Shown: positions 1 to 64,000 of the stretch, piece after piece | Layout of the letters: each line of letters opens with the position of its first letter | Position numbering within the stretch: the first letter of the stretch is position 1 | Virus record (IMG/VR): IMGVR_UViG_3300002933_000006 | Coordinates: 5,202 to 69,201 of that record | Source: a virus | Length of the DNA: 64,000 nucleotides | Reading direction: 5' to 3' (one strand) | Notes under the pieces: model-generated | The model's database searches: none | Seen by the model: only the letters and a program-made list of their open reading frames with translations | What the model was told of the DNA's origin: nothing | Program-made: the position numbers and the translations under genes

Positions 1-153
1 GTCTGCAGCCGGTTGTTTATCATCAACTTTAAAACTCAGCACAACAACATCTTGGTCATCGCCGAGTTTACTTTTAAATTCGTCAATATGTAATTCTGGG
101 TGAATTAACCGTGCTAAATCTCCCTTTTCGAGGCCTTCAAATAAATTACGCAT
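1..153 (-). CDS. Hypothetical phage protein, 5' part only (runs off window start)
   Basis: ATG at 153 overlaps the end of the preceding gene; open frame MRNLFEGLEKGDLARLIHPELHIDEFKSKLGDD... continues to position 1. Confidence 0.7.
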   Translation of the reverse strand, partial: MRNLFEGLEKGDLARLIHPELHIDEFKSKLGDDQDVVVLSFKVDDKQPAAD

Positions 154-700
154 TTGGTGTTCCTTCTTCGGGTGCTTGTCCCGGTGCTTCTGCTTCAATT
201 GAATGATCAACAGCTTCGTTGTCTGCACCGGTTTCGTATGCATTGTCGATATCTTCTAAATCAACAGTACCGGATTCTAATTCCAATGCACCTTGCTCAA
301 TATCATTCATTAGCTTTTTAGGCATAACAATAGTAACTAACCACACAGGACTTTGTACCATCTTAGGAACTTTAGTACCTGGCTTATAATCGGTGGGGCT
401 TTTTACTTTTTTAGTGTGTTCGAAGAAATCTTGTTTAAATGTAACATCACAATCATATTCCGATAACCGTGCTGCACCCTTGGGATTAGGCATCTTTTTG
501 TACGGCCACATAAACGTACATTTTACAAAGTACTTTTCGTATACAGGACCTTCTACAAGTTCGCCTTGTTTCCAGTTGTCAAACGCATACAAGTCAAGCT
601 CATCTAATACTCGTTCAAAATCCAGCAATGTACTAACTGCTGAATCTGTCATGAATATCTCTTTTGTGTTGTTTAGTAGGTCTCTAATATTTGCCGGCAT
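146..700 (-). CDS. Hypothetical phage protein (184 aa), late-promoter context
   Basis: ORF with acidic C-terminus; ATAAATA motif 8 nt upstream of ATG. Confidence 0.75.
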   Translation of the reverse strand: MPANIRDLLNNTKEIFMTDSAVSTLLDFERVLDELDLYAFDNWKQGELVEGPVYEKYFVKCTFMWPYKKMPNPKGAARLSEYDCDVTFKQDFFEHTKKVKSPTDYKPGTKVPKMVQSPVWLVTIVMPKKLMNDIEQGALELESGTVDLEDIDNAYETGADNEAVDHSIEAEAPGQAPEEGTPNA

Positions 701-723
701 AGTATACTTATTTATCTGTGTAA

Positions 724-1380
724 CTATGTTCTTTCCGACATTTTAGTGTGCGATCCACGGAGTATTTCTTTATCAAGCCAATGATCATCTATATATTTTA
801 CGTATTTGTGGTTAGCATCTTCTGCAATAAACCGCATAATATCGGGGTTATCATACGCAATAGGAAACGCCAGGATCTTACTTAACCACTTCAAATAATG
901 TGTTGTATGCAAGAAGAACGCTTCATGATCAATGAAGTGTATAGGGAAATTACTAGGCAATAACGTATTATAATAGTAATCCTGTGCTATAGGAGTAGTA
1001 TGTTCTTTACGAACACGTAACTGCTGTTCTTTGTTAATGTTTTGATCACGTACTACAATAGCAATTTCTACTTCCACACCTACACTTTTAGCAAACTCAG
1101 CAACTTCGAGTATCTTGGGTATATGTCTAACACCATCGTAAAAGAATGGACAACTAACATTAGCAAAGAAGTAATTCTTAGAATCAGTGTGGTGGAATAT
1201 ATCAGCAGTTAAGCGTTCAGGATAGACCCAGTACTCTGCAAAAGGTTCCTGATCACTAGGTACCCAATACTTAGTTAATAGTTCTTTCCATCCCTCTACC
1301 TCGGGATGCAAACTTAGTAAGCGACTAAACACATGATTGCCCGAGCCCTGTGGTCCAGTAACAATTAACAGTTTTTTCAT
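724..1380 (-). CDS. P-loop / sulfotransferase-like protein
   Basis: N-terminal LLIVTGPQGSGNH and later IVVRD motif resemble the 5'-PSB/3'-PB motifs of the sulfotransferase/kinase fold. Confidence 0.55.
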   Translation of the reverse strand: MKKLLIVTGPQGSGNHVFSRLLSLHPEVEGWKELLTKYWVPSDQEPFAEYWVYPERLTADIFHHTDSKNYFFANVSCPFFYDGVRHIPKILEVAEFAKSVGVEVEIAIVVRDQNINKEQQLRVRKEHTTPIAQDYYYNTLLPSNFPIHFIDHEAFFLHTTHYLKWLSKILAFPIAYDNPDIMRFIAEDANHKYVKYIDDHWLDKEILRGSHTKMSERT

Positions 1381-2042
1381 GGTTGATTTGTTTTAGCTAA
1401 TTCTTCTAAGTATGCTTCTGTCTTATCTGTAATGATACCTGTAAGTTGTAGTGTAACTCTAGGATGGAATCCGGCGTTAGCAGTACTATGCGGAACATTC
1501 TGCCAATCAAATGTAGTTACATCTCCGGCTTTCCAGTTGCGGTGATTGTAGTTACCGTAACTCCAGAATTGTCCTGGTTGCCAATCAGTTAATGCAATAA
1601 AGTAACGTCCAACTTTCTCTGGTTGCTCCGGAAACCATTTATATAACTTGTCGATATGTAAGTGCCATACTTGTCCTGGCATTTGTACGTGGATACGTTC
1701 CATGCAATCTTGTAGACCAAATGCATCACTTATTGCTTGGAACTGCGGACTTAGTGTCCAATCCAAATTTGTAATAATAACTTTAGGATCAATTCCTGCA
1801 CGTTCTAAATCATATTCTTCTTCTACTAACTCGGGTTTAGGCACATTAACACCTTCACCTTTAAAGCCACGTGTTTCCCAATTGGCAGGTTTACTACGTG
1901 CAACAATACCTGCTACATCATCTGCCCACTGACTAGCACTTAACCGGCCGAGTTGAACAACAGTATCCCACCGTGAATCTATAATGTCATTATCAAAATG
2001 ATACTGGCTTTTTTCTTTTAATTTATCGTAACTGCTTTTCAT
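1377..2042 (-). CDS. Cupin / 2OG-Fe(II) dioxygenase-like protein
   Basis: RIHVQMPGQVWHLHID (HxD) ... WKAGDV ... PHSTANAG ... RVTLQLTG, the Asp/Asn beta-hydroxylase-like DSBH pattern. Confidence 0.7.
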   Translation of the reverse strand: MKSSYDKLKEKSQYHFDNDIIDSRWDTVVQLGRLSASQWADDVAGIVARSKPANWETRGFKGEGVNVPKPELVEEEYDLERAGIDPKVIITNLDWTLSPQFQAISDAFGLQDCMERIHVQMPGQVWHLHIDKLYKWFPEQPEKVGRYFIALTDWQPGQFWSYGNYNHRNWKAGDVTTFDWQNVPHSTANAGFHPRVTLQLTGIITDKTEAYLEELAKTNQP

Positions 2043-2656
2043 ATTACTTTTACTCCTAAGTCTGATCGGTTATAGTCTTGAAAATATTCATCTGTTGGGT
2101 TAACAATGCCTAAAATATATGCAAGTGTGTGATTATTTGTTGGCATACGACCATCATACTTGTCCCATGCCAATTTTATATCGGCATTTTGTTCTTTAAT
2201 AATTGTTGCCATTGTTTTTAAATCTTTGTAGTACTTAGCATAGCTAGGATACGTGATATTAAAATGCCCGCATTTAACCCACCAGCCTAGACAACTATCA
2301 TCACTACGGTACGCTAATATAATAGGAGCATCGGGCCAGGTGTGTCTTAGAAAGTCAACATTGTGAGCAAATATATGGCTCTTGATAATACGCACACCCG
2401 AACCCGAAAACGGCTCATCGAACCGACGCTCTAGTTCTACTTTGCTTAACGTAGATAGATCTGCCGGTAAATCAAATTCCATACCGGGATCAAAGTAAGC
2501 ACCTAAGTGCATAAGTTCCAATTGTCCTGGAGCATCGTGCCAATATGTGCGAGCTTCACTATAGTCTGTACGATCCACACTTGGACTATAATAAATGTTT
2601 TTAATCAGGCTCGACCATTTACTGCCCGGAGCACCTGCACAAAATATATATTTCAT
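2039..2656 (-). CDS. P-loop / sulfotransferase-like protein
   Basis: YIFCAGAPGSKWS, RIIKSH and IILAYR motifs. Confidence 0.55.
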   Translation of the reverse strand: MKYIFCAGAPGSKWSSLIKNIYYSPSVDRTDYSEARTYWHDAPGQLELMHLGAYFDPGMEFDLPADLSTLSKVELERRFDEPFSGSGVRIIKSHIFAHNVDFLRHTWPDAPIILAYRSDDSCLGWWVKCGHFNITYPSYAKYYKDLKTMATIIKEQNADIKLAWDKYDGRMPTNNHTLAYILGIVNPTDEYFQDYNRSDLGVKVI

Positions 2657-3627
2657 TCTTTGCTTAGGTCAATTGTTTTAAGTACAGGTAAGAATGTAGA
2701 TCGAAGCGTTTCTATTTGTTTATGTAATCCAGCTGTGGTAAGTTCTTCTTCTTCGTAAAATACTACATTTTGTCTACGCCAAGTTTTATAATCTTCACTA
2801 CGTATTGCTTTAGCAAATTCTCGTTGATACCATGCAACTATATCTGGCGGAGTGCCTTTGGGTAATTCGATACTCCATGCAGCATATACATTAATACCAG
2901 GAGCAACTGTGTTTAACAACGGAACATTGGGATATTGTGGCATAGTACGAGTACCAGTGAATCCAATGATTTTAACTTTACCTGCTTCTACTAAAGGTCG
3001 GGCAACAGCAATAGGCATAATACCAAACTCTGTTCCTTCCTTGCCATCAAACGATGCTACACTTGTTACAGCTGGTAACGGACCGTTAAATCTAATAGGT
3101 TTAACCATGTCGGTATTACCGTGATTCCTTATCATTAAATATTCAAATGCAGTACGATGCGCTCCTCCACCGACTGCAACATTAACAGGACGAGTAGTAG
3201 TAGCAATTAATCGAGCAAAATCAACAGGGGTATCGACATGACTTTGTGGGCTTGCTACTAAAGCTAATGGACTTTTGCCCATAGTCAACACATCAATGAA
3301 ATCATCATACTTAAACTTCTTAGTCTTTGCTTCCCAAATGTCGTTAGTAACGTATGTACTCATATGACTAGGCAAGTTAATTGTATATCCATCAGCCGGC
3401 TGTGTTAAAAAATGATTTTGGGCTATTACCGAATCGGCCCCGGGTCTATTTTCTACTACATAAACAAACTTAGGATTAGTCTTTTGTACAATACTAGCTA
3501 ACTCTCTAAATGCAATTTCGTTTCCTGCCCCGGGAGTGTTACCCACAATAACTGTAACTGTCTTTGTTGGTTCCCATGCAAATGCTAATACTGGCACTAA
3601 TAATAATACAGCTAATAATTTTTTCAT
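2653..3627 (-). CDS. Bug/TctC family tripartite tricarboxylate transporter substrate-binding protein
   Basis: Signal peptide (AFA-W); P.K.V.VIV..PGAG.E...R, VVENRPGA, PADGYTI and YPNVP motifs. Confidence 0.85.
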   Translation of the reverse strand: MKKLLAVLLLVPVLAFAWEPTKTVTVIVGNTPGAGNEIAFRELASIVQKTNPKFVYVVENRPGADSVIAQNHFLTQPADGYTINLPSHMSTYVTNDIWEAKTKKFKYDDFIDVLTMGKSPLALVASPQSHVDTPVDFARLIATTTRPVNVAVGGGAHRTAFEYLMIRNHGNTDMVKPIRFNGPLPAVTSVASFDGKEGTEFGIMPIAVARPLVEAGKVKIIGFTGTRTMPQYPNVPLLNTVAPGINVYAAWSIELPKGTPPDIVAWYQREFAKAIRSEDYKTWRRQNVVFYEEEELTTAGLHKQIETLRSTFLPVLKTIDLSKE

Positions 3628-4181
3628 TTTGTTTCCTTGAATAATAAATTTTGAATTTCATCCGGTAACCAAGGCGTTGACATGCGCTCTGGGTGCCACG
3701 TTATACCTGCTAAATTTCCTTCAATCCAAGCTTCGCAATTGCCTGCTGGATCTACGCACAATACTGTGGCTTTATCATGTACTTGTTTAATTGCTAATGT
3801 GTGATAACTGTTAACTTCAACAACATCACCAAAGTACATAATTTCATGTTTGACATTGTAGTGATTGTCTACTTCAACTATAATACCACCTAAAACACTT
3901 TGTAATAAGAATGACCCATGGCAAACACCTATAATAGGTTTGCGTTGTTTCATCATTAATGTTGCTAATTTTAATTCTACATTACGGCGTAATAAACTAT
4001 CGTCGCCCCCTGTTATAATTAATGCATCTAATTGTACTGCTAAAAGTTCAAAGTCCTGTGCTAAATCATTTGGTACTGGCACAAGCGTATGATCTTTTAA
4101 ATATGAATACCATCCGTGCTGGGTGGCATCATACGCTTGTCCATTATGAACCAGGATTCGTTGTGTGATTCCTATCTTCAA
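3624..4181 (-). CDS. Class I glutamine amidotransferase / peptidase C26 family
   Basis: LIITGG, PIIGVCHG (nucleophile Cys), VNSYH and WHPE catalytic triad motifs. Confidence 0.85.
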   Translation of the reverse strand: MKIGITQRILVHNGQAYDATQHGWYSYLKDHTLVPVPNDLAQDFELLAVQLDALIITGGDDSLLRRNVELKLATLMMKQRKPIIGVCHGSFLLQSVLGGIIVEVDNHYNVKHEIMYFGDVVEVNSYHTLAIKQVHDKATVLCVDPAGNCEAWIEGNLAGITWHPERMSTPWLPDEIQNLLFKETK

Positions 4182-4182
4182 A

Positions 4183-4878
4183 TTACCAACCGTACGCTTC
4201 TGATACTAACTCTTTTGCTTCTGCGGTTGCTACACTATTTGCACAAGAGATATCGAACAAATCTTTACGCATAGCAGATGCTAACGCAGTTGCACGTGCT
4301 TGTGTGCTAGAGTCAACACATAGTTGTTCTAATTTAAGAGCACCGATACTAGCGTGAAATCCTTCGTCGCGAGCAATCTTAGCATAACGTGAACTGATAA
4401 ATTCATCTTCGATGCACTCGGCCATTGTGTTCCAGTTTACTTCTGCACGACCTTCGGCAATAAACTGATAAACTGCTAATGCTAGTTCGTCTGTTTCTGC
4501 TTCGTACTTGGCCAATAATGCAGCGCCTTTAGCTGTCGGTTTAGCTTGTTCTGCGGCAATAGCGGCTTCAACATCTAGTTCACTGCCAGTAATATGTTCA
4601 ACAACTTCTTTAACCATACGGAAATGAATAGCTTCATCCATTGCTTGTTTAGCTAAAAGTTGTAGTTCTTCTGGACTAGCACTTGCTGGCATACCAGCAA
4701 TACGAGCACTAATTTCACTCATATTCATACGTTCGTTGACCATACGGCCAATGAAGTGTTCTACTAGTGCGTCTTGGTTAGGATTGCTGGCAAAATATGC
4801 CTTAACATTTAATGCACCTGCTGTAAATAATGCTTGATTATCCTGCGCCAATTGGGCTACAAATTGTTTGCTATTCAT
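4183..4878 (-). CDS. Ferritin-like di-iron carboxylate protein
   Basis: Two ExxH motifs (DEAIH, DEGFH) plus candidate Glu ligands (NERMN, AEGRA) in a helical protein. Confidence 0.8.
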   Translation of the reverse strand: MNSKQFVAQLAQDNQALFTAGALNVKAYFASNPNQDALVEHFIGRMVNERMNMSEISARIAGMPASASPEELQLLAKQAMDEAIHFRMVKEVVEHITGSELDVEAAIAAEQAKPTAKGAALLAKYEAETDELALAVYQFIAEGRAEVNWNTMAECIEDEFISSRYAKIARDEGFHASIGALKLEQLCVDSSTQARATALASAMRKDLFDISCANSVATAEAKELVSEAYGW

Positions 4879-4971
4879 GTAAACTCCTTAAATATATTTA
4901 ATGAAAATACAAGAGTCCGTAAAATTTTTTACCATCTTGTAAAATTATTTATCAAATAAGAGAAAAATCAA

Positions 4972-5700
4972 ATGAATAACAAAATTTTTAACCTAATTAC
5001 TAAAAATTTAGAAGAAACCTTTAATTTACCTAAGTATAAAAGTATTGTAATTGGCAAAGATACTATTGTAGACGAATTGCCATGGACTCCGGCACGGTAT
5101 CGGAAATTTAAGGATCATGTAGAAACAGAACTAATGTTAGATGACTGTAATTTCAATGGTCCATTACTTAAAATTGTAGATACTATCAGTGAACGTTATA
5201 TTCTACGCTTCTTTGGGGAAATTTGGAAGCCACGCACCGATGACTATTCTCACACAGGATGGAGTTTAGTTGAGGAAATTAATGCACTTAAACCACGTGC
5301 AGTATTAGATGTAGGTTGCGGATATCATCCTTTTAAAGGACGAATTGATAACTTAGTGGGTATTGACCCATATAACGATGCTGCTGATTATCAAGTTGAT
5401 ATTTTAGAGTACAAGGTTAAACACAAGTATGATGTTATTATTGCACTAGGATCAATTAACTTTAACAGCCAAGACGAAATTGAAGCTAGGTTTGGGCATT
5501 GTGTAAATTTGCTTGAAACTAGTGGTAAGTTCTACTTACGTGCTAATCCCGGCATTGCACATAAAGCAGGACCATATGTGGAAATCTTCCCGTGGTCGTT
5601 TGAGATTGTTAATGACTTTGCTGAAAAGTTTAATTTGAAGCTATTAGAGTTTAAGAAAGATGCTAACAACAGATTGTATTTCGTTTACGAAAAGTTGTAG
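4972..5700 (+). CDS. Class I SAM-dependent methyltransferase with N-terminal ACP-like helical domain
   Basis: VLDVGCG motif I, GIDP and YDVIIALGSI; the N-terminal ~75 aa has carrier-protein-like spacing but lacks the DSL serine. Confidence 0.75.
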   Translation: MNNKIFNLITKNLEETFNLPKYKSIVIGKDTIVDELPWTPARYRKFKDHVETELMLDDCNFNGPLLKIVDTISERYILRFFGEIWKPRTDDYSHTGWSLVEEINALKPRAVLDVGCGYHPFKGRIDNLVGIDPYNDAADYQVDILEYKVKHKYDVIIALGSINFNSQDEIEARFGHCVNLLETSGKFYLRANPGIAHKAGPYVEIFPWSFEIVNDFAEKFNLKLLEFKKDANNRLYFVYEKL

Positions 5701-5822
5701 CACGGTCTATTACTTATGCCTTAAAATAAATGATAAACACGCCGTTTATATTTTGACAAAACCCTCCTAAATATTCTTGTAGTTCGAGCAATAATACAAC
5801 AACGTTTATTTAGGAGGCATAA

Positions 5823-6596
5823 TTGGCCAAACGTCAAAACCGAAGAGCTGAGGCTCTTGTAACAAATGGTAGTAACCACCACACAAGTAGTAACTTCAAA
5901 GGCAACAACACAGTAGTACTGGACTCGTATCGCAAACCGCAACAACAACGTCCAATTACACTACTTCCAAAAAGTCTGACACAAGAAACATACATAGACC
6001 TTTTAACAGATCCAACTAAACTAATAGTTTTTGCTACTGGCCCAGCGGGCACAGGCAAAACAATGCTGGCTGTATTAGCCGCACTTAAAGCTCTTAGATC
6101 TGGCGAATGTGACCGTATTGTAGTTACTCGGCCTGCTGTAGGTGTAGATGATGAACAACACGGATTTTTACCAGGAGACTTAAATGAAAAGATGGCTCCG
6201 TGGACAAGACCAATTTTTGACATTATCGGTGAATATTATCGCCAATCCGAAATCGCTAAGATGCTAGATGAACAAACTATAGAGATCTCTCCCCTAGCAT
6301 ATATGAGAGGTAGAACATTTAAGAACTCGTGGATTATTGCAGACGAAATGCAAAATGCGACACCAAGTCAGATGAAAATGTTACTCACACGATTAGGTGA
6401 AGATAGTAAGATGATTGTAACCGGTGATACACGCCAAGCAGACCGTAGCGAAAACGATAACGGATTGTTGGATTTTCAGCACCTAGTAGAAGATTACAAA
6501 AAGTGCAAATACGTTACTGGAGTAGAATTCCAGCACCGTGATATTCAACGACATCCTGCGGTGCTGGAAATCTTAAAAATCTACAAGGAGGTTTAA
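5823..6596 (+). CDS. phoH: PhoH-like ATPase
   Basis: GPAGTGKT, RIVVTRPAV, GFLPGDL.EK, PLAYMRGRTF, ADEMQN, GDTRQAD, QRHP; TTG start with GGAGG RBS. Confidence 0.95.
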   Translation: MAKRQNRRAEALVTNGSNHHTSSNFKGNNTVVLDSYRKPQQQRPITLLPKSLTQETYIDLLTDPTKLIVFATGPAGTGKTMLAVLAALKALRSGECDRIVVTRPAVGVDDEQHGFLPGDLNEKMAPWTRPIFDIIGEYYRQSEIAKMLDEQTIEISPLAYMRGRTFKNSWIIADEMQNATPSQMKMLLTRLGEDSKMIVTGDTRQADRSENDNGLLDFQHLVEDYKKCKYVTGVEFQHRDIQRHPAVLEILKIYKEV

Positions 6597-7177
6597 ACGG
6601 TAATTATCTCGTAAATTTCTTTCCAGTTTTTAACTGTACGTACATGGTCATGGTAGTGGTGCATATTATGACCATGTTCCATGAGTAAACTATTAAGTCC
6701 CAAGTCAGCGCCTAGTTCAGCGTTCTCAACTTTATCTTCGATCCAGTAGCAACCGGTATCTCTGTATGGATACAATGCCGCATCCTTAGGAGCCGCAGTA
6801 TCTAAACATACAATCTTTTGGAATGCAGTTTCGCCAAATAACTTACGTAGGTTCATTTCACGCAACTTAACAGTATTGGGATCTACACTTACCGAAGTGA
6901 TGCAATGGAATACGTATCCATGTTCCTTGTGCAACTTTTCAATATAGTGCATAGCATCACGCAAGGGCGGAAGGAATCCAATTGCGGCACTTTCGTTAAA
7001 CATCTTAATCAGACGCATAGTTTGTTCTATGCTAATTCCATAACGCTTGGCAATGCTGTAATCAAATTCGCCGCCGGGGATCTTTTCAAATCCGTGTTGT
7101 TCAATCCATATTTCAAACGCATACTCCCAGTTTAAGAGTACACCGTCTGCATCTACTAATATAACACTTTCTTTCAT
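6593..7177 (-). CDS. HAD-superfamily 5'(3')-deoxyribonucleotidase-like hydrolase
   Basis: ILVDADGVL motif I, WIEDK motif IV. Confidence 0.8.
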   Translation of the reverse strand: MKESVILVDADGVLLNWEYAFEIWIEQHGFEKIPGGEFDYSIAKRYGISIEQTMRLIKMFNESAAIGFLPPLRDAMHYIEKLHKEHGYVFHCITSVSVDPNTVKLREMNLRKLFGETAFQKIVCLDTAAPKDAALYPYRDTGCYWIEDKVENAELGADLGLNSLLMEHGHNMHHYHDHVRTVKNWKEIYEIITV

Positions 7178-7365
7178 TTTCCTAACCACCAGCTTTCTGT
7201 TTTCTTATGTAAACGGTCGTAACGCTCATCAAACGACGCATCACAATACCCTTTAAACCAATAATCCAACGATACATTATCAACATCGGTAGCAGTATGC
7301 CACGAATGGCTAACTCCCATCCCTTCTTTCCAAGCACTATATCCGATATAATAATTCTCGTTCAC
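7174..7365 (-). CDS. Hypothetical protein
   Basis: Small ORF coupled to its neighbours by ATGA overlaps. Confidence 0.55.
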   Translation of the reverse strand: MNENYYIGYSAWKEGMGVSHSWHTATDVDNVSLDYWFKGYCDASFDERYDRLHKKTESWWLGK

Positions 7366-7634
7366 GCTTTTAACAATTCTATAAGTTTTTCAGGTTTAAC
7401 AATATCGTGTACTTGTTTAATATTAAGCACACGCACTTCTAATTCTACAATTTCAAATTCGTGCATAGTTTTTAACATATAATCGTCATGCATACAACGA
7501 GTTAAAAAACTACGCAACTTACCAATGGTGTCAAAGGTTTTACCTTTTTCACTCCACTGGCGATACATAGTACCTTTACTGTACTCGGGAGGATTAGATC
7601 CTCGACGACGAACTTTGTAGTGTATCTCTCTCAT
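7362..7634 (-). CDS. Hypothetical protein
   Basis: ORF in an overlapping gene chain. Confidence 0.65.
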   Translation of the reverse strand: MREIHYKVRRRGSNPPEYSKGTMYRQWSEKGKTFDTIGKLRSFLTRCMHDDYMLKTMHEFEIVELEVRVLNIKQVHDIVKPEKLIELLKA

Positions 7635-7897
7635 TGTACAGGATCTCCACCAACGGTAAAGTTTATAAGTTTAAATTTATCAAAGCAAGTTGGGCATACG
7701 CAATTATGGCCCGGTCCACCACTTGAACTAATAGTCTTGCCACAATCACTACAAGACATAATAGCTGCTGTAGCGACCATACCCGGGCGAGGAACAATAG
7801 GATCCCAATTAGTCTTGCTTGTACGTCTATATCCAATAATTTCTTTTTTCATCTTTAACTCCATTTCAATGTGATTGTGATGATACTCGCCGGTCAT
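7631..7897 (-). CDS. Small zinc-ribbon protein
   Basis: CSDC ... CPTC pairs; start uncertain. Confidence 0.55.
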   Translation of the reverse strand: MTGEYHHNHIEMELKMKKEIIGYRRTSKTNWDPIVPRPGMVATAAIMSCSDCGKTISSSGGPGHNCVCPTCFDKFKLINFTVGGDPVQ

Positions 7898-8217
7898 TAC
7901 CACCACTTCCCGACTTCATCTGGATTGTTATAGTTCACCCAACGATTCTTATCACCGTTCCAATGTCGATTATCACGCAACTGTATATCTATACCATATC
8001 CAAATAAACTAAATGAGAATCTGGGACCGGCGTGATCTTCACCAGACCATGTTAAATCGATAGTAAGTTGAACAAGCCAATAAGCGTGTCGCTCTATCCT
8101 AAACTCAAATGTCTTATTCTTTGTAACACCGTGCTCAAGCTCAATATAAACTTTTTGCCAGTCGTTCATCTTAGACTTCCAGAACGGGTTTTTAATATCA
8201 AAACTTAAACTAATCAT
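7897..8217 (-). CDS. Hypothetical protein
   Basis: ORF in an overlapping gene chain. Confidence 0.65.
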   Translation of the reverse strand: MISLSFDIKNPFWKSKMNDWQKVYIELEHGVTKNKTFEFRIERHAYWLVQLTIDLTWSGEDHAGPRFSFSLFGYGIDIQLRDNRHWNGDKNRWVNYNNPDEVGKWW

Positions 8218-8218
8218 T

Positions 8219-8434
8219 TTAACTCCACTTTAATAAAAACAAACACAGATCTTCCTCTTGAACAAATTCCACTCCACTATAACCAATGCCAATATCTTGC
8301 TGCCATCGTTGTCCATCTCCTCTCGGGCCAAAAGTTTGATCGCACCACTCATACAATTCATAAAAGTTAATAATCGGTCCGAGAAATTCTGCTATATACT
8401 TGCTAGATTGTAATTGATAGCTACGTATATTCAT
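8219..8434 (-). CDS. Small 'FxLxW-terminal' family protein (array 1)
   Basis: EWCDQTFG ... FVQEEDLCLFLLKWS. Confidence 0.75.
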   Translation of the reverse strand: MNIRSYQLQSSKYIAEFLGPIINFYELYEWCDQTFGPRGDGQRWQQDIGIGYSGVEFVQEEDLCLFLLKWS

Positions 8435-8444
8435 TATGCTATTC

Positions 8445-8732
8445 CTAATATGTCTTTGTTAAACTATCCCACACTTCGCCGTGCCAGGGTTTAAATGTTA
8501 TATTCCATTGCCAGGGACTGTCTAAGGTATTGCCCTTTGGCTTTCCAATAAGCTCAGTCCACTCACCTTGCGTATCTTCATATACTACACGATACCGCAG
8601 ACCTTGATTTATGTAAGCATACACATACTCAGCATCGTTAGTGACGCTCAAACAACCAGGGCGATTAAGATCTCGTATAAGCACAATGCCATCTTTTTTA
8701 TTAACTATTTCCCACTCAGCGTGACAACCCAT
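8445..8732 (-). CDS. Hypothetical protein embedded in array 1
   Basis: Starts at a TAATG overlap after AGGTGG; IRDL..SVTNDAE motif. Confidence 0.7.
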   Translation of the reverse strand: MGCHAEWEIVNKKDGIVLIRDLNRPGCLSVTNDAEYVYAYINQGLRYRVVYEDTQGEWTELIGKPKGNTLDSPWQWNITFKPWHGEVWDSLTKTY

Positions 8733-8911
8733 TATGACCACCTTAATAGATACATTGTTGCTAACTTGTCAGGCAATTCGATATACCATTGAGTTCGGAC
8801 AAGCATACCATTTTCTTCATGTTGACAGTCAACATCCCATCTTGGATAATGTTTGTCTAACCATTTCTCTCGTTCTCCCATCACTGGTACTGTAGTGCGT
8901 ATTTTTACCAT
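8732..8911 (-). CDS. FxLxW-terminal family protein
   Basis: Ends LPDKLATMYLLRWS; start at TAATG overlap. Confidence 0.7.
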   Translation of the reverse strand: MVKIRTTVPVMGEREKWLDKHYPRWDVDCQHEENGMLVRTQWYIELPDKLATMYLLRWS

Positions 8912-9126
8912 TATGCCCACCTCAACATAAACAACATTAAATCGTTTTCCTGAGCAAATTCTATCTCTCCGTAGGCAATACCATTTTTCCAACGTGCCTT
9001 AGGAACTGTACCAGCATAGCCGAACGCATCACGGCACCATTTCCACATTTCCTCACCGCTTGACGGAGGCTTAAACGCCGCTATATACGATGTCGATCCA
9101 CATGGTTGATATCCGTATATTTGCAT
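8911..9126 (-). CDS. FxLxW-terminal family protein
   Basis: KWCRDAFG ... FAQENDLMLFMLRWA. Confidence 0.75.
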   Translation of the reverse strand: MQIYGYQPCGSTSYIAAFKPPSSGEEMWKWCRDAFGYAGTVPKARWKNGIAYGEIEFAQENDLMLFMLRWA

Positions 9127-9383
9127 TATGCCCAACTCAATAAAAACAAAGTTGCTAATCTTTCGTCATCAAACTCTACCCACCATGTTGTACTTGTACC
9201 AGATGCCTGCCAACGATTCGCAAGATCGGTTGTTTTAGTCACAATTTTCCAGCCTTGTCCATCTGATGGGTATTTTTCATACTCATACAGCGGCAAGCCT
9301 ATATTCTTATACAACCAAGAACGAATTTCGTTTATCATATTCTCCTCGCCTAAGACATGCGGAGTGATATTAATCATAGTCAT
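9126..9383 (-). CDS. FxLxW-terminal family protein
   Basis: SWLYKNIG ... FDDERLATLFLLSWA. Confidence 0.75.
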   Translation of the reverse strand: MTMINITPHVLGEENMINEIRSWLYKNIGLPLYEYEKYPSDGQGWKIVTKTTDLANRWQASGTSTTWWVEFDDERLATLFLLSWA

Positions 9384-9649
9384 TATGCCCACTTCAACGC
9401 AAATAGCGTAGCCGTTTCGTCATTTTCAAAGTAATAAACCCGAGTAAGTTGCATCTCGTTAGAATTGTGATTGTGAAGCAGGCCTGCATCAACGACGGTA
9501 TTTTCGAAGTATCTACCCGGACGATCTTGAGCCAACCAAGTTGTATACTCAATAGGATCCCATTGTTTAATGCGCTTATATGTAACATGCACTTGGGCCC
9601 AGCCACGCTCTTCTAATGTCTTAACTTGATAGCCATTCCAAAATCTCAT
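9383..9649 (-). CDS. FxLxW-terminal family protein
   Basis: Ends FENDETATLFALKWA; start at TAATG overlap. Confidence 0.75.
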   Translation of the reverse strand: MRFWNGYQVKTLEERGWAQVHVTYKRIKQWDPIEYTTWLAQDRPGRYFENTVVDAGLLHNHNSNEMQLTRVYYFENDETATLFALKWA

Positions 9650-9846
9650 TATGCCCACCTTAATAAGAACAAGACTAAATCTTTTTTCTTTGTAAAATAA
9701 AATGCCAATCCATGTTGTCTCCAAGCATAGTCTTTAAATCTTTCTTCACACCACCCTCGTTGTTTGTAAGTATCTTCCCTGTTTACCTTAGCACTATATC
9801 GATATACAATTTGTTTTGTGCCATAATCAACATTTAATATGTCCAT
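9649..9846 (-). CDS. FxLxW-terminal family protein
   Basis: GWCEERF ... FTKKKDLVLFLLRWA. Confidence 0.75.
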   Translation of the reverse strand: MDILNVDYGTKQIVYRYSAKVNREDTYKQRGWCEERFKDYAWRQHGLAFYFTKKKDLVLFLLRWA

Positions 9847-9849
9847 GAA

Positions 9850-10038
9850 CTAACTCCACTTTAACGCAAATATTGTAGCATCTTCTTCACATTCAAAATA
9901 TATACCAGTTCCGCCACGTGCGTAATGGCCGTTACCTTCATAATCAACTAACCAGTGCAGTACCTGTTCATTCTTTAGTCGATTGTATGCGACGTAGGTA
10001 TAATTAACGTTTTGATCAACTATTATATTATTTTTCAT
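9850..10038 (-). CDS. FxLxW-terminal family protein
   Basis: Ends FECEEDATIFALKWS. Confidence 0.75.
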   Translation of the reverse strand: MKNNIIVDQNVNYTYVAYNRLKNEQVLHWLVDYEGNGHYARGGTGIYFECEEDATIFALKWS

Positions 10039-10220
10039 GCCCACCTTAGCAAAAACATAGTATAATCTTCTTCGCGGTCGAAGTATATAGTTTCAAATAC
10101 ACAACTCCAACGACCGCCAAAATAATCATACCCAAAATGTTTCTTACACCAGGTAGTAATTTCACTCATTTCAGCAATACCATTGTATTGCCATTTTAAA
10201 ATTTTAGTGCTTGCTAACAC
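10035..10220 (-). CDS. FxLxW-terminal family protein
   Basis: TWCKKHFG ... FDREEDYTMFLLRWA; probable GTG start in a TAGTG overlap. Confidence 0.75.
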   Translation of the reverse strand: MLASTKILKWQYNGIAEMSEITTWCKKHFGYDYFGGRWSCVFETIYFDREEDYTMFLLRWA

Positions 10221-10402
10221 TATGCCCACCTTAGCAAAAACATTGTGTAATCCCGTTTAAATCGAAAGCGACACTTAAACATATAAAATTTCCAAGTGAT
10301 GCTTGGCTCACCTACATTCTCCAGACACCAATCGATTATTTCAAGATGTTTTCGGTAATAGTCTGGTACGTCGTTGTAGTTAATTTTATATCTAAATGCC
10401 AT
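10220..10402 (-). CDS. FxLxW-terminal family protein
   Basis: DWCLENVG ... FKRDYTMFLLRWA. Confidence 0.75.
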   Translation of the reverse strand: MAFRYKINYNDVPDYYRKHLEIIDWCLENVGEPSITWKFYMFKCRFRFKRDYTMFLLRWA

Positions 10403-11073
10403 TATAACACCTTTACATAATTTAAGGTAGTAACTTTTGCTTTACTGTGATACCCATCTTCGGCATGTGACTTAACACGTCCAGAAATCTTGCCTGCTTC
10501 ACATACTCGATCTAAATCTTTAGCCCAATAAAACACTAAATTGTCGTGTTCGGTTACACCGTATACTGCCCAGCAATTGGTATTCTGGATATAACGCTTT
10601 TCAATAAGTGTAAACCCAATGGTAATTTTTTCACCAATGCGCCCAGTATAACGACTTAGCCGTTCGTATCTGGCACCAAGTTCACGCACGTGATCTCGTT
10701 GTTGATATTGATCAACTAAATGTGGTGCCCATGCAACAATACCAAGGTCACTGATTAGTATTTCTTGATTGGCTAAGACTTGATTGAGTTGCCCCAGGAA
10801 GCGATCTGGTTGCCCCTTAAGGCTTTGCATAATCACATTTTGCTCAATGTATTGAATAATGCCATTGGCTTGCTCGCGATGGAAATCATTTACAATGAAC
10901 TTACCATCAAAGGTCCTACTAAATTGTACAGATTCTGATATAAGGTGTCGATTGGAATGATGTACAACACCGTCTATTGTAACAGTATTTCTAATCACAG
11001 ATTTACTATTGTGCTCGTAAGCGGCAATCGCGGTAGCAACTACTTCTAGGGTGGGCAATGCTTTAGTCTTCAT
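10402..11073 (-). CDS. Hypothetical protein, first gene after the early promoter
   Basis: 223 aa ORF directly downstream of the promoter at 11104-11132. Confidence 0.75.
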   Translation of the reverse strand: MKTKALPTLEVVATAIAAYEHNSKSVIRNTVTIDGVVHHSNRHLISESVQFSRTFDGKFIVNDFHREQANGIIQYIEQNVIMQSLKGQPDRFLGQLNQVLANQEILISDLGIVAWAPHLVDQYQQRDHVRELGARYERLSRYTGRIGEKITIGFTLIEKRYIQNTNCWAVYGVTEHDNLVFYWAKDLDRVCEAGKISGRVKSHAEDGYHSKAKVTTLNYVKVL

Positions 11074-11103
11074 TTAGTTGTCCATTATTCCAGTTCATAC
11101 TAT

Positions 11104-11132
11104 ATTATAGCATTATGGGAATTAATGGTCAA
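11104..11132 (-). promoter_or_regulatory. sigma70-type early promoter (repeat family), drives array 1
   Basis: TTGACC-17 nt (ATTAATTCCCATAATGC)-TATAAT. Confidence 0.85.
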
Positions 11133-11378
11133 CTACTTAGATTTGAACTTAGTATGTACGTACTGATGTAGGGTACTTAAATAGGTGTTTTGATTAAGAA
11201 ATTTAGCTTCTAAGGCGTCTAACCGGCGCTTTAATTGCTGGTTTTCTTGTTGTAATTGCTCAAGGGTTACCTTAGTGTCCTTGAGTACTTTTTCGTGACT
11301 AAGTAGGTTAGGACGTGGTGGAGCATTTGGATCCACTGCCCTTTTCTTCTTAGGTTTATACATATCAAACATACTCAT
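11133..11378 (-). CDS. Hypothetical coiled-coil protein
   Basis: Heptad-rich C-terminal half. Confidence 0.65.
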   Translation of the reverse strand: MSMFDMYKPKKKRAVDPNAPPRPNLLSHEKVLKDTKVTLEQLQQENQQLKRRLDALEAKFLNQNTYLSTLHQYVHTKFKSK

Positions 11379-11379
11379 A

Positions 11380-12549
11380 TTAGATATTTATCCGTAGTTG
11401 TTTTTCATCTATAGCTCTTTGTAATTCTTTGTTTAAATGTGTATGATAATTATTGTTCATTAATCGTTGTTGATTATGTTCGACAATAGGTAAACACTTA
11501 ATATAAATCTGTTTTATCACTTCAATTGGTTGGTTAATAAAATCCATAAATGATTTCGTTACCGCTAGTAACCTATCGTGGTTATTTTCTATAATATCAT
11601 ACGATTCGTCTATATATGGACTAAATGTTTTATAACCTTGATCTCTAAGATACTGCAAAGTATAAGGTGGAGCCATCATTATAAACATTTGCCAATGTGC
11701 AATTGAATTAAATACCTTCTCTGAAATGAAAGTAATCCCAGGTTCGGTTGTATAAAAAGTATCTGTTACCATATTAACATAACTATCTAATAATGAGTCT
11801 CTTGGTATGAATACCCACTCTACACTATCATCTAATTCGGGTAAGGGTAATAAATGATCTATGGAATTAGCTGTACTTGTAATAAATTCTATTTCACTGG
11901 ATGTAAACTTGTAACCTAAGTTTCCTGAATTTTTTTGTTTATAACTAACATATCCTTGATCTAATAGATTATTGTTTATAATATGACTAAGTAAAAATTT
12001 CCTATTAGGATAATCTTTTGTACCCATTGAGGTAAATTTTTTAGATCTAGTGACACGATTTAGATTATTGGGTAATAGTTCAGTAAACTGCGGTTGATTC
12101 CAATGTCTAAAAGAATCAAATTCAAAATACATAATAGGAGAAATAGTAAATTTAGCTCGATCATTTATTGAATCATGTTGTGTTGGTAATGCACCAGTAA
12201 AATATATAAGAGGATTATTAATTGTTAAACTGAATTCATTAAGTTTATCGATTACAAGATTGTGTAAATTAATATGAGACCCTATTGCCCATAGTACAAT
12301 AATTTGATCAGGGGATTTTATTGCACTTTTTATGCGATATATAGTTTCGTCAATTTGATCCAGTTGGGTATTATAAAGATTTACAGTAATACCGAGTATG
12401 TCAAACTTATCATCGATGCCAAGTTTTGGTTTTACTGCCTGCGAATGGGCATAAAGTAATTGTATATTTTCATCAGTTATTTCTATTATTTTTTTATTTA
12501 AATAGAAATAAAATATACTGTCGGGTATATTAATATTTGGTGGCAACAT
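11380..12549 (-). CDS. Hypothetical protein, possible glycosyltransferase-like
   Basis: FISEKVF..I....FI......L..LR..GYKTF...IDESYD motif; very AT-rich. Confidence 0.55.
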   Translation of the reverse strand: MLPPNINIPDSIFYFYLNKKIIEITDENIQLLYAHSQAVKPKLGIDDKFDILGITVNLYNTQLDQIDETIYRIKSAIKSPDQIIVLWAIGSHINLHNLVIDKLNEFSLTINNPLIYFTGALPTQHDSINDRAKFTISPIMYFEFDSFRHWNQPQFTELLPNNLNRVTRSKKFTSMGTKDYPNRKFLLSHIINNNLLDQGYVSYKQKNSGNLGYKFTSSEIEFITSTANSIDHLLPLPELDDSVEWVFIPRDSLLDSYVNMVTDTFYTTEPGITFISEKVFNSIAHWQMFIMMAPPYTLQYLRDQGYKTFSPYIDESYDIIENNHDRLLAVTKSFMDFINQPIEVIKQIYIKCLPIVEHNQQRLMNNNYHTHLNKELQRAIDEKQLRINI

Positions 12550-13749
12550 TTACAATTTCCAATATGGCGCAAATTCTGGAACTACATCTAATACATATTC
12601 ATTGCGTACTTGATCCAGTTTTTGTGTAGTTGCTATTACTGCTTCCCACGACATTGACGGTGATTGATACATGTAAGTAATTACTGCATCAATTTTGTCT
12701 TTAAGTATTTCGTATTTACTACTAGACAATAAACGATCTCGGGCTAGATCTTTTAACTCAGCAGGTAAGTTAGTAATATTTTGATCAAATGGGCCATGTG
12801 ATACAGTTAAATCAGTTCCTTCAAAAACTGTACTATTATCAAATGCAAAATCAAATACTTCCGCTAAATGCAGGATGTTATATACGGTGATCACTATGTT
12901 AAATTTTAATTTGGTATTAGGATATGCTAGTACTGTTTTAATATTTTTTTGTGTGTTTGCCCAATCGGCACCAGATCTAATATACTCCAGCAATGGCCCA
13001 ACAGCGTCAAGACTTACAATAAACAATATATTAGTAAATCGTTGTAAATATTCTTCTAAGCGATGTTTACCAAAACTTAACTTACTTAAATTTGTTGTGT
13101 AAGTAATACGAATATCGTGTAAGCCAAGTTGATCTAAATGATCTAACATTGCCCAATGCTCTGCTTGAAATAATGCTTCTCCGCCGGCAAAGTACACTTC
13201 CTTTAATTCACTCAGGTCTCCGTACTTGGAAATAATGCTTGCCCAATCGGTTGTATCATGTGCTTGTATTACAAAGTCTTTACGGCCGGTACCACGATAT
13301 GATTCTTCTGCCCAGGTATGACTATAAGCAGGACCACACATGCGACATTTATAGTTACAGATGTTGCTAAATCTACTGTCCCAATATTGCATTTTAAAAT
13401 CATGCAACGTGCCATCACTATCAGTGTTGCTTAATAATGAATCAACATCTATATTAAAATTCTTAATATCTAAATTCTTATTTGTACGGAAACTATTGAG
13501 ACCAACACTTTCTTCTCGATAGCATTGACTACACGCAGAGTTCTTATTACCGGCTAGCATATCTGTTCTAACTTCGCGCATTGATTTAGAATTCATTACA
13601 GATTCTGCTGAGTCAAAATCTCTTAAATTACCAAATTGCTTATTAATAGTATTAGCAGAACAACAGGGCTGAATATTACCACTGGGCTCATGAAAGAAAT
13701 GAATCCATGGTAATATACAAAAGGTATTACTCGGTAGGGGTTTCTTCAT
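12550..13749 (-). CDS. Radical SAM protein with N-terminal SPASM/twitch-type Cys cluster
   Basis: CNYKCRMC (CxxxCxxC), YFAGGE, CILPW..PCC..C..C. Confidence 0.9.
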   Translation of the reverse strand: MKKPLPSNTFCILPWIHFFHEPSGNIQPCCSANTINKQFGNLRDFDSAESVMNSKSMREVRTDMLAGNKNSACSQCYREESVGLNSFRTNKNLDIKNFNIDVDSLLSNTDSDGTLHDFKMQYWDSRFSNICNYKCRMCGPAYSHTWAEESYRGTGRKDFVIQAHDTTDWASIISKYGDLSELKEVYFAGGEALFQAEHWAMLDHLDQLGLHDIRITYTTNLSKLSFGKHRLEEYLQRFTNILFIVSLDAVGPLLEYIRSGADWANTQKNIKTVLAYPNTKLKFNIVITVYNILHLAEVFDFAFDNSTVFEGTDLTVSHGPFDQNITNLPAELKDLARDRLLSSSKYEILKDKIDAVITYMYQSPSMSWEAVIATTQKLDQVRNEYVLDVVPEFAPYWKL

Positions 13750-14107
13750 CTTCTACTTTAGCTTCTACAGGTTCTTCGTCTTTAGGAATAAACTGCTCTA
13801 AATATTCCATATCCAACTGTGCCATTGTTTGAATAACGTACTGTGGATAACCTTCTAGGAAATATTTAAACATTTCATCAAATGTCTTAGTAGTACCAAA
13901 TTTGTTGTATACAATAGTTTTAGTTTGCAAGTTTAAGATAACGCCAGCATACTGACGATCCTTGTTGGTTAGGCCTTTAGTAAACTCAATGCGTTCGTCA
14001 TATTGGTAGTTATCTGGATTCTTGTTCCATCCAGCAATTTGTGTTTGTACTCCGGCACGTGGCTTTTGTACGTAGAATGCAAGTAAGTGAATGTCTTTGA
14101 TTTTCAT
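13727..14107 (-). CDS. Hypothetical protein
   Basis: ORF directly downstream of the clamp loader gene. Confidence 0.7.
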   Translation of the reverse strand: MKIKDIHLLAFYVQKPRAGVQTQIAGWNKNPDNYQYDERIEFTKGLTNKDRQYAGVILNLQTKTIVYNKFGTTKTFDEMFKYFLEGYPQYVIQTMAQLDMEYLEQFIPKDEEPVEAKVEDEETPTE

Positions 14108-14109
14108 TA

Positions 14110-15030
14110 TTATCCTATTTGTGTAAGTTCAACCAATGTGGCTGAAAGATTTATCTCTTGATCTGCTACTAGTGGTACGTTTACAAGTCCTTTGCGAATT
14201 GCTAAGATAGCAGCATCTTGTCCTTCTTGGGTTTTTGACCATAAGTCTAAGTTGTCGTACATCCAACGGAACATATCGTCCATATCTTCTACTGTGGCTT
14301 GACTACAAATAACTTTACGTGCTTCTGTAATTTTACCTGCTTTAAATAGAGCTACTGCATCTAGTTTCCAATCCTTAACACCGCGGTCGTTTTCCCCCGG
14401 AGTGTTTAGTGTACCCGAACTCGAATTTGGTTGCAACAAGTTTAAACATTTACGTAAGTCGGGGTAAGTAGCTTTTACATAAGAATCTAAGGTGTCTAAG
14501 TCAAATTCTACATTTTCTGTTACCAGAATAGTTGCTGCACGTGCAGTAAATTCAGTTACATCACTTTTATCAATGTGGAAACCTTGGCAACGACTATGTA
14601 GTGCTGGGATAATCTTATGTGGCAAGTTACATGTTAGAATGAAACGTGCCGACTCTTGATATGTTTCCATTAATCCACGCATGATAGCTTGTGCATTGTG
14701 TGTTAAGTAATCTGCTTCGTCTAACAACACAACTTTAAACTTACCAAATGGCATTGTACTAACAAAACCCTCAACACGAGTTTTAATAAACTCTACACCA
14801 TTATCACGTGACGCATTGATATGTAGTGTATCATAATCTTCTATACCTAGTTCATTAATAAGAACTTTAGCAAGTGTAGTTTTACCTGTACCCGGCGATC
14901 CGCTTAATAAGATATGCGGAATAACTCCGTCCTTGATCCATGTATCAACTTGATCTCTTTGATTTTGATCAGTGAATACATATTCACCTACTACTTTAGG
15001 TCTATATTTCTCTGTCCAGAGTTGTTTCAT
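14110..15030 (-). CDS. Clamp loader AAA+ subunit (RFC small subunit / T4 gp44-like)
   Basis: LWTEKYRP, GSPGTGKTT, INAS, LLDEAD, RFILTCN, SRC. Confidence 0.95.
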   Translation of the reverse strand: MKQLWTEKYRPKVVGEYVFTDQNQRDQVDTWIKDGVIPHILLSGSPGTGKTTLAKVLINELGIEDYDTLHINASRDNGVEFIKTRVEGFVSTMPFGKFKVVLLDEADYLTHNAQAIMRGLMETYQESARFILTCNLPHKIIPALHSRCQGFHIDKSDVTEFTARAATILVTENVEFDLDTLDSYVKATYPDLRKCLNLLQPNSSSGTLNTPGENDRGVKDWKLDAVALFKAGKITEARKVICSQATVEDMDDMFRWMYDNLDLWSKTQEGQDAAILAIRKGLVNVPLVADQEINLSATLVELTQIG

Positions 15031-15218
15031 TCTTTTACCTGTTTAATAATTTCTTGTGTTATTGTATTAGCTTTGTCGTCATCAATCGAGTATACATGCA
15101 ACCGATCTGCAATTTGTCTAATCTCGTTACTCATTGATTCTGTGCCCATTTCTTGTTCAATTAATTGTGCAAGGTCGTTTAATTGTATTACTGCGTCGAC
15201 AAGTTTAAGGTTTCTCAT
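15027..15218 (-). CDS. Hypothetical protein
   Basis: Overlapping gene chain. Confidence 0.6.
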   Translation of the reverse strand: MRNLKLVDAVIQLNDLAQLIEQEMGTESMSNEIRQIADRLHVYSIDDDKANTITQEIIKQVKE

Positions 15219-15415
15219 TTTGTGCCTCGGAAGAATTTAATAATATTGTTAAAACGTGTTTTAACTTCTTTAAGTGAAATCATTGATGGATGATGCGGGC
15301 ACCGACCTTGCATAAACTCACATGTAGGAGTATAAGTGTGTTTGCATAAACTACAACGTGGTGGTTTACTACTTACTCGTTTTTGAGTATCTGTACTATT
15401 CTTTCCTGTTCCCAT
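15215..15415 (-). CDS. Small Cys/His-containing hypothetical protein
   Basis: CSLC ... C ... GRCPHH. Confidence 0.55.
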   Translation of the reverse strand: MGTGKNSTDTQKRVSSKPPRCSLCKHTYTPTCEFMQGRCPHHPSMISLKEVKTRFNNIIKFFRGTK

Positions 15416-15597
15416 TTTTCTTCCCCAGTAAATGTTGGCAACTTCTTATATTCGTCTTCTAGCCAACATTTTAACATATAAAGCTCTTGTTTGCAATAGG
15501 AACTGGTAAAACCATCATTGTATGGGCTGGATATTTCGCCCAAAATACCACCCAGGGCTATTCGAGCCTGATTGAAATTTGGTTTGCGAAATCCCAT
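15373..15597 (-). CDS. Hypothetical protein
   Basis: Overlapping gene chain. Confidence 0.6.
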   Translation of the reverse strand: MGFRKPNFNQARIALGGILGEISSPYNDGFTSSYCKQELYMLKCWLEDEYKKLPTFTGEEKWEQERIVQILKNE

Positions 15598-15598
15598 G

Positions 15599-15970
15599 TT
15601 ACCAGCGTGTAGCGTGGTCTTTTAGGATAGCACTACTCAATGTATCGTCCGACGGCTCTTCGTCCGAAATGAGCAATACATCGGCTGGGTCAATACGCCG
15701 AATCGTGACTTCACCGGTTGAATCTTCGATCTTAACTCCACGTGTCCAACGACCGTGAGTTACTAATACCCATTTACCAACAGCAATATCTTGCTGTTCT
15801 GGACCCACGGCATATACTTGAGCCCAGCGTGGGCGCACACCTGCTGTACGCATGTCATCATCTAGCAAGTGAATACCGGCACTAGTAGTTCTAGCACCAA
15901 AATTCATATCAGCTACTAGAACGTGATCATTTAATGCTCTGATTGAATTAACTTGATGTGGTGTGTACAT
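15599..15970 (-). CDS. GroES-like co-chaperonin (functional analogue of T4 gp31)
   Basis: IRALNDHVLV, RTTSAGIHL, VYAVGP, IAVG pattern. Confidence 0.8.
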   Translation of the reverse strand: MYTPHQVNSIRALNDHVLVADMNFGARTTSAGIHLLDDDMRTAGVRPRWAQVYAVGPEQQDIAVGKWVLVTHGRWTRGVKIEDSTGEVTIRRIDPADVLLISDEEPSDDTLSSAILKDHATRW

Positions 15971-15971
15971 A

Positions 15972-16421
15972 TTAGATTCTTGATGGACCGTTTGATTTTG
16001 CTTTTTCTTGTGGTGTTTTTAATGATTCTTGTGTTACTGTAGTTTGTTTAGCAACAGAGTCTGCTAAACTACCACGGGCAGATGGAGTAACAGGTGCATC
16101 TATATTAGCAGTTGGCGTAACTGGCACAATTGAATTATTAATTAAGTCATTCAATTGGCGAGCATTACTTGCTTCTAATAATCCTTGTTGTTGACTATAC
16201 GTTTCTGGATCATTTGGGCTATATCCGCCGTTACTAGATGGTATAGAGTACATCTGGTCCATAAGTTGATTGCGACCAGCAACTACTTGTCCTCCGGCAC
16301 CCAATAAATCTCCACGAGCATTTACTTTCATATTACCAACTGCCACAGCAGATTCGTTAGCCAATTTAACTTTATCAATATCAATTATTTTGCCTTTTGC
16401 TGTTTTATATATATTTGCCAT
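15972..16421 (-). CDS. Hypothetical late protein
   Basis: AVGNMKVNARGD.LG motif; TATAAATA and AGGAG upstream. Confidence 0.75.
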   Translation of the reverse strand: MANIYKTAKGKIIDIDKVKLANESAVAVGNMKVNARGDLLGAGGQVVAGRNQLMDQMYSIPSSNGGYSPNDPETYSQQQGLLEASNARQLNDLINNSIVPVTPTANIDAPVTPSARGSLADSVAKQTTVTQESLKTPQEKAKSNGPSRI

Positions 16422-16439
16422 TTAATTCTCCTTGTATGC

Positions 16440-16447
16440 TATTTATA
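16440..16447 (-). promoter_or_regulatory. T4-type late promoter TATAAATA
   Basis: Exact TATAAATA followed by AGGAG RBS and ATG at 16421. Confidence 0.7.
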
Positions 16448-16458
16448 AACTGGGTAGT

Positions 16459-16980
16459 TTACTTTAAAAATTCTTCAATCGGAAGATCGTAATATAGCGA
16501 GTTAACTTTATGTATTCCTAATAGGTATAATACATAACTTGCTACACTTGAACCACGACCCAATCCCCATACTACATTATTCTTACGCATCGTATCTACG
16601 AAATATTTGAGATAGCGTAACAGGTTAAACAAGTCACGTTCCTGAAATAATAGTAATTCTTCACCGACTCGTTGTAATTCTGGTTCTGTAGTGCATAGAT
16701 CTAGTATATGCTGTGCTATGTCTAAAGTCTTATATTCATCGGGCATGTACCAATCCAATTGATTTAAGTAATCAAATTGTTCAACTGTAATGTCACTACC
16801 GATATTGCCTAAGTATGGTTTTAAATGTTTAAACCCTGCATAAGTTTTATCTACGGCTGTATTAAACGTATTAGGATCTTCTACGTAAAATAAGTCTAGC
16901 ATTAAATTGGGGTTTTGATAAAGCATATCACAAAGTTCATTCTCTGTTGTATAGCCTTGCCCAAACTTGTCAAAGTTCAT
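16459..16980 (-). CDS. DNA polymerase III alpha (DnaE)-like N-terminal fragment (split gene)
   Basis: RV.EEL..F ... WGLGRGSSVASYVLYLLGIHKVNSL.YDL.IEEFL; stops before the PDIDxD motif. Confidence 0.85.
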   Translation of the reverse strand: MNFDKFGQGYTTENELCDMLYQNPNLMLDLFYVEDPNTFNTAVDKTYAGFKHLKPYLGNIGSDITVEQFDYLNQLDWYMPDEYKTLDIAQHILDLCTTEPELQRVGEELLLFQERDLFNLLRYLKYFVDTMRKNNVVWGLGRGSSVASYVLYLLGIHKVNSLYYDLPIEEFLK

Positions 16981-17216
16981 TGTATATCGATAATATTTTT
17001 AAATTGTTTAGAGTGCTTTTCCATTTCTTCCAATTGCTTGCGATTACGATTATTCATTTCTTCTTGATAATCTTGCATAAGCAACTGCAATTGACCAACC
17101 ATATCACTTTGTCCAATTCTATAAGCATACATAAGACGCTTTTGTAAATCGGCCATTTTATTTGTAACTTCGTCAATTGACAATTTAGATAAGTCTGGTG
17201 TTAAAGGGTGACCCAT
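16977..17216 (-). CDS. Hypothetical helical protein
   Basis: Overlapping gene chain. Confidence 0.65.
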   Translation of the reverse strand: MGHPLTPDLSKLSIDEVTNKMADLQKRLMYAYRIGQSDMVGQLQLLMQDYQEEMNNRNRKQLEEMEKHSKQFKNIIDIQ

Positions 17217-17404
17217 GACGGAATGTCTCCTAATTTTGGTTCTACATATTCTTGTTTTAATTCTTCGCCGTTAAGCAAAGCTGTCAGGTCTATCATTGAT
17301 TGATTTCCAACAATGGATACCCATTCCCCGGCCTCGGTTTTGTGGTAGGTTAATTGTGCCATTTTGTTATTAGGCAGTACAACAGATATTTTTCTTTGTT
17401 CCAA
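17201..17404 (-). CDS. Hypothetical protein
   Basis: TTG start with AGGAG RBS. Confidence 0.55.
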   Translation of the reverse strand: MEQRKISVVLPNNKMAQLTYHKTEAGEWVSIVGNQSMIDLTALLNGEELKQEYVEPKLGDIPSWVTL

Positions 17405-17465
17405 AATAAAACTCCTTGTTATAATTATATAGCAATTATTTCAAGGAGTCAATTGATTTTTAGTA

Positions 17466-18716
17466 TTAGAATGTTGTTAGAGCGACTTTCTTCCAGTTTC
17501 CCGGTGCAATACAGATATACAGATTACTACCATCAAAACTTAGTTGCCCTGCTACACCTCCTGCTGTAGTAGACGAAGTAGGTACAAATGTATTTCCGGT
17601 AATTACATTTCCATAAAACTTAACACTTTGATCATTTTCAATACCAACAGCTTGGCGTTGGCGCAAGAATCCTAAGCTACCTGTTCCGCTTGGTGCAGTA
17701 AACAATCCAATATTACCGCCCAAGCCAGTTGCCATATTAGATCCGGTGGCAAAGAAATTAATACCACTTAAACTTTGTATGGTATTACCTGAACCCGTGC
17801 CGGTCATTGACAATGTATTAACGTACCCAATAAAGTCTCCACTTCTAACTGGAGCAATATTGCCAGCATCGAGATTACCACGGAAACCTGATATAGTATA
17901 ACCGGCAGTAGGACTAAGATCGCCTTGAGTGTAAAATACATTACCTGTATAGTTTGCATTAGTACTAACGCTATTGTAACTACCACGAGCACTAACTCTA
18001 TCTTCGCCTTGCTCTAATGCAAGTGCTATAGGTAATGCTGTTGCTCCATATCCAAGTAATAAAGTAGAATTAACCATTGAGTTAAAATATAACAGTGGAT
18101 CGCGCAATGTAGCACGATTACGAGTTACGTCAAAAATTAAATAATCGGCACCGCCATCAACTGAGCTAATGTCGAATATATAAGATCCGGGAGTATCGAA
18201 TGTGATAGTGTTTGTTCCATCATTATTTAATACTTGACCTGCAATATCACTAATACCAATATTAACACTAGCAGGGGTTGTTACAGTATGAGTGGTACTT
18301 GTAACAACGATCCACACTCTCATTAATCCATACCCCAATGCACCTGCACCTACAGAACTTGGCCAATTAGTAAATGATAATGTTATTGGAGCTGCTGTAG
18401 TAAGCTTCTGAAAATTAGCTTGGTTGAAGTCTAAAATGATTGTCCCGCTTGTTGCACCTAAATCTAATAGACTTTGTGTCCATGCTGTTAATTGTGGGCG
18501 ACGTATCTGTGTTCCAGCCATGTCGTTACTAATAGTTTGACCATTAAGCGCACTAGTTACTAAAACCTTAGATTGTAAATCTGAAATTTCACTTTCAGCA
18601 AATATTAGATTGTTTCTAATATTTGTAAAATTATCACGAAATCCTTGACTAGAATTATCCTGGTTTGCAATTGGGAATGTACCGTCGACGTTGTATGGAT
18701 TAATGTTTGATGCCAT
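17466..18716 (-). CDS. Virion structural (tail/baseplate-associated) protein
   Basis: N-terminus FPIANQDNSSQGFRDNF shared with its neighbour; Gly/Thr/Asn-rich; C-terminal G.AGQ..FD...LYIC...NWKKVAL. Confidence 0.75.
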   Translation of the reverse strand: MASNINPYNVDGTFPIANQDNSSQGFRDNFTNIRNNLIFAESEISDLQSKVLVTSALNGQTISNDMAGTQIRRPQLTAWTQSLLDLGATSGTIILDFNQANFQKLTTAAPITLSFTNWPSSVGAGALGYGLMRVWIVVTSTTHTVTTPASVNIGISDIAGQVLNNDGTNTITFDTPGSYIFDISSVDGGADYLIFDVTRNRATLRDPLLYFNSMVNSTLLLGYGATALPIALALEQGEDRVSARGSYNSVSTNANYTGNVFYTQGDLSPTAGYTISGFRGNLDAGNIAPVRSGDFIGYVNTLSMTGTGSGNTIQSLSGINFFATGSNMATGLGGNIGLFTAPSGTGSLGFLRQRQAVGIENDQSVKFYGNVITGNTFVPTSSTTAGGVAGQLSFDGSNLYICIAPGNWKKVALTTF

Positions 18717-18733
18717 TTATTCTGTCCTGTTTC

Positions 18734-19624
18734 TTAACTTAAAGTTACGTTGGCCCATTTGGTGCCGTTATATACTTGAATATTACCTGTAGTATAGTTA
18801 TATACTGTCATGCCAGGTTTAACTGGTGCGATAGTGTTTATCTGTGTTGTGGTTAAATTTGCAAATTGTATAGCATTGGACAATGTAACAAATCCAGTAT
18901 TTGTGATAGTCATGGCATCAGTGGCGCCGGATCCTACAACAAAGTGAATATTACCTGAACTATATGTACCTAATGCTAAGTCAGTAGTTGCACTTGCTAG
19001 ATATACCATTCCTGATGTACTAAATGCGCCGGATCCAGTAAAAGTACTTGAGTTCATACCAAACTCACCGTAGTTAGTTGTAGCTGTACCTAGATTGTTG
19101 CTTACATTAAAGTTTGTACTAGCATTGGTTGCGGCATTTTGATTTTGCAAAATCAATTGATTATACCCGGCAGTACTACTTGCAATGGTCCCAATAATAC
19201 CAGTATCGGTATACCCAATTGGTGTGCCAATACTCAAGTTACCGGCTAAGTTGATGTTACCACTAACGCCAACCCCACCAGTGACAATTAATGCACCAGT
19301 ATAAGCATTGCCGGACATCGCCCCACTTTTAATATAAACTTCGGTTGATAATGGGAATACAACATCGCCTATACCATCTGGATTAATGGTAATATTACTA
19401 CCACTACCGGCCGGGCTAATAATAGTATTTGTTATTACATTACCTTGAACTGTTATATTTCCTGCGTAATTATTAGTGGCCTGCAATGTAGAAATTTCGC
19501 TAGCTGCGATAGTAAAGTTATTTCGTATATGTTGATAATTGGTTCTAAAACCCTGTGTATCGTTATCCTGTCCAGCAATTGGAAAGGTTATATCTATGTT
19601 TGATGGGTTAATTAGTGACGTCAT
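18734..19624 (-). CDS. Virion structural (tail fibre-like) protein
   Basis: N-terminus FPIAGQDNDTQGFRTNY; TGALIVTGGVGVSGNI beta repeat; C-terminal GMTVYNYTTGNIQVYNGTKW. Confidence 0.75.
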   Translation of the reverse strand: MTSLINPSNIDITFPIAGQDNDTQGFRTNYQHIRNNFTIAASEISTLQATNNYAGNITVQGNVITNTIISPAGSGSNITINPDGIGDVVFPLSTEVYIKSGAMSGNAYTGALIVTGGVGVSGNINLAGNLSIGTPIGYTDTGIIGTIASSTAGYNQLILQNQNAATNASTNFNVSNNLGTATTNYGEFGMNSSTFTGSGAFSTSGMVYLASATTDLALGTYSSGNIHFVVGSGATDAMTITNTGFVTLSNAIQFANLTTTQINTIAPVKPGMTVYNYTTGNIQVYNGTKWANVTLS

Positions 19625-19657
19625 TTTAAATTAAATACTCCGTGATATACTATTTAG

Positions 19658-22600
19658 TTAGGTAAAGGTACTATATTGAGGAAACTTCAAGTACTGTCCT
19701 TGATCGTCTGGGGCATAGTACTGATCTCTGAAATTAAAGAATCTAGTGGTATCTCCGTTAAATGAGGTTCTAGTAGTAACCGCGACCGATTGTACTTTGT
19801 ATATCGAATACGATGGTACATTTTGCCCAGGATTCAAAATTTGATTATAAAATAAAATAGATCCACCGTATGTACTACCAAATAAAATACGCAGGCGTTG
19901 GCTTGGGAGAATTTCTAATATTGGTAGTAAAACTACAAAATCATTGATAATTTTAATTTGCCAAATACCACCACGTTGATTTATACTTGATCTAATCTCA
20001 ATATTGGGACTAGCAATCGGTGCACTAGGCGGGGTATTAAATATTAGACTATTACCAACTACTGAATATTGATTACCGGTTTGAACTTGACCATTGACTA
20101 CTACGGTTATTGAAACCACACTAGTTTCGGCCTGGCTCATAGTAAATGTACTCTGCACATTATTTCCAGTAAATTGGTCTTGAGTAGAACTGCCATTGTG
20201 ATAGACTACAATATTTTTTGTATTTGGTGGAACTGTAGGAATAGGCGGTGGTGTAACAAATGTAATACTATTAGTTCCTATAGTATAGCTACTTGCAGAT
20301 TGCAACAATCCATTGATATATACATTTACACTTTTGCTATTTGGCGTAATATTAAACTGTGTAGTTAATCCATCCCCGGTATACAGAATACCAGTTTGCG
20401 AGCTTTCTGTATAGCCAGGCACAATATTATAAGTATCATATCCTTCGGCATCGTATCCTTCGATTGGTACAGTTAAAATACTATCGCCAATCCATGCATC
20501 TGTATAGTCAACCCAACCATCGTATGCTCCGGCATTTTCAAAATTTTCTTGTTTGGCAAATATTATAGTATCGCCATCTTGAAAGTTAGTGACTCCATCT
20601 AATCCGCCATTGGCATTGATATAGCTAACAAGTCTTCCGTTAATTTGATTAAACGGAACAGTCACAGCATAACTAACAGAAGCAACTAATGTTCCAATAT
20701 TTTGATTTGGTAATACATCAAATGTAGTTTCTCTACCTAAATCAAATCGTTTGGTTGTTGTATTAAAGTTTGTTGTATAGAAATCATCAACAATATATCT
20801 ATCAACTGTGAAATTAATACGGTTAAAATTGATTCCCGAATTACGCAATCTATATGCAATTAATTTAGCAGCGCCAGGAATAGTATATGCTAAAACTACA
20901 GCTTTAGTAAATCCCAATGGTGGTGCAAATTTGTTTATATTAGTTGTGTCTGGCTGATTACTAGTCATCCAATTTGGTAAACTACTTTGATCGTAATATC
21001 CAACATTGCTAATTAATTGTTTAACCATATTATCTGAACTGTTTGGATATATAATTTTATAATTGTTTCCATTGGCATCTATATAAGGGTTTGTTATTGT
21101 ATTCGTTAAATCCAGCGGTGACACTGGTCCAATACCACTTGAGTTTTCCTCAGGGTCAATGACATTAACATAAACTACTTCATACTTAACATTGTAATTA
21201 CTATCCAATGCAACGGCTGTACTTATATCACCAAAGGTATATGTTTTAGTATAATGATTTTTAATAATAGCATTAGCATACGTAGACATGTCGTCTGGAT
21301 TTAATCCAGGTAAAAATAACATTTCGATATCGTCACTAACACCAAACCAAGCATCATCGGGGCGATAAATTAATTCAGGTACAAAAATTTCAGTGTTGTT
21401 CATTACACTATTAAAGATCTGTCTTTGATCAGTTGCAGGCATTGCTTTTAAATAGAGATTATTGTATGGCGCAATATCGATGATATTAAGAGTTAGAGTA
21501 AATTCTCGAGTTGACGTAGCACTTGGTGGAGTTAATATACTACCATCACTACCATATACAGTATCTGCTGTAGCAACTTCTACAGTAAATTTATAAACTC
21601 GGTCCAATGTAAATGTATCTCCGTCGATTGTAGTAGCATAATCATCTAAGCTAAAAGCTTCAAATGTTACTCGCCCGGACAGCAAACCTAAATATCTATT
21701 GTTTTGTTTAGATGTTATTAATTCAATCCCTTGAGGCAACCTAATAGGAATTCCAGCAGCATCAAGCAAAGTATACACAAGTGGTTTACCTTCGATGCTA
21801 ACGGCTTCGATGAATAACTCACTAACAGACCCATTGTCTATAGTTCCTAAATTTTCAGGAGTAACCCAATTGATATTATTGTTTACATCGCCGAGTACCG
21901 GCAAACTGAAATAATATGGAACACTGGAATATTTAATACCATTTCTAGTTTTACTTACAACAATACCAAATCTGTAATTTGAAAATGATGAGCTCTGTGT
22001 ATTTAATAATCCGTATACCCACCCAGTTTGAGAATCTAGTAGTACCCCAGGTAAATTAGTTTTCGATGTTCCGCTAGGATCAAAGCTATCAAACCCGATA
22101 CCGGTACGCGGAGTACCAAGTGTACCTTCCGATTCGGGTGTACCGCCTGGGCCAGTACCATTATTATCAAAACCTTCATCGGCACCAGTTACGTAAGCAT
22201 CAAAGGTACCTACTGTATTTGATAAACTATATGTTAGTGTGTCGCCTTGGAAATCAAGCCCGGTAAATTTAAATGCGTAGTAGCTTCCACCTCTACCAAC
22301 AGGTAATGTAGTAACAGTATTCAATAATACAGGAATGTAATTATTAGTTGCATCAACTAGTAAGAATGTATTATCTGCACTAAATTGTGTATTGTCAGCT
22401 GTAAAGCCTGTTCTACTAACAACATTAATTATATAGTTTTGTAAATCGTAGTTAGCACCATCAAATGCACGAATTGTAAAACTATAACTTAACGTTTGGC
22501 TCAATTGATTAAAATCATATGGCCCAAAGTCGTATTCTTGTTTAACTGTTAATCCGCCTTCACCAACATATTGAGATATAGTACCGGTACCCGGATTGGG

Positions 22601-23803
22601 TAAATCTTGACCATTATGAATAGCAGTAAATATTGTACCGACCGTATTTGTTGTTGCTCCATATAAAGTAAAATCGGTTGTGCCTAAACTTTGTATTTGG
22701 TATTGTTGTCCAAATACAAGATATGGGGCAGAAATAACCATATTGTATATACTTGCAGTACCAGTACCAGTACCAATAGCAGTAGCCGTAAATACTGTAC
22801 CAACAATGTTATCTGTCGCTCCAACTGTTTTAAAATTTGTTGTTCCTATGCTACTAATTTGATAGACTACATTCGCTACTAGTGAACTAGCAGGAACAAT
22901 ATTATCACCAGTGCCGGCATCATACCCGGATGGCCCAAATTGGCTTTCTATTACAGCTGGTAGTATGTATCCACTTAACAAACCTGTTGAGTCTAATGTA
23001 ATACCTGGTGGCAACATACCAATGTTAGACCAAGTTATGATAGTATTAGGATTTGGTTCTACTACAGTTAATTGCTGACTGTAGTAGCTACCATCAAAGA
23101 ATGATCCTAAATTTTTAACATTTGCACTAAATGGTTCAATGACTGGACCAAACACGTTAGTTATGCTTAAACTAAATGCTCTATCTCTAATATGTCCTTG
23201 ACTACTTGTTGCTCTTATTGTAAATCTAAAATCTTGTGCAGTATTTGTTGTAATTGCAGTTGTTAAAGTTGGAACTCCTTGTAGATACCCAATTGAAGTT
23301 GGGACACCATTTACGGTACCAGTGGCAACTACTTGCATCCCGGGAGGTAACTCGCCAGAAATAAATTTAAATGTAGTAGTAACATTAGCCTGTGTTTCAG
23401 CAACCTCCAATGGTAACTGATAAAATTCACCATTCGGTACAGTACCCAACGATCCACTAGGTGTTACCCATGAAAAATCTGCATTTACAACGTTTGTAAT
23501 TATTAAACTAAAACTTCTATCAACTGGGGTTAAATTATTACTAGTAGAAAGTCTAATTATAAAATTATAAGTTAGTGTAGTAAAGTTATTATTACTAGGA
23601 GTGCTATACCCAGGTGTACCAGAAATAACACCTGTTGCAGAATCGAGAGTTAACCCAGGAGGTAGCTCACCGCCGATGAGTGTATAAGTTAGAATGCCAC
23701 CATTATTAGTAGTATCTACTGCTAGTAATGTAACCGATTCTAATAGACCAATTGGTAAATTACCAATTGTGCCCGACGGAGTAACCCAACTTAGTTGTGC
23801 CAT
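19658..23803 (-). CDS. Large virion protein with putative Ig-like (He_PIG/cadherin-like) repeats
   Basis: Repeated WVTPSG.LG and G.LPPGL.L...G.ISG.P ... FTIRA ... R.FSL.I units over 1381 aa. Confidence 0.85.
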   Translation of the reverse strand: MAQLSWVTPSGTIGNLPIGLLESVTLLAVDTTNNGGILTYTLIGGELPPGLTLDSATGVISGTPGYSTPSNNNFTTLTYNFIIRLSTSNNLTPVDRSFSLIITNVVNADFSWVTPSGSLGTVPNGEFYQLPLEVAETQANVTTTFKFISGELPPGMQVVATGTVNGVPTSIGYLQGVPTLTTAITTNTAQDFRFTIRATSSQGHIRDRAFSLSITNVFGPVIEPFSANVKNLGSFFDGSYYSQQLTVVEPNPNTIITWSNIGMLPPGITLDSTGLLSGYILPAVIESQFGPSGYDAGTGDNIVPASSLVANVVYQISSIGTTNFKTVGATDNIVGTVFTATAIGTGTGTASIYNMVISAPYLVFGQQYQIQSLGTTDFTLYGATTNTVGTIFTAIHNGQDLPNPGTGTISQYVGEGGLTVKQEYDFGPYDFNQLSQTLSYSFTIRAFDGANYDLQNYIINVVSRTGFTADNTQFSADNTFLLVDATNNYIPVLLNTVTTLPVGRGGSYYAFKFTGLDFQGDTLTYSLSNTVGTFDAYVTGADEGFDNNGTGPGGTPESEGTLGTPRTGIGFDSFDPSGTSKTNLPGVLLDSQTGWVYGLLNTQSSSFSNYRFGIVVSKTRNGIKYSSVPYYFSLPVLGDVNNNINWVTPENLGTIDNGSVSELFIEAVSIEGKPLVYTLLDAAGIPIRLPQGIELITSKQNNRYLGLLSGRVTFEAFSLDDYATTIDGDTFTLDRVYKFTVEVATADTVYGSDGSILTPPSATSTREFTLTLNIIDIAPYNNLYLKAMPATDQRQIFNSVMNNTEIFVPELIYRPDDAWFGVSDDIEMLFLPGLNPDDMSTYANAIIKNHYTKTYTFGDISTAVALDSNYNVKYEVVYVNVIDPEENSSGIGPVSPLDLTNTITNPYIDANGNNYKIIYPNSSDNMVKQLISNVGYYDQSSLPNWMTSNQPDTTNINKFAPPLGFTKAVVLAYTIPGAAKLIAYRLRNSGINFNRINFTVDRYIVDDFYTTNFNTTTKRFDLGRETTFDVLPNQNIGTLVASVSYAVTVPFNQINGRLVSYINANGGLDGVTNFQDGDTIIFAKQENFENAGAYDGWVDYTDAWIGDSILTVPIEGYDAEGYDTYNIVPGYTESSQTGILYTGDGLTTQFNITPNSKSVNVYINGLLQSASSYTIGTNSITFVTPPPIPTVPPNTKNIVVYHNGSSTQDQFTGNNVQSTFTMSQAETSVVSITVVVNGQVQTGNQYSVVGNSLIFNTPPSAPIASPNIEIRSSINQRGGIWQIKIINDFVVLLPILEILPSQRLRILFGSTYGGSILFYNQILNPGQNVPSYSIYKVQSVAVTTRTSFNGDTTRFFNFRDQYYAPDDQGQYLKFPQYSTFT

Positions 23804-23804
23804 A

Positions 23805-26039
23805 TTAAATAATCACCGCTGTAATAACTTTTTCGCCATCTTCTGTGTTTGTTTCGATTGCTTTAGCAAATACAGCCTGACCGTATGAGGTATCTGTGCC
23901 AACACTTACTGCAAATCCGGCATTGCCTGCAGTAACTAAGCTGTCGCCTTTAGTAACTGGACCATATACTTTAACCGGAATACGTCCTCTTAATGCAACC
24001 GGCAATCCACTTGCTTCGCTATTCATTAAGTATGCAGGGTTAGTAGAAACGGCACCTGCAACACGAGCATCTGCAAATATTGTAGTAGTTGTGATTTCTT
24101 GACTTCCACCAAATATAACAACAGTACCCGGCTCATAGACCGAATCAGTTGCATATATTTCTGCTAAGTCGGCGTATAATGCTGTAGTTGCTGTGGCAAA
24201 GACTGTATTAAATGCTGCACCAATGGCACCGATGTTGCCGGTACCGCTTGTACCACTGTGAGTAATACTTGGAACAGTAATGCCTGTAGTAGTTAGTGAA
24301 TTAAGACCAAAGTATGCTACTGTGTTAACGTTAGCACTTGTATAGAGACTTGTAATTTGTGTTTGCTGAGCGCCAGCATTGGCAAACAATGTAGTAATAT
24401 TATTTGTTGCTGTGCCTAAATTTGCATTAGTAGCAATTTGATACGCACCAATGTTTGCATTTGTACTGGCAATAGCCAATTGATGTCCGCCAATGTTTGC
24501 ATTAACAGAAATTTCATATGCGCCAACGTTAGCGTCTAGTGTATTTACGTGGGTATATACTGTACCGAGATTGGCACTAATTGTTTGTACTGCGGTATTG
24601 GACCAAGTTTCGTACGCACCAATGTTAGCATCTAATGTGTTTACGTGATTAAAAATTACACCAACGTTAGCACTATCTGCAATTTGATACGCACCGATAT
24701 TAGCAGATAATGTTTGTACCTGTCCAACAGTTGGAATACCGGTTAAGAAACTACCATCCCCTAAGTAATAACCAGAGCTTATGTTTCCGCTTACAATAAC
24801 ATTTCCTGCATAGGTATTAGCTGTAGATGTTAAAGTTGTAGCAGATATACTAAACAATCCGCTCATGGCTACACCAGTTGCTGTAATACTACTAGTAACT
24901 GTTAAATTTTGTATTCCGATACTAGTAGCACTGATGCCCGATGCATTCAATGTTGATCCATTTGTTAAACTCAAACCAGTCAATGTGCCAACGCTAGTAA
25001 TATTTGGTTGAGCAGCAGTTTGCACGGCTCCATATAACGATCCAACAAAACCACCTTGTGATGTTACATTACCAAAAACACCAATACCACCGTATGGTAC
25101 AACAATAGCACCAGTAAGATAGGAGATACTTGCTGCCGCCGACGGATACACAATATTACCAGTAATGAGAGCACTAGTACCATTATAAATTGCACCAATA
25201 CCGCCACTACTTGTAGTGATAACTTGACTGCCGCCAATATACATATTTGTAGTAGCGTTAACATTACCACCAACTGCCAAGTTGGCCGCAATGCCGGCAC
25301 CGCCTGCAACAATTAATGCACCTGTGGTTGTGCTTGTTGATTGAGTAGTGTTACTGAATAAGCCACTACCAAACTGTAAGTTACCGTATACCCCACCAAC
25401 AACAATATTATTACCCGATGTAGTATCTCTATCAGTAATCTTATAAATGAAGTTATTAGTTGTATATTGATGTCCAAAGAAAGCATAGGTATTAGCACCA
25501 TTATAATCGGATGTAATATTTCCTAGAATACCTGTATCTTGTAAGTCACCGACAAATGCGTTAGCATGGATCTTTAAAATACCTGCGTCAGTGGATTGTG
25601 AAATTTGATTAGTAGACACAGTTTGCAGAACATATAAGTTAGCAAAATGTCGGGTAGGACTACCAAGGTTATATACGCCATCAACAGTTGGAATAATATT
25701 TCCACTAACATAAGTATTACCGGCAAGATATGTTACGCCCGAACTATATAATCCTGCATTGGCAATAATATTAGCAGAGTAACTATTACCAGTAAAACTA
25801 GAAGTTGTACCAGTGGCATTGGCAATAAATGAATTGGTAATGTTACTGAATGTAGCTTGAAAATTAAACTCAACGTTAGCATTGGTCCAATCTTGATTAA
25901 ATTGTGATAGTTGTGCAGAAATATTACCAAAGTTACTATCAACTTTATTAAACGCATCGCGAATATTATCGCCAGTGCCATCATTGGGGCGAGTACCCTC
26001 ATTGATGTTTATAATTTGTCCATTATTCCAGAATGCCAT
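23805..26039 (-). CDS. Baseplate/tail fibre protein (T4 gp9/gp10-like N-terminus)
   Basis: INEGTRPNDGTGDNIRDAFNKVDSNF; TTTGALIVAGG, QPNITSVGTL; C-terminal YADLAE.Y..D..YEPGTVV domain. Confidence 0.8.
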   Translation of the reverse strand: MAFWNNGQIININEGTRPNDGTGDNIRDAFNKVDSNFGNISAQLSQFNQDWTNANVEFNFQATFSNITNSFIANATGTTSSFTGNSYSANIIANAGLYSSGVTYLAGNTYVSGNIIPTVDGVYNLGSPTRHFANLYVLQTVSTNQISQSTDAGILKIHANAFVGDLQDTGILGNITSDYNGANTYAFFGHQYTTNNFIYKITDRDTTSGNNIVVGGVYGNLQFGSGLFSNTTQSTSTTTGALIVAGGAGIAANLAVGGNVNATTNMYIGGSQVITTSSGGIGAIYNGTSALITGNIVYPSAAASISYLTGAIVVPYGGIGVFGNVTSQGGFVGSLYGAVQTAAQPNITSVGTLTGLSLTNGSTLNASGISATSIGIQNLTVTSSITATGVAMSGLFSISATTLTSTANTYAGNVIVSGNISSGYYLGDGSFLTGIPTVGQVQTLSANIGAYQIADSANVGVIFNHVNTLDANIGAYETWSNTAVQTISANLGTVYTHVNTLDANVGAYEISVNANIGGHQLAIASTNANIGAYQIATNANLGTATNNITTLFANAGAQQTQITSLYTSANVNTVAYFGLNSLTTTGITVPSITHSGTSGTGNIGAIGAAFNTVFATATTALYADLAEIYATDSVYEPGTVVIFGGSQEITTTTIFADARVAGAVSTNPAYLMNSEASGLPVALRGRIPVKVYGPVTKGDSLVTAGNAGFAVSVGTDTSYGQAVFAKAIETNTEDGEKVITAVII
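24400..24720 (-). repeat. Intragenic tandem repeat (xxxAN[IVL]Gxxxx, about 7-8 copies) in the fibre gene
   Basis: TLSANIGAYQI, TLDANIGAYET, TISANLGTVYT, TLDANVGAYEI, SVNANIGGHQL, STNANIGAYQI, ATNANLGTATN. Confidence 0.75.
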
Positions 26040-26114
26040 AGCTTTGATCCTTATATACGTTATTTATCGCATATAAGACAAAGCTGGTTTTTGGTTTGGA
26101 TTTAAGTGGGTAGT

Positions 26115-26438
26115 TTATACAGAGAAACTGCTACCGCACCCGCATGTAGATACAGCCTGCGGATTATTAATTACAAAGCTAGATCCCATTAATTCGTTTT
26201 TATAATCAATAGTGGCGCCAGCTAGATACTGCCCACTCATAGAATCGACTAGAAGTTTAACTCCATCAACGTCGAAGCTAAAATCATCTTCGTTTTGTTC
26301 TTCGTCGAGTGTAAAACCGTAACTAAAGCCGCTACACCCCCCGCCCTGTACAAATACTCGTAGATTTATTGCAGGGTTATTTTCTTCTGCAAGAATATCT
26401 TTAATTTTTAATTTCGCTGATTCTGTAATTGTTATCAT
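26115..26438 (-). CDS. erpA: A-type Fe-S cluster carrier (ErpA/IscA/HesB)
   Basis: [24 protein letters not shown]. Confidence 0.93.
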
Positions 26439-27001
26439 AATAGGTTACATTGGACTGTATACCAGTCAATAATTTTCCAGAAGTTATCAATGTACTCAGC
26501 TTTCTTTTCAGCATAATCTAGATTGTAAGCGTGTTCCCACATATCCAAAATGAGTACTATATCTGTACGAACTTCGTGGTTTTTGATTGTTTTGATTTTG
26601 CCAGACTTAGTTAAGTAAACCCAACCAGACCCTTGCAACTTCATTGCTTCTTCTTTAAATTGCTTTTTAAAGTCAATAAATGATTTAAAATTTTTATTAA
26701 TAAGATCGTTTACTTTGCCCACAGGACGATTGCCCTTTTCTGGAACGCTAGGAGTACCCGGTTTACCAAATTGTCCAAAATAAACAGTATGCAACCATGC
26801 TCCGGCACGATTAAACTCGTGGTCACCTTCGCCTTTGTTAAAACGGTCAACATAACCCTTGAACAGTTTACCATAGTGATATTCTATAGTTTTCTTGCTC
26901 ATTACTGGTGCCAATGCTGATTCAGAGTACCGTAACGGAATCTGAAAGAAAGTTTCCTTGCTTTTTGCTTCTAATAGGTTTAATGTATCGCGAATGTCCA
27001 T
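26435..27001 (-). CDS. Fe/Mn superoxide dismutase
   Basis: [18 protein letters not shown] and LDMWEHAY retain all four metal ligands; probable start MDIRD at 27001 just after ATAAATA. Confidence 0.9.
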
Positions 27002-27005
27002 ACTA

Positions 27006-27224
27006 CTATTTATTGCGATAAACAACTCTTCCGCGGCTTAGATCGTATGTTGACATTTCAACATCTACTCGATCACCTAGTAATATGCGTATATTATTCT
27101 GTCTTAATCTCCCGCCAATTGTGGCAGTAATTTTGTGTCCATTTTCTAGTATTACACGAAACATAGCGTTTGGTAGGCATTCCTCAACAACGCCCGACAT
27201 TTCAATCATATCATCTTTAGCCAT
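27006..27224 (-). CDS. infA: Translation initiation factor IF-1
   Basis: [29 protein letters not shown] ... [24 protein letters not shown]. Confidence 0.95.
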
Positions 27225-27269
27225 TTAAATCCAGATTACATCTTTAAAAATTTTCATATACTTCTCCTT

Positions 27270-27668
27270 TTAACGTCGCATAGTACTTATCTCTACAGCC
27301 TCTTCATCGCTGAAAATAGGCACAGCATTACTTTTGTGCATAGTGCCAATACCTTTAACTTTAGTACCTGTGTACTCTTGATTGGCAGGAGTAGTGCAAG
27401 CTACCCATCCTGTGTCTTGACTGACAATCTTAGGAGTTTCTCGACCTGGTGGAGTTTTAGGTGCGCCCATTGACCAGTCACCTTTGCGCTTAGGTGCAGG
27501 TTTAGTATTACTAAATCTAGGTTTCATTCGATCAAATTCTTTGAGTTTGAGTTCCCAATCAAGTTTGCGCTGTTCGGCTTTATGTTTAGCTTCAGCCGAT
27601 TCCCATTTTTTTGGACCACGTTTTTTGCCAGTGGTACTAAGCCACGGTCCTTCGATATGCATTGTCAT
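27270..27668 (-). CDS. Conserved hypothetical phage protein
   Basis: YTGTKVKGIGTMHKSNAVPIFS motif. Confidence 0.75.
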   Translation of the reverse strand: MTMHIEGPWLSTTGKKRGPKKWESAEAKHKAEQRKLDWELKLKEFDRMKPRFSNTKPAPKRKGDWSMGAPKTPPGRETPKIVSQDTGWVACTTPANQEYTGTKVKGIGTMHKSNAVPIFSDEEAVEISTMRR

Positions 27669-27675
27669 AATAAGT

Positions 27676-27704
27676 ATTATACTTTATTGGGGTTTATTGG
27701 GCAA
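27676..27704 (-). promoter_or_regulatory. sigma70-type promoter
   Basis: TTGCCC-17 nt-TATAAT, ending 7 nt before the ATG at 27668. Confidence 0.6.
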
Positions 27705-28049
27705 GCGAGCGATTTGCGGTTCCCAATTATGTTTAGCACATAATATATGATTGGTAGATTCGAAATAAAAGATATGTTGCGGGAATCGTGTTTTAAGAAT
27801 ACTGATAATTTCTTGATCGGACTGCCCTTGTGCAAGGAACTTATGATTATCTTGATCGTACCAGTAATATATATCTCCCCGCTTTTCAATTTCAACTCTG
27901 TGTACTATTTCGTCTAAGTGTTTAAGTAACCGTCGCTCTAGTTCATCTGCGGTTGACGACAACCTGTTGGTTAATCCAAAAGTAACTTGCACAATGGCAT
28001 AAGTGCAAGCAATCCAAAGCAATAGTATTGTTGTGTCTTCAAATAACAT
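27684..28049 (-). CDS. Hypothetical protein with N-terminal transmembrane helix
   Basis: Hydrophobic residues 7-26; FLAQG motif. Confidence 0.7.
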   Translation of the reverse strand: MLFEDTTILLLWIACTYAIVQVTFGLTNRLSSTADELERRLLKHLDEIVHRVEIEKRGDIYYWYDQDNHKFLAQGQSDQEIISILKTRFPQHIFYFESTNHILCAKHNWEPQIARLPNKPQ

Positions 28050-28050
28050 A

Positions 28051-28707
28051 TTAATCCCAAAGTGTTCTAAAATATTTTCCGAATAATCTAAGTCCGTTTT
28101 CGATGCGTTTGTGATGCGCTTCTAAACCTGCTCGATCAACTTTTAACTTGTGTATACTTTTATTAAAGTCTTTTTCTTTATTACTTTCGCTGTGATCATA
28201 AAATTGCCTTTCGCCGTTGTCATCGTCTGCTAACTGCTCAAAAGTCCAAATAAGTTCGGTCATTACCCAGCTATAGCGAGCTTCTGCATAGTTGTCCCAA
28301 TCGTACTTATTCTTGATACCTTTACGAGCGCCAGGTGCAGTACTACGCAGTTCTTTTGGTACATCCTTATTGTCAACCCATCCATAACCATGCTTTTGCG
28401 TATTAAGTTTTAACAACATAGGATGAATAATAAGTGCAAGGGTACCATCCATGCCCCAGACATCGTAATTGTCGATCTTAATATACTGAGTACGCTTACG
28501 CTTACTTTGCACCCATTCACAAAAATTAGCTAACCAACTAGAGTCACCATTCTTATCTTCGGCTAACCATGTGCCAAAATCATGCACCCAGTCAGGCTTA
28601 CTCTTGATCCCATATTCGTCTGGTACTTTCTTAACCCAGAAGCATAGTATCTCGGCTATTTGATATGGACCGATCCAATTTACATACTTGCCGAGATACA
28701 CTTTCAT
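28051..28707 (-). CDS. Conserved hypothetical phage protein
   Basis: IKIDNYDVWGMD.TLA.II.PML ... GLRLFGKYFRTLWD. Confidence 0.8.
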   Translation of the reverse strand: MKVYLGKYVNWIGPYQIAEILCFWVKKVPDEYGIKSKPDWVHDFGTWLAEDKNGDSSWLANFCEWVQSKRKRTQYIKIDNYDVWGMDGTLALIIHPMLLKLNTQKHGYGWVDNKDVPKELRSTAPGARKGIKNKYDWDNYAEARYSWVMTELIWTFEQLADDDNGERQFYDHSESNKEKDFNKSIHKLKVDRAGLEAHHKRIENGLRLFGKYFRTLWD

Positions 28708-28708
28708 T

Positions 28709-28924
28709 TTATTTGTTGTTTAGCTTGTCGAGACGTTCATTGATTTCTGCTTGAATCTTAACATATTTGTAAGAGCTGAAGAAAAATACTGCTACCCCAA
28801 GTCCAATTATCACATTACCTATTCCAATTAATGTAGTAAGGACTGCAAATGCAAGTCCTGCACACACTGAAATACCAATTGTTTTTAGCAATTCTAAAAT
28901 TGCTTGTTTTGTATATTTTGTCAT
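28709..28924 (-). CDS. Small two-TM membrane protein
   Basis: Two hydrophobic segments; downstream of an early promoter. Confidence 0.65.
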   Translation of the reverse strand: MTKYTKQAILELLKTIGISVCAGLAFAVLTTLIGIGNVIIGLGVAVFFFSSYKYVKIQAEINERLDKLNNK

Positions 28925-28973
28925 ACTATTTTTCCTTATTCCGGAGTTATCATTGAGTTACTACTACAACTAC

Positions 28974-29002
28974 ATTATACATTATTGGGAATTAAAGGTC
29001 TA
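28974..29002 (-). promoter_or_regulatory. sigma70-type early promoter (repeat family)
   Basis: TAGACC-TTTAATTCCCAATAATG-TATAAT. Confidence 0.75.
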
Positions 29003-29237
29003 GCCACCTATATATAAGCGTCATTGCTTCGTCATTATTGATTGCATAGTATAAGGCTATGCTGTCCCGCATACCTAAATCGCCATCTGCGTTCATAATC
29101 TTATCTACTTCGGCGAAGTAGTTTAAGAACGCTTGTCCTAGTCTGTAGTCCGGAGTACTAAGTAATTGCCAAACATAGTGCTCCTGGAATTCAGCCCATT
29201 TTGCTTTGGATATTTTATATTGATTTGGATTAGTCAT
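28992..29237 (-). CDS. Hypothetical protein
   Basis: YRLGQAFLNYF motif. Confidence 0.65.
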   Translation of the reverse strand: MTNPNQYKISKAKWAEFQEHYVWQLLSTPDYRLGQAFLNYFAEVDKIMNADGDLGMRDSIALYYAINNDEAMTLIYRWLDL

Positions 29238-29275
29238 AATTTAATAAATACTTGTTTACTGGATTGGGATGTTAA

Positions 29276-29557
29276 ATGAATAATATATTTTTTAGTGGGT
29301 TAAGTGGTTTAAATATTGTAATTGGGTGTGCAATGTTTTTATTACTATTCACTGATATTACTAAAAATTGGAGTACCCTGGCTCGAATCGGGTTTTATAC
29401 CATGTCTCTTGGTTTACTAGGACAGGCCATTTATGTTATTGCTGGCACGTCTCTAGAAGCACCAATCTGGGAACAACTATGGATATTTAAAGATTTAGGA
29501 GTAGCCATTTTTACTTTTGATTTAATTATACAGTTTATATCAAGGCATACCAAATAG
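29276..29557 (+). CDS. Small three-TM membrane protein (holin-like candidate)
   Basis: Three hydrophobic segments and a basic C-terminus; ATAAATA upstream; counter-oriented to neighbours. Confidence 0.5.
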   Translation: MNNIFFSGLSGLNIVIGCAMFLLLFTDITKNWSTLARIGFYTMSLGLLGQAIYVIAGTSLEAPIWEQLWIFKDLGVAIFTFDLIIQFISRHTK

Positions 29558-29561
29558 GTAT

Positions 29562-29759
29562 TTATGCCCATTTCAACTGAAATATCATTGCATCCGATTC
29601 TTCTTTAAAAGCAAAATCTATTAGCCGGGTGTTATTGGGGTGCATATCTGAACCAATATAACTTGCACACCGGTCCATTGCCCATTCTTGCATTTCAGAA
29701 AACCGAAGATCAAACTTCGCTGGGATTATTGTTTCTCTGTTGACAGTGACTATATGCAT
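29562..29759 (-). CDS. FxLxW-terminal family protein (array 2)
   Basis: Ends FKEESDAMIFQLKWA. Confidence 0.75.
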   Translation of the reverse strand: MHIVTVNRETIIPAKFDLRFSEMQEWAMDRCASYIGSDMHPNNTRLIDFAFKEESDAMIFQLKWA

Positions 29760-29971
29760 TATGAATACTTTAAACAAAATAAACTTACTGCTGGATTTTC
29801 GGGATCATAAAAACGCATTTCAATATAACCTTTAGATACAAAGTTGCAATCGTAATCTCGATTTACCTCTAACCCGTGTTCTTTAAGTTCTTCTTTGATG
29901 CGTAGAGTTTTAACTGCCCAAAGTTCTTGGCCTCTTTCATTTCTATCGTGTGGTATTCTAATTATCTTCAT
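29759..29971 (-). CDS. FxLxW-terminal family protein
   Basis: Ends FYDPENPAVSLFCLKYS. Confidence 0.7.
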   Translation of the reverse strand: MKIIRIPHDRNERGQELWAVKTLRIKEELKEHGLEVNRDYDCNFVSKGYIEMRFYDPENPAVSLFCLKYS

Positions 29972-30216
29972 AACCATTTCAATCTGAATAATGTTGCATC
30001 TGCTTCATCTTTATAGTATAGCGTCTTATTATGATAAAAGCAATCGGGTAAAGTTTCACCGACCCACGCTTTTAGTTCTATATCTCCGTATACCCAGTTG
30101 CCCGGCCCATAAAGTTTCTTATAGTCAGCATATTTCAATTCTATTAGAAATGCCGCATCAAGGGAATCAGCCATTTGTTGCGCTAGATCATTGGCGATTG
30201 CTTCTTCTAAATTCAT
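29968..30216 (-). CDS. FxLxW-terminal family protein with capsid-helix-like N-terminus
   Basis: MNLEEAIANDLAQQMADSLDAAFL ... YKDEADATLFRLKWL. Confidence 0.7.
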   Translation of the reverse strand: MNLEEAIANDLAQQMADSLDAAFLIELKYADYKKLYGPGNWVYGDIELKAWVGETLPDCFYHNKTLYYKDEADATLFRLKWL

Positions 30217-30425
30217 AGGTACTTTAATGTAAACGATGTTGCATCTGCAGGATTGTAAAATTCAAATTCTATGCTGGGTAATCGTATTTCGTGAGTTTCC
30301 CAACTGTACCCTCCCTGTAAGAATCTATAACTAAAATCTGCGTGTTGACGCAAAGTTAATCTAAGTTCCATGACTATCTCAAGTGCCCGGTCTGCGTCGA
30401 CATTTTGTAAAATAACAGTAGTCAT
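30213..30425 (-). CDS. FxLxW-terminal family protein
   Basis: Ends FYNPADATSFTLKYL. Confidence 0.7.
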   Translation of the reverse strand: MTTVILQNVDADRALEIVMELRLTLRQHADFSYRFLQGGYSWETHEIRLPSIEFEFYNPADATSFTLKYL

Positions 30426-30658
30426 AACCATTTCAACTTAAAGTGTGTAGCATCTGCTGAATTTTCAAATCTGAAACAAAATCCTTCTGTGCTGTTAAAT
30501 CCCCGTAAATGGTATTGGCCGCCTTCTGCTGTTTCAACCCAGTCCAGTATTTCCCTAATAGGATATTTAGGACCGCCGAATACATCTCGCCATAGTATTA
30601 TGACTTCTTCCCACTCAGTGTGCGGACCTTTAATATACTCAAACGGTATTTGTATCAT
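30422..30658 (-). CDS. FxLxW-terminal family protein
   Basis: Ends FENSADATHFKLKWL. Confidence 0.75.
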   Translation of the reverse strand: MIQIPFEYIKGPHTEWEEVIILWRDVFGGPKYPIREILDWVETAEGGQYHLRGFNSTEGFCFRFENSADATHFKLKWL

Positions 30659-30882
30659 CTATTTAAAACCCACCACATGTAATCTGCGTCGGTTTTGAAT
30701 TGAATATTGACGCTTACGGTGTATGTATCGTAATTAAATATAGGTTCTAACGTGTACGCATCGTCCATATACTGTTGCAAGTATTCTACCATACGAGCTT
30801 TAGTAATATCGTTAAATAGTTCGCCCATAAAATCAACCATAAGATTATTGGCAACGTATTCTAAACTAGGTATTGTTTTCAT
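30655..30882 (-). CDS. Divergent FxLxW-terminal family protein
   Basis: DFMGELFNDITKARMVEYL ... FKTDADYMWWVLNR. Confidence 0.65.
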   Translation of the reverse strand: MKTIPSLEYVANNLMVDFMGELFNDITKARMVEYLQQYMDDAYTLEPIFNYDTYTVSVNIQFKTDADYMWWVLNR

Positions 30883-31136
30883 TTAAATTTTAAGGTAAAT
30901 GCTGTTGCATCTTGTGCATCGATAAACCAAAATACCACTACATAATCGTGTACATAACTTGTGTCAGAAGTATCTAACATTTCTGACCATATTAAACTTA
31001 AATCATTTTCGTGGCACCACTTTTTCATTTTCCACGTTACAGTCGTTGGGTCCGCTATTAATACTTGATGGCATTGTTTAAGTACATCATTGGGTGGCTT
31101 AAACATATCTAAATAGTTTTCGGGATTAACGTGCAT
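30879..31136 (-). CDS. FxLxW-terminal family protein
   Basis: KWCHEN ... FIDAQDATAFTLKFK. Confidence 0.7.
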   Translation of the reverse strand: MHVNPENYLDMFKPPNDVLKQCHQVLIADPTTVTWKMKKWCHENDLSLIWSEMLDTSDTSYVHDYVVVFWFIDAQDATAFTLKFK

Positions 31137-31435
31137 TATGAGTACTTCAACTTATAAAATGTGTATTTTGCTTCATCTACGATTTCAAATGTTTGCCCGA
31201 TCATATTATCCAGGCGGTCGATTCGAAATCCGTATGTTTCTTCTAACCAAGTAGCAAATCCTTCTAATTCAAACTTTAGCCCTTCTGCTATACGTAGGTT
31301 ATCATATTCTGCTTTGGCTATCTGTAATGAACGCCAATGATCGTATTTGTCTAGTCCATCTGGCGTTGGTACTCCGCCCAATAGAGTATCTAACTTGGCT
31401 TCAAAGTCCGAGTATAAGTGATTGTTATTTGCCAT
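31136..31435 (-). CDS. FxLxW-terminal family protein
   Basis: TWLEETYG ... IVDEAKYTFYKLKYS. Confidence 0.7.
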   Translation of the reverse strand: MANNNHLYSDFEAKLDTLLGGVPTPDGLDKYDHWRSLQIAKAEYDNLRIAEGLKFELEGFATWLEETYGFRIDRLDNMIGQTFEIVDEAKYTFYKLKYS

Positions 31436-31631
31436 CTACATTGTCCAATACTGTTTTTGCATACCATCCCATACGTCCCTCTGGATCCATACGTTGTATA
31501 TCTTCTAATCCTACCCGCATTAATTCGTTTTGTTCTTCTAATAGATAAACACGATTACGTAGGTTGCCGGCAGTCATCCACGACATAAGCATAGATACAA
31601 ACTTACCCGCTATAGCACCCCAATCAATCAA
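31425..31631 (-). CDS. Hypothetical protein
   Basis: Overlapping gene chain. Confidence 0.6.
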   Translation of the reverse strand: MIDWGAIAGKFVSMLMSWMTAGNLRNRVYLLEEQNELMRVGLEDIQRMDPEGRMGWYAKTVLDNVDGK

Positions 31632-31915
31632 TATTCATTCCTTAATATATCAAATGCATCGCCGTATTCATATTTGTCGTATTTCATTACCGGAAACTTA
31701 CTGTCTGATTGAAATCGACGATAAACGGTCTTACCCCATTGCCACTTTCCGTGTATATCCCGGACAGGACGCCATGCAAACCACCTTTCCCACTTTGGCA
31801 TTGCAGTTTTAACATCAAATTCGGGAACTATTCTCCAGTTGACGCTATCGTACATTTCCCAGTTATTAGTAGTTGTCTTAAAACGTAACTGTCCTGTAAC
31901 TGGTTGTTGAATCAT
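31628..31915 (-). CDS. 'WFAWxPV' family small protein
   Basis: WERWFAWRPVRDIHGKWQWGKTVYRR ... YGDAFDIL. Confidence 0.75.
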   Translation of the reverse strand: MIQQPVTGQLRFKTTTNNWEMYDSVNWRIVPEFDVKTAMPKWERWFAWRPVRDIHGKWQWGKTVYRRFQSDSKFPVMKYDKYEYGDAFDILRNEY

Positions 31916-31925
31916 CTATCGTCCT

Positions 31926-32243
31926 TTATCCGTGTGGTCTCGGTGCAGGCGGTGGCGGCTTGGGTGGCCGTTGCCCGGTTGCTTGTTTTGGTGTGTCGAT
32001 ATCTTTAAGCAAATCAAAGTCTGTAGCATAATCACAGCCGGCATAGCGTTGAAATACTGTTGAATTGCGACGGTATATGCTTTTAAGCCATACGCAATCG
32101 CCGCTGATAGTCGTAACAGGATGCCACGCATACCACCGACGCCATTCCCCGGGTGCTCCGCCCATATTGCGTACCATTTCATTTATCTCTGTGGATAATT
32201 TATGTATTTGGTCTACCAATTGTTTTATTTGTTGGTTATTCAT
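31926..32243 (-). CDS. 'WFAWxPV' family small protein
   Basis: WRRWYAWHPVTTISGDCVWLKSIYRR ... YATDFDLL; Pro-rich tail. Confidence 0.75.
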   Translation of the reverse strand: MNNQQIKQLVDQIHKLSTEINEMVRNMGGAPGEWRRWYAWHPVTTISGDCVWLKSIYRRNSTVFQRYAGCDYATDFDLLKDIDTPKQATGQRPPKPPPPAPRPHG

Positions 32244-32470
32244 CTATCGTCCTTTAATCTATCAAAGTCGTCGCTGTATCGACGACGCACGCCGCCTGGG
32301 CCAAATCGTTCTGTATACCAAATCCATTCACGCCAATACCAGCGACCATTTACCCTGCGTGGAATAATGCTACAGAAATGTTTTTTCCATTGAGGCTCTG
32401 GCTCTTTGTACGTTACACCCATAGGACCACCATTCCATTCATCTTTAGGCTTCCTCCTGTAAGATGCCAA
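32240..32470 (-). CDS. 'WFAWxPV' family small protein (start uncertain)
   Basis: WKKHF..IPRRVNGRWYWREWIW ... YSDDFDRL. Confidence 0.65.
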   Translation of the reverse strand: MASYRRKPKDEWNGGPMGVTYKEPEPQWKKHFCSIIPRRVNGRWYWREWIWYTERFGPGGVRRRYSDDFDRLKDDR

Positions 32471-32606
32471 ATACTGTATCTGTATAGTAGATAACCAACT
32501 CTGTGTCTTTGCGATATATCATTTTAAGCCAATGCCATTTATTGTTAATCTTAATAGGTTTCCATGCAAATACTCTTTTCCACTTAGGTGCTTCTTCTCT
32601 TGTCAC
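32445..32606 (-). CDS. 'WFAWxPV' family small protein, not in ORF track (53 aa, GTG start)
   Basis: Manual translation: (V)TREEAPKWKRVFAWKPIKINNKWHWLKMIYRKDTELVIYYTDTVFGILQEEA*. Confidence 0.65.
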   Translation of the reverse strand: MTREEAPKWKRVFAWKPIKINNKWHWLKMIYRKDTELVIYYTDTVFGILQEEA

Positions 32607-32640
32607 TGTTATGCTACCGTCTGGATAGTAAATAACATCC

Positions 32641-33072
32641 TTAGGCCCACCTCAACGTAAACATAATGTAATCCCGTTCATCACGGAAAGTTATACTGCA
32701 TAATCCTGTATACCAACGTGACCAAGCATCTGGATTCTTTGGTTTCCGACCAAACTGTTCCTCTGCCCAGTTTAACGCATCTTTCCAATCCTGTGGCTCG
32801 ATATCAACCCTGTACCATTTAGCACGGCTAAAGTTCATTGGTTTCTTGGTAAACACTCTTGTATCCTTTTGATAGAATTGTAATGGGATATACGGTGCAT
32901 AGAACGCACCCATAGACATAGACATTGGCTGTACGCCCACGATATCATTAGCCAGTAAATCAGGAACTGTCTGCCTAATTATAGAAAGTACGGCCTTTTG
33001 TGTATTGGCGGTATTCGGTTGCCCTATAAATTGAGCAAGTGCATCATTCAATTGTTTCTGGATTGTATTCAT
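32641..33072 (-). CDS. Chimeric FxLxW-terminal protein with major-capsid-like N-terminal segments
   Basis: AVLSIIRQTVPDLLANDIVGVQPM and GAFYAPYIPLQ, then NWAEEQFG ... FRDERDYIMFTLRWA. Confidence 0.75.
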   Translation of the reverse strand: MNTIQKQLNDALAQFIGQPNTANTQKAVLSIIRQTVPDLLANDIVGVQPMSMSMGAFYAPYIPLQFYQKDTRVFTKKPMNFSRAKWYRVDIEPQDWKDALNWAEEQFGRKPKNPDAWSRWYTGLCSITFRDERDYIMFTLRWA

Positions 33073-33287
33073 TATGACCATTTCAACATAAAGACTGATG
33101 CATCTTTTGCATCCTTAAAATAAAATGTGCTATCCTCGTTTATCCAACCAAATCGCCAGCGATACTTACGTCCACCTGGACCGAATGATTCTTCGCACCA
33201 AGATATAATCTCAGTTTCTTGTTTTCCTGTAGTAAAGGGCACGGTAATCTTTGTTTTATATTTGCTTTTGCGTTCTGCTACTATCAT
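33072..33287 (-). CDS. FxLxW-terminal family protein
   Basis: SWCEESFG ... FKDAKDASVFMLKWS. Confidence 0.75.
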   Translation of the reverse strand: MIVAERKSKYKTKITVPFTTGKQETEIISWCEESFGPGGRKYRWRFGWINEDSTFYFKDAKDASVFMLKWS

Positions 33288-33472
33288 GCCCATCTCAATG
33301 CAAATAGTGTAATATCTATTTCTTTATAAATCATAATAACATAACTCCCCCATTGATCGTCGGGATCTTCTATATATTTCCATCTGTCCATATTATGGCC
33401 AAACTGCTCTACGCACCACTGCAACATTTTCGCAGTTCTTTCGCTTACCATCGATACCCGGTGATATATCAC
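33284..33472 (-). CDS. FxLxW-terminal family protein
   Basis: QWCVEQFG ... IYKEIDITLFALRWA. Confidence 0.75.
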   Translation of the reverse strand: MIYHRVSMVSERTAKMLQWCVEQFGHNMDRWKYIEDPDDQWGSYVIMIYKEIDITLFALRWA

Positions 33473-33750
33473 GAATATTTCAACCTAAACACAGTTTCCT
33501 CAGCAGGAGTATCAAACTTCAGTACCCACTTACTCGATCTATACATACTATCACCTACACGGAACTCTCTAACAACAATGCGATAGTTACCGGGCCAGCG
33601 TAGTTTCATTCTGTCGGTAATCATATCTAATGTAGTATTAGGGTCGCGATCACTCATTTCCCAATCTGTTAACCATTCCCATGGTGTTTTCACTTGATAT
33701 TTCTCCTCGATGTTAAACCAAGTTTTTGCTATTCCATAACTAATTGTCAT
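33469..33750 (-). CDS. FxLxW-terminal family protein
   Basis: Ends FDTPAEETVFRLKYS. Confidence 0.7.
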   Translation of the reverse strand: MTISYGIAKTWFNIEEKYQVKTPWEWLTDWEMSDRDPNTTLDMITDRMKLRWPGNYRIVVREFRVGDSMYRSSKWVLKFDTPAEETVFRLKYS

Positions 33751-33950
33751 TCTGCCGCCGCCAATATATCAAACATTGTAGCATACTCTGTAAAAGGTTC
33801 TTCGTGCATACCAGTATAACGCCAGACAATACGTTTATAACACTTGCGAAACCAAATCCATTGGCCTGTAATCGTACGGTGCGGAAAGACAGCGAAACTG
33901 GGCCACCAGTCTATCTGTACAGTAACTAATTCATTTATATATTTCATCAT
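33747..33950 (-). CDS. 'WFAWxPV' family small protein
   Basis: WWPSFAVFPHRTITGQWIWFRKCYKR ... YATMFDIL. Confidence 0.7.
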   Translation of the reverse strand: MMKYINELVTVQIDWWPSFAVFPHRTITGQWIWFRKCYKRIVWRYTGMHEEPFTEYATMFDILAAAE

Positions 33951-34249
33951 GCCCACCTTAACGCAAACATCATTGATTGTTCTTCATCTGTTATATCAAC
34001 TACATAACCTGTGCGATATCCACACCAACCACCTATGACTCGATCATCATAATCTTCATAGTATGCTCTGATTTCCCATCCCGCCCCAATATATAATGCA
34101 ACTTCCTCGCCATTGTCTGTTAGTGGTGTATCGCCCCGGCAATAATATTCGCCAACATTCTCTTCTAACCACAATTTGATATCCTGTAATCTATGTTCAT
34201 GTTCGCGGATATCCTGTATTTCACGGCGAGAGATTTCAAATATACCCAT
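33947..34249 (-). CDS. FxLxW-terminal family protein
   Basis: LWLEENVG ... ITDEEQSMMFALRWA. Confidence 0.75.
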   Translation of the reverse strand: MGIFEISRREIQDIREHEHRLQDIKLWLEENVGEYYCRGDTPLTDNGEEVALYIGAGWEIRAYYEDYDDRVIGGWCGYRTGYVVDITDEEQSMMFALRWA

Positions 34250-34459
34250 TTATAACCATCTTAATTTAAACATTGTAGCATACTTTTCCTCAGAGAAGTA
34301 GAATGTATAACACCTAAATGGTGCATCTACGGTCCATGGATTATGCCGATTTACATTATCTTTCCAAATAGCTTGGTTGCCAATATAGGTATTACACCAT
34401 TTAACAATTTCCATATACTTTTGGACATCAATATCTAATTCAACTTGGTCTGCTATCAT
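34250..34459 (-). CDS. FxLxW-terminal family protein
   Basis: KWCNTYIG ... FSEEKYATMFKLRWL. Confidence 0.75.
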   Translation of the reverse strand: MIADQVELDIDVQKYMEIVKWCNTYIGNQAIWKDNVNRHNPWTVDAPFRCYTFYFSEEKYATMFKLRWL

Positions 34460-34698
34460 GCCCACCTCAACATAAAAGTCATCCGTTGTTTTTCGTCCAT
34501 TATTGTAAAACTAGCAAACTGGCCTTTTTCGTCAGTCCACTGATTTCTAAATCTAAAATCAATACCGTTATTGTTAAGCCATTGCCACACCAAGCTAGTA
34601 TATTCACCGTAAGGACAAGGTATCTTAACAGTTGCGTTCATATCTGCTACCAGTTCCGGGCTCGGTTTGTATGGATTCTGTTCGTTGTATACAATCAT
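34456..34698 (-). CDS. FxLxW-terminal family protein
   Basis: QWLNNNG ... IMDEKQRMTFMLRWA. Confidence 0.75.
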   Translation of the reverse strand: MIVYNEQNPYKPSPELVADMNATVKIPCPYGEYTSLVWQWLNNNGIDFRFRNQWTDEKGQFASFTIMDEKQRMTFMLRWA

Positions 34699-35000
34699 CC
34701 CCACCTCAACAAAAACATAGTACGATCCGCATCGTGGTCAAAGTGTAAAACCATCCCTGTTTGCCTAATGCCAGACCCGTACTCGTCTATCCACTTCTCA
34801 ATGTCTTTTTGATTGTTAACCCAATGTACGTAATCTTCGATGATTAGCATAAGTGCACCTGTCACAGGTGACATAGCAGGAATAAACTTGCCGCCGGCTT
34901 GCATTTGTATTACCCCGTTGAGAAACTGTAGCTTTTCTCCATTTTCTTCTATAGTAACTAAATCTAAGCCGGGCATTATATTTTTAAGAGTTCTTTTCAT
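34695..35000 (-). CDS. FxLxW-terminal family protein
   Basis: KWIDEYG ... FDHDADRTMFLLRWG. Confidence 0.75.
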   Translation of the reverse strand: MKRTLKNIMPGLDLVTIEENGEKLQFLNGVIQMQAGGKFIPAMSPVTGALMLIIEDYVHWVNNQKDIEKWIDEYGSGIRQTGMVLHFDHDADRTMFLLRWG

Positions 35001-35337
35001 ATGTCAGTGTAATGCGATTAAGTGCTTGTCTGGGGTAGATATGTTTGCTTTGTACATAGATCTGCCCATCAGGAAAGTCATAAGTTAGCATCCAATTAAA
35101 ATAACGCTTATCGTATATTTGACCTTCTTTGTACATTACCGTTTCCACTAAGTTAGGTAATGTACGCTCTGCAGGATATACGCCACCTGGATTCTTAATA
35201 CGATCAATTAAGATTTCGTCTTGTAATTCTCTGTAAGTCAGCGGTTCTACTTCAATATCAGTCCATAGAGGATTTTTACGTTCTTTATTTAGGAACGCAA
35301 TCATGTCCTTGTCCCGCATAATAAGTTTTACTTTCAT
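34984..35337 (-). CDS. Hypothetical protein embedded in array 2
   Basis: Starts at a TGATG overlap after AAGGTGG. Confidence 0.65.
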   Translation of the reverse strand: MKVKLIMRDKDMIAFLNKERKNPLWTDIEVEPLTYRELQDEILIDRIKNPGGVYPAERTLPNLVETVMYKEGQIYDKRYFNWMLTYDFPDGQIYVQSKHIYPRQALNRITLTYEKNS

Positions 35338-35513
35338 CACGACCACCTTAACATAAAAAAATTAACATCTTCCATTCGTTCAAAATATATAATAGGCAAA
35401 TCTCCGCGGCAGTCAACGAGATCGCCAAAGTTTTCTTTTGCCCATTCTTGCATCTCTATACGCTTACGATATGATGCAGAACCTATAGTTACTTCAATAT
35501 GTTGTTTTTCCAT
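35337..35513 (-). CDS. FxLxW-terminal family protein
   Basis: EWAKENFG ... FERMEDVNFFMLRWS. Confidence 0.75.
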   Translation of the reverse strand: MEKQHIEVTIGSASYRKRIEMQEWAKENFGDLVDCRGDLPIIYFERMEDVNFFMLRWS

Positions 35514-35728
35514 TATGCCCACCTTAACGCAAATAACACCGCATCTTTGTCATCTTCGAACTCTACAAAACATTCTTTTGTCCAGCTAGGTGATTCATAA
35601 AACCGTGCTTGACATTTTGCGTTACACCAGTACCGTAGATCAAAGTTCTTTAAAAGATCTCTACTGTAATAAACACGATGTAGCACTGGCAGATGTATAC
35701 CTGGCATTGTTTCTTTATAGGTAATCAT
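35513..35728 (-). CDS. FxLxW-terminal family protein
   Basis: YWCNAKC ... FEDDKDAVLFALRWA. Confidence 0.75.
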   Translation of the reverse strand: MITYKETMPGIHLPVLHRVYYSRDLLKNFDLRYWCNAKCQARFYESPSWTKECFVEFEDDKDAVLFALRWA

Positions 35729-35970
35729 GACATCCTTAAGGCAAATAATGTTACATCCTGCGCCGAAGCAAATCCCAACTTTATAACACCGTTGGCATTG
35801 GCACTATAAAGAATATTGTGCTTTTCTTCAAACCACCGAACCATTGACTCGTTTGAATAATCCCTTTGATTATTTGGCAATGATACTTGGTGGGCCCGCC
35901 ACTCATCAAGTACGTTACTGTAGGGCTTTAATAATCGCTCAAAGCGAACGTAATACCTATCTCTCATCAC
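35725..35970 (-). CDS. FxLxW-terminal family protein
   Basis: RWFEEKH ... FASAQDVTLFALRMS. Confidence 0.7.
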   Translation of the reverse strand: MMRDRYYVRFERLLKPYSNVLDEWRAHQVSLPNNQRDYSNESMVRWFEEKHNILYSANANGVIKLGFASAQDVTLFALRMS

Positions 35971-36236
35971 AGCGACTCTATATCCCTACAAATAAGTTTA
36001 AGCCATACAAGTTCTTGTTCATTGACTTTGCCCCAACTTGTGTTATTACTAGGTGCTTTAACAAGTGTAACACCATTGGCATTTTCTAGCCACACACGAT
36101 TGCTGTTCTTTAGTGCTTCGTCGTGCAAGTACCTCCATCCTACTGTACCGGGTTTAACATCAGTAATACTAAGGTACTTGTGCGTATTGCCAAATATAGT
36201 AATGTTGTCTTGAATTTCGTAATAGTAGTTAATCAT
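35967..36236 (-). CDS. Hypothetical protein
   Basis: Overlapping gene chain; ends ELVWLKL... Confidence 0.65.
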   Translation of the reverse strand: MINYYYEIQDNITIFGNTHKYLSITDVKPGTVGWRYLHDEALKNSNRVWLENANGVTLVKAPSNNTSWGKVNEQELVWLKLICRDIESL

Positions 36237-36460
36237 AGTCTTGACTCCAGTCCCGGGACCTTCATTACCTCTATAATATTACAATGTATGCATCGCTTAT
36301 TAAGAACATAGTGCTGTATAGACGTATAATTCTTGTCTTTGATCCACTGTCCCTTGTTCCAGTGTGTCCAACGATGTATACCAAAACGACACCAAAAACT
36401 ATTCACAAGTGGAGACTCATCCTTTAATGCTCTAACTGTATTTTCGTGTTCGATATTCAT
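36233..36460 (-). CDS. Small putative zinc-binding protein (paralogue of 36457..36645)
   Basis: ENTVRALK ... WCRFGIHRW ... CIHC. Confidence 0.7.
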   Translation of the reverse strand: MNIEHENTVRALKDESPLVNSFWCRFGIHRWTHWNKGQWIKDKNYTSIQHYVLNKRCIHCNIIEVMKVPGLESRL

Positions 36461-36645
36461 TTTGTCTGATTAAATTGATGTTTATTACAGCAAAGGCATT
36501 TTCTGTATTGTGTCCATTTTTCATTTAACATAGGTTCTTTCCAAAAACTCCACCTGTGTAATCCCAAACGGCATTGCCAACGGTATACAGGAAATGGTTC
36601 ATGCCCTTTAAGGACTCTCATTGTATTCTCTTTATCAACATTCAT
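36457..36645 (-). CDS. Small putative zinc-binding protein
   Basis: ENTMRVLK ... QCRLGLHRW ... CLCC. Confidence 0.7.
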   Translation of the reverse strand: MNVDKENTMRVLKGHEPFPVYRWQCRLGLHRWSFWKEPMLNEKWTQYRKCLCCNKHQFNQTK

Positions 36646-36961
36646 CTGTGCGATTCCACTCTTCTTCGTAAAAATCAACTTGCTGTTGTATGTCTCGATC
36701 ATCATAATGCTCAACACGCATTAATGTCAGTTCGCCTTCGTACTTTAATTTTAGCATACTTTCTTGCTTATCATCAACGGTATCTACCCAATATTCTGCT
36801 CGGCCTGCTATCGAAATTGGCTGTCCGTTACGGTGATTAACAAGATTATGAAAATCATGTGATTCGACTTTAGATTCAAGTTTATTGCAACACCCGGTTA
36901 TCCAATTATAGTCAGCTTCATCTAACTGTGGCCGGTCAATACGCCAACGCTTTAATATCAT
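36635..36961 (-). CDS. Hypothetical protein, possible extended FxLxW family member
   Basis: Internal TVDDKQESMLKLKYEG. Confidence 0.6.
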   Translation of the reverse strand: MILKRWRIDRPQLDEADYNWITGCCNKLESKVESHDFHNLVNHRNGQPISIAGRAEYWVDTVDDKQESMLKLKYEGELTLMRVEHYDDRDIQQQVDFYEEEWNRTDEC

Positions 36962-37143
36962 AGCCAATACAATGCAAACAAGCTCGCATCCTCTTCTCGT
37001 ACAAATTGTATAAACTGTGTACCAAAAGCAAATCGTTGATACCAACGGTCTAGTCGCATATGGCCAAACTGTTCAGCACACCATCGAGCAATTTCTATAT
37101 GCTTGTGATAATACTCGTCGCGATCTAATGTAAATTCAATCAT
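36958..37143 (-). CDS. FxLxW-terminal family protein
   Basis: RWCAEQFG ... FVREEDASLFALYWL. Confidence 0.75.
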   Translation of the reverse strand: MIEFTLDRDEYYHKHIEIARWCAEQFGHMRLDRWYQRFAFGTQFIQFVREEDASLFALYWL

Positions 37144-37361
37144 AGCCATTGTAATCTAAACATAGTTTCTGCGGCATCATCAAAGAAGTCTAAATGCACT
37201 TCTTCAATATAAGTGTGCTTTACATAACGAGCTTCAGCAAAACGTGGACAAAATCCCAATTCGCGACGCATCTTTTCTCGAATCATAGCCGTAGCTTTGC
37301 CGTGTTTTTCCTCTATGTTATTACGAACAATAGACCATTCGTGCTTTGATAATGTAATCAT
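37140..37361 (-). CDS. FxLxW-terminal family protein
   Basis: Ends FFDDAAETMFRLQWL. Confidence 0.75.
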   Translation of the reverse strand: MITLSKHEWSIVRNNIEEKHGKATAMIREKMRRELGFCPRFAEARYVKHTYIEEVHLDFFDDAAETMFRLQWL

Positions 37362-37534
37362 ACAAACCTCAGCATAAATGCTGTTAAATCTTGCTCAGTC
37401 TTATAAACTATACCAGTAACATATATTTCATACTGCCCATTATCATCACACCAATCTTTGATTTCAAAAAGCTCATCCCAATTCTTCCATTCAATGGCAA
37501 TATGGTTGTAGCGTTGATCGACTGTTAGTTTCAT
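37358..37534 (-). CDS. FxLxW-terminal family protein, not in ORF track (58 aa)
   Basis: Manual translation MKLTVDQRYNHIAIEWKNWDELFEIKDWCDDNGQYEIYVTGIVYKTEQDLTAFMLRFV*; ATGA overlaps at both ends. Confidence 0.75.
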   Translation of the reverse strand: MKLTVDQRYNHIAIEWKNWDELFEIKDWCDDNGQYEIYVTGIVYKTEQDLTAFMLRFV

Positions 37535-37782
37535 TCTCGAATACCTAAGTATTTTAAGTTATAGTACGTAAGTGCTTCGCCCGTTAATGGTGCGTATATA
37601 CGAATCATAAATCCATAATCGTGTGAGTCGCAGAAGAATACTAAATCATCACACTTTGTTTTAAGCCACTGAGCTTCTTCGGTTTGTTCCCACTGATATA
37701 TAGGATCAGCGGCATACAAATAAGGATCTTCACAATCGCCCATGCGTATTTCTTTAACTAAGGTTCCTCTACCATTCTTCAT
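37531..37782 (-). CDS. Divergent FxLxW-terminal family protein
   Basis: MGDCEDPYLYAA.PIYQW ... LTGEALTYYNLKYL. Confidence 0.7.
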   Translation of the reverse strand: MKNGRGTLVKEIRMGDCEDPYLYAADPIYQWEQTEEAQWLKTKCDDLVFFCDSHDYGFMIRIYAPLTGEALTYYNLKYLGIRE

Positions 37783-38269
37783 AGTTATAGTTTTTCTTTA
37801 ATGCGTAAAATGTAAATTGTTGTTCCATCAGGTCAATAAACTGGTTGGCTTGATCCAATGACTCTAATATAATACCTGTTGCTACACGATTAGGAGTGCC
37901 ACGTTCAAATAACCCTCTTATAAAATAGTCTCGGTTGTTGTCATTTACCATCCACATAGCTTCACAACTAATCCACTGCACTTCCCATTTGACATACTGC
38001 TCTAATGAAAACGTTTGTTCAGGAACGGGATCCGCAGGGTTAGGCGGCATAGTCTTATAACTCCACAGCATACCGGGATTCTTAGCACGATAGTATTCTA
38101 CATTGTAGCCAATGCCTAACTCACCTGGCTTTATGTTATCAAATATAATCTCGCACAATCTAAACTTGGTTATATCCGCTTCAATAGGTCCCAACTCACA
38201 CCAATCAACGTACCACTTATCGGGGGCGCCTGGGCAACGATCAATCTTAAACTGGCTTTTAAAGTTCAC
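37769..38269 (-). CDS. Hypothetical protein
   Basis: 166 aa ORF in chain; ends FTFYALKK... Confidence 0.65.
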   Translation of the reverse strand: MNFKSQFKIDRCPGAPDKWYVDWCELGPIEADITKFRLCEIIFDNIKPGELGIGYNVEYYRAKNPGMLWSYKTMPPNPADPVPEQTFSLEQYVKWEVQWISCEAMWMVNDNNRDYFIRGLFERGTPNRVATGIILESLDQANQFIDLMEQQFTFYALKKNYNYEEW

Positions 38270-38954
38270 GGTGTAAGTTAGTGTAAGCTACCCAAAACTT
38301 ATAAACAAGTTCCGAGTTATAATCATCAAAACCTAAGTAATCATACAATTCCTGCATCATTTGATTAAACGGGTGCCATTCCATAAATGTATTATCAACA
38401 TCAATCATAAATGAATCAAGTTGATAAAACTCTTGATCTTTGTAATAATATTCTCTAGCAGAGATATAACCATTGTCGGTTAGAGTATGTTTGCTACTTT
38501 TTAATGTTGCTGCTAATGCACGAAAATTATCAAAGTTTTTAAATTCTATAATCTTTGCCTGCGGATAGATTAGCATTTGCTTCATTAGTGTACGATAATC
38601 GTGTGTTATTGTACAGGAAAGTTTTCCTTGGGTTAGAATATCATTTAATACTACATTACAACTAATTCGTTCTCTTATAGTTTTAATATTGTTTTCTTTA
38701 TAAAAATCTTCGTGAATTCCGTATAGCTTATCGCAACCAAATTCGTAGTCGAACCAGTTTCTCATATTATCAATTGGTGGCAAAGATTTCATTACACTTT
38801 TAAGTTTAAACTCATAGTATGTAGGATCGAATTTTTTAAATTTTAAATCTAGTCTGGCCAAAGGTTCGCTTTGTACAACACAATGTCTACTGAGTGCTAG
38901 GCAGTTAGCAATAAACTTTCCGCCGGTATATGTTGGGTATACTAATATTATCAT
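38259..38954 (-). CDS. P-loop / sulfotransferase-like protein
   Basis: IILVYPTYTGGKFIANCLALS; C-terminal M.ELYDYLGFDD; AT-rich. Confidence 0.5.
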   Translation of the reverse strand: MIILVYPTYTGGKFIANCLALSRHCVVQSEPLARLDLKFKKFDPTYYEFKLKSVMKSLPPIDNMRNWFDYEFGCDKLYGIHEDFYKENNIKTIRERISCNVVLNDILTQGKLSCTITHDYRTLMKQMLIYPQAKIIEFKNFDNFRALAATLKSSKHTLTDNGYISAREYYYKDQEFYQLDSFMIDVDNTFMEWHPFNQMMQELYDYLGFDDYNSELVYKFWVAYTNLHREL

Positions 38955-39212
38955 TTAAAGTCCATTAATTAATCCGCCGACAAATTCTGCTGTGTATTCT
39001 TCTTTATAACGACGCACACCGCCAGTCTTTAATTGAAACATAAGTGCATCTTGTTCGTTGTTAAATGTAAAGTCCATCCAATCGTGTGTAGGATTAAAAC
39101 TTACATTTTCGCCGGGTAACCCATAGGTCTCTACAGTCCAGGCAAGTAGTTTAGTCCATTCTCGGGCAGTATCATCGTTGTAGTTCCACGGTACTCTAAT
39201 CGTTACGCTCAT
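38955..39212 (-). CDS. FxLxW family protein with C-terminal extension
   Basis: AWTVETYGLPG ... FNNEQDALMFQLK. Confidence 0.7.
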   Translation of the reverse strand: MSVTIRVPWNYNDDTAREWTKLLAWTVETYGLPGENVSFNPTHDWMDFTFNNEQDALMFQLKTGGVRRYKEEYTAEFVGGLINGL

Positions 39213-39414
39213 TCTTTGCTTTCAACATGCGCCAAGCTCTTGGTTCTAAACGCCGACAATCCCAATATAACTTCTTCTTAACACGACTGTATCTAAAGTA
39301 AACATACCAACGATCTAAACTTAATACAAATCCTACGCTACGATCACCTGGGCGCCAAACGCTTAATCCAGGTTTAACCGGGTCGCCTTCTTTGCGCCAC
39401 TGTATTATGCCCAT
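39196..39414 (-). CDS. Hypothetical basic protein (start uncertain)
   Basis: ORF fills the gap in the gene chain. Confidence 0.5.
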   Translation of the reverse strand: MGIIQWRKEGDPVKPGLSVWRPGDRSVGFVLSLDRWYVYFRYSRVKKKLYWDCRRLEPRAWRMLKAKNERND

Positions 39415-39662
39415 TTTAATGTTGCCGCTAAAAACATTTGTTCTGCATCTTTGCGATTACGATACTTCCATCTACTTCCCCACGTACCAGATTTATTGCG
39501 TAGAGGGTCAAAGAAGTCGCGAATTTCGCGTTCAACCTCGTGTTCTAATGTCCAAGCTTCGCAACGAACTTCGTACCACTTCTTATCTTTTTTCTTGCGT
39601 TGCACAAGAGCAAAGCATCCAACTTCGCTTAATGTTTTATTCTGATTACTCAATGTGCCCAC
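39405..39662 (-). CDS. FxLxW-terminal family protein
   Basis: Ends YRNRKDAEQMFLAATLKWA. Confidence 0.7.
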   Translation of the reverse strand: MGTLSNQNKTLSEVGCFALVQRKKKDKKWYEVRCEAWTLEHEVEREIRDFFDPLRNKSGTWGSRWKYRNRKDAEQMFLAATLKWA

Positions 39663-39850
39663 CTTAGTCTAAATAATGTTTCACTCGCTGAATCGGGTAA
39701 ATAGAACCTCCAATGATAACTGGGAAAGTCTGTCATAAAGTTCCATTTACCCGATTCAAAATGTCGATTACACCATCGTATAATTCTCTCGATTTGTGTT
39801 GGGGTTAGTTTAGTTGTATTAAGTACTACACAGTTGGGTTTAGAAGTCAT
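39650..39850 (-). CDS. FxLxW-terminal family protein, first gene of array 2
   Basis: RWCNRHF ... LPDSASETLFRLRWAH. Confidence 0.75.
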   Translation of the reverse strand: MTSKPNCVVLNTTKLTPTQIERIIRWCNRHFESGKWNFMTDFPSYHWRFYLPDSASETLFRLRWAH

Positions 39851-39855
39851 ATGTT

Positions 39856-39884
39856 ATTATAACATATTGGGAATTAATTGTCAG
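39856..39884 (-). promoter_or_regulatory. Early promoter (repeat family) heading array 2
   Basis: CTGACA-ATTAATTCCCAATATGT-TATAAT, 5 nt before ATG. Confidence 0.7.
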
Positions 39885-40288
39885 GGTTTTTTGAGCGTGT
39901 CCCACACGGCTTTTTGATCCAAAAACTTCTTTTCGAGTTCTCTGTAACGGTCAGCACACTCTTTGAGTTCGTCAAACTCTTTTTCGAGTGCGGGATTGGG
40001 TTGCATGATAGCCATACGTTCGTGCATGGTTATCAAGGTCTTGTGTAAACTTAGGCCATCAATTTCGATATCCGAATCCGTAATTTGGACTTTTGGTTGC
40101 TTATTGTAATATGGTGCATATGGTGCTGCGGCTGTTGACCAAATTGGATTTACACCGGTTGCAGTGGTATAAGTCAATCCGGCGCCGCCGGTGAGTGTTA
40201 CGTTACTGTAATTTCCAGGATGTGAGTGTCCGCCGACACCTGCTCCAGTCACTGGTATTGTTGTTGAATAATTTGGTTGATTTGCCAT
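39881..40288 (-). CDS. Hypothetical phage protein
   Basis: Low-complexity N-terminus, then DIEIDGLSL ... ERMAI..PNPALEKEF.EL. Confidence 0.7.
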   Translation of the reverse strand: MANQPNYSTTIPVTGAGVGGHSHPGNYSNVTLTGGAGLTYTTATGVNPIWSTAAAPYAPYYNKQPKVQITDSDIEIDGLSLHKTLITMHERMAIMQPNPALEKEFDELKECADRYRELEKKFLDQKAVWDTLKKP

Positions 40289-41154
40289 TATAGTTCAATC
40301 TCAAATTCATTGGCTTTAAACATCTCTGCACGATCTTCATAGTTTTTGTAACCACGTGGGTTGCATACAATACGGGTGCTACCAATCATATAATCAAATA
40401 CATCATGAGTGTGCCCATGTGTCCAAAGTTTGATCTGTGGATTTTCCAAAATAAATTCACTTAGGTCACTACTGTAAGCACCATTCATTAAGGTATCACT
40501 GACATATTGTGGTTTAGTACTTGCTTTGCTCGGAGCGTGATGAGTTACCACAACAAACTTTTGTGCAAATTGATCTTTAACTGTTTCTGCAATAAATTGT
40601 CGACTTGCATAATGATCACTTACAGTACGTTCCGGATCTAAACGATGATAAACATTCTTAGCTTCATTGAATTGTGTAATCTGTTTGTAATCATTCATAG
40701 CCGACTTCATATGGAACATGGTTAGTGGATCTGCTTTGTTCATATCGGTCCACAGGGTTGCGCCAACAAAGATAACATCATCAATTTGATGTGTTTGGTT
40801 TTCAAGCAAGGTTACGTTGCTGGGTAGATTAGTGGCAATGTGTGCATACGTCTTTTGGTAGTTGTAACCATAGTGTTCGTGATTACCCATTACCATAACT
40901 ACTTCGCGGTATTTACTACATTCTTCATTGAAGAAACGTGCATAACGATCAATGCGACGCTCAGGGCGTCCGCCCTCTACTAATATAGTTTTCATTAGGT
41001 CTGGGTGAGCAGACACAAATGCAGGAGTCTTGTATAAGTCTTGTTTAAGGTGTTTGGCTTCGCAAATATCGCCCGACAGGATTAGGATATCGCCGCCAGG
41101 TAAGGTAAGGTCTGCGAAATCAAGATGTACGTCCGAAATAACATTGATTTTCAT
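40288..41154 (-). CDS. Calcineurin-like metallophosphoesterase
   Basis: SDVH, GD, GNHE, THHAP, HGHTH, NPRGY. Confidence 0.92.
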   Translation of the reverse strand: MKINVISDVHLDFADLTLPGGDILILSGDICEAKHLKQDLYKTPAFVSAHPDLMKTILVEGGRPERRIDRYARFFNEECSKYREVVMVMGNHEHYGYNYQKTYAHIATNLPSNVTLLENQTHQIDDVIFVGATLWTDMNKADPLTMFHMKSAMNDYKQITQFNEAKNVYHRLDPERTVSDHYASRQFIAETVKDQFAQKFVVVTHHAPSKASTKPQYVSDTLMNGAYSSDLSEFILENPQIKLWTHGHTHDVFDYMIGSTRIVCNPRGYKNYEDRAEMFKANEFEIEL

Positions 41155-41160
41155 ACTGCT

Positions 41161-41189
41161 ATTATACTACAGAAATACTTATTCGTCTA
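41161..41189 (-). promoter_or_regulatory. sigma70-type promoter
   Basis: TAGACG-17 nt-TATAAT, 6 nt before the ATG at 41154. Confidence 0.55.
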
Positions 41190-41547
41190 CGAATCTTCTG
41201 GTTAATAATAGCCAACCAATTTGATCAAAATCATTTTGGATTTCTTCAGTAACATAGCTTTCTTCTACAAATCCAGTGAAATCTGTACCAACAAAGCCTG
41301 TACCACTACAGTACCAATCAATATAGCTGTCATCTTCACGTATTTCTGCAATCATTTCTGCAGCATAGTTCCAGGTGCAATCCCAATTGATATTACTTAG
41401 AATACCCCAAACATCTTTGGGAGTATATTGATTATTGCATAGTGCGGCATACAAATTTTGAGCATAGATCTCTTGGCGTCGTACTTTGGATATAATCCAT
41501 TGTGTACTACGGATATCACGCTCAAGATTGAAAACTTTGCGGCCCAT
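41179..41547 (-). CDS. Hypothetical protein (paralogue of 43220..43663)
   Basis: YAQNLYAALCNN ... W.CTW ... YIDWYCSG ... E..VT.EI..DF..IGW. Confidence 0.75.
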   Translation of the reverse strand: MGRKVFNLERDIRSTQWIISKVRRQEIYAQNLYAALCNNQYTPKDVWGILSNINWDCTWNYAAEMIAEIREDDSYIDWYCSGTGFVGTDFTGFVEESYVTEEIQNDFDQIGWLLLTRRFVDE

Positions 41548-41566
41548 ATAGTATATATGATGGACG

Positions 41567-41592
41567 TAAAAAAACCCACCGAAGTGGGTTTA
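41567..41592. terminator. Rho-independent terminator
   Basis: AAAAAAAACCCACCGAAGTGGGTTT hairpin; UUCG loop and U-tract on the minus strand. Confidence 0.8.
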
Positions 41593-41618
41593 GTATGAAA
41601 ACAACATTAACTACTTAA

Positions 41619-41912
41619 TTAAGCAACTAAACCTTGTGCAATAGCACGGTAAGCGATCTGAACCATTTTGCGTGATGCTTCGCCATAACGATACTCAGTT
41701 ACTTTAACGCCATTTCCAGCGGTACGTTGGTTGCCGTAGATAGCAAAACCAGCGTGGCGAATTTCGCTGATAGTAGCAGTGGGGTTCTTAATACCAAAAC
41801 GGCTAGTAATCTGTGCTGGTGTTAATACTTCGCGTTCTTTAACTAAAGCATTAAACAATTTACCTTGTTTAGTTTTTGGGTCAAACTTCTTGAATTTTAC
41901 TGTAATAGACAT
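41619..41912 (-). CDS. Small winged-HTH-like DNA-binding protein
   Basis: LTPAQITSRFGIKNPTATISEIRHAGFAIY; basic. Confidence 0.6.
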   Translation of the reverse strand: MSITVKFKKFDPKTKQGKLFNALVKEREVLTPAQITSRFGIKNPTATISEIRHAGFAIYGNQRTAGNGVKVTEYRYGEASRKMVQIAYRAIAQGLVA

Positions 41913-42025
41913 GATGTCTCCTTTTTAAATTTAAAAGCTGTTAATTAACAGCATGATGCTAGTGTAACATTTTTATATCTTTAATTGCAACGACTAATTT
42001 TACCAAACTTAAAATAAATATTAGT

Positions 42026-42196
42026 ATGACTACCCCTACACCCGAAACTGGACGAGCACGACATAATCCAGATCCTTATAATACTAAAGTGCCTGCTGTA
42101 GCAACTCCTGCACATACGCCATTAAATACTCCTATAGGTGTATTCCCACAATTTGAGCCCAAGGATGAATCATGGCCTTGGGTGTATGGCAACTAA
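42026..42196 (+). CDS. Pro/Thr-rich 56 aa peptide, not in ORF track
   Basis: ATAAATA 5 nt upstream of ATG; MTTPTPETGRARHNPDPY ... ESWPWVYGN*. Confidence 0.5.
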   Translation: MTTPTPETGRARHNPDPYNTKVPAVATPAHTPLNTPIGVFPQFEPKDESWPWVYGN

Positions 42197-42810
42197 TTCT
42201 GTTGAGTGGTAATACCACGCCCTAATATAGTTCCATATACAGGTTGTTCTTCGGTGTATAGTACGTCGAATCCATTTGCTAACAACAATGGAATCACACT
42301 TCCCGATTTACCTGAGTAGTGTCCCCACCACTTATTAAACCAAGTATCATCACATACCACTAAGCAATGTTCGGCCATGTGCGGCAAGGCCGAAATCATC
42401 TGTGATAAATGGGCACTTTGACTATTTACGTTATTCATAACCATACCAAGTTCGGTATATCGTTCTTGTTGCTCGCGAATAACATCCTCGGGCTTATCTG
42501 GATGCCAATCCCAATCAAAGTTATCTAAGTATAAAAAACTAATTGGTTGCATACCATATATACGGTTACGTAAGTATTCCTCGCCCTTGGCTGTAACTAT
42601 TTCGACATTAATTAAATCCATATTTCGAACAAACTCACAGTTCACTGGATCTACGTCTATAGTAGTTAATTTAGTACCCAGGTCTCTTGCCCACTTAGCC
42701 AGTGTTGGTGTACTACTATCATCGCCTTGACGACTAGTACCTATTTCAACAAACTCTCCTGCATCAAGTTGACTTAGGTACTGTTCAGCCACTCTAAATA
42801 CTTGTCCCAT
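42193..42810 (-). CDS. Class I SAM-dependent methyltransferase-like protein
   Basis: FVEIGT, TTIDVDP, ISFLYLD, VVCDD ... GK. Confidence 0.75.
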   Translation of the reverse strand: MGQVFRVAEQYLSQLDAGEFVEIGTSRQGDDSSTPTLAKWARDLGTKLTTIDVDPVNCEFVRNMDLINVEIVTAKGEEYLRNRIYGMQPISFLYLDNFDWDWHPDKPEDVIREQQERYTELGMVMNNVNSQSAHLSQMISALPHMAEHCLVVCDDTWFNKWWGHYSGKSGSVIPLLLANGFDVLYTEEQPVYGTILGRGITTQQN

Positions 42811-42971
42811 TACTCTTTATCGCGTTTGCGGTTTAATGCTTGACGTGCTAGTGCTTCTTCAACACGTGCATAACCCTTAATGAAATCACGACGTTGATTC
42901 TTGTTGGTGAAAGTTGCAGCAACACGCTTTACGGATTTTGATACTTTTACTGCTCGTGAATCATATGACAT
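42810..42971 (-). CDS. Small basic hypothetical protein
   Basis: VKVSKSVKRVAAT; TAATG overlap with the next gene. Confidence 0.6.
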   Translation of the reverse strand: MSYDSRAVKVSKSVKRVAATFTNKNQRRDFIKGYARVEEALARQALNRKRDKE

Positions 42972-42972
42972 T

Positions 42973-43209
42973 TTATTTTCCTTTAAGTTCATTTAATACA
43001 AGTTGTTTACTGCGTTCAATATCTTCTTTGTCTATGGCTAACATTAGCCTAGGACCTAGCAAGTTAATAGCCGTTAGTATAGCACGGTTACCTTCTTCGG
43101 TCAAGTGGCAGTATTCTGGCCCTACTGTTGACTTATGAAAGTACTGCCGATCCTTTAATAGTTCCTTAATAGTACCTACAAGCATCTTTTCAAGATCACG
43201 GGTTATCAT
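42973..43209 (-). CDS. Hypothetical protein
   Basis: Probable start MITRD after GGAG. Confidence 0.65.
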   Translation of the reverse strand: MITRDLEKMLVGTIKELLKDRQYFHKSTVGPEYCHLTEEGNRAILTAINLLGPRLMLAIDKEDIERSKQLVLNELKGK

Positions 43210-43219
43210 TTGACGTCTC

Positions 43220-43663
43220 CTAATCTTCAGGCCAAGGACTTGGTGTCCAACCCAGAGCCGCAAAATCTTCACAAATTTCATCTGTTACTGTTCCCTCTGG
43301 TACATGTTTACGTTCAATAAAAATTCTATCTTTCATCTCGATATGTTCTATAAAATCATATCCCCCAACAATACCCGAACAATACCAATCCATGTAATCT
43401 TCTACTGTACCATCTACCCCATTGCGGAAGTCTGCTACAATACCGCCAGCACTACGCCATGAGCAAGACCAGTACTCGTCTGTAAGGATAGGAATAACTT
43501 CAGCAGGTTGCCAGCGCATATTGCACAGAGCGGCATAGACGTGTTGGGCATAGTCTTTGCGGGTTCTTACTTTTTCTATAAACCACGCACAAGCACCGAG
43601 TTCGGCTTCTAAATCACGATCCAAGAACACGTACCTCTTGAACATTTGCAGTTTTAAAGGCAC
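43220..43663 (-). CDS. Hypothetical protein (paralogue of 41179..41547); start probably near 43630
   Basis: YAQHVYAALCN ... WSCSWRSAGGIVA ... YMDWYCSG. Confidence 0.75.
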   Translation of the reverse strand: MPLKLQMFKRYVFLDRDLEAELGACAWFIEKVRTRKDYAQHVYAALCNMRWQPAEVIPILTDEYWSCSWRSAGGIVADFRNGVDGTVEDYMDWYCSGIVGGYDFIEHIEMKDRIFIERKHVPEGTVTDEICEDFAALGWTPSPWPED

Positions 43664-43919
43664 GCCATTCTGACTTATCTAAACACCATACTGTAATAGT
43701 TTCTGGCTTGTATAGTTTTGTTTCGTGTAAGGTTGTTGCTTCACGTTGTGGCATAGCTTCCTTACGTAATGTACAAGGCATAGTACGTACTGTACCATCC
43801 TTCTTAGTAAAGGTCACTTCACAATCGTGCTCGTAGAGCAAGTGCGTAATTTCACGTTCACGGTCTTGGATGTCCAAGTCGTTTAATTCTTTTGCTTCGT
43901 ATTTGATATCAAAACTCAT
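43614..43919 (-). CDS. SH3-like/WYL_2 (DUF2693-type) phage protein
   Basis: VTFTKKDGTVRTMPCTL ... V.CLDKSEWRAFK. Confidence 0.75.
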   Translation of the reverse strand: MSFDIKYEAKELNDLDIQDREREITHLLYEHDCEVTFTKKDGTVRTMPCTLRKEAMPQREATTLHETKLYKPETITVWCLDKSEWRAFKTANVQEVRVLGS

Positions 43920-44254
43920 GTGTAATCCTTTTTTAAGTCTATTAGTAGTGCCTTCTGTTCCGCTTCAAATGCTCTGTATAGTGTAGCAAAGTAAGCAAAT
44001 ACAATCAATGATTCCATAATACCAAAATTAATATATCCAACTTCTAATGCAGTTCCGCTACCGTCTGGGCCAAGCCATAATCTCACAATACCAGCAAGGC
44101 CACTAGATATAGCAAGACTAATCACAGTCCAAACACAAATTAGTTCTCCGCCAAACTGATCCACAAAATCATCCCAGAAACCACAAGGGCCAGCAACAAG
44201 ATTATGAAAGAATTTACGGATTAACCATAAGATAAATTGGTGTGCTTTAATCAT
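43916..44254 (-). CDS. Two-TM membrane protein (paralogue of next gene)
   Basis: QFILWLIRKFF ... YRAFEAEQKALL. Confidence 0.7.
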   Translation of the reverse strand: MIKAHQFILWLIRKFFHNLVAGPCGFWDDFVDQFGGELICVWTVISLAISSGLAGIVRLWLGPDGSGTALEVGYINFGIMESLIVFAYFATLYRAFEAEQKALLIDLKKDYT

Positions 44255-44255
44255 A

Positions 44256-44597
44256 TTAGAACTCGTACTCCTCTTTAAGTGCTTTAACTAGTGCTTCTCG
44301 CTCTCGTTTAAATGCCCAGTACATTGCCCGTATCATAGCAGATAAAACAAAGGCACCTGCGAATGTCCACCAAGCAATAATAGTATATACCGCTCCTTGT
44401 TCGTTGCCGATTGCTTTTACTACCATACCTAAAAGGATGCCAGACATCATAACCATACCAAATATAAATATGCCAAATGGTATGCCGGCGTCCCTAAACT
44501 CCCGAGCGAACCCTTGATGAATACGGCTAGGTGCGGATATCAATCTACCAAACATTTTACGAGCAATCCATTTAACGAACTGTACCGCTTCAGTCAT
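44256..44597 (-). CDS. Two-TM membrane protein
   Basis: QFVKWIARKMF ... YWAFKREREALV. Confidence 0.7.
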   Translation of the reverse strand: MTEAVQFVKWIARKMFGRLISAPSRIHQGFAREFRDAGIPFGIFIFGMVMMSGILLGMVVKAIGNEQGAVYTIIAWWTFAGAFVLSAMIRAMYWAFKREREALVKALKEEYEF

Positions 44598-44794
44598 TCT
44601 TCAACTCCGAAATGTTCACTATATAAGTTGTGCAAGGCCAGCCAAGTACTGTGACCCAAGAACCCCGAGTTGATTTTTTCACATTCCTTAATAATCAAGT
44701 TGGCGAACTTTTCAACAAATACTGGATCATAATAATGAATTGAATCTCCGTTATTTTGAGCCTTGACAGCAAGTTCTTTAATCTTCTCGTTCAT
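44594..44794 (-). CDS. MNERIKEL-family small protein
   Basis: MNEKIKELA ... EKFANLIIKEC ... HFGVEE. Confidence 0.75.
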   Translation of the reverse strand: MNEKIKELAVKAQNNGDSIHYYDPVFVEKFANLIIKECEKINSGFLGHSTWLALHNLYSEHFGVEE

Positions 44795-45021
44795 TTCTTC
44801 TTTCCAATTCCGTAGCGTTTAATTACTGCTTTAATAAAGTCTTCAGTTCCTTCTACTCGGTTTCCATTATCAATGGCGGCGTAACAACCCAGCACATCAT
44901 TAATAATCAACTCAGCAAACTTTGCTACGTTGGGATTACCGTCATCTATATCAACGCCATAGCCAAAATAGTCTAATTTGATATTGGCCTGTAACGCAAG
45001 GTCTTTAATCCGCTCGTTCAT
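44791..45021 (-). CDS. MNERIKEL-family small protein
   Basis: MNERIKDLA ... KFAELII. Confidence 0.75.
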   Translation of the reverse strand: MNERIKDLALQANIKLDYFGYGVDIDDGNPNVAKFAELIINDVLGCYAAIDNGNRVEGTEDFIKAVIKRYGIGKKK

Positions 45022-45146
45022 AATGACCAAGCTCCTTTTACAGCTAAACCAAATAGGAATAATCCTGCGGTATTAAGAACGGCAAACACAATAACACCCG
45101 CCCACCATAAGATTGTTTTTAGTAGTTCTTTAATCCGCTCGTTCAT
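45018..45146 (-). CDS. MNERIKEL-headed membrane peptide (42 aa), not in ORF track
   Basis: MNERIKELLKTILWWAGVIVFAVLNTAGLFLFGLAVKGAWSL*. Confidence 0.6.
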   Translation of the reverse strand: MNERIKELLKTILWWAGVIVFAVLNTAGLFLFGLAVKGAWSL

Positions 45147-45312
45147 ATTCACCACACCAATCATCAATATTTGTTAGAGGAAAACTAATATCACGCGAAG
45201 CTCCAGATGGAGGAAATCTTCTACATCGGCCCGAGCCATAGATAATATTCTCAGGATTCAGTTTCTTCCAATATTTACAATTAAAACAAGTGTCTTTAAT
45301 TCGTTCGTTCAT
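45130..45312 (-). CDS. MNERIK-headed Cys-rich protein
   Basis: MNERIKDTCFNCKYW ... GRCRRFPP ... DDWCGEY. Confidence 0.7.
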   Translation of the reverse strand: MNERIKDTCFNCKYWKKLNPENIIYGSGRCRRFPPSGASRDISFPLTNIDDWCGEYERAD

Positions 45313-45415
45313 TACCGACTCGCTATCAAAATTATTAATCCTAAAACACATCCTGTTATTGGGTATCCTAACGAGATTCCTGTTATAGTAAATACCCAGG
45401 CCAACACTATGGGCA

Positions 45416-45694
45416 TCATTCAACTCCAAAATGTTGTTTAATCTGATCCGCAGAAAAGTATGCGCCTTGGCCAAATTCTGGAGCAATATCGTTATTACAG
45501 TCCCCTACTTCGATGCATACTTTAGTACATTCTCGAATAATCAACTCAGCAAACTTTTCATTAAACTGTTCCATCCAATCTACGTGCCCATCTTCCCAAA
45601 TCTTGCCCGGTGTTTTAGAACGAACAGGCGGAGTATATACTTCATTTACGTATTCGCCGGCTTGTTGAGCAAGTGGTTTAATCTTTTCGTTCAT
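45416..45694 (-). CDS. MNERIKEL-family small protein
   Basis: MNEKIKPLA ... EKFAELIIREC ... IKQHFGVE. Confidence 0.75.
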   Translation of the reverse strand: MNEKIKPLAQQAGEYVNEVYTPPVRSKTPGKIWEDGHVDWMEQFNEKFAELIIRECTKVCIEVGDCNNDIAPEFGQGAYFSADQIKQHFGVE

Positions 45695-45954
45695 TATATC
45701 TTTTCTCTCCAAGTGGCTAGTTTTACCAATTCTTCATATGTAGTGTTTTCTTTCTTTATGGTCATATCCAATAAACTTTCAAACAGAACCATAACAAACT
45801 GTGAAGCTAACCCACCATTAACACAATTATCTAAAACTTCCAATATTTGCAATGCAGTTGGTTCATCATTCCATTTTTCAATAAGTGGAAACACACATGG
45901 ATCCAACTGACCTTCGGGTGCTTCTAGTAAAGTTTCTTTAATCTGTTTGTTCAT
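45694..45954 (-). CDS. Hypothetical protein with MNKQIKE head
   Basis: ATGA overlap with the ligase stop. Confidence 0.65.
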   Translation of the reverse strand: MNKQIKETLLEAPEGQLDPCVFPLIEKWNDEPTALQILEVLDNCVNGGLASQFVMVLFESLLDMTIKKENTTYEELVKLATWREKI

Positions 45955-47261
45955 AATTTCTCTCCTGGTTCAAATCCGCGGAATCCTTTAAAACGTGGGA
46001 ATCGTAAACTGTAAGTGCCGTCTTGGTTTTGTGTTACAGCATCAGCACGGACTTCAACCAACTGCCCAATAACACTAGCACTATCACGCCAAATGTCGTT
46101 TCGCATATCATCAGTGAGCCCACTACCAACATTGACGGTAATAGACTTCCCGTCGTCTTGTCCTTCACAAACAAGGGCTCCAAGACGTCCAACATTCTTT
46201 CCTGTACCTTCTTCAACATTCTTAACCTCCAAAGTTACTTCAATATACGGCTTTTGTTTTAACCAAGCTACACTACGTTTACATTCATACCCAGCTTCGG
46301 GATCTTTAATCATAATGCCTTCGTATCCACCAGCAATAGCACTAGCATTGATAGCACTAAATTCCTGAGCACCTTCTGGGGTATCTAAGTCCACAAGCGC
46401 ATTTTCTAACACAGTAATATTAGGCATATGGTCACGAATAGGGCTGTACCAAATCTTTAGTGCATTACTACGTTCACGCTGGGTAACCTTACTAGCACCA
46501 GTTTTAAACTCAGCTAATGTAAGAATATCAAACAAGTTTAACACAGCGTCATTGGCCAGCACATCACTCTTACGATGTACTTGTGTCATTAAGTCTTGGA
46601 AACTACTAGACATAATCTCACCATCAAACACAACGGGTTCTGGTAAGAATACTGCGTGTTTTGCAAACTGCTCTTTAACGTGTGGAAAGTTTACCAGTTC
46701 TTTACCGTTACGGCTGTACATATCGACATGCCCGCTAGGATACACAATAGTAATAACGCGAACTCCATCCAATTTGACTTCAATGAATTTCTTCCCTGAA
46801 ACTTTGGATTCGTGGTTAGCTCCATCATGAGCCAACTGACAGCTAAACACAGGTATAATATAATCAGCATTTACTTTTCCAGCAATCTTATTAATAGTTG
46901 TTTCACTAGTACCACAGCGCAAATCTTTAATAAGAATACGACGATACCACAAGTTCCACTCTGCTTCTCGTGCATTCATACGCATATGATTGATTGCGGT
47001 AAGTGCGGCATTGCCAGATAATTCACGTGCGGCTAGCTTATTAGCAGTTTGATAAAAGATATCAGAATTTAAGCCTTTACCATCTCCAGTCTTTTCTGCA
47101 ACTTGGCGGACGCCAAAGGTAACCATGCTGTCGAGAGCAAGTCTGGTACCATCAAAAAATGCAGTATTGCCCGCTTCAGCTTCACGCTTAATGACGGCTT
47201 CTTTGGCCAACCGACTATTATCTGCTTCTAGCTCTGCAATTACTTCCCATGGTTTCAACAT
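45951..47261 (-). CDS. ATP-dependent DNA ligase
   Basis: EVKLDGVR (KxDG), FDGEI, FDIL, EGIMIK, WLKQK, SLRFPRF. Confidence 0.95.
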   Translation of the reverse strand: MLKPWEVIAELEADNSRLAKEAVIKREAEAGNTAFFDGTRLALDSMVTFGVRQVAEKTGDGKGLNSDIFYQTANKLAARELSGNAALTAINHMRMNAREAEWNLWYRRILIKDLRCGTSETTINKIAGKVNADYIIPVFSCQLAHDGANHESKVSGKKFIEVKLDGVRVITIVYPSGHVDMYSRNGKELVNFPHVKEQFAKHAVFLPEPVVFDGEIMSSSFQDLMTQVHRKSDVLANDAVLNLFDILTLAEFKTGASKVTQRERSNALKIWYSPIRDHMPNITVLENALVDLDTPEGAQEFSAINASAIAGGYEGIMIKDPEAGYECKRSVAWLKQKPYIEVTLEVKNVEEGTGKNVGRLGALVCEGQDDGKSITVNVGSGLTDDMRNDIWRDSASVIGQLVEVRADAVTQNQDGTYSLRFPRFKGFRGFEPGEKL

Positions 47262-47476
47262 TAAGCTACCTCTTTCTCACGGAATGATAAAATTATATCA
47301 CGTACACGCTCACGGTCTACGCTGTCACCTTCAAATTCTGTTTGACCAAAATCTTCTTCCATACAAACTTTGTATAACTGGGTTGCAAGGATAATCTGCT
47401 TTGAAGTAAAACCATAATCATAAATGCCATTAGGACCATAAAAATCTAACATATATTTGGTAAAATTTAAGTTCAT
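47261..47476 (-). CDS. Hypothetical protein
   Basis: FEGDSVDRERVRDI motif; AAGGAG RBS. Confidence 0.7.
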   Translation of the reverse strand: MNLNFTKYMLDFYGPNGIYDYGFTSKQIILATQLYKVCMEEDFGQTEFEGDSVDRERVRDIILSFREKEVA

Positions 47477-47506
47477 TTAATGCTCCTTGTTATTCACTAT
47501 ACAACT

Positions 47507-47535
47507 ATTATAGCATTTTGGGAATTAACGGACAA
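47507..47535 (-). promoter_or_regulatory. Early promoter (repeat family)
   Basis: TTGTCC-GTTAATTCCCAAAATGC-TATAAT then AGTTGTATAGTGA...AAGGAG. Confidence 0.8.
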
Positions 47536-47540
47536 CCACT

Positions 47541-47817
47541 TCAGAAGTGGAAGTCCCTTACCCAATCAAACCGTGTAGTAGCGGGAACCCAACGTCTTTG
47601 CTGTCTTTTGTGCTCAGGCAGATGTAGATCGAACTCAACAAGAACCCAGTCCCGTTGTTGCGAAAAAGCAACAGTTTCTTGGGTGCGTACAACCCGAACA
47701 AAACGATCGTTAAAACGAGCAACAGTTATTGTCATACACCCTCCTATATAAGTTAAGTAAGGGTAAAGTCCACCACGCTTTACTGTAACGGTGCTTCCGA
47801 TCAACGTCAGTAGCATT
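47541..47817 (-). CDS. Hypothetical protein (start uncertain)
   Basis: Lies between two promoter repeats. Confidence 0.5.
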
Positions 47818-47854
47818 TCTGCTACTAGTATCTCCTGCTCCTCACTATACAACT

Positions 47855-47883
47855 ATTATAGCATTTTGGGAATTATTGGTCTA
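47855..47883 (-). promoter_or_regulatory. Early promoter (repeat family)
   Basis: TAGACC-AATAATTCCCAAAATGC-TATAAT. Confidence 0.75.
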
Positions 47884-48133
47884 CCGTTTTCTTATGGGGT
47901 TTTAGCCCAGTATCTGTTACACCTTGCTTATACCATGCAGTAACAGGATCATCAACTGGAGTCATGTCATGGACATGATTAGCCCAAGCCGACATTATAC
48001 TTTTACCAACACCGGAACTGGCATACATAACCGAAAGTTCACCACGCTTTAAACCAGTAGAAAAATGTTTTTGCCAAGGTTGTACGTCAGCCATTGAATA
48101 CTCAGTTAAAGTTTCAAGTTCTTTATTGTTCAT
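47873..48133 (-). CDS. Mini-gene containing a DnaB-like Walker A fragment
   Basis: TGLKRGELSVMYASSGVGKS; C-terminus duplicated from the neighbouring gene. Confidence 0.6.
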   Translation of the reverse strand: MNNKELETLTEYSMADVQPWQKHFSTGLKRGELSVMYASSGVGKSIMSAWANHVHDMTPVDDPVTAWYKQGVTDTGLKPHKKTVDQ

Positions 48134-48758
48134 TTTTTACTCTGTGTGGTTCTAATCCTGTGTCTTTTACACCTTCCTTATACCACTGAGTAACGTCATC
48201 TTCATTTTCAGCTTCGTACTCAGCCATTGACTCACTAATACCAAACTGTTCGTCTAGCTCTTGCGGCAACTCGTTTTTTACGTCTTGACTATCCATACCA
48301 GATAAATCGTAGTCAGTTACACCATGTTCATCGTAAATACCAGCAAATGCCGAACCCGGTTCATACCAAGATGCATAAATGCGGAAGCCTTGATTAACTA
48401 AAGATTCGTATGCTTGGACTGGTGGAGACCATGCACTATCAAAATAAGCAACGAGCTCGTTATCGTCCCAAGTGTTAATGCCTTGACTATTACCTACGTC
48501 CCACTTAGTTCCCCATTCGTTAATACACCAATCGTACCAGGACTCATATCCATACTTGGCTTTATTAGCGGCACGAATAGCATCATATTTTTCAGCATGA
48601 GGACCACCACGTGAACTTGCACCATCTGTACATAATTCGTTAGGTACAGGAATAAACTCTTGCAAGAAGTTACCGGCGGCAAAAGCATCTTTTGCCCTTT
48701 TGATCATGTTGGGATCATCGTGCCCCAAGGTAATCATATTTGAACACCAATTAGGCAT
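48123..48758 (-). CDS. YubB/DUF1281-like ferredoxin-fold protein
   Basis: MPNWCSN, WYDWC..EWGTKWD, FDSAWSPP, YEPG. Confidence 0.8.
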   Translation of the reverse strand: MPNWCSNMITLGHDDPNMIKRAKDAFAAGNFLQEFIPVPNELCTDGASSRGGPHAEKYDAIRAANKAKYGYESWYDWCINEWGTKWDVGNSQGINTWDDNELVAYFDSAWSPPVQAYESLVNQGFRIYASWYEPGSAFAGIYDEHGVTDYDLSGMDSQDVKNELPQELDEQFGISESMAEYEAENEDDVTQWYKEGVKDTGLEPHRVKNEQ

Positions 48759-49122
48759 GGTTATTCTCCTGTAATTGATTCCACATATACTTCTGTTCGC
48801 ATTGTTTGTAGTAAGCATCGCGAGCTTCTTTGTTCTCGCACCAGTCAGCTACAGCTTTATAACTACCTTGAGCTTCTCTAGGAGCACATTCGCGAATCCA
48901 CATAGCCAAACCCCAGAACGATTGCTTATTGGCCATATCGGCATTGTATAAAGCACGTTCAAAGTCATAGGCAAACATAGCTTCTAAGTGCCCGCCTGGT
49001 GGTAACCCGTCGAACAAAAAACGATTTAATGCTTCTGTAGTTTGCTCAGAGAATCGCATACCCATATACCTAAGGTTTTCGTGTACGTCTCTTTCAAGAT
49101 CAAGTTGAATACGATCGCTCAT
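48751..49122 (-). CDS. Hypothetical phage protein
   Basis: GLPPGGHL.A ... GSY.AV..W. Confidence 0.7.
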   Translation of the reverse strand: MSDRIQLDLERDVHENLRYMGMRFSEQTTEALNRFLFDGLPPGGHLEAMFAYDFERALYNADMANKQSFWGLAMWIRECAPREAQGSYKAVADWCENKEARDAYYKQCEQKYMWNQLQENNHA

Positions 49123-49328
49123 TTTTTATTTCCATATTTTAATTCAATAAATGACACTAAGGTATCATCCACATTAAGACCTAATCCTGCAACCCTTAAC
49201 CCAAGATTATCTAAATGATTAGGGAAGTCAATTGGATCGCCACCTTCTGCTAAAAACTCTGCCCGAGAGTCCTGGATATATCTATACACTATATCTCTTT
49301 CTCTAAGATCTCGAAAATTATAAATCAT
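49119..49328 (-). CDS. Hypothetical protein, possible outlying FxLxW member
   Basis: Ends VDDTLVSFIELKYG. Confidence 0.55.
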   Translation of the reverse strand: MIYNFRDLRERDIVYRYIQDSRAEFLAEGGDPIDFPNHLDNLGLRVAGLGLNVDDTLVSFIELKYGNKK

Positions 49329-49528
49329 ACCAATCCTTCTACCATAGAAATAAGGATCATCTTAATATCCTCAATGGTTTCAGCATCGTGGATACGTTTG
49401 TGGATCCACTCCTTACGCTCGTCTTGTGCATACTGTTCTGCTTGTGCGTCTGTTCCGTGGACGGGGCAGTCTGGATCTACTGTAATCCAAGGCCCACCCA
49501 TTTCATAACAGCGATGTCCGCAACTCAT
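49325..49528 (-). CDS. Hypothetical protein
   Basis: C..RC ... DPDCPVHG. Confidence 0.65.
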   Translation of the reverse strand: MSCGHRCYEMGGPWITVDPDCPVHGTDAQAEQYAQDERKEWIHKRIHDAETIEDIKMILISMVEGLV

Positions 49529-49740
49529 TGTTCAACTCCGAAATGTTGTTTAATCGAATCAACTGCTTCAAAAGTTCCCATATTATAAGTGTTGTAACCT
49601 TCTCGTGGCTCTTTCCTATTAGACTCAACGGCTCTTATACATTCTTGAACAATCAACTGGGCCAGTACTTGAGCACGACCGGCAATTTCAGGTGCGGCAT
49701 ATCCTGCCTCTAGCATTAGTTCTTTTAATCGTTCATTCAT
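49525..49740 (-). CDS. MNERIKEL-family small protein
   Basis: MNERLKELM ... AQLIVQEC ... IKQHFGVEQ. Confidence 0.75.
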   Translation of the reverse strand: MNERLKELMLEAGYAAPEIAGRAQVLAQLIVQECIRAVESNRKEPREGYNTYNMGTFEAVDSIKQHFGVEQ

Positions 49741-50186
49741 CTTGTTTCCTCTTGTTCGGCAATTTCCTTAGCAACTTCTTCGTGCAAGGGCTTAAACTTG
49801 CCACGATAGGCCTTAACATACCAAACACCGTGATCATACAAATAAAAGTATTCGCAATCATTATAAAAATTAACCCAGGTATCTTCACCGTCAAAGCTCT
49901 TAAACTCAACACCTTCTTCACCACGATCGCGACCATAGAAGCGACATTGTTGAGCATAGCCATCGGCATCATCATATACCATACGATCATTGAAGCTGAT
50001 CTGCTCACCAATCTCCTTGCCCAACACACTCATATCGCCCATGGAAATCAACTTGCTTACTTTAACAGAATCTGAATAGTTCTCTAATAGAACCCGACCA
50101 TTATATGCCAAGTATCCGTCACTGTGACAGTAGATGGATTTAATACGATCGCCATGTTTGATTGCAATGCTTGAACGTGTACTCAT
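49737..50186 (-). CDS. Conserved hypothetical phage protein
   Basis: MSTRS.I ... IYCHSDGY ... YGRDRGE ... EYFYLY. Confidence 0.8.
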   Translation of the reverse strand: MSTRSSIAIKHGDRIKSIYCHSDGYLAYNGRVLLENYSDSVKVSKLISMGDMSVLGKEIGEQISFNDRMVYDDADGYAQQCRFYGRDRGEEGVEFKSFDGEDTWVNFYNDCEYFYLYDHGVWYVKAYRGKFKPLHEEVAKEIAEQEETR

Positions 50187-50539
50187 TATACCTTCTCCTC
50201 TATTGATTTAATATGACGGCATTCGCCTCTAAATTTAAAACCGCTACAAGTACAAGTATACACATTTTCTATTTTTTGGACAACATAAGAGTTGCCTTTA
50301 CTACCATCTACTTTCCAAGTTTCGCCCGGTGCTTCGTCTAGGTTAATCTCACCTAGCTCTTTAACTTCTACAAAAGTTCTACGACGTGCATCAAAGTTTA
50401 ACGGTTTTTTAAATGTAAATGTATCACCCGATCTTGATTTAATGTAACCATACATCTTGCTCTTATCAGTGGAAAGCAAGTATGTATGATTAGGAGTTGG
50501 CGTAGACCAATCATTGGTAGTTTCTTTGAAAAATTTCAT
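50186..50539 (-). CDS. SWIM zinc-finger protein
   Basis: GSKGNSY.V ... CTCSGFKFRGECRHI. Confidence 0.8.
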   Translation of the reverse strand: MKFFKETTNDWSTPTPNHTYLLSTDKSKMYGYIKSRSGDTFTFKKPLNFDARRRTFVEVKELGEINLDEAPGETWKVDGSKGNSYVVQKIENVYTCTCSGFKFRGECRHIKSIEEKV

Positions 50540-50540
50540 A

Positions 50541-50771
50541 TTAGAAACTTGGATCCATGTATTCGTGTTTACCCGGCATCAAGTAGCAATATTTACAACC
50601 AGTTTGGGTGTAATACTCTCGACCGTCTTTAGCAACTTTGCGAGTATATTGACGACCAGAATCTGTAAAAATAAAACGCTTAGTCATACGCACAATTTTA
50701 CCATCGTAATAACGATCTCCGCCAATACCATGGCTAACATCATCACCAATATTGTAAGTTACTGTAGTCAT
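50541..50771 (-). CDS. Hypothetical protein
   Basis: AAGGAG RBS; first gene after a promoter repeat. Confidence 0.65.
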   Translation of the reverse strand: MTTVTYNIGDDVSHGIGGDRYYDGKIVRMTKRFIFTDSGRQYTRKVAKDGREYYTQTGCKYCYLMPGKHEYMDPSF

Positions 50772-50801
50772 TTTCTGCTCCTTTATTTTCACTATACATA
50801 T

Positions 50802-50830
50802 ATTATACAATATTGGGAATTAATGGTAAA
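50802..50830 (-). promoter_or_regulatory. Early promoter (repeat family)
   Basis: TTTACC-ATTAATTCCCAATATTG-TATAAT. Confidence 0.75.
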
Positions 50831-50847
50831 CCGAAATTTTAGCCAGC

Positions 50848-50873
50848 AAAAAACCCCCAATTAAGGGGGTTTT
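50848..50873. terminator. Bidirectional rho-independent terminator
   Basis: AAAAAACCCCC-AATTAA-GGGGGTTTT. Confidence 0.75.
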
Positions 50874-50875
50874 AA

Positions 50876-50895
50876 GTGTTGTTTTTATGCAACAC
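50876..50895. promoter_or_regulatory. Palindromic operator-like site
   Basis: GTGTTGTTTTTATGCAACAC; sister copy at 54358-54377. Confidence 0.5.
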
Positions 50896-50915
50896 AATGT
50901 ATTAATAAATATAAT

Positions 50916-51410
50916 ATGTTTTCAATATATAAGATTACTAATACAGTTAACAATAAGATCTATATAGGATTTTCGTCCAGGAACCCAATGGATAGATGGT
51001 ACAATCATCAACGATGTGCCATAAACAGTAAAAAAAATACGCATTTATATAATGCTATGAGAAAATACGGTCTTAATAATTTTCAATTTGATATTATATA
51101 TCAGTCCAATGATTGTACCCATACTCACAAAATAATGGAAAATTACTTTATTGTAGAATATCGTACTTATGTTGGCTTTCCGGACTGCAACGGTTATAAT
51201 ATGACCCTCGGCGGCGAAGGCGCAGTAGGAAGAGTAGATACTCCCGAAACTACAACAAAACGATCTACTGCAAAAATAGGTAAAAAAAGAGCGTCGATGA
51301 CATTAGAGCAAAAAGCTAAGATATCTGCATCAAAAAAGAATAAACCCTGGTCTCCAGCAAGATTAGCAATAGGATACAAAAAGAAACCCACAGAAGTGGG
51401 TTCCTGTTAG
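50916..51410 (+). CDS. GIY-YIG homing endonuclease (free-standing) with NUMOD3-like tail
   Basis: SIYKITN..NNKIYIG, R.YNH, AMRKYG, GYNMTLGGEG, EQKAKISAS. Confidence 0.9.
   Translation: MFSIYKITNTVNNKIYIGFSSRNPMDRWYNHQRCAINSKKNTHLYNAMRKYGLNNFQFDIIYQSNDCTHTHKIMENYFIVEYRTYVGFPDCNGYNMTLGGEGAVGRVDTPETTTKRSTAKIGKKRASMTLEQKAKISASKKNKPWSPARLAIGYKKKPTEVGSC
51383..51403. terminator. Hairpin between the convergent GIY-YIG gene and tmRNA
   Basis: GAAACCCAC-AGAA-GTGGGTTCC. Confidence 0.65.
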
Positions 51411-51680
51411 TTTCTGTTACGAGGTATAACTACCCTAAGCAGTTTTTAGGCTGCTAATGCGAATGTATTATCATTTGCGGTTACTTCTTATTTGCTGATT
51501 ACGTCAGTCAACTCTCGTGTTGCCTCTTTCGTTATCTCACCATGTCGAAACCGGTCGGACCCAACGAAATATACTCTGTTACATGTCACCGCTTCGCGCT
51601 TGCGGTCGAATATACTTCGGTGGATCCGGGGAGAATCGAACTCCCGTCCACAGCGCCTTCACTACGAAGGAATTACAACA
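51385..51680 (-). ncRNA. ssrA: Circularly permuted (two-piece) tmRNA, tag (A)ANDNTFALAA
   Basis: Order on the minus strand: T-arm GGGAG-TTCGATT-CTCCC and 3' acceptor CGGATCC-A (51645-51621); intervening hairpin; 5' acceptor GGGTCCG at 51562 with G3:U pair; GGTTTCGAC; tag ORF 51478-51446. Ends are approximate. Confidence 0.92.
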
Positions 51681-51696
51681 ATTCTTTACTTACCGC

Positions 51697-51945
51697 TTAT
51701 ACTGTTAAAACTAAAGCAATAACCGGAGGGGGAGAAAATGTATTAATAAATGCTATCCATTCATTCGCGGCCTCTTCGGTGGTCCAAATACGACTCGATG
51801 TTTTAGTATTTGGGTCATCTGTGCTGTTAATAAAAGTTCCATCTGTTGCTCCGGCACTAACCAATTCTGCAATTTTAGCGTCACGGATCGGTCTTTCTTC
51901 GGCAGTAAGAGATCTTGCAAACTTTACCTGAGTTGTGATTGTCAT
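51697..51945 (-). CDS. Hypothetical protein
   Basis: R.WTTEEAANEWIAF motif; AGGA RBS. Confidence 0.65.
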   Translation of the reverse strand: MTITTQVKFARSLTAEERPIRDAKIAELVSAGATDGTFINSTDDPNTKTSSRIWTTEEAANEWIAFINTFSPPPVIALVLTV

Positions 51946-52057
51946 TTTAAATAATCCTATTAGTAATTATCTAGCCAGTCTTTAAGTTCTATCATTACGT
52001 ATAATAAAACTGCTACTACAATCAGACTGGCCAGATATGTCATACAACTATTTAGCG

Positions 52058-52426
52058 TTAAACACAGCTCGGTCCGTACTTATTTTCACCTGGTGTGCTG
52101 GGGATAAACATGATAGCCAGGCTAACGACCCATCCAACATATGGTACTAGAGTTAGTAAAATCCATACACCACTTTGGTCAAAGTCACGAATACGTTGAC
52201 TACCTGCGGCCCAACTGGTTACACCAACTGCAATGAATCCTGCGAATACTGCAAAAAATAACAAATATGCCAACGGTGCAACTGTGTCTGCGAGTGCTCC
52301 TGCAACACAACCAACAATAGCCAACCCAATTAATGCACCAATTTGAGCCAACAGTAATACATTATAACTTTGGCGATTACGACGTCCACTGAACTTAAAT
52401 AAATCTTGAAATACTGGCTTACTCAT
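52058..52426 (-). CDS. DUF805 (YhaH/YhaI-like) inner-membrane protein
   Basis: FSGRRNRQSY, QRIRDFDQSG.WILL..VPYVG, PSTPGENKYGP. Confidence 0.9.
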   Translation of the reverse strand: MSKPVFQDLFKFSGRRNRQSYNVLLLAQIGALIGLAIVGCVAGALADTVAPLAYLLFFAVFAGFIAVGVTSWAAGSQRIRDFDQSGVWILLTLVPYVGWVVSLAIMFIPSTPGENKYGPSCV

Positions 52427-52447
52427 ATAATACCCCTTTAATTAAAC

Positions 52448-52763
52448 TGTTATATTGAAACATACTACAGGAAGAACCACATCGCTCAACACCACTTGTT
52501 GCTTTGCTTTCTCATTACTGCCTACTGTTATATTCCGCCGCCTCAGATTTATATTGTTGCTACCTCGGACGCGATGGTGTCTTGTCCTACTTTGCAACTA
52601 CCCCTGGTTTCATGGATTGTATACTCCCTTCATGCTTCTAGCAAGGCTAGCTCGCTAGCGAATCGGGCATTATTACAGTATACAATCCCTAACGGTATAG
52701 GTAACCTAATATGTTTCAATATAACAACGGGACTTATACGTTTCGCAACGAGTGCCCGTTATT
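52448..52763 (-). ncRNA. Candidate structured non-coding RNA of unknown class
   Basis: Perfect 17-bp closing inverted repeat (52448-52464/52710-52726), perfect 12-bp inner stem (52614-52625/52677-52688), further stems and a GCGA tetraloop hairpin; no credible ORF. Confidence 0.7.
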
Positions 52764-52767
52764 AAAA

Positions 52768-53112
52768 TTACTCTGCTACTGCGTCAAGCAATGCACGTGC
52801 TTTGATATCTTCCAATGATGGCTTAGTCTTAACTTTAGCACCTTTAGTAGATACTACGCCATTGTACTTGGCATCAGCCGCGTCGATTGCTGCTTTATAG
52901 TCAGCATTTGCATACAACTCTGATGTCTTAAGGAAAGTAACCAATGCCGGCTTGGTCATTGCTGTTGGCAACTCTAACAAATTAATGTCTGAGTCTGTTT
53001 TAGCCAAGATCTTAACACGTGTCATGTCACCAGCGAAACGTACTTTGTACTGGCCTTTAGTTTTAGAAACACCACCAACTTTGAACAATTTAGTCATTTT
53101 GTAAAACTCCAT
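52768..53112 (-). CDS. Small basic phage protein
   Basis: FKVGGVS....YKVRFA.D..RVKIL.K...DINL.ELP..MTK. Confidence 0.75.
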   Translation of the reverse strand: MEFYKMTKLFKVGGVSKTKGQYKVRFAGDMTRVKILAKTDSDINLLELPTAMTKPALVTFLKTSELYANADYKAAIDAADAKYNGVVSTKGAKVKTKPSLEDIKARALLDAVAE

Positions 53113-53161
53113 TTTTAAGTTAAATTAAATTTACTGCTTTATGCTAGACACACTCCAGCAT

Positions 53162-53210
53162 ATTTCATATTATAGATTATTTCGAATTAAAATGCAACCA
53201 TAATATGAAA
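53162..53210 (-). promoter_or_regulatory. Promoter bracketed by a 12-bp inverted repeat
   Basis: TTGCAT-17 nt-TATAAT between ATTTCATATTAT and ATAATATGAAAT. Confidence 0.6.
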
Positions 53211-53225
53211 TTCCTTTTACCAAAA

Positions 53226-53354
53226 TTATTTGGCTAATTCTGTACTTTGGGACTTAACGGTTTCAACACCCTTGTCCAACATTTTGGCAATACCACCGAA
53301 GCCAACTGTTGCCAGGATTAAACCAAATACAGTCCCAATAATAAACATTTTCAT
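53226..53354 (-). CDS. 42 aa membrane peptide, not in ORF track
   Basis: MKMFIIGTVFGLILATVGFGGIAKMLDKGVETVKSQSTELAK*. Confidence 0.65.
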   Translation of the reverse strand: MKMFIIGTVFGLILATVGFGGIAKMLDKGVETVKSQSTELAK

Positions 53355-53356
53355 GA

Positions 53357-53539
53357 TTAGTCTTTCTTGCTAATATTTGTTTTAAACAAGGCCGTAATAA
53401 CTCCCGCGGCCAACCAAGTATCAAATCCTAACTGAATATTGAGTGCCGGGAATAATGTATTCAATGCCCAAATAGTTGCAATAGGACCAATAACGATCAT
53501 TACCAACGTAAACACTAATACCAATAATGCTTTATCCAT
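53357..53539 (-). CDS. Small membrane protein
   Basis: GPIATIWALNTLFPAL.I ... TWLA. Confidence 0.7.
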   Translation of the reverse strand: MDKALLVLVFTLVMIVIGPIATIWALNTLFPALNIQLGFDTWLAAGVITALFKTNISKKD

Positions 53540-53541
53540 TT

Positions 53542-53823
53542 TTATGCTACCTCCAACATGTTTGCAGGGACCTTGTATACTGTACCAGTTGTGGTACGCA
53601 CCAAGACGTTTTTAACACTAACCTTTTCTACTACACCGTTATAAGTAATGCCACGACGTGAATCTGTAAACTTAACTGACGTACCCTTTACTAGTGCACC
53701 TTTATTCTTGTGGCCTAACTGACTACGAGCAAATTTTATTGCTTGACTAATATCGTCTAGTTCTGCATTGGTAAAAGTACCAGAAATAATACTACTACGA
53801 ATATCGTGTAAACTTGCAATCAT
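53542..53823 (-). CDS. Small SH3/KOW-like protein
   Basis: G..VKF ... GVVEKV..KNVLV ... YKVPANML. Confidence 0.7.
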   Translation of the reverse strand: MIASLHDIRSSIISGTFTNAELDDISQAIKFARSQLGHKNKGALVKGTSVKFTDSRRGITYNGVVEKVSVKNVLVRTTTGTVYKVPANMLEVA

Positions 53824-53963
53824 GATCTTCCTTCCAATTTAACCAATTCAAATTCCATTGCACGAAACTTTGGATCTAGTCCGCCACGTGGTCCACGAAC
53901 ACGAGCTAATTCTTGTTTAAGCTCACGGATTCTTGCTAATTCTTCAGGGGTAAATTTTGGCAT
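53820..53963 (-). CDS. Hypothetical protein (true start MPKFT)
   Basis: GGAG RBS; the upstream part of the track ORF overlaps another gene. Confidence 0.55.
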   Translation of the reverse strand: MPKFTPEELARIRELKQELARVRGPRGGLDPKFRAMEFELVKLEGRS

Positions 53964-53964
53964 A

Positions 53965-54120
53965 TTAAACTCCACAGGCTTTAAGGAAACGGGCTTGGTC
54001 AAATCTTGGGTTAACCGAAGCACAAATTTTAGCAGTTTCGATCGCGTTTTGCAAACGAATTTCCATATTAGGAATTTCACTAATTTTTTTAGCTAAAATT
54101 ACGAAGTGTTTTCTAGTCAT
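53965..54120 (-). CDS. MTRKHF-type small phage protein (51 aa), not in ORF track
   Basis: MTRKHFVILAKKI ... NPRFDQARFLKACGV*; AAGGAG RBS after a promoter. Confidence 0.8.
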   Translation of the reverse strand: MTRKHFVILAKKISEIPNMEIRLQNAIETAKICASVNPRFDQARFLKACGV

Positions 54121-54140
54121 TTTCTGCTCCTTATTAGTTA

Positions 54141-54290
54141 CTATACAACTATTATACTATTTTGGGAATTAATGGACAACCGTTTTGCTAAGTCTTTGTA
54201 CACACGGTAGTCTTCAAAATCGCTTACTGCACGGGCGGCTTCTGCTTTTATGAGTAAAATTGCATACTGTTTTCTGGCTTCTACACTCAT
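54141..54290 (-). CDS. 49 aa hypothetical protein, not in ORF track
   Basis: AAGGAG RBS; MSVEARKQYAILLIKAEAARAVSDFEDY...; runs through the next promoter. Confidence 0.5.
   Translation of the reverse strand: MSVEARKQYAILLIKAEAARAVSDFEDYRVYKDLAKRLSINSQNSIIVV
54151..54179 (-). promoter_or_regulatory. Early promoter (repeat family)
   Basis: TTGTCC-ATTAATTCCCAAAATAG-TATAAT. Confidence 0.8.
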
Positions 54291-54320
54291 TTACCGCTCC
54301 TTATTAATCACTATACATAC

Positions 54321-54349
54321 ATTATACAATATTGGGAATTTTGGGTCAA
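54321..54349 (-). promoter_or_regulatory. Early promoter (repeat family)
   Basis: TTGACC-CAAAATTCCCAATATTG-TATAAT. Confidence 0.85.
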
Positions 54350-54357
54350 CCCGAAAA

Positions 54358-54377
54358 GTGTTGCTTTTTTGCAACAC
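54358..54377. promoter_or_regulatory. Palindromic operator-like site
   Basis: GTGTTGC-TTTTTT-GCAACAC. Confidence 0.55.
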
Positions 54378-54431
54378 TATTTTTGGTAAATAACTATAAG
54401 AGATGTGTATAAAAACAATAAAGAATTCAAT

Positions 54432-54456
54432 AAAAAACCCGCTTAGTGCGGGTTTT
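54432..54456. terminator. Rho-independent terminator after the amidoligase gene
   Basis: AAAAAACCCGC-TTAGT-GCGGGTTTT. Confidence 0.8.
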
Positions 54457-54461
54457 GTGTT

Positions 54462-57245
54462 TTATGCTTGCATCTTTGGACGGCAACTAAACTTACCAGG
54501 ATCTTCTGCGCCAATACCACGTAAATAACTTTGTGCTGTAGCCCAGGCGCTGTGGTGGTCATGGTCGGCAAATTCGTGTACTACATGTCCGTTGTCACGT
54601 TCGTATACTTCCCACATAGGTACGCCGTTTGGTGCTGTGGCCTGCACAGGATCGCCTGCACGATATTGCACAAACGCATCATCACGACCAGTTAGTTGAT
54701 TAACATATAATCGAGCAGCACGGGCAACAAACGGGCTACTGGCACCAGTTGGTAAATAACCGTATACTCTTTCGCCAGCTTTAACTTCATAGTAATCGCC
54801 AGTAGCAGGACGTTGACTTAACATGCCTTCTGGAGGTGTATTAGTGTCTTGGTCTTGTTGCGGAGTACGATCGGCTACACGTTCTGCACTTGCATCTGTT
54901 GGAACTGTACGCATACTAACATCATAACGTTCTTGATATCTACGCTTAGTTTCTTCTGCTTGTGCTAGTGTAAGATCGGGGTGTGATGCAATAACTTGTC
55001 CTGTGGTATTGTTTATGTATTGCCAGGTACGTGGAATATCGTTTGCATCTTGCGGTGTGTCTTTTTCGTTGTGTAGTTCTAAATTAGCCACACTACCAAC
55101 ATCGTGTTGTTGTGCTACTTTAACTAATAGTTTCTGTGCTTCTTCACGACTAACATTGAATATTTGATCAATGACCCGACCAGTTGGGCGATAAACAACA
55201 TTCCAATTTGGTTTAGGTGCTTTAATACGCTTGGCTAACTTTTCACGTTGGCTTAACTCTGGTTCTGGTGCTTCCGGATCTGCCGGACGTAAATTAAACG
55301 GAATGTTTTGATCAGCATACTTGTCATATACTGCGTCAGCGGCTTCTCCCTTAGTAGCAAAGCCGTGTAGAGTTTCTAATGTTTCGCCAGTTTCGTGGTT
55401 ATACACTTCCCAATCACCCGACTCAGACTTCAATGGTCGTAGTGTATATTGTTTCTGGAAGCCTTCCATACTACCGCCAGGACTTAATCGTTTCTTAGCT
55501 TTTTCCCAAGCATCAGATTTTGTATATCCATGGAACTCTTCTCCGGCAACAGGTTTGCCATACGAATCCCATAGTTTCCAATCGCCCTTTGGTTCGTTGC
55601 TTAGTGCTTTATCGGCCCAGGACTTTTTAAGTTCTTCACTGCTGATAGCGCCTGTAGCAAAACGAGCAAATAGATCTAATGCGGGATCTCCTTCTACTGG
55701 ACTAATAAGTTTATACAACTTCTTATAATATTCTTTACGTTCTAAGTCCGGACGACTAGCTACATACATAGCCTGTGAATAACGCATTAATGTATTTTGT
55801 AGTTTAGCAATATCTTCAAAATAGTTTGTGCCGCCAGCACTACGGAACTCAATGTACTTGGCACCACGGTTCTGTGTAGGATCGCGACTTGTTTGTCCAC
55901 CTTGTGGATTAATACTTGTATATTTGCCAAATCCTTGATTATTAATTTCTAATGCTTTTTGTGCTAGTTCTAATAGATTGTGTTTCATTAAATCCAATGC
56001 ACCGGCTACAGCTTCTTTGTTGCCTTTAACACGAGTCTTAATCTTTTTCATTGCAGCTTCGCAGAAGTGATTACCACTACGGCTAAACTCTTTAAGTACA
56101 TGTTCGTCGCCTAAGAATAATGCTAACTTAACATAGTCAACATCGCCGCCTTTGCCCGGTAAACTAACGCCCATATGGAAACCAGTTGAACTGTTAGCAT
56201 AAGCACCATTATCTGCGGCCCATTTAAAAAAGTCTTTCATCATAGTAAGACATTGTTGTAACGGCATAGGAGGACTAACGATCTCCACTGGCATGTCATC
56301 CGAGTCATTGGCATCTAAACTTGAGTCTGGTTCAAAGATCCAAGTAACTGCATCACGCTTAGCCGAATGGTATCCTGAACTTACTTTAGTTCTAATACCT
56401 AAGCGTTCTGCTAAGTCGTCAGCTAATCTTTCAGCATTATGTTCACTAAAGCCGCCTTCACTACTACTACCAGTGCCAGCCATGACAGGCCACATTAAAT
56501 CAAATTTGTCTTGAACATCACTCATGTAACGTAAGCCAACGTCTGCAAAGAATCCAGAATCATCATCTATACTGTAACTGTCGCGGAATTCGTCTAATGC
56601 GTTTTGCCAATTGTCGTCGTGATCATTTATACTTTGCTCAACTTGTTCGGTAATTTCTGCTTCAGCTAAAGATTCGGCTTCTTTGTATGCTTCGTATGCT
56701 GGATGCGTAGCAATGAAATCTTGTTCTTCACTATGAGATTTAAAACGTGGTGCGTCATTGGCAGCCGCGAATGCAGCTAATACTTCTTTATCGCTATAGG
56801 TGTCTTGTAAATATTCTCTAATGAATTCTTCTTCGTCAAAGTCATCTTCAATTTTTTCACGAACGAGGTCTTGTTCTTCGTTTTCAAAGTCCTGCATCAT
56901 TTCATTGTCAAACCACTCATAGTACATTTCGTCTAATTTTTCTTGTAGGTCACGTGAGGCACGATTGCCTAATCCATAACCATACTCATCGTTTTCAAAG
57001 AAGTCGATAACCTGCTGAATACTATAAGCACGTTCATCGGCTTCCATATCGGGTTCAAAGTCTTGATCGTAATCATCAGATTCGCCCATGCCGGTAAACA
57101 CTAGTTCGGCTTCAAAGCCGGCCATAATGCCTTCTGCTTCTGGGCTACTAGCAAACTGTTGTAGTGTGCTGGGATTCATACGAAGCTCGTCTAATTGAGC
57201 TTCTTTTAATGTTCGTGTGCGTAGTTTGAATTGGTTATATCTCAT
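54462..57245 (-). CDS. Putative amidoligase (COOH-NH2 ligase type 2) with acidic insert and C-terminal repeats
   Basis: GFEAE, EPDSSL, VEIVSPP, NSSTGFHM, KYTSIN, YIEFRSAGG. Confidence 0.8.
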   Translation of the reverse strand: MRYNQFKLRTRTLKEAQLDELRMNPSTLQQFASSPEAEGIMAGFEAELVFTGMGESDDYDQDFEPDMEADERAYSIQQVIDFFENDEYGYGLGNRASRDLQEKLDEMYYEWFDNEMMQDFENEEQDLVREKIEDDFDEEEFIREYLQDTYSDKEVLAAFAAANDAPRFKSHSEEQDFIATHPAYEAYKEAESLAEAEITEQVEQSINDHDDNWQNALDEFRDSYSIDDDSGFFADVGLRYMSDVQDKFDLMWPVMAGTGSSSEGGFSEHNAERLADDLAERLGIRTKVSSGYHSAKRDAVTWIFEPDSSLDANDSDDMPVEIVSPPMPLQQCLTMMKDFFKWAADNGAYANSSTGFHMGVSLPGKGGDVDYVKLALFLGDEHVLKEFSRSGNHFCEAAMKKIKTRVKGNKEAVAGALDLMKHNLLELAQKALEINNQGFGKYTSINPQGGQTSRDPTQNRGAKYIEFRSAGGTNYFEDIAKLQNTLMRYSQAMYVASRPDLERKEYYKKLYKLISPVEGDPALDLFARFATGAISSEELKKSWADKALSNEPKGDWKLWDSYGKPVAGEEFHGYTKSDAWEKAKKRLSPGGSMEGFQKQYTLRPLKSESGDWEVYNHETGETLETLHGFATKGEAADAVYDKYADQNIPFNLRPADPEAPEPELSQREKLAKRIKAPKPNWNVVYRPTGRVIDQIFNVSREEAQKLLVKVAQQHDVGSVANLELHNEKDTPQDANDIPRTWQYINNTTGQVIASHPDLTLAQAEETKRRYQERYDVSMRTVPTDASAERVADRTPQQDQDTNTPPEGMLSQRPATGDYYEVKAGERVYGYLPTGASSPFVARAARLYVNQLTGRDDAFVQYRAGDPVQATAPNGVPMWEVYERDNGHVVHEFADHDHHSAWATAQSYLRGIGAEDPGKFSCRPKMQA

Positions 57246-57310
57246 AATCAGTCATAAAAATAGGGTAAGTTGTCTTACCCTAGTATTTATCAGTTTAACT
57301 TTGTGTTGTC

Positions 57311-58135
57311 TTAATCTGTATCTGCGTTAGCACCACATTTTTGACGTTTGGCGTTTGTCAATGCACCAAAATTAACTGGCCATTCTTTACCTGGTTGTAA
57401 TTCAACACCGCCCGGGGGTAATGGGAAATTTACACCGGCGTCTGCCATGATAGTAGCAACAGGAACACGGAATTTGGTTAAGTCATTGCCCAAGTTAGGG
57501 TATGGTGCTGTGTGCGGGAATCCCCATCCAGCGTACTGTTTAGTTTGGTTATCAATAACAATTTTGTAGAAGCCATGTGGAACAATTACGCCCTTGCCAA
57601 TAACTTTATCGCCTGGGCCGTATAAGCCACCAGCGATAACTGTAAATGAATTATTACCCTGTACTGCCCAACCACGTACACTAGTTTCTAATAGTTTCCA
57701 AATACCACGGTTTAAACTGCCAGCTTGTGGACTCATATTAGTCATTAAGAATGATTCAAATTCAACTTGTGTGTCCCATGACAAGTCACCGTCTGGGGCC
57801 ATATGTCCTTTGTCGTATCCTGTACCAGCATAGTCGCCGGGAACAGCACCGTTTTGAACAAATTGGTTTGGAGCAAACGCATTAGTACGTGCTACGCAAC
57901 CTAGTGCGTTCTGTGGTAGTAGTTCGTACATTACATAGTTAGGTAACTTGGCAACCGCATCGTACCCTACCAAGTATGCTTGCTGGCAAATTGGTTGTAA
58001 TTGACGTTGAGTTTGCGGGAAACCATATGGTGCGTGTACCGCACATTGAGCTGGCGGGAAAGGTTGACGCTGTGTCCATGCAAACGCCGTAGTTGTAGCG
58101 AGGGCAAGAGTTAATACTGTTAATAGTTTTTTCAT
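57311..58135 (-). CDS. Secreted DNA/RNA non-specific endonuclease (NucA/EndoG family)
   Basis: Signal peptide AFA-W; YDKGHMAP, ESF.MTNMSPQ...LNRGIWK.LE, VPHGFYK. Confidence 0.92.
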   Translation of the reverse strand: MKKLLTVLTLALATTTAFAWTQRQPFPPAQCAVHAPYGFPQTQRQLQPICQQAYLVGYDAVAKLPNYVMYELLPQNALGCVARTNAFAPNQFVQNGAVPGDYAGTGYDKGHMAPDGDLSWDTQVEFESFLMTNMSPQAGSLNRGIWKLLETSVRGWAVQGNNSFTVIAGGLYGPGDKVIGKGVIVPHGFYKIVIDNQTKQYAGWGFPHTAPYPNLGNDLTKFRVPVATIMADAGVNFPLPPGGVELQPGKEWPVNFGALTNAKRQKCGANADTD

Positions 58136-58157
58136 AATTAGAAATCTTCCTTGTGTA

Positions 58158-59096
58158 TTATTTAGTGTATGGTACTAAAGCAGGAATAGTGTCTAACCCA
58201 CGTGCTCGAGCCGCTGTTAGACGATGATTACCATCTAGAATCCACCCCTCTGCGTCTGCTACAATAGGCTTCCGCTTAATGTCGGACATCTGAATGCCCT
58301 TAACATGGTCCCAATTGATGTCAATAACACGACGATATGGGTCATCTTGGTGTGCAAACTCGGGACTTTTTAACTCACTGATTGGTATATTTTTCAATAC
58401 CCATGCTTTATGTGCTAAGATGGGTTTAGGCATGTGATATTCTTTGTGAATACCGTTAACGTACTTTAATACCTGTCGTGATGTGAATAATTTACCTTCA
58501 TGTGGATTAGTAACGTCAAGCACATCATCTTCAAATACTGTCATTTCAAATTGCTTGGGTTTAATTTTGCCACGTAACGCTAAACTAAGTTTATGTAGGG
58601 CTTCTTTACAATTTTCGGGTTTATACAGAATACCAATGCCGCCATTTGCTTCCCAAAGTTTGATGTTTGTTTCCCAGTCGTCAATTAAGATGTTAGGAGT
58701 ATCATCGGCCTGTTGTGCAAACTTGTATTTTTCATGATCAAATATAACTGCTTGTGGTTGGTAATTTTTTAAATGACGTTCTAACCATGCGGTTTTTTCT
58801 TTGCTAGAATCTTCTACGTTGCTTAGTAACGGACTACTTAGAATACTGTACTTGCTGGCAAGAGATATTATGCCTTTAATTAATCGACCTGCATTTGGTA
58901 ACACAGGTAACATTTTAAAAAAGCCGGGCTCTTGGGCAATTTGATCTACACCCAAATCTTTACGATGTATTTCACGCCAGTATGCTACGTCGTGCTCACG
59001 TGCCACTTCACCAAAGAAGTCAGCAAGAACTCCATCCATATCTACATAGACTATGGGTTTTGCACGACCTTCTGTTTCAAATTGAAATGACCTCAT
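58158..59096 (-). CDS. 5'(3')-deoxyribonucleotidase (HAD) fused to a ParB/Srx-like domain
   Basis: VDMDGVLADF, ILSSP, ILIDD ... W...GGIGI; C-terminal PIV....ILDGNHRLTAA. Confidence 0.85.
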   Translation of the reverse strand: MRSFQFETEGRAKPIVYVDMDGVLADFFGEVAREHDVAYWREIHRKDLGVDQIAQEPGFFKMLPVLPNAGRLIKGIISLASKYSILSSPLLSNVEDSSKEKTAWLERHLKNYQPQAVIFDHEKYKFAQQADDTPNILIDDWETNIKLWEANGGIGILYKPENCKEALHKLSLALRGKIKPKQFEMTVFEDDVLDVTNPHEGKLFTSRQVLKYVNGIHKEYHMPKPILAHKAWVLKNIPISELKSPEFAHQDDPYRRVIDINWDHVKGIQMSDIKRKPIVADAEGWILDGNHRLTAARARGLDTIPALVPYTK

Positions 59097-59123
59097 AGTA
59101 CTATTTATGAGGTCATATAAGGG

Positions 59124-59678
59124 TTAGCCGTATAATTCTTGGTACAAGGCCCAGTTCTTTTGCAAGAACATATGATACATATTGCGCTGTTTAATACAGA
59201 TTTCTTTATTGATAGTAATCCAATTAGCAGGTTCTAATTTAACTTCCACTTCGCTGTCGCCGTACATATTACGGGTTTCTAATCCGTGCTTGTGACATAA
59301 GTGTTGTATAGGTTTATTCCATCCTAAGCAATGCATATATAGTTCTTTATACCCACGATTACGTGCCCACAATAATGCTTCTTCCATCATTTGGTTAGCA
59401 ACGCCGGTACCACGATAATCTTCGTGTACAATAACACCAAACTCTACAACACGGTTATGTACTGCAATATGAATAGTACCTACCCAACGCTCGCCATCTT
59501 TGGCTACCAGAAAGTAATGATCATCGGGATTTTTAATAATACGATCCACTAATACATCAATAACATGCTGGCTACCCGCTACCCCAAAGTATAATTGACG
59601 AGTTTCTTCGTCTTGAATTTCTAGCCAGTCTTTATACTGGGCATAATTGTTAGCGGGCAAAAATTCGGTAATAATCAT
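59124..59678 (-). CDS. GNAT family acetyltransferase
   Basis: EFGVIVHEDYRGTGVA..MM..ALLWA..RGY, N.PIQHL..KHG. Confidence 0.88.
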   Translation of the reverse strand: MIITEFLPANNYAQYKDWLEIQDEETRQLYFGVAGSQHVIDVLVDRIIKNPDDHYFLVAKDGERWVGTIHIAVHNRVVEFGVIVHEDYRGTGVANQMMEEALLWARNRGYKELYMHCLGWNKPIQHLCHKHGLETRNMYGDSEVEVKLEPANWITINKEICIKQRNMYHMFLQKNWALYQELYG

Positions 59679-59742
59679 TTTAGGTATCTCTCATGGTTTA
59701 TACTAGTATACAGTATTTATACCATGCAATGCAACAATTATA

Positions 59743-60882
59743 TTAAACTATTTTGTTCGAATCAAATTCAAACAATTTGTTTAAATTTTCTCTACGGTGT
59801 ATGTTTTTGTATTTACTTAATGTAGGTAGTAGGTCGGGATTAATTAGAGATTTAGTAATTGTAGCATTAAGAAATTGTGGAATTAAATCGTTTATATCTA
59901 ACTGTAGCAATACTTTAACAATTTCTATATTTTTGAATGGTGTCCACGTTATAGTATTTCCTAAATGCCAATGTTGATGGTCATTGACTAACATATCAAT
60001 AACATGATTGTGTAGTAACTCAACTGTTGGAAATCGTGCTTTAATATAGTGTCTTTTATCCCAGTCTTTTTGAAATATTGAAATATTCTTTTCTTTAAAG
60101 AAATACGGTGTGTGGTAACTGTCTGGGGAATTGTAAAGTAATTTTTCTAAATCGATACCATGCCATGCACATAATAAACTTACAGTAGCCGGACCTCTAA
60201 GAAAGTATTCATCACCGCAACTGCCAGTTACAAAATAAGTCGGGTCCTTCCAATGATGTATTTGAGTATATGCCCAATAATCTGTTAACCAATCTGTATT
60301 ACGCATAACAAACAAATCAAGTTCAACTAATTCGTAATCTAATAATGTAAAAGGTTTATTAGTATAGTCGAGCATACTATATAATAGTAACGTATCTAAA
60401 CCACCACTGCAAAAAATATTCATATGGTCCGATGTATGTTGGTAAAAATTCTCAATATTGGTAGTCAATATCGATCGTATATTATCAACGGCCTGTCCCG
60501 TAGTTAATGTCCCTTGCGGAATTTTAAAATCCACAGGCATAGGAGTTAGTTCTACTGTTCCGATAGAATTTACTTTAAGGGATTGGTCCGCCCATACCGA
60601 TTTATATTTGTTGCCGGTATACAGATTAGTTACACTATCAGCCGAATAACGTAGGGGAAACGATCGATTCTTATTATGTAAAATCTGTACACTATTTCCG
60701 GAATCTTCTATAATACAAAAGTTTCCAGTGGCGTTATTCTCTAATATACCTAAATCTGCATACCCTTTAACAAAACTTGTGCCACGTTGTTGCCATCCGT
60801 TATCACAGTTTAAAAACCCTGTAGATAACGGATAACTATTAGGAAAATTTAAATCGGGCGTTGACGAAATATTAAAAAACAT
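59743..60882 (-). CDS. Asparagine synthase-like (PP-loop) protein
   Basis: IFCSGGLDT PP-loop, TGSCGDE; degenerate N-terminal glutaminase region. Confidence 0.7.
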   Translation of the reverse strand: MFFNISSTPDLNFPNSYPLSTGFLNCDNGWQQRGTSFVKGYADLGILENNATGNFCIIEDSGNSVQILHNKNRSFPLRYSADSVTNLYTGNKYKSVWADQSLKVNSIGTVELTPMPVDFKIPQGTLTTGQAVDNIRSILTTNIENFYQHTSDHMNIFCSGGLDTLLLYSMLDYTNKPFTLLDYELVELDLFVMRNTDWLTDYWAYTQIHHWKDPTYFVTGSCGDEYFLRGPATVSLLCAWHGIDLEKLLYNSPDSYHTPYFFKEKNISIFQKDWDKRHYIKARFPTVELLHNHVIDMLVNDHQHWHLGNTITWTPFKNIEIVKVLLQLDINDLIPQFLNATITKSLINPDLLPTLSKYKNIHRRENLNKLFEFDSNKIV

Positions 60883-61502
60883 TATCTCTTAGTAACAACT
60901 TCGTCTGCAAGTCCGTACGCAACTGCTTCCTCTGCTGATAGGAATGTGTCAAACTTCATAGCTTCGTAAAGTTCATCGTACTCTTTGCCTGCGGTGTTGT
61001 GACGTGCATACAGTTCAGTTAGGCGTTTATTAATACGAACGCTTTCTTCAAATGTACGCTTTGCATCTTCAAACTGCAAGTCTTGTACATGTACCGAACC
61101 ACGTGTGCCAGGAGTACCAGAACTAACACGGTGAATCATTGTACGAGATTCCGGGAGTACTATTCGCTTACCTCGGGCTCCTGCTTGGGCAAGAAAACTG
61201 CCCATGGAGCAAGCCTGCCCCAAAACAATAGTGGATACGTCGGGCTTAATAAACTGCATTGTATCGTAGATAGCCAAGCCTGCTGTAACTGAACCGCCGG
61301 GGCTATTAATGTAGAATAATATGTCTGCATCTGGGTTTTCACTTTCTAAAAATAACATTTGTGCAACGATTAAACTTGAACTATGTTCGTTAACATCAGT
61401 GTCTAACATGACAATGCGGTCTCTAAGTAAACGGCTATAAATATCATAGGCACGTTCTCCATTGGATGTTTTTTCCAATACTGTAGGTACAAAATTAGGC
61501 AT
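60882..61502 (-). CDS. clpP: ATP-dependent Clp protease proteolytic subunit
   Basis: ERAYDIYSRLLRDRI, YINSPGGSVTAGLAIYDTMQ, GQACSMG (Ser), MIH (His), D.FLSAEEA..YGL.D. Confidence 0.96.
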   Translation of the reverse strand: MPNFVPTVLEKTSNGERAYDIYSRLLRDRIVMLDTDVNEHSSSLIVAQMLFLESENPDADILFYINSPGGSVTAGLAIYDTMQFIKPDVSTIVLGQACSMGSFLAQAGARGKRIVLPESRTMIHRVSSGTPGTRGSVHVQDLQFEDAKRTFEESVRINKRLTELYARHNTAGKEYDELYEAMKFDTFLSAEEAVAYGLADEVVTKR

Positions 61503-61556
61503 AATTCCTCTTTAGTTAATTAGTAAGATTAGTATAACAGAAATGCTATTGTATGT

Positions 61557-62036
61557 CTAGCACTTTGTGAAGTCTTGATGTTTAAACCAACGTTTCTGTC
61601 CGTGTGCTGTTTTTAAATTAAGACCGTAAAACTCAAATCGATCTCGCCATGCAAAAAAGCTAGGACCATGTGCACCACTATCAGTTGGCATACCGTAATC
61701 AAACCGGTGTATATCCCACTGATATTGATGTACCATTTCGTGACTTAGCGTTTGCATAAACCACTGTGGGCAAAACCATTTATCCATGATTTTAATAGTG
61801 CAATAACTACCGTTGCCTTGCTCTTCATCTTCCCACTGGCAAAATCCCCAGGTACTTCTACGGGTGCCTTGTTCAATTTCTGGCATTCTTAGAGAATTGT
61901 CAAAGCAATAACGGTTGATTATATTATATGCGTACTTAATGTCTGCATAACTGGGGCGGAATAGCTTACGACGTTGGTATGTAATGCTAGGTAAACTACC
62001 TTCCATTATATAACGTATCGGGTTTGGTCTTGCCAT
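61557..62036 (-). CDS. SprT-like zinc metalloprotease
   Basis: TLSHEMVHQYQ (HExxH) ... HGPSF. Confidence 0.85.
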   Translation of the reverse strand: MARPNPIRYIMEGSLPSITYQRRKLFRPSYADIKYAYNIINRYCFDNSLRMPEIEQGTRRSTWGFCQWEDEEQGNGSYCTIKIMDKWFCPQWFMQTLSHEMVHQYQWDIHRFDYGMPTDSGAHGPSFFAWRDRFEFYGLNLKTAHGQKRWFKHQDFTKC

Positions 62037-62097
62037 GTGAACGCCTCCATAGCTATTTACTCCTGGCTATGAAAGCGTTTATGTACTGCGTTAATGT

Positions 62098-62826
62098 TTA
62101 GTTGGGAATACTAGTTTGACCTACTACAGCACCAGGTTTTTGGATAGCTTCTGCTCTACGTGCTTGATATTCAGCATTATTAACAGGAAGTAAGTTGAGT
62201 GTGGACTTTGAGCCATCTGGTTGCACTACACTAACTTCTTTCCCCAATTGTGGAATTACTGGGGCAGAATCAGTTATAGGTTTATTACCGGTAATTTCAT
62301 CAAGTTCCTTAAATGCATCTTTACTGCTACGAGCCGAGTCCTTAGAGTTTTTCATAATATTCGAAGAACCGATTGGGAGAGCTACTAGTACAAAACTACG
62401 GATTCGATTACCTTCTGCAACGTGTTTCATTTCTACCGTTTCTACACCAGTAATATCAATATCTGGGCAAATACTACGGATAGCCATTTCACTTTGCTCT
62501 GTAGTATTAACACCATCGTCCTTGGAATAGACTTTAGTTTGACTACGTACTTTACCACCTGCGGCTGTACAAATCTTAGCGTATGCAATTGCCTTGGCTT
62601 TCATATCTGCCATAGCAAAGTCTCCGGATGTTGCTGTTGCACTTTCGTAGACAGCGTTAGCCGACTTAGGAAGTTTACTCATCCATTCAGGTGCTTGGTC
62701 AATTGCTGATTGTTGCTGTTTTGGACTTGGTCCAGTTGGGTACAAATCTGCACGTGTTTGATATCCAGTAGTGCCACATGCACTTAACAGACCTGCTACG
62801 GATGCTACAATTAATAATTTCTTCAT
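62098..62826 (-). CDS. Lipoprotein (LPP20-like)
   Basis: Lipobox LSAC; APEWM ... A.MKAK..A. Confidence 0.75.
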   Translation of the reverse strand: MKKLLIVASVAGLLSACGTTGYQTRADLYPTGPSPKQQQSAIDQAPEWMSKLPKSANAVYESATATSGDFAMADMKAKAIAYAKICTAAGGKVRSQTKVYSKDDGVNTTEQSEMAIRSICPDIDITGVETVEMKHVAEGNRIRSFVLVALPIGSSNIMKNSKDSARSSKDAFKELDEITGNKPITDSAPVIPQLGKEVSVVQPDGSKSTLNLLPVNNAEYQARRAEAIQKPGAVVGQTSIPN

Positions 62827-62876
62827 TTCATTTCCCCTTGGGATTTGGTTACGTTAACAACAGTTTAACATTTTGA

Positions 62877-63431
62877 TCAATATTTGTCAATCACTCGCCA
62901 CTTTGAATTTGGAGTGGCATCCATCTTACAAATTACACCTTGGTACAACCATAAATTTGCATTTTTGGTATCACGTTCAACAAACATACGGCACACACTA
63001 CGTTTATACACAAAATCTTTACGTTCGGTAGGAATACTGTGTATATCAGTTTCGGACTGCCATATGATATCACCAATCCGAACTGCGTGTACGGTAATTT
63101 CAGGTAAATCACTACATACCATTTGAGTATCTGCACGAACACTCTGCGGAGTCATTTCTTCCAAGATACTTCCACGATTGATATCTATTGCTTGAGCACA
63201 TGCTGTACCTTCATCTGGGCCGTAACCGGCACCTTCCGCTGTTTTCCAGTTGCCGCTTACTTGAACACGATATCGCATAACACATTTTTGTCCACGTAAA
63301 TCCGGTGTAACTAACTTTTGCCAATCTACTGGTTGTCCTTGAGTTAATCTAATAGACGATCTTACATAACACTCAGCATGAATTATACCCGATGCTAGTG
63401 TTAGAAGTAATAGTAATAGTAGTTTTTTCAT
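62877..63431 (-). CDS. Secreted Cys-containing protein
   Basis: Signal peptide ...IHA-EC; several Cys; ends W.VIDKY. Confidence 0.7.
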   Translation of the reverse strand: MKKLLLLLLLTLASGIIHAECYVRSSIRLTQGQPVDWQKLVTPDLRGQKCVMRYRVQVSGNWKTAEGAGYGPDEGTACAQAIDINRGSILEEMTPQSVRADTQMVCSDLPEITVHAVRIGDIIWQSETDIHSIPTERKDFVYKRSVCRMFVERDTKNANLWLYQGVICKMDATPNSKWRVIDKY

Positions 63432-63724
63432 TTGTATCTATTAGGGTTATTGCAACCAATACGTAAACTCCAAATAACAACCTTGGCACGACTGTTATAT
63501 TTGCGATCTTCCTCTGTTGGTAGATCTTCAGGATTCCTGCCGGTATAGCCTTTAAGATATAACTGTTGATTTATAGTTTCGCTAATTTGATCCACCCGTG
63601 AGCAATCATTGTCATGAACTACAATACTTTCAATATCTTGATATGACCATGCTCGTTGTTGGTAGGGAGTACGACTGGCGCATCCCACTAACCCAGCTAT
63701 TAACAAGACAGCTAACAATTTCAT
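63428..63724 (-). CDS. Lipoprotein
   Basis: Lipobox LVGC. Confidence 0.75.
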   Translation of the reverse strand: MKLLAVLLIAGLVGCASRTPYQQRAWSYQDIESIVVHDNDCSRVDQISETINQQLYLKGYTGRNPEDLPTEEDRKYNSRAKVVIWSLRIGCNNPNRYK

Positions 63725-64000
63725 TAGAACTGTGCCCGAGCTAAACGTGCTTCACGATTACGTTCCCAACTTGCATTAAGATCTGTATCATGTTTAAAAA
63801 GTTTGTAGTATGCACGATCCGTTACACCATTTCCTTCATTGATATAACCCTTTTCAATAAAGTCATAGTCAATGTCATAGCGTGGGATCAATGTTACTTG
63901 TGCATCTGCATCATGCAAGATCGGTAGTTGTTGCCACTGGAACAATAATCGTTGAATAGTCTGTTCCCATTGTGTCTTAGCCCATGGTGTCTTGGCACGG
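63724..64000 (-). CDS. Hypothetical protein, 3' part (start outside window)
   Basis: Frame open to the window end; TAATG overlap with the next gene. Confidence 0.6.
   Translation of the reverse strand, partial: RAKTPWAKTQWEQTIQRLLFQWQQLPILHDADAQVTLIPRYDIDYDFIEKGYINEGNGVTDRAYYKLFKHDTDLNASWERNREARLARAQF

Follow-up and report, generated by a model that had tools for sequence, protein, structure and literature searches.

The window, that is, the whole stretch of 64,000 nucleotides that was analysed (IMG/VR virus record IMGVR_UViG_3300002933_000006, positions 5,202 to 69,201), contains groups of short minus-strand genes that belong to one paralog family, family 1. The array at 8219..10402 comprises the features listed below; gene starts were taken from a simple gene model, and duplex energies, here and in the following, assume the canonical anti-Shine-Dalgarno (anti-SD) sequence, which may not be that of the host.

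8219..10402, minus strand: array 1, nine family-1 mini-genes and one non-family gene, delimited by ORFs, translations, an iterated HMM and alignment
10220-10402, 10035-10220, 9850-10038, 9649-9846 and 9383-9649, minus strand: family-1 genes of array 1
9126-9383, 8911-9126, 8732-8911 and 8219-8434, minus strand: family-1 genes of array 1, continued
8445-8732, minus strand: the non-family gene of array 1
10218..10234, minus strand: joint CTA AGG TGG GCA TAG-TG, the end of 10220-10402, with a -1 overlap to the GTG at which the next gene starts; duplex energy -8.1 kcal/mol
10035..10049, minus strand: joint CTA AGG TGG GCA TGA; ATGA overlap (-4), 22 nt identical to the 10220 joint
9647..9663, minus strand: joint TTA AGG TGG GCA TAA-TG; -1 overlap, -8.2 kcal/mol
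9381..9397, minus strand: joint TTG AAG TGG GCA TAA-TG; Lys variant with a weaker SD motif, -4.8 kcal/mol
8909..8925, minus strand: joint TTG AGG TGG GCA TAA-TG; -1 overlap, -8.3 kcal/mol
8730..8746, minus strand: joint TTA AGG TGG TCA TAA-TG, which feeds the non-family gene 8445-8732; -8.4 kcal/mol
7855..7869, minus strand: orphan joint TTG AAA TGG AGT TAA, then AG ATG, a match to the codon-level pattern

The orphan joint is in frame with gene 7897-8217, 14 codons past its terminal TAA TGA, and closely precedes an internal ATG in a zinc-finger-like gene; in the relatives L008, L010 and L087 the orthologous zinc-finger-like gene directly follows a family gene. Further family-1 groups, a direct repeat and a promoter-like motif are found elsewhere in the window:

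29562..31381, minus strand: array 2, Lys-type family-1 genes with the tails LKWA, LKYS, LKWL, LKYL and LKFK
32641..35970, minus strand: array 3, with eleven family-1 genes, most of them of the LRW type with AGG TGG
33747-33950 (family 2) and 34984-35340, minus strand: genes interspersed in array 3
36958..37534, minus strand: three family-1 genes with the variant tails LYWL, LQWL and LRFV
38955..39853, minus strand: family-1 group of 39650-39850 (RLRWAH), 39405-39653 (TLKWA) and 38955-39212, the last with an internal motif QLKT followed by 23 more residues
32240..32256, minus strand: 17-nt repeat TAAAGGACGATAGATGA, copy 1, comprising the last codons of the family-2 gene 32240-32422 and the ATGA start of 31926-32243
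31912..31928, minus strand: 17-nt repeat TAAAGGACGATAGATGA, copy 2, past the stop of cassette 31926-32243 and containing the start of 31628-31915
11104..11125, minus strand: conserved promoter-like motif (TTAATTCCCAATA...TATAAT class) that precedes 10402-11073 and array 1
39856..39877, minus strand: promoter-like motif of the same class, upstream of 39650-39850

The promoter-like motif has nine copies, all on the minus strand, versus 0.04 expected. The next copy after 39856-39877 is located at 28974-28995, so that the intervening arrays lie behind a single copy.

Family 1 has at least 33 paralogs in the window, 29 of which were retrieved by the iterated HMM, while four were added by eye and aligned. 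The proteins have lengths of about 60-145 aa and a predicted beta-alpha-beta-beta-alpha topology, and the last helix ends F-x-L-(R/K)-W-(A/S/L), directly followed by the stop; in an AlphaFold2 model of a family member (mean pLDDT 82.4) the C-terminal helix comprises residues 50-60. A profile search of 1.84 billion representatives retrieved 3,082 clusters at E<=1e-3, and of the 150 matches listed nearly all extend to the C-terminus. The database matches that have a record are phage proteins, and the family is apparently phage-borne. The motif is internal in the fused two-domain relatives P0028, P0048, P0153 and P0160, and the three members from PA5oct, a cultured relative, keep (D/E)A..F.L but have no LRW tail and end in YF, QF or IH. 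The motif is primarily a C-terminal helix that is conserved in a protein family, and its conservation is mainly at the protein level.

No family-wide match to Pfam or PHROGs was found for 16 members from the window and 24 database relatives, Foldseek against the PDB gave nothing at E<=1e-3, and the best Z score of VIA-align (wide), 5.9, was inside the noise range. A BFVD fold search returned uncharacterised phage proteins only, the protein atlas contained unnamed viral clusters only, and none of the 12 matches of a word-indexed protein search with the profile was named; a DNA search of GenBank phages with the array and a tblastn search with one family member as query yielded no match. With an hhalign probability of 0.1, kinship of family 1 with the FDIL family could be rejected. 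A family of this size that has neither a name nor a matching solved fold merits annotation. As a guess, the mini-proteins could be host-takeover or anti-defence accessories.

At the nucleotide level, TTRARGTGGGCAT has six matches in the window, all on the minus strand (0.01 expected; none of 100 shuffles reached six), and ARGTGGDSWTRA has 11 (0.40 expected). The codon-level pattern Leu-(Lys/Arg)-Trp-x-stop has 22 minus-strand matches, versus 0.5 per shuffle, of which 21 are ends of family genes and one is the orphan at 7855. The shuffles and the expected counts rule out chance or base composition as the source of the motif. A preceding sequence-only reading had placed the joint at 8732, 8911, 9383, 9649, 10035 and 10220 and again at 33072, 33284, 33947, 34456, 34695, 35337, 35513 and 39650, and each of these sites is indeed the stop of a minus-strand ORF that ends L-(R/K)-W-x. 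Family members absent from that list are 8219, 9126 and 9850 in array 1, the entire array at 29562-31381, and 32641, 34250, 35725, 36958, 37140, 37358, 38955 and 39405. The long identity noted between the junctions at 10220 and 10035 was also confirmed; it amounts to 22 identical nt, ATGTTTTTGCTAAGGTGGGCAT. The proposed consensus AGG TGG GCA with TAATG or ATGA describes part of the set, but the remaining members differ at codon -3, which in the 31 members with a terminal motif is AGG in 13, AGA in 2, AAA in 7, AAG in 6 and another codon in 3. In the same members, codon -2 is TGG in 24, TTT, TAT and TAC in two each, and ATG in one, so that Trp is swapped for Tyr, Phe or Met in some of them, and the Leu codon at -4 is TTA or TTG in 14 each, CTA in two and CTG in one.

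It had been predicted that AGG would exceed its genomic usage at the Arg position of the tail. In counts that are not phylogenetically independent, AGG accounts for 13 of the 15 Arg codons at -3, versus 39 of 844 (4.6%) genome-wide, where it accounts for 39 of 203 AGR codons. Other Arg-Trp pairs in the same genes offer an internal control: AGG is used in none of the 14 internal pairs in family genes, and in 3 of the 17 in other genes. In relatives, AGG makes up 26 of 41 Arg codons at -3, versus a background of 6.7%, and AGA 11 of 41. The neighbouring codons are biased as well, with TTG at 14 of the 31 Leu codons at -4 (16.7% background) and GCA at 12 of the 13 Ala codons in the tail (44% background). 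The excess of AGG at -3, compared with its absence from the internal pairs and its rarity in the genome, indicates selection at the DNA level in addition to the protein constraint. An AGG at -3 places GAGG or AAGG at the usual SD distance of this phage ahead of the overlapping start.

The spacing at 33 family junctions is -4 in 16 cases, -1 in 10, 0 to +10 in 4 and more than 40 in 3. Overlaps are present at 26 of the 33, versus 34 of 93 non-family junctions (Fisher p = 3.6e-5), and the latter fraction makes stop/start overlaps a genome-wide habit. Among the 93 starts that are not preceded by a family gene, 36 hold an SD 4-mer, versus a background of 8%, and the 4-mers there begin at -12 to -10 (41 of the occurrences counted); in the TAATG joints AAGG or GAGG begins at -12, as read off the sequences. 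The AGG-TGG joints have duplex energies of -7.0 to -8.4 kcal/mol, which bears out the proposal that the tail codons double as an SD-like sequence for the next, overlapping start. Such a joint is not universal, as had been claimed, because only 15 of the 30 tight family junctions contain an SD 4-mer and the Lys-type array 29562-31381, in which every junction between genes has a -4 or -1 overlap, has none (duplex energies from about +1.7 to -1.2 kcal/mol). Taken as a whole, SD pairing after family genes was not stronger than at other tight junctions (mean -4.63 versus -3.90 kcal/mol, Mann-Whitney p = 0.16). Of the 24 runs listed as containing the sequence, all are DNA and none is RNA, and thus we infer translational coupling from the sequence alone.

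The reading that we regard as probable is that of dual-coded mini-gene tails, in which the 3' end of a family gene encodes both the end of a helix and the ribosome-binding site of the next gene, with recombination as a by-product. The repeated junction is the 3' end of a very large family of phage mini-proteins, the genes of which follow one another head to tail within hypervariable parts of a jumbo-phage fragment from fresh water. Each of these parts is preceded by a conserved promoter-like motif, which makes long polycistronic RNAs probable, and owing to the near-universal stop/start overlap (ATGA or TAATG) ribosomes that terminate on one cistron would re-initiate on the following one. Where the tail contains Arg, the codons have been fixed as (TTG/TTA) AGG TGG, so that the tail spells GAGG or AAGG(TGG) and the same bases would serve as the structural end of the helix and as the ribosome-binding site of the following gene. 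As a by-product, 11-22 nt recur in direct orientation every 180-300 nt, and these joints could be natural sites at which short-homology recombination or replication slippage removes or adds whole genes in register. This would be a case of natural dual coding, in which a codon that is otherwise rare in the genome is fixed family-wide, apparently to build the next ribosome-binding site. It would also explain in a simple way why expression can be maintained along extended series of small accessory genes in jumbo phages although individual genes are gained and lost, as each gene would bring the translation signal of its successor and the common joint would permit loss or gain in register.

The joint is a known coupling mechanism, here in the form of a family-wide variant. 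According to two studies of coupled gene pairs (PMC12548453, PMC6728339), a spacing of -4 or -1 and an SD motif inside the upstream gene are the norm, and removal of the SD motif lowered re-initiation in four of five E. coli pairs. The family junctions resemble these termination-reinitiation pairs (Huber et al. 2019, PMC6728339; Brown & Wade 2025, PMC12548453) in that the genes are co-directional and that the overlaps are -4 (NTGA) or -1 (TAATG/TGATG); an SD motif at working distance within the final codons of the upstream gene is present at 15 of the 30 tight family junctions and absent from the Lys-type array. The family junctions differ from these pairs in that a single C-terminal peptide, conserved throughout a large paralog family, supplies the SD motif, so that the same joint recurs dozens of times, and in that the synonymous choice of AGG is fixed across the family.

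Short direct repeats give rise to deletions via replication slippage or short-homology recombination. The joints share this feature: two gene-sized differences, one between the genomes L030 and L031 and one at cassette 31926-32243, are bounded by exact repeats of 16 and 17 nt, respectively, and because the repeats here are functional joints, an event of this kind leads to the in-register loss or gain of one entire gene. L030 and L031 are 95.9% identical to one another and belong to a clade that is distant from the window (about 47% identical at the neighbouring phosphoesterase protein); a family gene of 206 nt is present in one and absent from the other, and is bounded by the exact 16-nt repeat TTTGAGGTGGGCATGA. 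In addition, a family-3 gene is inserted in register at an ATGAAC junction in this pair, and one replacement starts within a TTGACA box. L012, which is about 80% identical to the window, has a single copy of TAAAGGACGATAGATGA and lacks cassette 31926-32243. Joint-to-joint loss or gain was thus observed once, in a distant strain pair, and for the genome of the window we infer that it may occur likewise. The best match of a flanking gene in the metagenome scan had an identity of 73-74%, which leaves array 1 without a close comparator. Contigs of the sequencing runs X3-X6, at least 99% identical to 21001-41000 and short, contained two joints, both in X5 only: one from 32583 to 34456 that skips 1872 nt, with a shorter side of only 21 letters, and one from 35847 to 35939 that skips 91 nt; neither is taken as evidence of a population variant of this genome.

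An alternative that we regard as unlikely is that the joint is a universal plug at the DNA level for the integrase-free insertion, deletion and shuffling of genes, with the promoter-early stem-loop (PeSL) cassettes as a working analogue and excised mini-circles as a possible route. PeSL cassettes mediate the shuffling of modules within the hyperplastic regions of T4-type phages (Arbiol et al. 2010, PMC2839356; Comeau et al. 2014, PMC4122927). The likeness consists in short regulatory repeats that separate small non-essential ORFs within hypervariable regions, in indels between close relatives that end in a repeat (16 nt in L030/L031, 17 nt in window/L012), and in one cassette (31926-32243) flanked by direct repeat copies. 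PeSLs are non-coding and combine a promoter with a terminator, whereas the joint combines coding sequence, SD motif and start codon and has neither promoter nor hairpin; in addition, this phage has a conserved promoter-like motif of its own. A pattern scan of 27500-41500 placed no pair of sigma-70-like promoter and stem-loop terminator at the joints, which consist of the last four codons plus stop/start and have no spacer.

The two exact copies of the 17-nt repeat around 31926-32243, of which L012 has one, could be read as the footprint of the integration or excision of a circle, and the family gene between two 16-nt joints that distinguishes L030 from L031 would also fit a plug. The same is true for the survival of the orphan joint at 7855 without an intact family gene, for the SD-bearing tails in two unrelated families, and for the genes 8445, 34984 and 33747, which had been said to use the joints: none of them ends in the motif, but each begins at the joint of the preceding family gene (33747 belongs to the second paralog family, which is unrelated to family 1). 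However, the motif is retained where no start follows it (in the fused two-domain proteins and in 38955-39212), swaps that are conservative for the protein and destroy the SD motif (Trp to Tyr or Phe; Arg to Lys with AAA) are tolerated, half of the junctions have no SD motif, and identities of 15-44% between the family-1 paralogs and the first member indicate old arrays without rapid turnover. Comparison of the window with L012 located 11 of 14 indel breakpoints at gene junctions (one of the others is 32 nt inside an ORF, and two could not be resolved), yet the predicted clustering at the motif was not found, as AGG-TGG joints make up 2 of the 11 breakpoints and 7 of the 40 regional junctions and all kinds of junctions were hit; breakpoints at gene boundaries would also be left by selection alone. 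The order of orthologs is collinear in the window, L012 and L014, which speaks for gain and loss and against the shuffling that had been proposed. What stands of the plug interpretation are the SD-bearing tails, the choice of AGG and one joint-bounded indel, the direct case for short-homology gain and loss, but not universality, breakpoint enrichment or shuffling. We read the role in recombination as a consequence of paralogy and compact packing, and not as a dedicated integrase-free cassette system.

A wider form of this idea takes into account a third family, the tails of which are unrelated to family 1:

44594..44620, minus strand: third-family tail ...HFGVEE, CAT TTC GGA GTT GAA GAA TGA, with GGAG at the usual SD position and a stop that makes an ATGA overlap
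Ends at 49525 and 45416: other copies of the HFGVEE tail

In this clade of freshwater jumbo phages, the tails of several unrelated mini-gene families (L-R-W/AGG TGG, HFGVEE/GGAG and FDRLKDDR/AAGGA) might have been selected as portable joints that couple any next gene and provide homology for the integrase-free capture or loss of single genes. We consider this doubtful; if true, the joints would correspond, at the level of coding sequence, to the mini-circle mechanism of PeSLs.

Dual-coded tails are also to be preferred to a pure protein motif, in which L-R-W is kept for folding or function only and the resemblance to an SD motif is incidental. Conservation across the 3,082 clusters, Lys-type members that function without any SD motif, and the single codon of Trp, which forces TGG, would all fit this view, but the codon usage at -3 (AGG in 13 of 15, versus 0 of 14 internal Arg-Trp pairs and 4.6% genome-wide) already disfavours it, as do the enrichment of TTG and GCA, the position of the SD motif at the distance preferred in the genome, and the unrelated HFGVEE family, in which Gly is encoded by GGA in 10 of 10 non-redundant copies (25% genome-wide); it is therefore improbable.

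Concerted evolution, in which gene conversion between neighbouring paralogs homogenises the 3' ends and thus creates identities of about 20 nt, is very unlikely: it could explain the 22 identical nt in the adjacent genes 10220-10402 and 10035-10220 and an exact 17-nt match just upstream of the tails of 34250-34459 (family 1) and 33747-33950 (family 2), but the synonymous positions of the tails are not homogenised (the Leu codons are mixed and position -5 varies widely), the identity between copies over the 3'-terminal 44-50 nt is no more than 60-78%, and the 22-nt identity is mostly forced by shared residues that have one or two codons (M, F, W).

All 14 positions at which the sequence-only reading had placed a recurrent joint are stops of minus-strand open reading frames ending in Leu-(Arg/Lys)-Trp-x, and the motif is far above chance. 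TTRARGTGGGCAT has six matches, all on the minus strand, against 0.01 expected by chance, ARGTGGDSWTRA has 11 against 0.40, and the codon-level pattern Leu-(Lys/Arg)-Trp-x-stop has 22 minus-strand matches and one plus-strand match against about 0.5 per shuffle; of the 22, 21 coincide with family gene ends and the remaining one, at 7855, is an orphan. The long identity between the junctions at 10220 and 10035, pointed out earlier, was confirmed at 22 identical nt. The junction is formed by the 3' ends of paralogous genes (family 1, mini-proteins with an L-(R/K)-W-x-stop tail).

The 69,201-base IMG/VR record, of which the window covers bases 5202-69201, has a completeness of 19% (CheckV) and is therefore a jumbo-phage fragment; its closest cultured relatives are the Pseudomonas phage PA5oct group (58.9% identity of the clamp loader protein). 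The sequence is present in freshwater metagenome runs, and the contigs of four runs placed on 21001-41000 are short, at least 99% identical and without usable joints. The minus strand carries nearly all genes. Stop/start overlaps are common genome-wide, with -4 or -1 overlaps at 26 of 33 family junctions versus 34 of 93 non-family junctions (Fisher p = 3.6e-5).

Iteration of an HMM of the C-terminal 50 residues over every open reading frame of the window converged on 29 members, and four added members (29759, 33469, 37140 and 39405) share the tail and can be aligned with the rest. In the alignment of 33 sequences, which are 15-44% identical to the first member, the conserved elements are W(C)xExFG, a central RW, a strand xFxF and the terminal (D/E)xDAxxFxL(R/K)W(A/S/L). 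AlphaFold2 on this alignment predicted a beta-alpha-beta-beta-alpha fold (mean pLDDT 82.4), in which the motif closes the last helix (residues 50-60). Among 1.84 billion representatives, the family profile matched 3,082 clusters at E<=1e-3, and in nearly all of the best 150 of these the match reached the C-terminus. Searches of Pfam and PHROG gave no match, the search of solved folds gave no convincing match, and BFVD and the protein atlas returned only uncharacterised phage proteins.

Several features point to constraint on the motif at the protein level. Tyr, Phe or Met stands in place of Trp in 7 of the 31 terminal motifs, and the -4 Leu codon (counted back from the stop) varies freely. The motif also occurs internally, in 38955-39212 and in fused two-domain relatives such as the database protein P0028 (...FILKWLASDDD...FILKWL). 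Three PA5oct members keep (D/E)A..F.L with other ends (LYFS..., LQFGL and LIHK), and therefore the protein family is older than the LRW/AGG joint; only one of these three has an ATGA overlap. One member, the 143-aa protein of 32641-33072 (minus strand), is extended at its N-terminus by a segment similar to positions 2-35 of Pfam's Gp23 major capsid protein model at E = 1e-7 (32.2 bits, above the cut-off), and comparable extensions are found in the database relatives P0025, P0069, P0087 and P0113. Fusion of a capsid-protein leader to the mini-protein could target it into the head.

The enrichment of AGG at the tail Arg codons, on which the earlier proposal of a built-in Shine-Dalgarno (SD) sequence depended, was borne out against a background of 844 Arg codons (CGT 42.9%, AGA 19.4%, AGG 4.6%) from our own model of 127 minus-strand genes.

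Codon choice in the terminal motifs, with controls
Arg at -3, terminal motifs: AGG 13, AGA 2, CGN 0; genome-wide, AGG is 4.6% of Arg
Internal Arg-Trp pairs, family genes: AGG 0 of 14
Internal Arg-Trp pairs, other genes: AGG 3 of 17
Arg at -3 in relatives: AGG 26 of 41, versus 6.7% in those loci
Leu at -4: TTG 14 of 31, versus 16.7%
Ala at -1: GCA 12 of 13, versus 44%

The internal pairs in family genes are the cleanest control, because they represent the same dipeptide in the same genes; the count in relatives covers 77 non-redundant motif-bearing members from other contigs. Lys at -3 is near background (AAA 7, AAG 6). Binomial p-values for the tail codons are very small but are given little weight, since they take no account of shared ancestry. 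Of the 93 starts without a preceding family gene, 36 have an SD-like 4-mer, versus 8% in the background, and these 4-mers mostly begin at -12 to -10; in the joints, AAGG/GAGG starts at -12 in the TAATG form and at -9 in the ATGA form, as read from the sequences. Duplex energies of the AGG-TGG joints are -7.0 to -8.4 kcal/mol with the canonical anti-SD, which was assumed. These statistics are evidence that the tail DNA, too, is under selection, and at the level of sequence statistics dual coding of the tail, as protein end and as putative SD for the next start, is well supported.

The proposed universality of the joint was not supported. An SD 4-mer is present in only 15 of 30 tight family junctions, and in the Lys-type array at 29562-31381 duplex energies range from +1.7 to -1.2 kcal/mol, yet all between-gene junctions overlap. 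Pooled family junctions do not have better SD strength than other tight junctions (Mann-Whitney p = 0.16). The -4/-1 spacings and the location of the SD inside the upstream gene match the known, textbook architecture of termination-reinitiation coupling (PMC12548453 and PMC6728339). Our literature searches, which were not aimed at either, met no description of family 1 or of a family-wide dual-coded tail.

Gain and loss of genes were followed in relatives. In the strain represented by loci L008, L010 and L087, whose flanking 223-aa protein is 73% identical to that of the window, one family gene, ending in TTG AGG TGT GCA TAA-TG, lies between the 223-aa gene and a zinc-finger-like gene, and L088, which is more distant, carries just one gene (78 aa) in a wider slot, from the 223-aa gene homologue to the 6593-7177 homologue. 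The slot between the 223-aa gene and the zinc-finger-like gene of the window holds nine family genes together with 8445-8732 and 7897-8217. Comparison with L012, a locus about 80% identical to the window, defined seven indels by blastn in arrays 2-5. Breakpoints had been expected to cluster at the joint motif; 11 of 14 lie at most 3 nt from a stop/start junction, one lies 32 nt inside the open reading frame 32240-32422, and two, around 37358-37534, are not resolvable. Five or six of the 11 are at family-1 gene ends (24 of 40 genes there belong to family 1), and AGG-TGG joints account for two of the 11 versus 7 of the 40 junctions there; thus, clustering is at gene boundaries generally and not at the motif in particular. 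An exact 17-nt direct repeat, TAAAGGACGATAGATGA, flanks the non-family gene 31926-32243, and its 15-nt core has two copies in the window and one in the L012-type strain. A GTGATGA direct repeat flanks the three-gene block 35337-35970, an imperfect repeat around 30655-30882 reflects paralogous N-termini, and the remaining two indels have flanking repeats of 1-3 nt.

Shuffling of array genes, as had been envisaged, was not supported: orthologs are collinear in the window, L012 and L014, with gain, loss and replacement and no permutation among these three, except for the homologue of the non-family gene 28051-28707. This gene (218 aa) lies 3' of the arrays in both the window and L014 (15696-16373), and directly upstream of a metallophosphoesterase gene in L012 (9343-9999, 79% identical) and L016 (9424-9999); it is a non-family gene relocated across about 11 kb.

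Among all fetched loci, L030 and L031 are the sole closely related pair (95.9% identical) that differs inside a family-1 array. A 206-nt family-1 gene lies between two exact copies of TTTGAGGTGGGCATGA in L030 and is absent from L031, which has one copy; this gene and its neighbour are diverged paralogs, so the simplest interpretation is a deletion between the two joints. In the same pair, an HFGVEE gene of a third family is inserted in register at an ATGAAC junction, its own tail then serving the downstream gene, and one replaced segment starts inside a TTGACA promoter box, resembling the behaviour of promoter-early stem-loop (PeSL) cassettes. Between L033 and L035, a 156-nt difference is bounded by TAAGGAG. 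These cases show that gain and loss of this kind occurs in the family; they come from clades whose phosphoesterase protein is only about 44-47% identical to that of the window, and are not evidence for an event in this genome.

Among described systems, the nearest parallel for recombination is the modular shuffling mediated by PeSLs in T4-type phages (PMC2839356 and PMC4122927). PeSLs share with the joint the role of a repeated end point for indels, but their defining feature is a promoter plus stem-loop, both of which the joint lacks. Recombination at joints has the support of one clean case among the relatives and of one junction-flanked cassette in the window, and would more plausibly be a by-product of paralogy and tight packing than the work of a dedicated cassette system. 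A separate 601-nt indel between L007 (1744-2346) and L010 (2887-2888), from strains 99.9% identical, lies inside a large tail-fibre-like gene with a 2-nt repeat at its ends.

Two further paralog families are present:

33747-33950, minus strand, family 2
32445-32606, minus strand, family 2
32240-32422, minus strand, family 2
31628-31915, minus strand, family 2
15076-15623 of L012, family 2
44594-44794, minus strand, HFGVE family
49525-49740, minus strand, HFGVE family
ORF ending 45416, minus strand, HFGVE family
1309-5688 of L012, HFGVE family
about 9300-9740 of L041, HFGVE family

The third family is unrelated and ends in ...HFGVE(E/Q/K), written CAT TTY GGA GTT GAA NAA TGA. Its Gly codon is GGA in 10 of 10 non-redundant copies (window, L012 and L041) versus 25% genome-wide, GGAG stands at -11 before the ATGA overlap, the usual SD position, and the stop forms this overlap in nine of the ten. 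As this family is built like family 1, dual-coded tails seem to be a habit of the lineage and not a peculiarity of one family.

Family 2 (PKW..FA..P.R.I.G.W.W...Y...FDIL....) is interspersed with family 1, and kinship of the two was rejected (hhalign probability 0.1). An exact 17-nt match, minus strand AGTATGCTACAATGTTT, encoding YATMF, occurs at 33771-33787 and 34268-34284, in a family-2 and a family-1 gene, 497 nt apart and both just 5' of the tail (chance expectation about 0.005 in 13.5 kb, a rough estimate), and may record an exchange between the 3' ends of neighbouring genes.

A conserved promoter-like motif, TTAATTCCCAATA...TATAAT, has nine copies versus 0.04 expected:

11104-11125, minus strand, promoter-like motif
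28974-28995, minus strand, promoter-like motif
39856-39877, minus strand, promoter-like motif
47507-47528, minus strand, promoter-like motif
47855-47876, minus strand, promoter-like motif
50802-50823, minus strand, promoter-like motif
53169-53190, minus strand, promoter-like motif
54151-54172, minus strand, promoter-like motif
54321-54342, minus strand, promoter-like motif

Eight lie between minus-strand model genes, and the 50802 copy is opposite a plus-strand ORF; a GAC(A/C) box is often found 5' of the motif, and related copies align with intergenic sites in L012. One copy lies 5' of 10402-11073 and array 1, and the copy at 39856 stands before the arrays that extend as far as the next copy, at 28974, a placement that would fit long polycistronic units, although further simple matches may lie inside the arrays. 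The motif probably represents a promoter class of the phage itself, early or middle.

Two minor observations concern the surroundings of array 1. Gene 7897-8217 ends in ...GKWW followed by TAA TGA, and 14 codons further in the same frame lies the orphan joint, ITLKWS-stop (window 7852-7906, minus strand), directly 5' of an ATG (MKKEIIGY...) that aligns with the start of the zinc-finger-like orthologue in L008; the true start of the zinc-finger-like gene is ambiguous here, and the orphan joint could stem from truncation of a family gene or from duplication of a joint. At 8434-8450 (minus strand), GAATAGCATAATG lies 3' of the stop of the non-family gene 8445-8732; its final 8 nt, GCATAATG, are identical to the 3' end of the family joint, and it may, rather tentatively, be a decayed joint copy flanking this cassette.

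Follow-up and report, generated by a model that had tools for sequence, protein, structure and literature searches.

Two capsid-like segments joined to a carrier domain in a family of small giant-phage proteins

A minus-strand gene at positions 32641–33081 of a 64,000-nucleotide stretch of viral DNA (the window) encodes a small protein whose N-terminal ~67 residues, judged by their alignments, are copied from two non-adjacent regions of a T4-type major capsid protein, the N-arm/Gol region and the YAPY(I/V) strand. The rest of the protein is an unrelated carrier domain, and in relatives this domain bears pieces of other very conserved core proteins. We hold this two-part anatomy and the family pattern with high confidence. 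The pattern of varied core-protein pieces on one carrier is new; in the literature searched, proteins of such design are not described. It is possible, though short of probable, that the copied peptides act as an immune decoy.

Results

The gene lies in an array of small minus-strand genes

The window comes from an uncultured freshwater giant phage. Its DNA is present in freshwater metagenome runs, of which three, not counting the possible source run, hold 57–95% of the sampled words; no RNA data set carrying it was found among the runs listed for it. Megablast of positions 31500–34500 against phage records gave no match, and the 69-kb record that holds the window (CheckV 19%) lacks a capsid gene. 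Because the phage carries a tmRNA, its host is likely a betaproteobacterium.

The gene belongs to a larger array on the minus strand (29562–37361) of small genes that end in an F.L[KR]W-type motif, and a regular-expression search of the window ORFs revealed another array of this domain family, smaller and likewise on the minus strand, at 8219–10402. The C-terminal expression matched 29 window ORFs of at least 45 aa, and 27 of these are on the minus strand, in agreement with the array membership given in the preliminary description; the two plus-strand matches look like chance. Small genes from another family lie between the F.L[KR]W-type genes of the larger array. The preliminary description took the gene to be expressed early; a promoter scan gave no backing to this, with 44 promoter-like sites and hence no enrichment over shuffles (37.4 ± 6.3).

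Counted from its first ATG, the product has 146 aa. The ATG at 33070–33072 (residue 4) is the likelier start and would give 143 aa; it shares bases with the TAA stop of the upstream gene (TAATG), and a database copy of the protein (P0001, 143 aa) begins there. The database places an identical protein on a 296-kb contig. The span first described, 32878–33072, corresponds to residues 4–68.

The N-terminus matches two separated parts of the major capsid protein

Residues 30–58 (32908–32994, minus strand) are homologous to the stretch of T4 gp23 that holds the Gol peptide, by both the Pfam Gp23 profile and alignment to T4 gp23. The Pfam profile (PF07068) matched residues 25–58 at profile positions 2–35, above the family cut-off (E = 1.1e-7; 32.1 bits vs. 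24.4 bits), and the PHROG 138 profile, ‘major head protein’, matched residues 13–62 (E = 3.5e-8). Searched with tblastn against 50,697 phage records, the protein matched 936; among the 40 matches listed, 31 fall under major capsid/head genes and 9 are hypothetical or unannotated. In a phmmer search of PDB sequences, residues 20–62 aligned to residues 82–126 of T4 gp23 (5vf3, 6uzc, 8t9r, 8gmo; E about 6e-5), and a hand count on this alignment reproduced the 14 identities in 29 positions first reported for the Gol stretch. Thus Pfam, PHROG, tblastn and phmmer all bear out the proposed similarity to gp23-family capsid proteins.

Residues 59–68 (32878–32907, minus strand), AFYAPYIPLQ, abut the Gol-type piece with nothing between, as had been noted, and copy a conserved C-terminal capsid strand that in the capsid protein sits about 250–330 residues beyond the N-arm. 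The evidence comes from the Gp23 profile, from T4 gp23 and from the capsid protein of G001, the complete genome of a related jumbo phage that carries members of the family. Residues 59–67 (AFYAPYIPL) are identical to G001 capsid residues 338–346 (AFYCPYIPL) at eight of nine positions. The corresponding stretch of the Gp23 profile, positions 315–329, scores weakly by itself (E = 0.06, 8.3 bits) and reaches 31.4 bits together with the neighbouring stretch; likewise, the phmmer match of residues 51–70 to T4 gp23 440–459 is weak alone.

The capsid likeness extends upstream of the Gol-type piece. Residues 1–29 (32995–33081, minus strand) resemble the capsid N-arm: residues 1–61 align without gaps to G001 capsid residues 31–91, with 19/61 identities and 38/61 positives (E = 2e-7 when searched among the 241 ORFs of G001), and tblastn matches to PA5oct-type capsid genes start at residue 2. 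The preliminary description had likened part of this stretch, residues 7–27, to C-terminal helices of the tail sheath. This likeness is not supported, as the tail-sheath profile (PHROG 23) gave a non-significant match to residues 4–44 (E = 0.099, 12.4 bits) and these residues align to the capsid N-arm. The proposed mosaic of structural proteins therefore stands in part, as two separated capsid segments on an F.L.W domain, without support for its tail-sheath component.

The protein scores above the Gp23 family cut-off with coverage of profile positions 2–35 and 315–329 only, out of 376. Capsid genes of related phages encode 395–398 aa; here ~67 residues are capsid-like, the rest is an unrelated domain, and the HK97-type fold that forms capsomers, with its E-loop, spine helix and A domain, is incomplete. 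Since a complete HK97-type fold is missing, the window protein is not a capsid protein.

The carrier domain is conserved, viral and of predicted compact fold

A linker of low predicted order, residues 69–83 (32833–32877, minus strand; pLDDT 53–69 across residues 50–88), leads to the carrier domain, residues 84–146 (32644–32832, minus strand). This domain, delimited by alignment, profile and AF2 model, has the pattern FSRAKWY ... PDAWSRW ... FRDE.DY..F.LRW and is common to about 27 array genes around 32641–33081. In 18 close homologues the C-domain is invariant and the N-termini are variable. The invariant columns of the 19-sequence alignment are F84, S85, R86, A87, W89, Y90, W105, F110, G111, A119, W120, R122, W123, F132, R133, D134, D137, Y138, F141, L143, R144 and W145. 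The window protein shows the features of the FSRAKWY subfamily, including an end just past the last Trp.

A profile search (E ≤ 1e-3) found the ~63-aa C-terminal F.LRW domain in 395 representatives, clustered at 50% identity, all from viruses. We collected 164 relatives in viral contigs. Contigs of the family are 200–380 kb long, and two, G001 (364 kb) and G002 (382 kb), are complete genomes with T4-type core genes. Pfam gave nothing meaningful for the carrier domain of the window protein and 10 neighbouring array proteins, and NCBIfam gave nothing for it in five proteins.

AF2 modeled the domain alone with good confidence (pLDDT 87.7, pTM 0.70) and predicted a beta-alpha-beta-beta-alpha fold; for the whole protein, the pTM was 0.45. 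A helix was predicted at residues 25–49 (pLDDT 91–94), and the AFYAPYIPLQ region, modeled with low confidence, is probably extended. We take the low pLDDT of the stretch holding the YAPYIP piece as a sign that it may be accessible. Foldseek searches of the PDB with the whole model and the domain gave no significant match, the best E values being 0.32–0.38, with weak ferredoxin-like likenesses, and structure searches of the Atlas and BFVD matched uncharacterised viral proteins only.

In nearly all members the domain stops 0–2 residues past the invariant Trp (one residue in the window protein), like a terminal docking signal. Such an ending would suit a protein that is addressed to the procapsid by its F.LRW end, or else by its capsid-like N-arm, and docks there for packaging and delivery alongside the DNA. 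In that case the N-terminal pieces would be incidental or active only after injection. We consider such virion cargo unlikely. It leaves the retention of enzyme catalytic motifs (see below) unexplained, and tblastn of the C-domain against the 50,697 phage records gave no match to a cultured relative.

Relatives carry pieces of other core proteins on the same domain

Across the family, 82 of 166 members have N-terminal pieces copied from highly conserved core-protein motifs, and 84 have none. The capsid N-arm/Gol motif occurs in 36/166 members (shuffled mean 0.83), the capsid C-terminal strand motif in 22 (0.03), the catalytic loop motif of ribonucleotide reductase (RNR) in 36 (0.01) and a helicase-type Walker A motif in 20 (0.07). 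The polymerase B motif was found in two members (0.09), and this piece rests on these two only. A few members begin with a DYQ-type stretch. The capsid-like segment is thus conserved in homologues, as the early reading required: in addition to the motif counts, the Gp23 profile matches 10 of the 19 close members. Pfam RNR matches 2/19, and the PHROG DnaB-like helicase profile (PHROG 19) also 2/19.

We compared 153 N-terminal pieces with 241 long ORFs of G001 (E ≤ 1e-3). Matches were obtained for 38 pieces vs. 0 when shuffled, and the ORFs matched repeatedly were only three: the capsid (44 matches), the RNR large subunit at residues 435–465 (5) and a 487-aa helicase at residues 172–211 (4). The RNR and helicase matches each fall in one region, and those to the capsid fall in its conserved motifs. 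The 487-aa ORF is probably the replicative helicase, as it follows a primase-like ORF and has a Walker A motif recognised by eye. We had considered a terminase origin for the Walker A piece and dropped it, as PHROG 19, the tblastn matches to helicase genes (10 of 28 records, all weak) and the 487-aa ORF point to a DnaB/gp41-type helicase. With the polymerase-type member P0079 as tblastn query, 34 of 39 records were matched under DNA polymerase genes, each match being weak (E 1–9). The RNR, PolB, helicase and capsid genes of G001/G002-type phages themselves contain the copied motifs.

The breadth of this list bears on the Gol homology. If the Gol-homologous stretch bound host EF-Tu, as the preliminary description suggested, the protein could modulate translation or an EF-Tu-dependent defence. 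The T4 capsid protein is cited as an EF-Tu binder, and EF-Tu is part of the complex through which Avs7 senses capsids (10.64898/2026.01.04.697583). However, the Gol stretch departs from T4 at 15 of its 29 positions, and EF-Tu binding would cover the capsid-type members only and leave aside the RNR, helicase and polymerase pieces that this carrier also bears, so we judge it very unlikely. A predicted complex of E. coli EF-Tu with residues 1–75 scored 0.00 (mark 0.32), which weighs on neither side. More generally, because the copied pieces are not capsid-specific, Gol, EF-Tu and Lit by themselves make too narrow an explanation.

Capsid pieces are themselves of several kinds. Besides its one full capsid gene, each of G001 and G002 has Gp23 pieces in two small ORFs, and one such piece copies the spine-helix region (profile positions 136–219; E = 5.5e-9); three capsid regions, the N-arm, the spine-helix region and the C-terminal strand, are therefore found on F.L.W domains. 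The polymerase B motif, the RNR loop and Walker A are not known to be subunit interfaces. This last point counts against an interferer of assembly or folding, in which the pieces would engage their parent proteins in a dominant-negative manner; own phage proteins also share the motifs, so such a protein would poison its own phage. Under this alternative, the N-arm copy would fill the N-arm site of a neighbouring capsid subunit, and the outcome would be to tune head assembly or to poison homologous proteins of co-infecting T4-type phages. The three copied capsid regions fit it, as does the fact that every recognised source is a T4-type core protein. It also agrees with the structure of T4, where the N-arm/N-fist has extensive contacts both within and between capsomers, and gp23* residues 66–105 are flexible before head expansion (PMC9546572). 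Overall, we find interference doubtful.

The pieces are kept as protein and swapped between carriers

The N-terminal pieces of relatives are under purifying selection as protein. Over 59 gene pairs from relatives outside the window clade, whose close members P0002–P0004 are protein records and whose nearest DNA loci are 43–44% identical, dN/dS was <1 for every N-terminal piece, with a largest value of 0.74. Gol-type pieces (0.08–0.37) were similar to the carrier domain, and Walker A/RNR-type pieces were looser (0.23–0.74). Motif cores persist among representatives clustered at 50% identity. The fallback first envisaged, that the capsid-like segment is a neutral recombination remnant, fails because the segments are conserved and the Gol-type ratios in relatives are this low.

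Carrier domains that are 74–86% identical bear unrelated N-terminal pieces, and on a C-domain tree the N-types need 83 changes vs. a shuffled mean of 93.8. On this evidence, the pieces are swapped among closely related carrier domains. Frequent swapping would suit a functionless mosaic, in which rampant illegitimate recombination in the array leaves tolerated debris that is recognised only if the source protein is conserved. The lack of a recognisable N-terminal source in 84/166 members and the looser Walker A/RNR-type ratios point the same way. Against this stand dN/dS <1 in 59/59 pairs, Gol-type pieces constrained as tightly as the carrier domain, the motif cores kept across 50%-identity representatives, and the repeated matching of just three of 241 long ORFs, in a fixed region or in conserved motifs. 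We regard debris as quite unlikely.

At the DNA level, capsid-type pieces of G001 and G002 share 48–56% nucleotide identity with the capsid gene of their own genome, with 5–9 identical codons among 15–22 identical residues, and an RNR piece shares 34/72 nucleotides with its source gene. For these two genomes we therefore rejected recent capture from the own capsid gene. The P0141 piece is 25/26 identical (by eye) to the G001/G002 capsid type, so capture may have occurred more than once.

Inteins and homing endonucleases classically insert at helicase P-loops and at RNR and polymerase B motifs, although a literature search gave nothing specific on this point. The copies might thus act as DNA, by anchoring recombination, by serving as spare templates for repair or by mimicking the target sites of homing endonucleases or inteins. 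Yet the identity to same-genome sources is this low, the codons mostly differ, G001 and G002 have core genes without interruptions, and the small genes lie far from the core genes. With no nucleotide-level similarity between pieces and source genes, we disfavor DNA-level roles as extremely improbable.

Discussion

A competitive mimic as a candidate mechanism

Peptides that lie outside their native folds still keep the residues that are invariant in the native proteins, which would imply some reader of those residues. Of the readings considered, we favor that of a competitive mimic, in which the protein would show invariant motifs, as linear copies, to a reader of the real core proteins. Most plausibly, the reader would be a Lit/CapRel-like sensor by which the host recognises conserved phage motifs, and whose response the mimic would blunt or mistime, and the carrier domain would give stability and perhaps oligomerisation or docking. 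Because the pattern is family-wide, the mimicry reading is more plausible than it would be from a single gene. Lit and CapRel are described as detecting capsid protein via short sequence motifs and STAND sensors as covering most of the core phage proteome (10.64898/2026.01.04.697583), and Gol, inside T4 gp23, as the activator of Lit (PMC9712102).

Several points speak against a decoy. A mimic that binds a sensor is expected to trigger it rather than block it. In folded enzymes, the catalytic loops that contain the RNR, polymerase and Walker A motifs are buried and so would be invisible to a sensor of folded proteins. The sensing literature consulted does not report a sensor for either RNR or polymerase B motifs. 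The Avs-type capsid sensors described wrap the whole HK97 fold (10.64898/2026.01.04.697583), which a 60-residue piece cannot imitate. Finally, the 84 of 166 members with none of the motifs count against it.

More tentatively still, we propose that jumbo phages with a T4-type core may use a modular ‘epitope display’, in which swappable peptides from their least-mutable motifs would antagonise linear-motif readers of the host or of rival phages. How phages answer sensing, beyond mutation of the trigger, is a largely open question. Invariant motifs are not free to mutate, and accessory copies, if this proposal is true, would be a new counter-measure or inter-phage weapon. Linear-motif sensors like Lit and CapRel would then be much wider, including sensors directed against enzymes of replication and nucleotide metabolism, and the displayed peptides would be baits for finding sensors or partners, each marking a motif that is read in the cell. 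If mimicry is wrong, the family still shows repeated, modular domestication of essential-gene fragments in viruses.

Comparison with known systems

The closest known protein is T4 gp23 itself (PF07068; 5vf3, 6uzc), with window residues 20–62 homologous to its residues 82–126 and residues 51–70 resembling 440–459. The Gol stretch of gp23 is a short linear trigger (PMC9712102), and the window protein appears to copy that stretch. The two differ in that the gp23 fold spans about 400–520 residues, whereas the window protein has ~67, which come from two distant sites and are attached to an unrelated domain; it is unable to form a shell, and its Gol stretch departs from that of T4 at more than half of the positions (15/29). 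Moreover, Lit is known from an E. coli background, whereas the host of the window phage is probably a betaproteobacterium.

P4 Sid and other capsid-redirecting proteins of satellites interfere with capsid assembly. Such proteins and dominant-negative fragments, being pieces or partners of structural proteins, work by engaging the assembly pathway, and the N-arm, of which the window protein has a copy, is a contact element between subunits. P4 Sid-type interferers, unlike the window protein, are neither copies of capsid motifs nor modular.

In our literature search, a phage protein that displays the phage's own invariant peptide motifs was not found. The integrated decoys of plant NLRs supply the concept of a copy that diverts a recogniser. 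Phage counter-defence mimics of DNA or antitoxin differ from the present case in that here the copy is of a trigger, which should activate the sensor, but they and the NLR decoys are alike in copying a recognised feature to divert its recogniser, as the window protein may do.

Capsid-protein pieces in the target protein

The target gene (32641..33081, minus strand) encodes 146 amino acids, with 32878-33072 covering residues 4-68. The ATG of residue 4 shares bases with the upstream array gene's TAA stop (TAATG), and it is at this codon that the identical protein in the database, P0001 (143 aa), begins.

The capsid likeness of this N-terminus, proposed in the preliminary description, is statistically real. 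The Pfam Gp23 profile (PF07068) matched residues 25-58 at profile positions 2-35 (E=1.1e-7; 32.1 bits vs. a curated cut-off of 24.4), with a second target stretch at positions 315-329 that is weak alone (E=0.06), and PHROG 138, 'major head protein', matched at E=3.5e-8. A tblastn search of 50,697 phage records matched 936; among 40 matches listed, 31 lay under annotated major capsid or head protein genes, the remaining 9 under stretches that were hypothetical or unannotated. Among PDB sequences, T4 gp23 82-126 aligned to target residues 20-62 (E about 6e-5) and gp23 440-459 to residues 51-70. The 14/29 identities to the Gol peptide given in the preliminary description were counted again from the printed alignment over residues 30-58. 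That the protein serves as an EF-Tu binder, as was also suggested, we consider highly improbable.

In G001, a related complete jumbo phage, capsid protein residues 31-91 aligned to target 1-61 without gaps (19/61 identical, 38/61 positive, E=2e-7 in a 241-ORF database). The second capsid motif reported after the Gol-like segment was recovered as well, with AFYAPYIPL (target 59-67) corresponding to AFYCPYIPL in the G001 capsid protein (338-346). Thus, the N-terminal 67 residues run along one contiguous part of the capsid N-arm and then skip ~250 residues to reach a C-terminal strand. A supposed resemblance of residues 7-27 to tail-sheath helices found no support (PHROG 23, E=0.099), the same residues lying within the capsid-aligned 1-61. 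In the T4 alignment, target residue 20 corresponds to residue 17 of mature gp23*; extending this alignment backwards without gaps would put the residue-4 ATG close to the N-terminal residue of the mature capsid protein.

In the AF2 model of the target, the N-arm/Gol part formed two helices (3-16 and 25-49; pLDDT 91-94), and residues 50-88, including VQPM...AFYAPYIPL, had low confidence (53-69). The carrier domain, the C-terminal ~63 residues, was confident and the whole-protein pTM only 0.45; the model suggests that the N-piece, as we call the variable N-terminal part, may be displayed, with no fixed packing onto the carrier. For T4, one study describes gp23* residues 66-105 as disordered in the unexpanded head and, after expansion, as forming an N-arm and N-fist that make inter-subunit contacts (PMC9546572). 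Interference with assembly or folding of the parent proteins is an unlikely role for such pieces, and loading into the virion a quite improbable one.

A carrier-domain family with exchangeable N-pieces

A word-indexed search found 18 homologues of the target, whose C-terminal domain is invariant in the alignment (FSRAKWY ... W ... FG ... PDAWSRW ... FRDE.DY..F.LRW) and whose N-termini differ widely. Among 1.84 billion representatives, a profile search retrieved 395 proteins at E≤1e-3, of which 111 reached E≤1e-10, and a scan of viral contigs yielded 164 relatives, from which 78 loci were fetched, several on 200-380 kb contigs. The domain is confidently predicted to adopt a beta-alpha-beta-beta-alpha fold (pLDDT 87.7, pTM 0.70). 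It had no counterpart in Pfam, NCBIfam or PDB, no relatives were found among the 50,697 deposited phage records, and its matches were to uncharacterised viral proteins only.

Unrelated N-pieces occurred on carrier domains that were 74-86% identical. For example, P0008, with a Gol-type piece, and P0013, with Walker A and RNR pieces, shared 53/66 carrier residues; P0031, P0082 and P0036 are further cases. Paralogues with different N-pieces also adjoin in one genome (loci L003 and L017). N-pieces therefore behave as exchangeable cassettes. On the carrier-domain tree, which is poorly resolved, the N-types require 83 changes (shuffled mean 93.8).

Sources of the N-pieces

Recurring short motifs in representative N-pieces were recognised by reading and then checked with tools, and their sources were located in G001 (364 kb, terminal repeats), the complete jumbo phage G002 (382 kb) and two near-complete genomes carrying the family. 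These genomes encode IYQSNLCCEILLPTKS or IRQSNLCAEIDLPTKP in the RNR large subunit, KK(I/N)LNS(L/A)YGA in polymerase B, VILPVIRRVMPTVIANELVGVQPMTGP and AFYCPYIPL in the capsid protein, and LYGGMSRGELNIFAGGSGSGKSL in a 487-aa ORF following a primase-like ORF, which reads by eye as a putative replicative helicase.

In a blind test, 153 N-pieces taken from proteins of the family and the arrays were compared with G001's complete set of 241 long ORFs; 38 matched at E≤1e-3 (0 shuffled pieces) and 45 at E≤0.01 (5 shuffled). Only three ORFs were matched more than once, namely the capsid protein (44), RNR at 435-465 (5) and the helicase at 172-211 (4); eight others received one marginal match each. Family libraries agreed weakly (Gp23 10/19; RNR 2/19, E=0.0065; DnaB-like helicase 2/19, E=0.0063). 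The polymerase piece, present in two representatives only, gave tblastn matches under DNA polymerase genes in 34/39 records, each at E 1-9.

Across 166 members, the Gol-type motif occurred in 36 (shuffled mean 0.83), the YAPY(I/V)P type in 22 (0.03), the RNR loop in 36 (0.01), the RQxGKS-type Walker A in 20 (0.07) and NSxYG in 2 (0.09), and 84 had none of the five. Multi-piece members, with one exception, kept the order Walker A, polymerase, RNR and then capsid pieces; Gol-type and YAPYIP-type pieces are joined in six, the target included. The N-terminus of a 112-aa F.L.W protein of G002 (L088, G002:C1:351161-351385, minus strand) copies the capsid spine-helix region instead of the N-arm (Gp23 positions 136-219, E=5.5e-9), and a similar copy was seen by eye in an F.L.W protein of G001 (57244-57528, plus strand).

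The N-terminal motif (Y/F)PKT.AAL(K/R)(K/R)LP recurs in P0024, P0027, P0056, P0126, L031 and L041; it may continue the RNR piece, as the phages' own RNR reads, by eye, LPTKSFKRL after the catalytic loop. At L089 (G001:C1:13507-13854, plus strand) and L084 (genome G005), a small capsid-piece gene directly follows a gene that reads by eye as encoding a ~320-aa NAD-dependent epimerase/dehydratase-like protein; the L089 protein carries a Gol-type piece on a different, longer body still ending in L.W.TLKWG.

Selection acts on the peptide

Codons were compared in 59 gene pairs of 55-97% protein identity, drawn from family members other than the target gene. Every N-piece had dN/dS below 1 (largest 0.74): 0.08-0.37 for Gol-type pieces, about equal to the carrier domain, 0.16-0.32 for RNR+YAPYIP types and 0.23-0.74 for Walker A+RNR types. 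Capsid pieces are visibly conserved in the target's close relatives (85%, 67% and 49% identical proteins). That the N-pieces are functionless mosaics is very improbable.

The N-pieces lacked DNA homology to their sources in the same genome (48-56% nucleotide identity), with only 5-9 identical codons among 15-22 identical residues; an RNR piece shared 34/72 nucleotides with its source gene. The G002 piece was equally near its own and the G001 capsid protein (22/40 identical residues each). For the genomes compared, this excludes recent capture and gene conversion as well as a role as spare repair template or nuclease-site mimic, and DNA-level roles in general are barely credible. Thus, the motif residues are maintained because of the peptide's own activity.

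Genome setting and likely host

The IMG/VR record is 69.2 kb long, estimated 19% complete, and its sole Gp23 match is the target's small ORF, the phage's own capsid gene lying outside the record; in the search against G001 ORFs, the target was also the only gene of the window with a capsid piece. A regular expression for the F.L[KR]W-type C-terminal motif matched 29 ORFs. The 27 on the minus strand form two arrays (8.2-10.4 kb and 29.6-37.4 kb), and the two on the plus strand look like chance matches. Five small minus-strand ORFs dispersed in the array (31628-32606 and 33747-33956) have, by eye, a Trp-rich motif (~W.R.FAW.P[VI] ... G.W.W ... [IV]YRR) and would form a second paralogous mini-gene family, distinct from the F.L[KR]W motif. 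Promoter-like sites were not enriched, and the early expression proposed in the preliminary description found no support here. Terminator-like sites were somewhat enriched in 29-38.5 kb (13 vs. 5.8 ± 2.5 in shuffles), and one such hairpin (33097-33113, minus strand) sits shortly before the target start, within the last part of the array gene ahead of it.

Window DNA was present in freshwater metagenomes. A full-length tmRNA gene (51382-51722, minus strand; tag peptide ANDNTFALAA by ARAGORN) fitted the betaproteobacterial model best (Rfam beta_tmRNA, 169.3 bits, E=1.4e-52, model positions 1-331/331), and a TctC family protein (tripartite tricarboxylate transporter receptor, 'Bug'-type; 2653-3627, minus strand; Pfam E=9.8e-17) is an unusual auxiliary gene for a phage, consistent with a betaproteobacterial host. 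Together, the two genes point to such a host, and the tmRNA hints at interference with ribosome rescue. Also on the minus strand are genes for a radical SAM/SPASM protein (12550-13749), an ATP-dependent DNA ligase (45951-47261), a 927-aa protein with an amidoligase domain (54462-57245) and an NT5C-type 5' nucleotidase (58158-59096).

Possible function and relation to known systems

We regard the architecture as demonstrated, together with its modularity and the selection on it. Peptides that keep their sources' invariant residues outside the native folds imply a reader of those residues. The source proteins are alike in little but being very conserved T4-type core proteins, a property that only recognition systems would care about. 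In published work, Lit is triggered by Gol within gp23 (PMC9712102), both Lit and CapRel recognise the capsid protein by short motifs, and most of the core proteins, structural or replicative, are covered by STAND sensors (10.64898/2026.01.04.697583). Given such sensing and the implied reader, our best guess, a tentative one, is that a target-type protein would act as a competitive mimic or decoy of motif recognition by these sensors. Against this, mimicking a trigger should switch the sensor on, the Avs sensors described in the latter source enclose whole folds (10.64898/2026.01.04.697583), and the literature consulted contained no report of RNR or polymerase motifs being sensed.

In the literature searched, we found no proteins described that display a phage's own invariant motifs in copied form. 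What is new is that a single carrier family bears both enzyme and capsid-protein pieces, and that these are selected as protein and swapped as cassettes; judged from sequence, we rate the architecture as outside the known kinds. The target is homologous, by sequence alone, to the Gol stretch. Like Gp23 capsid proteins, it passes the profile threshold, but it lacks the capsid fold and is therefore not a capsid protein.
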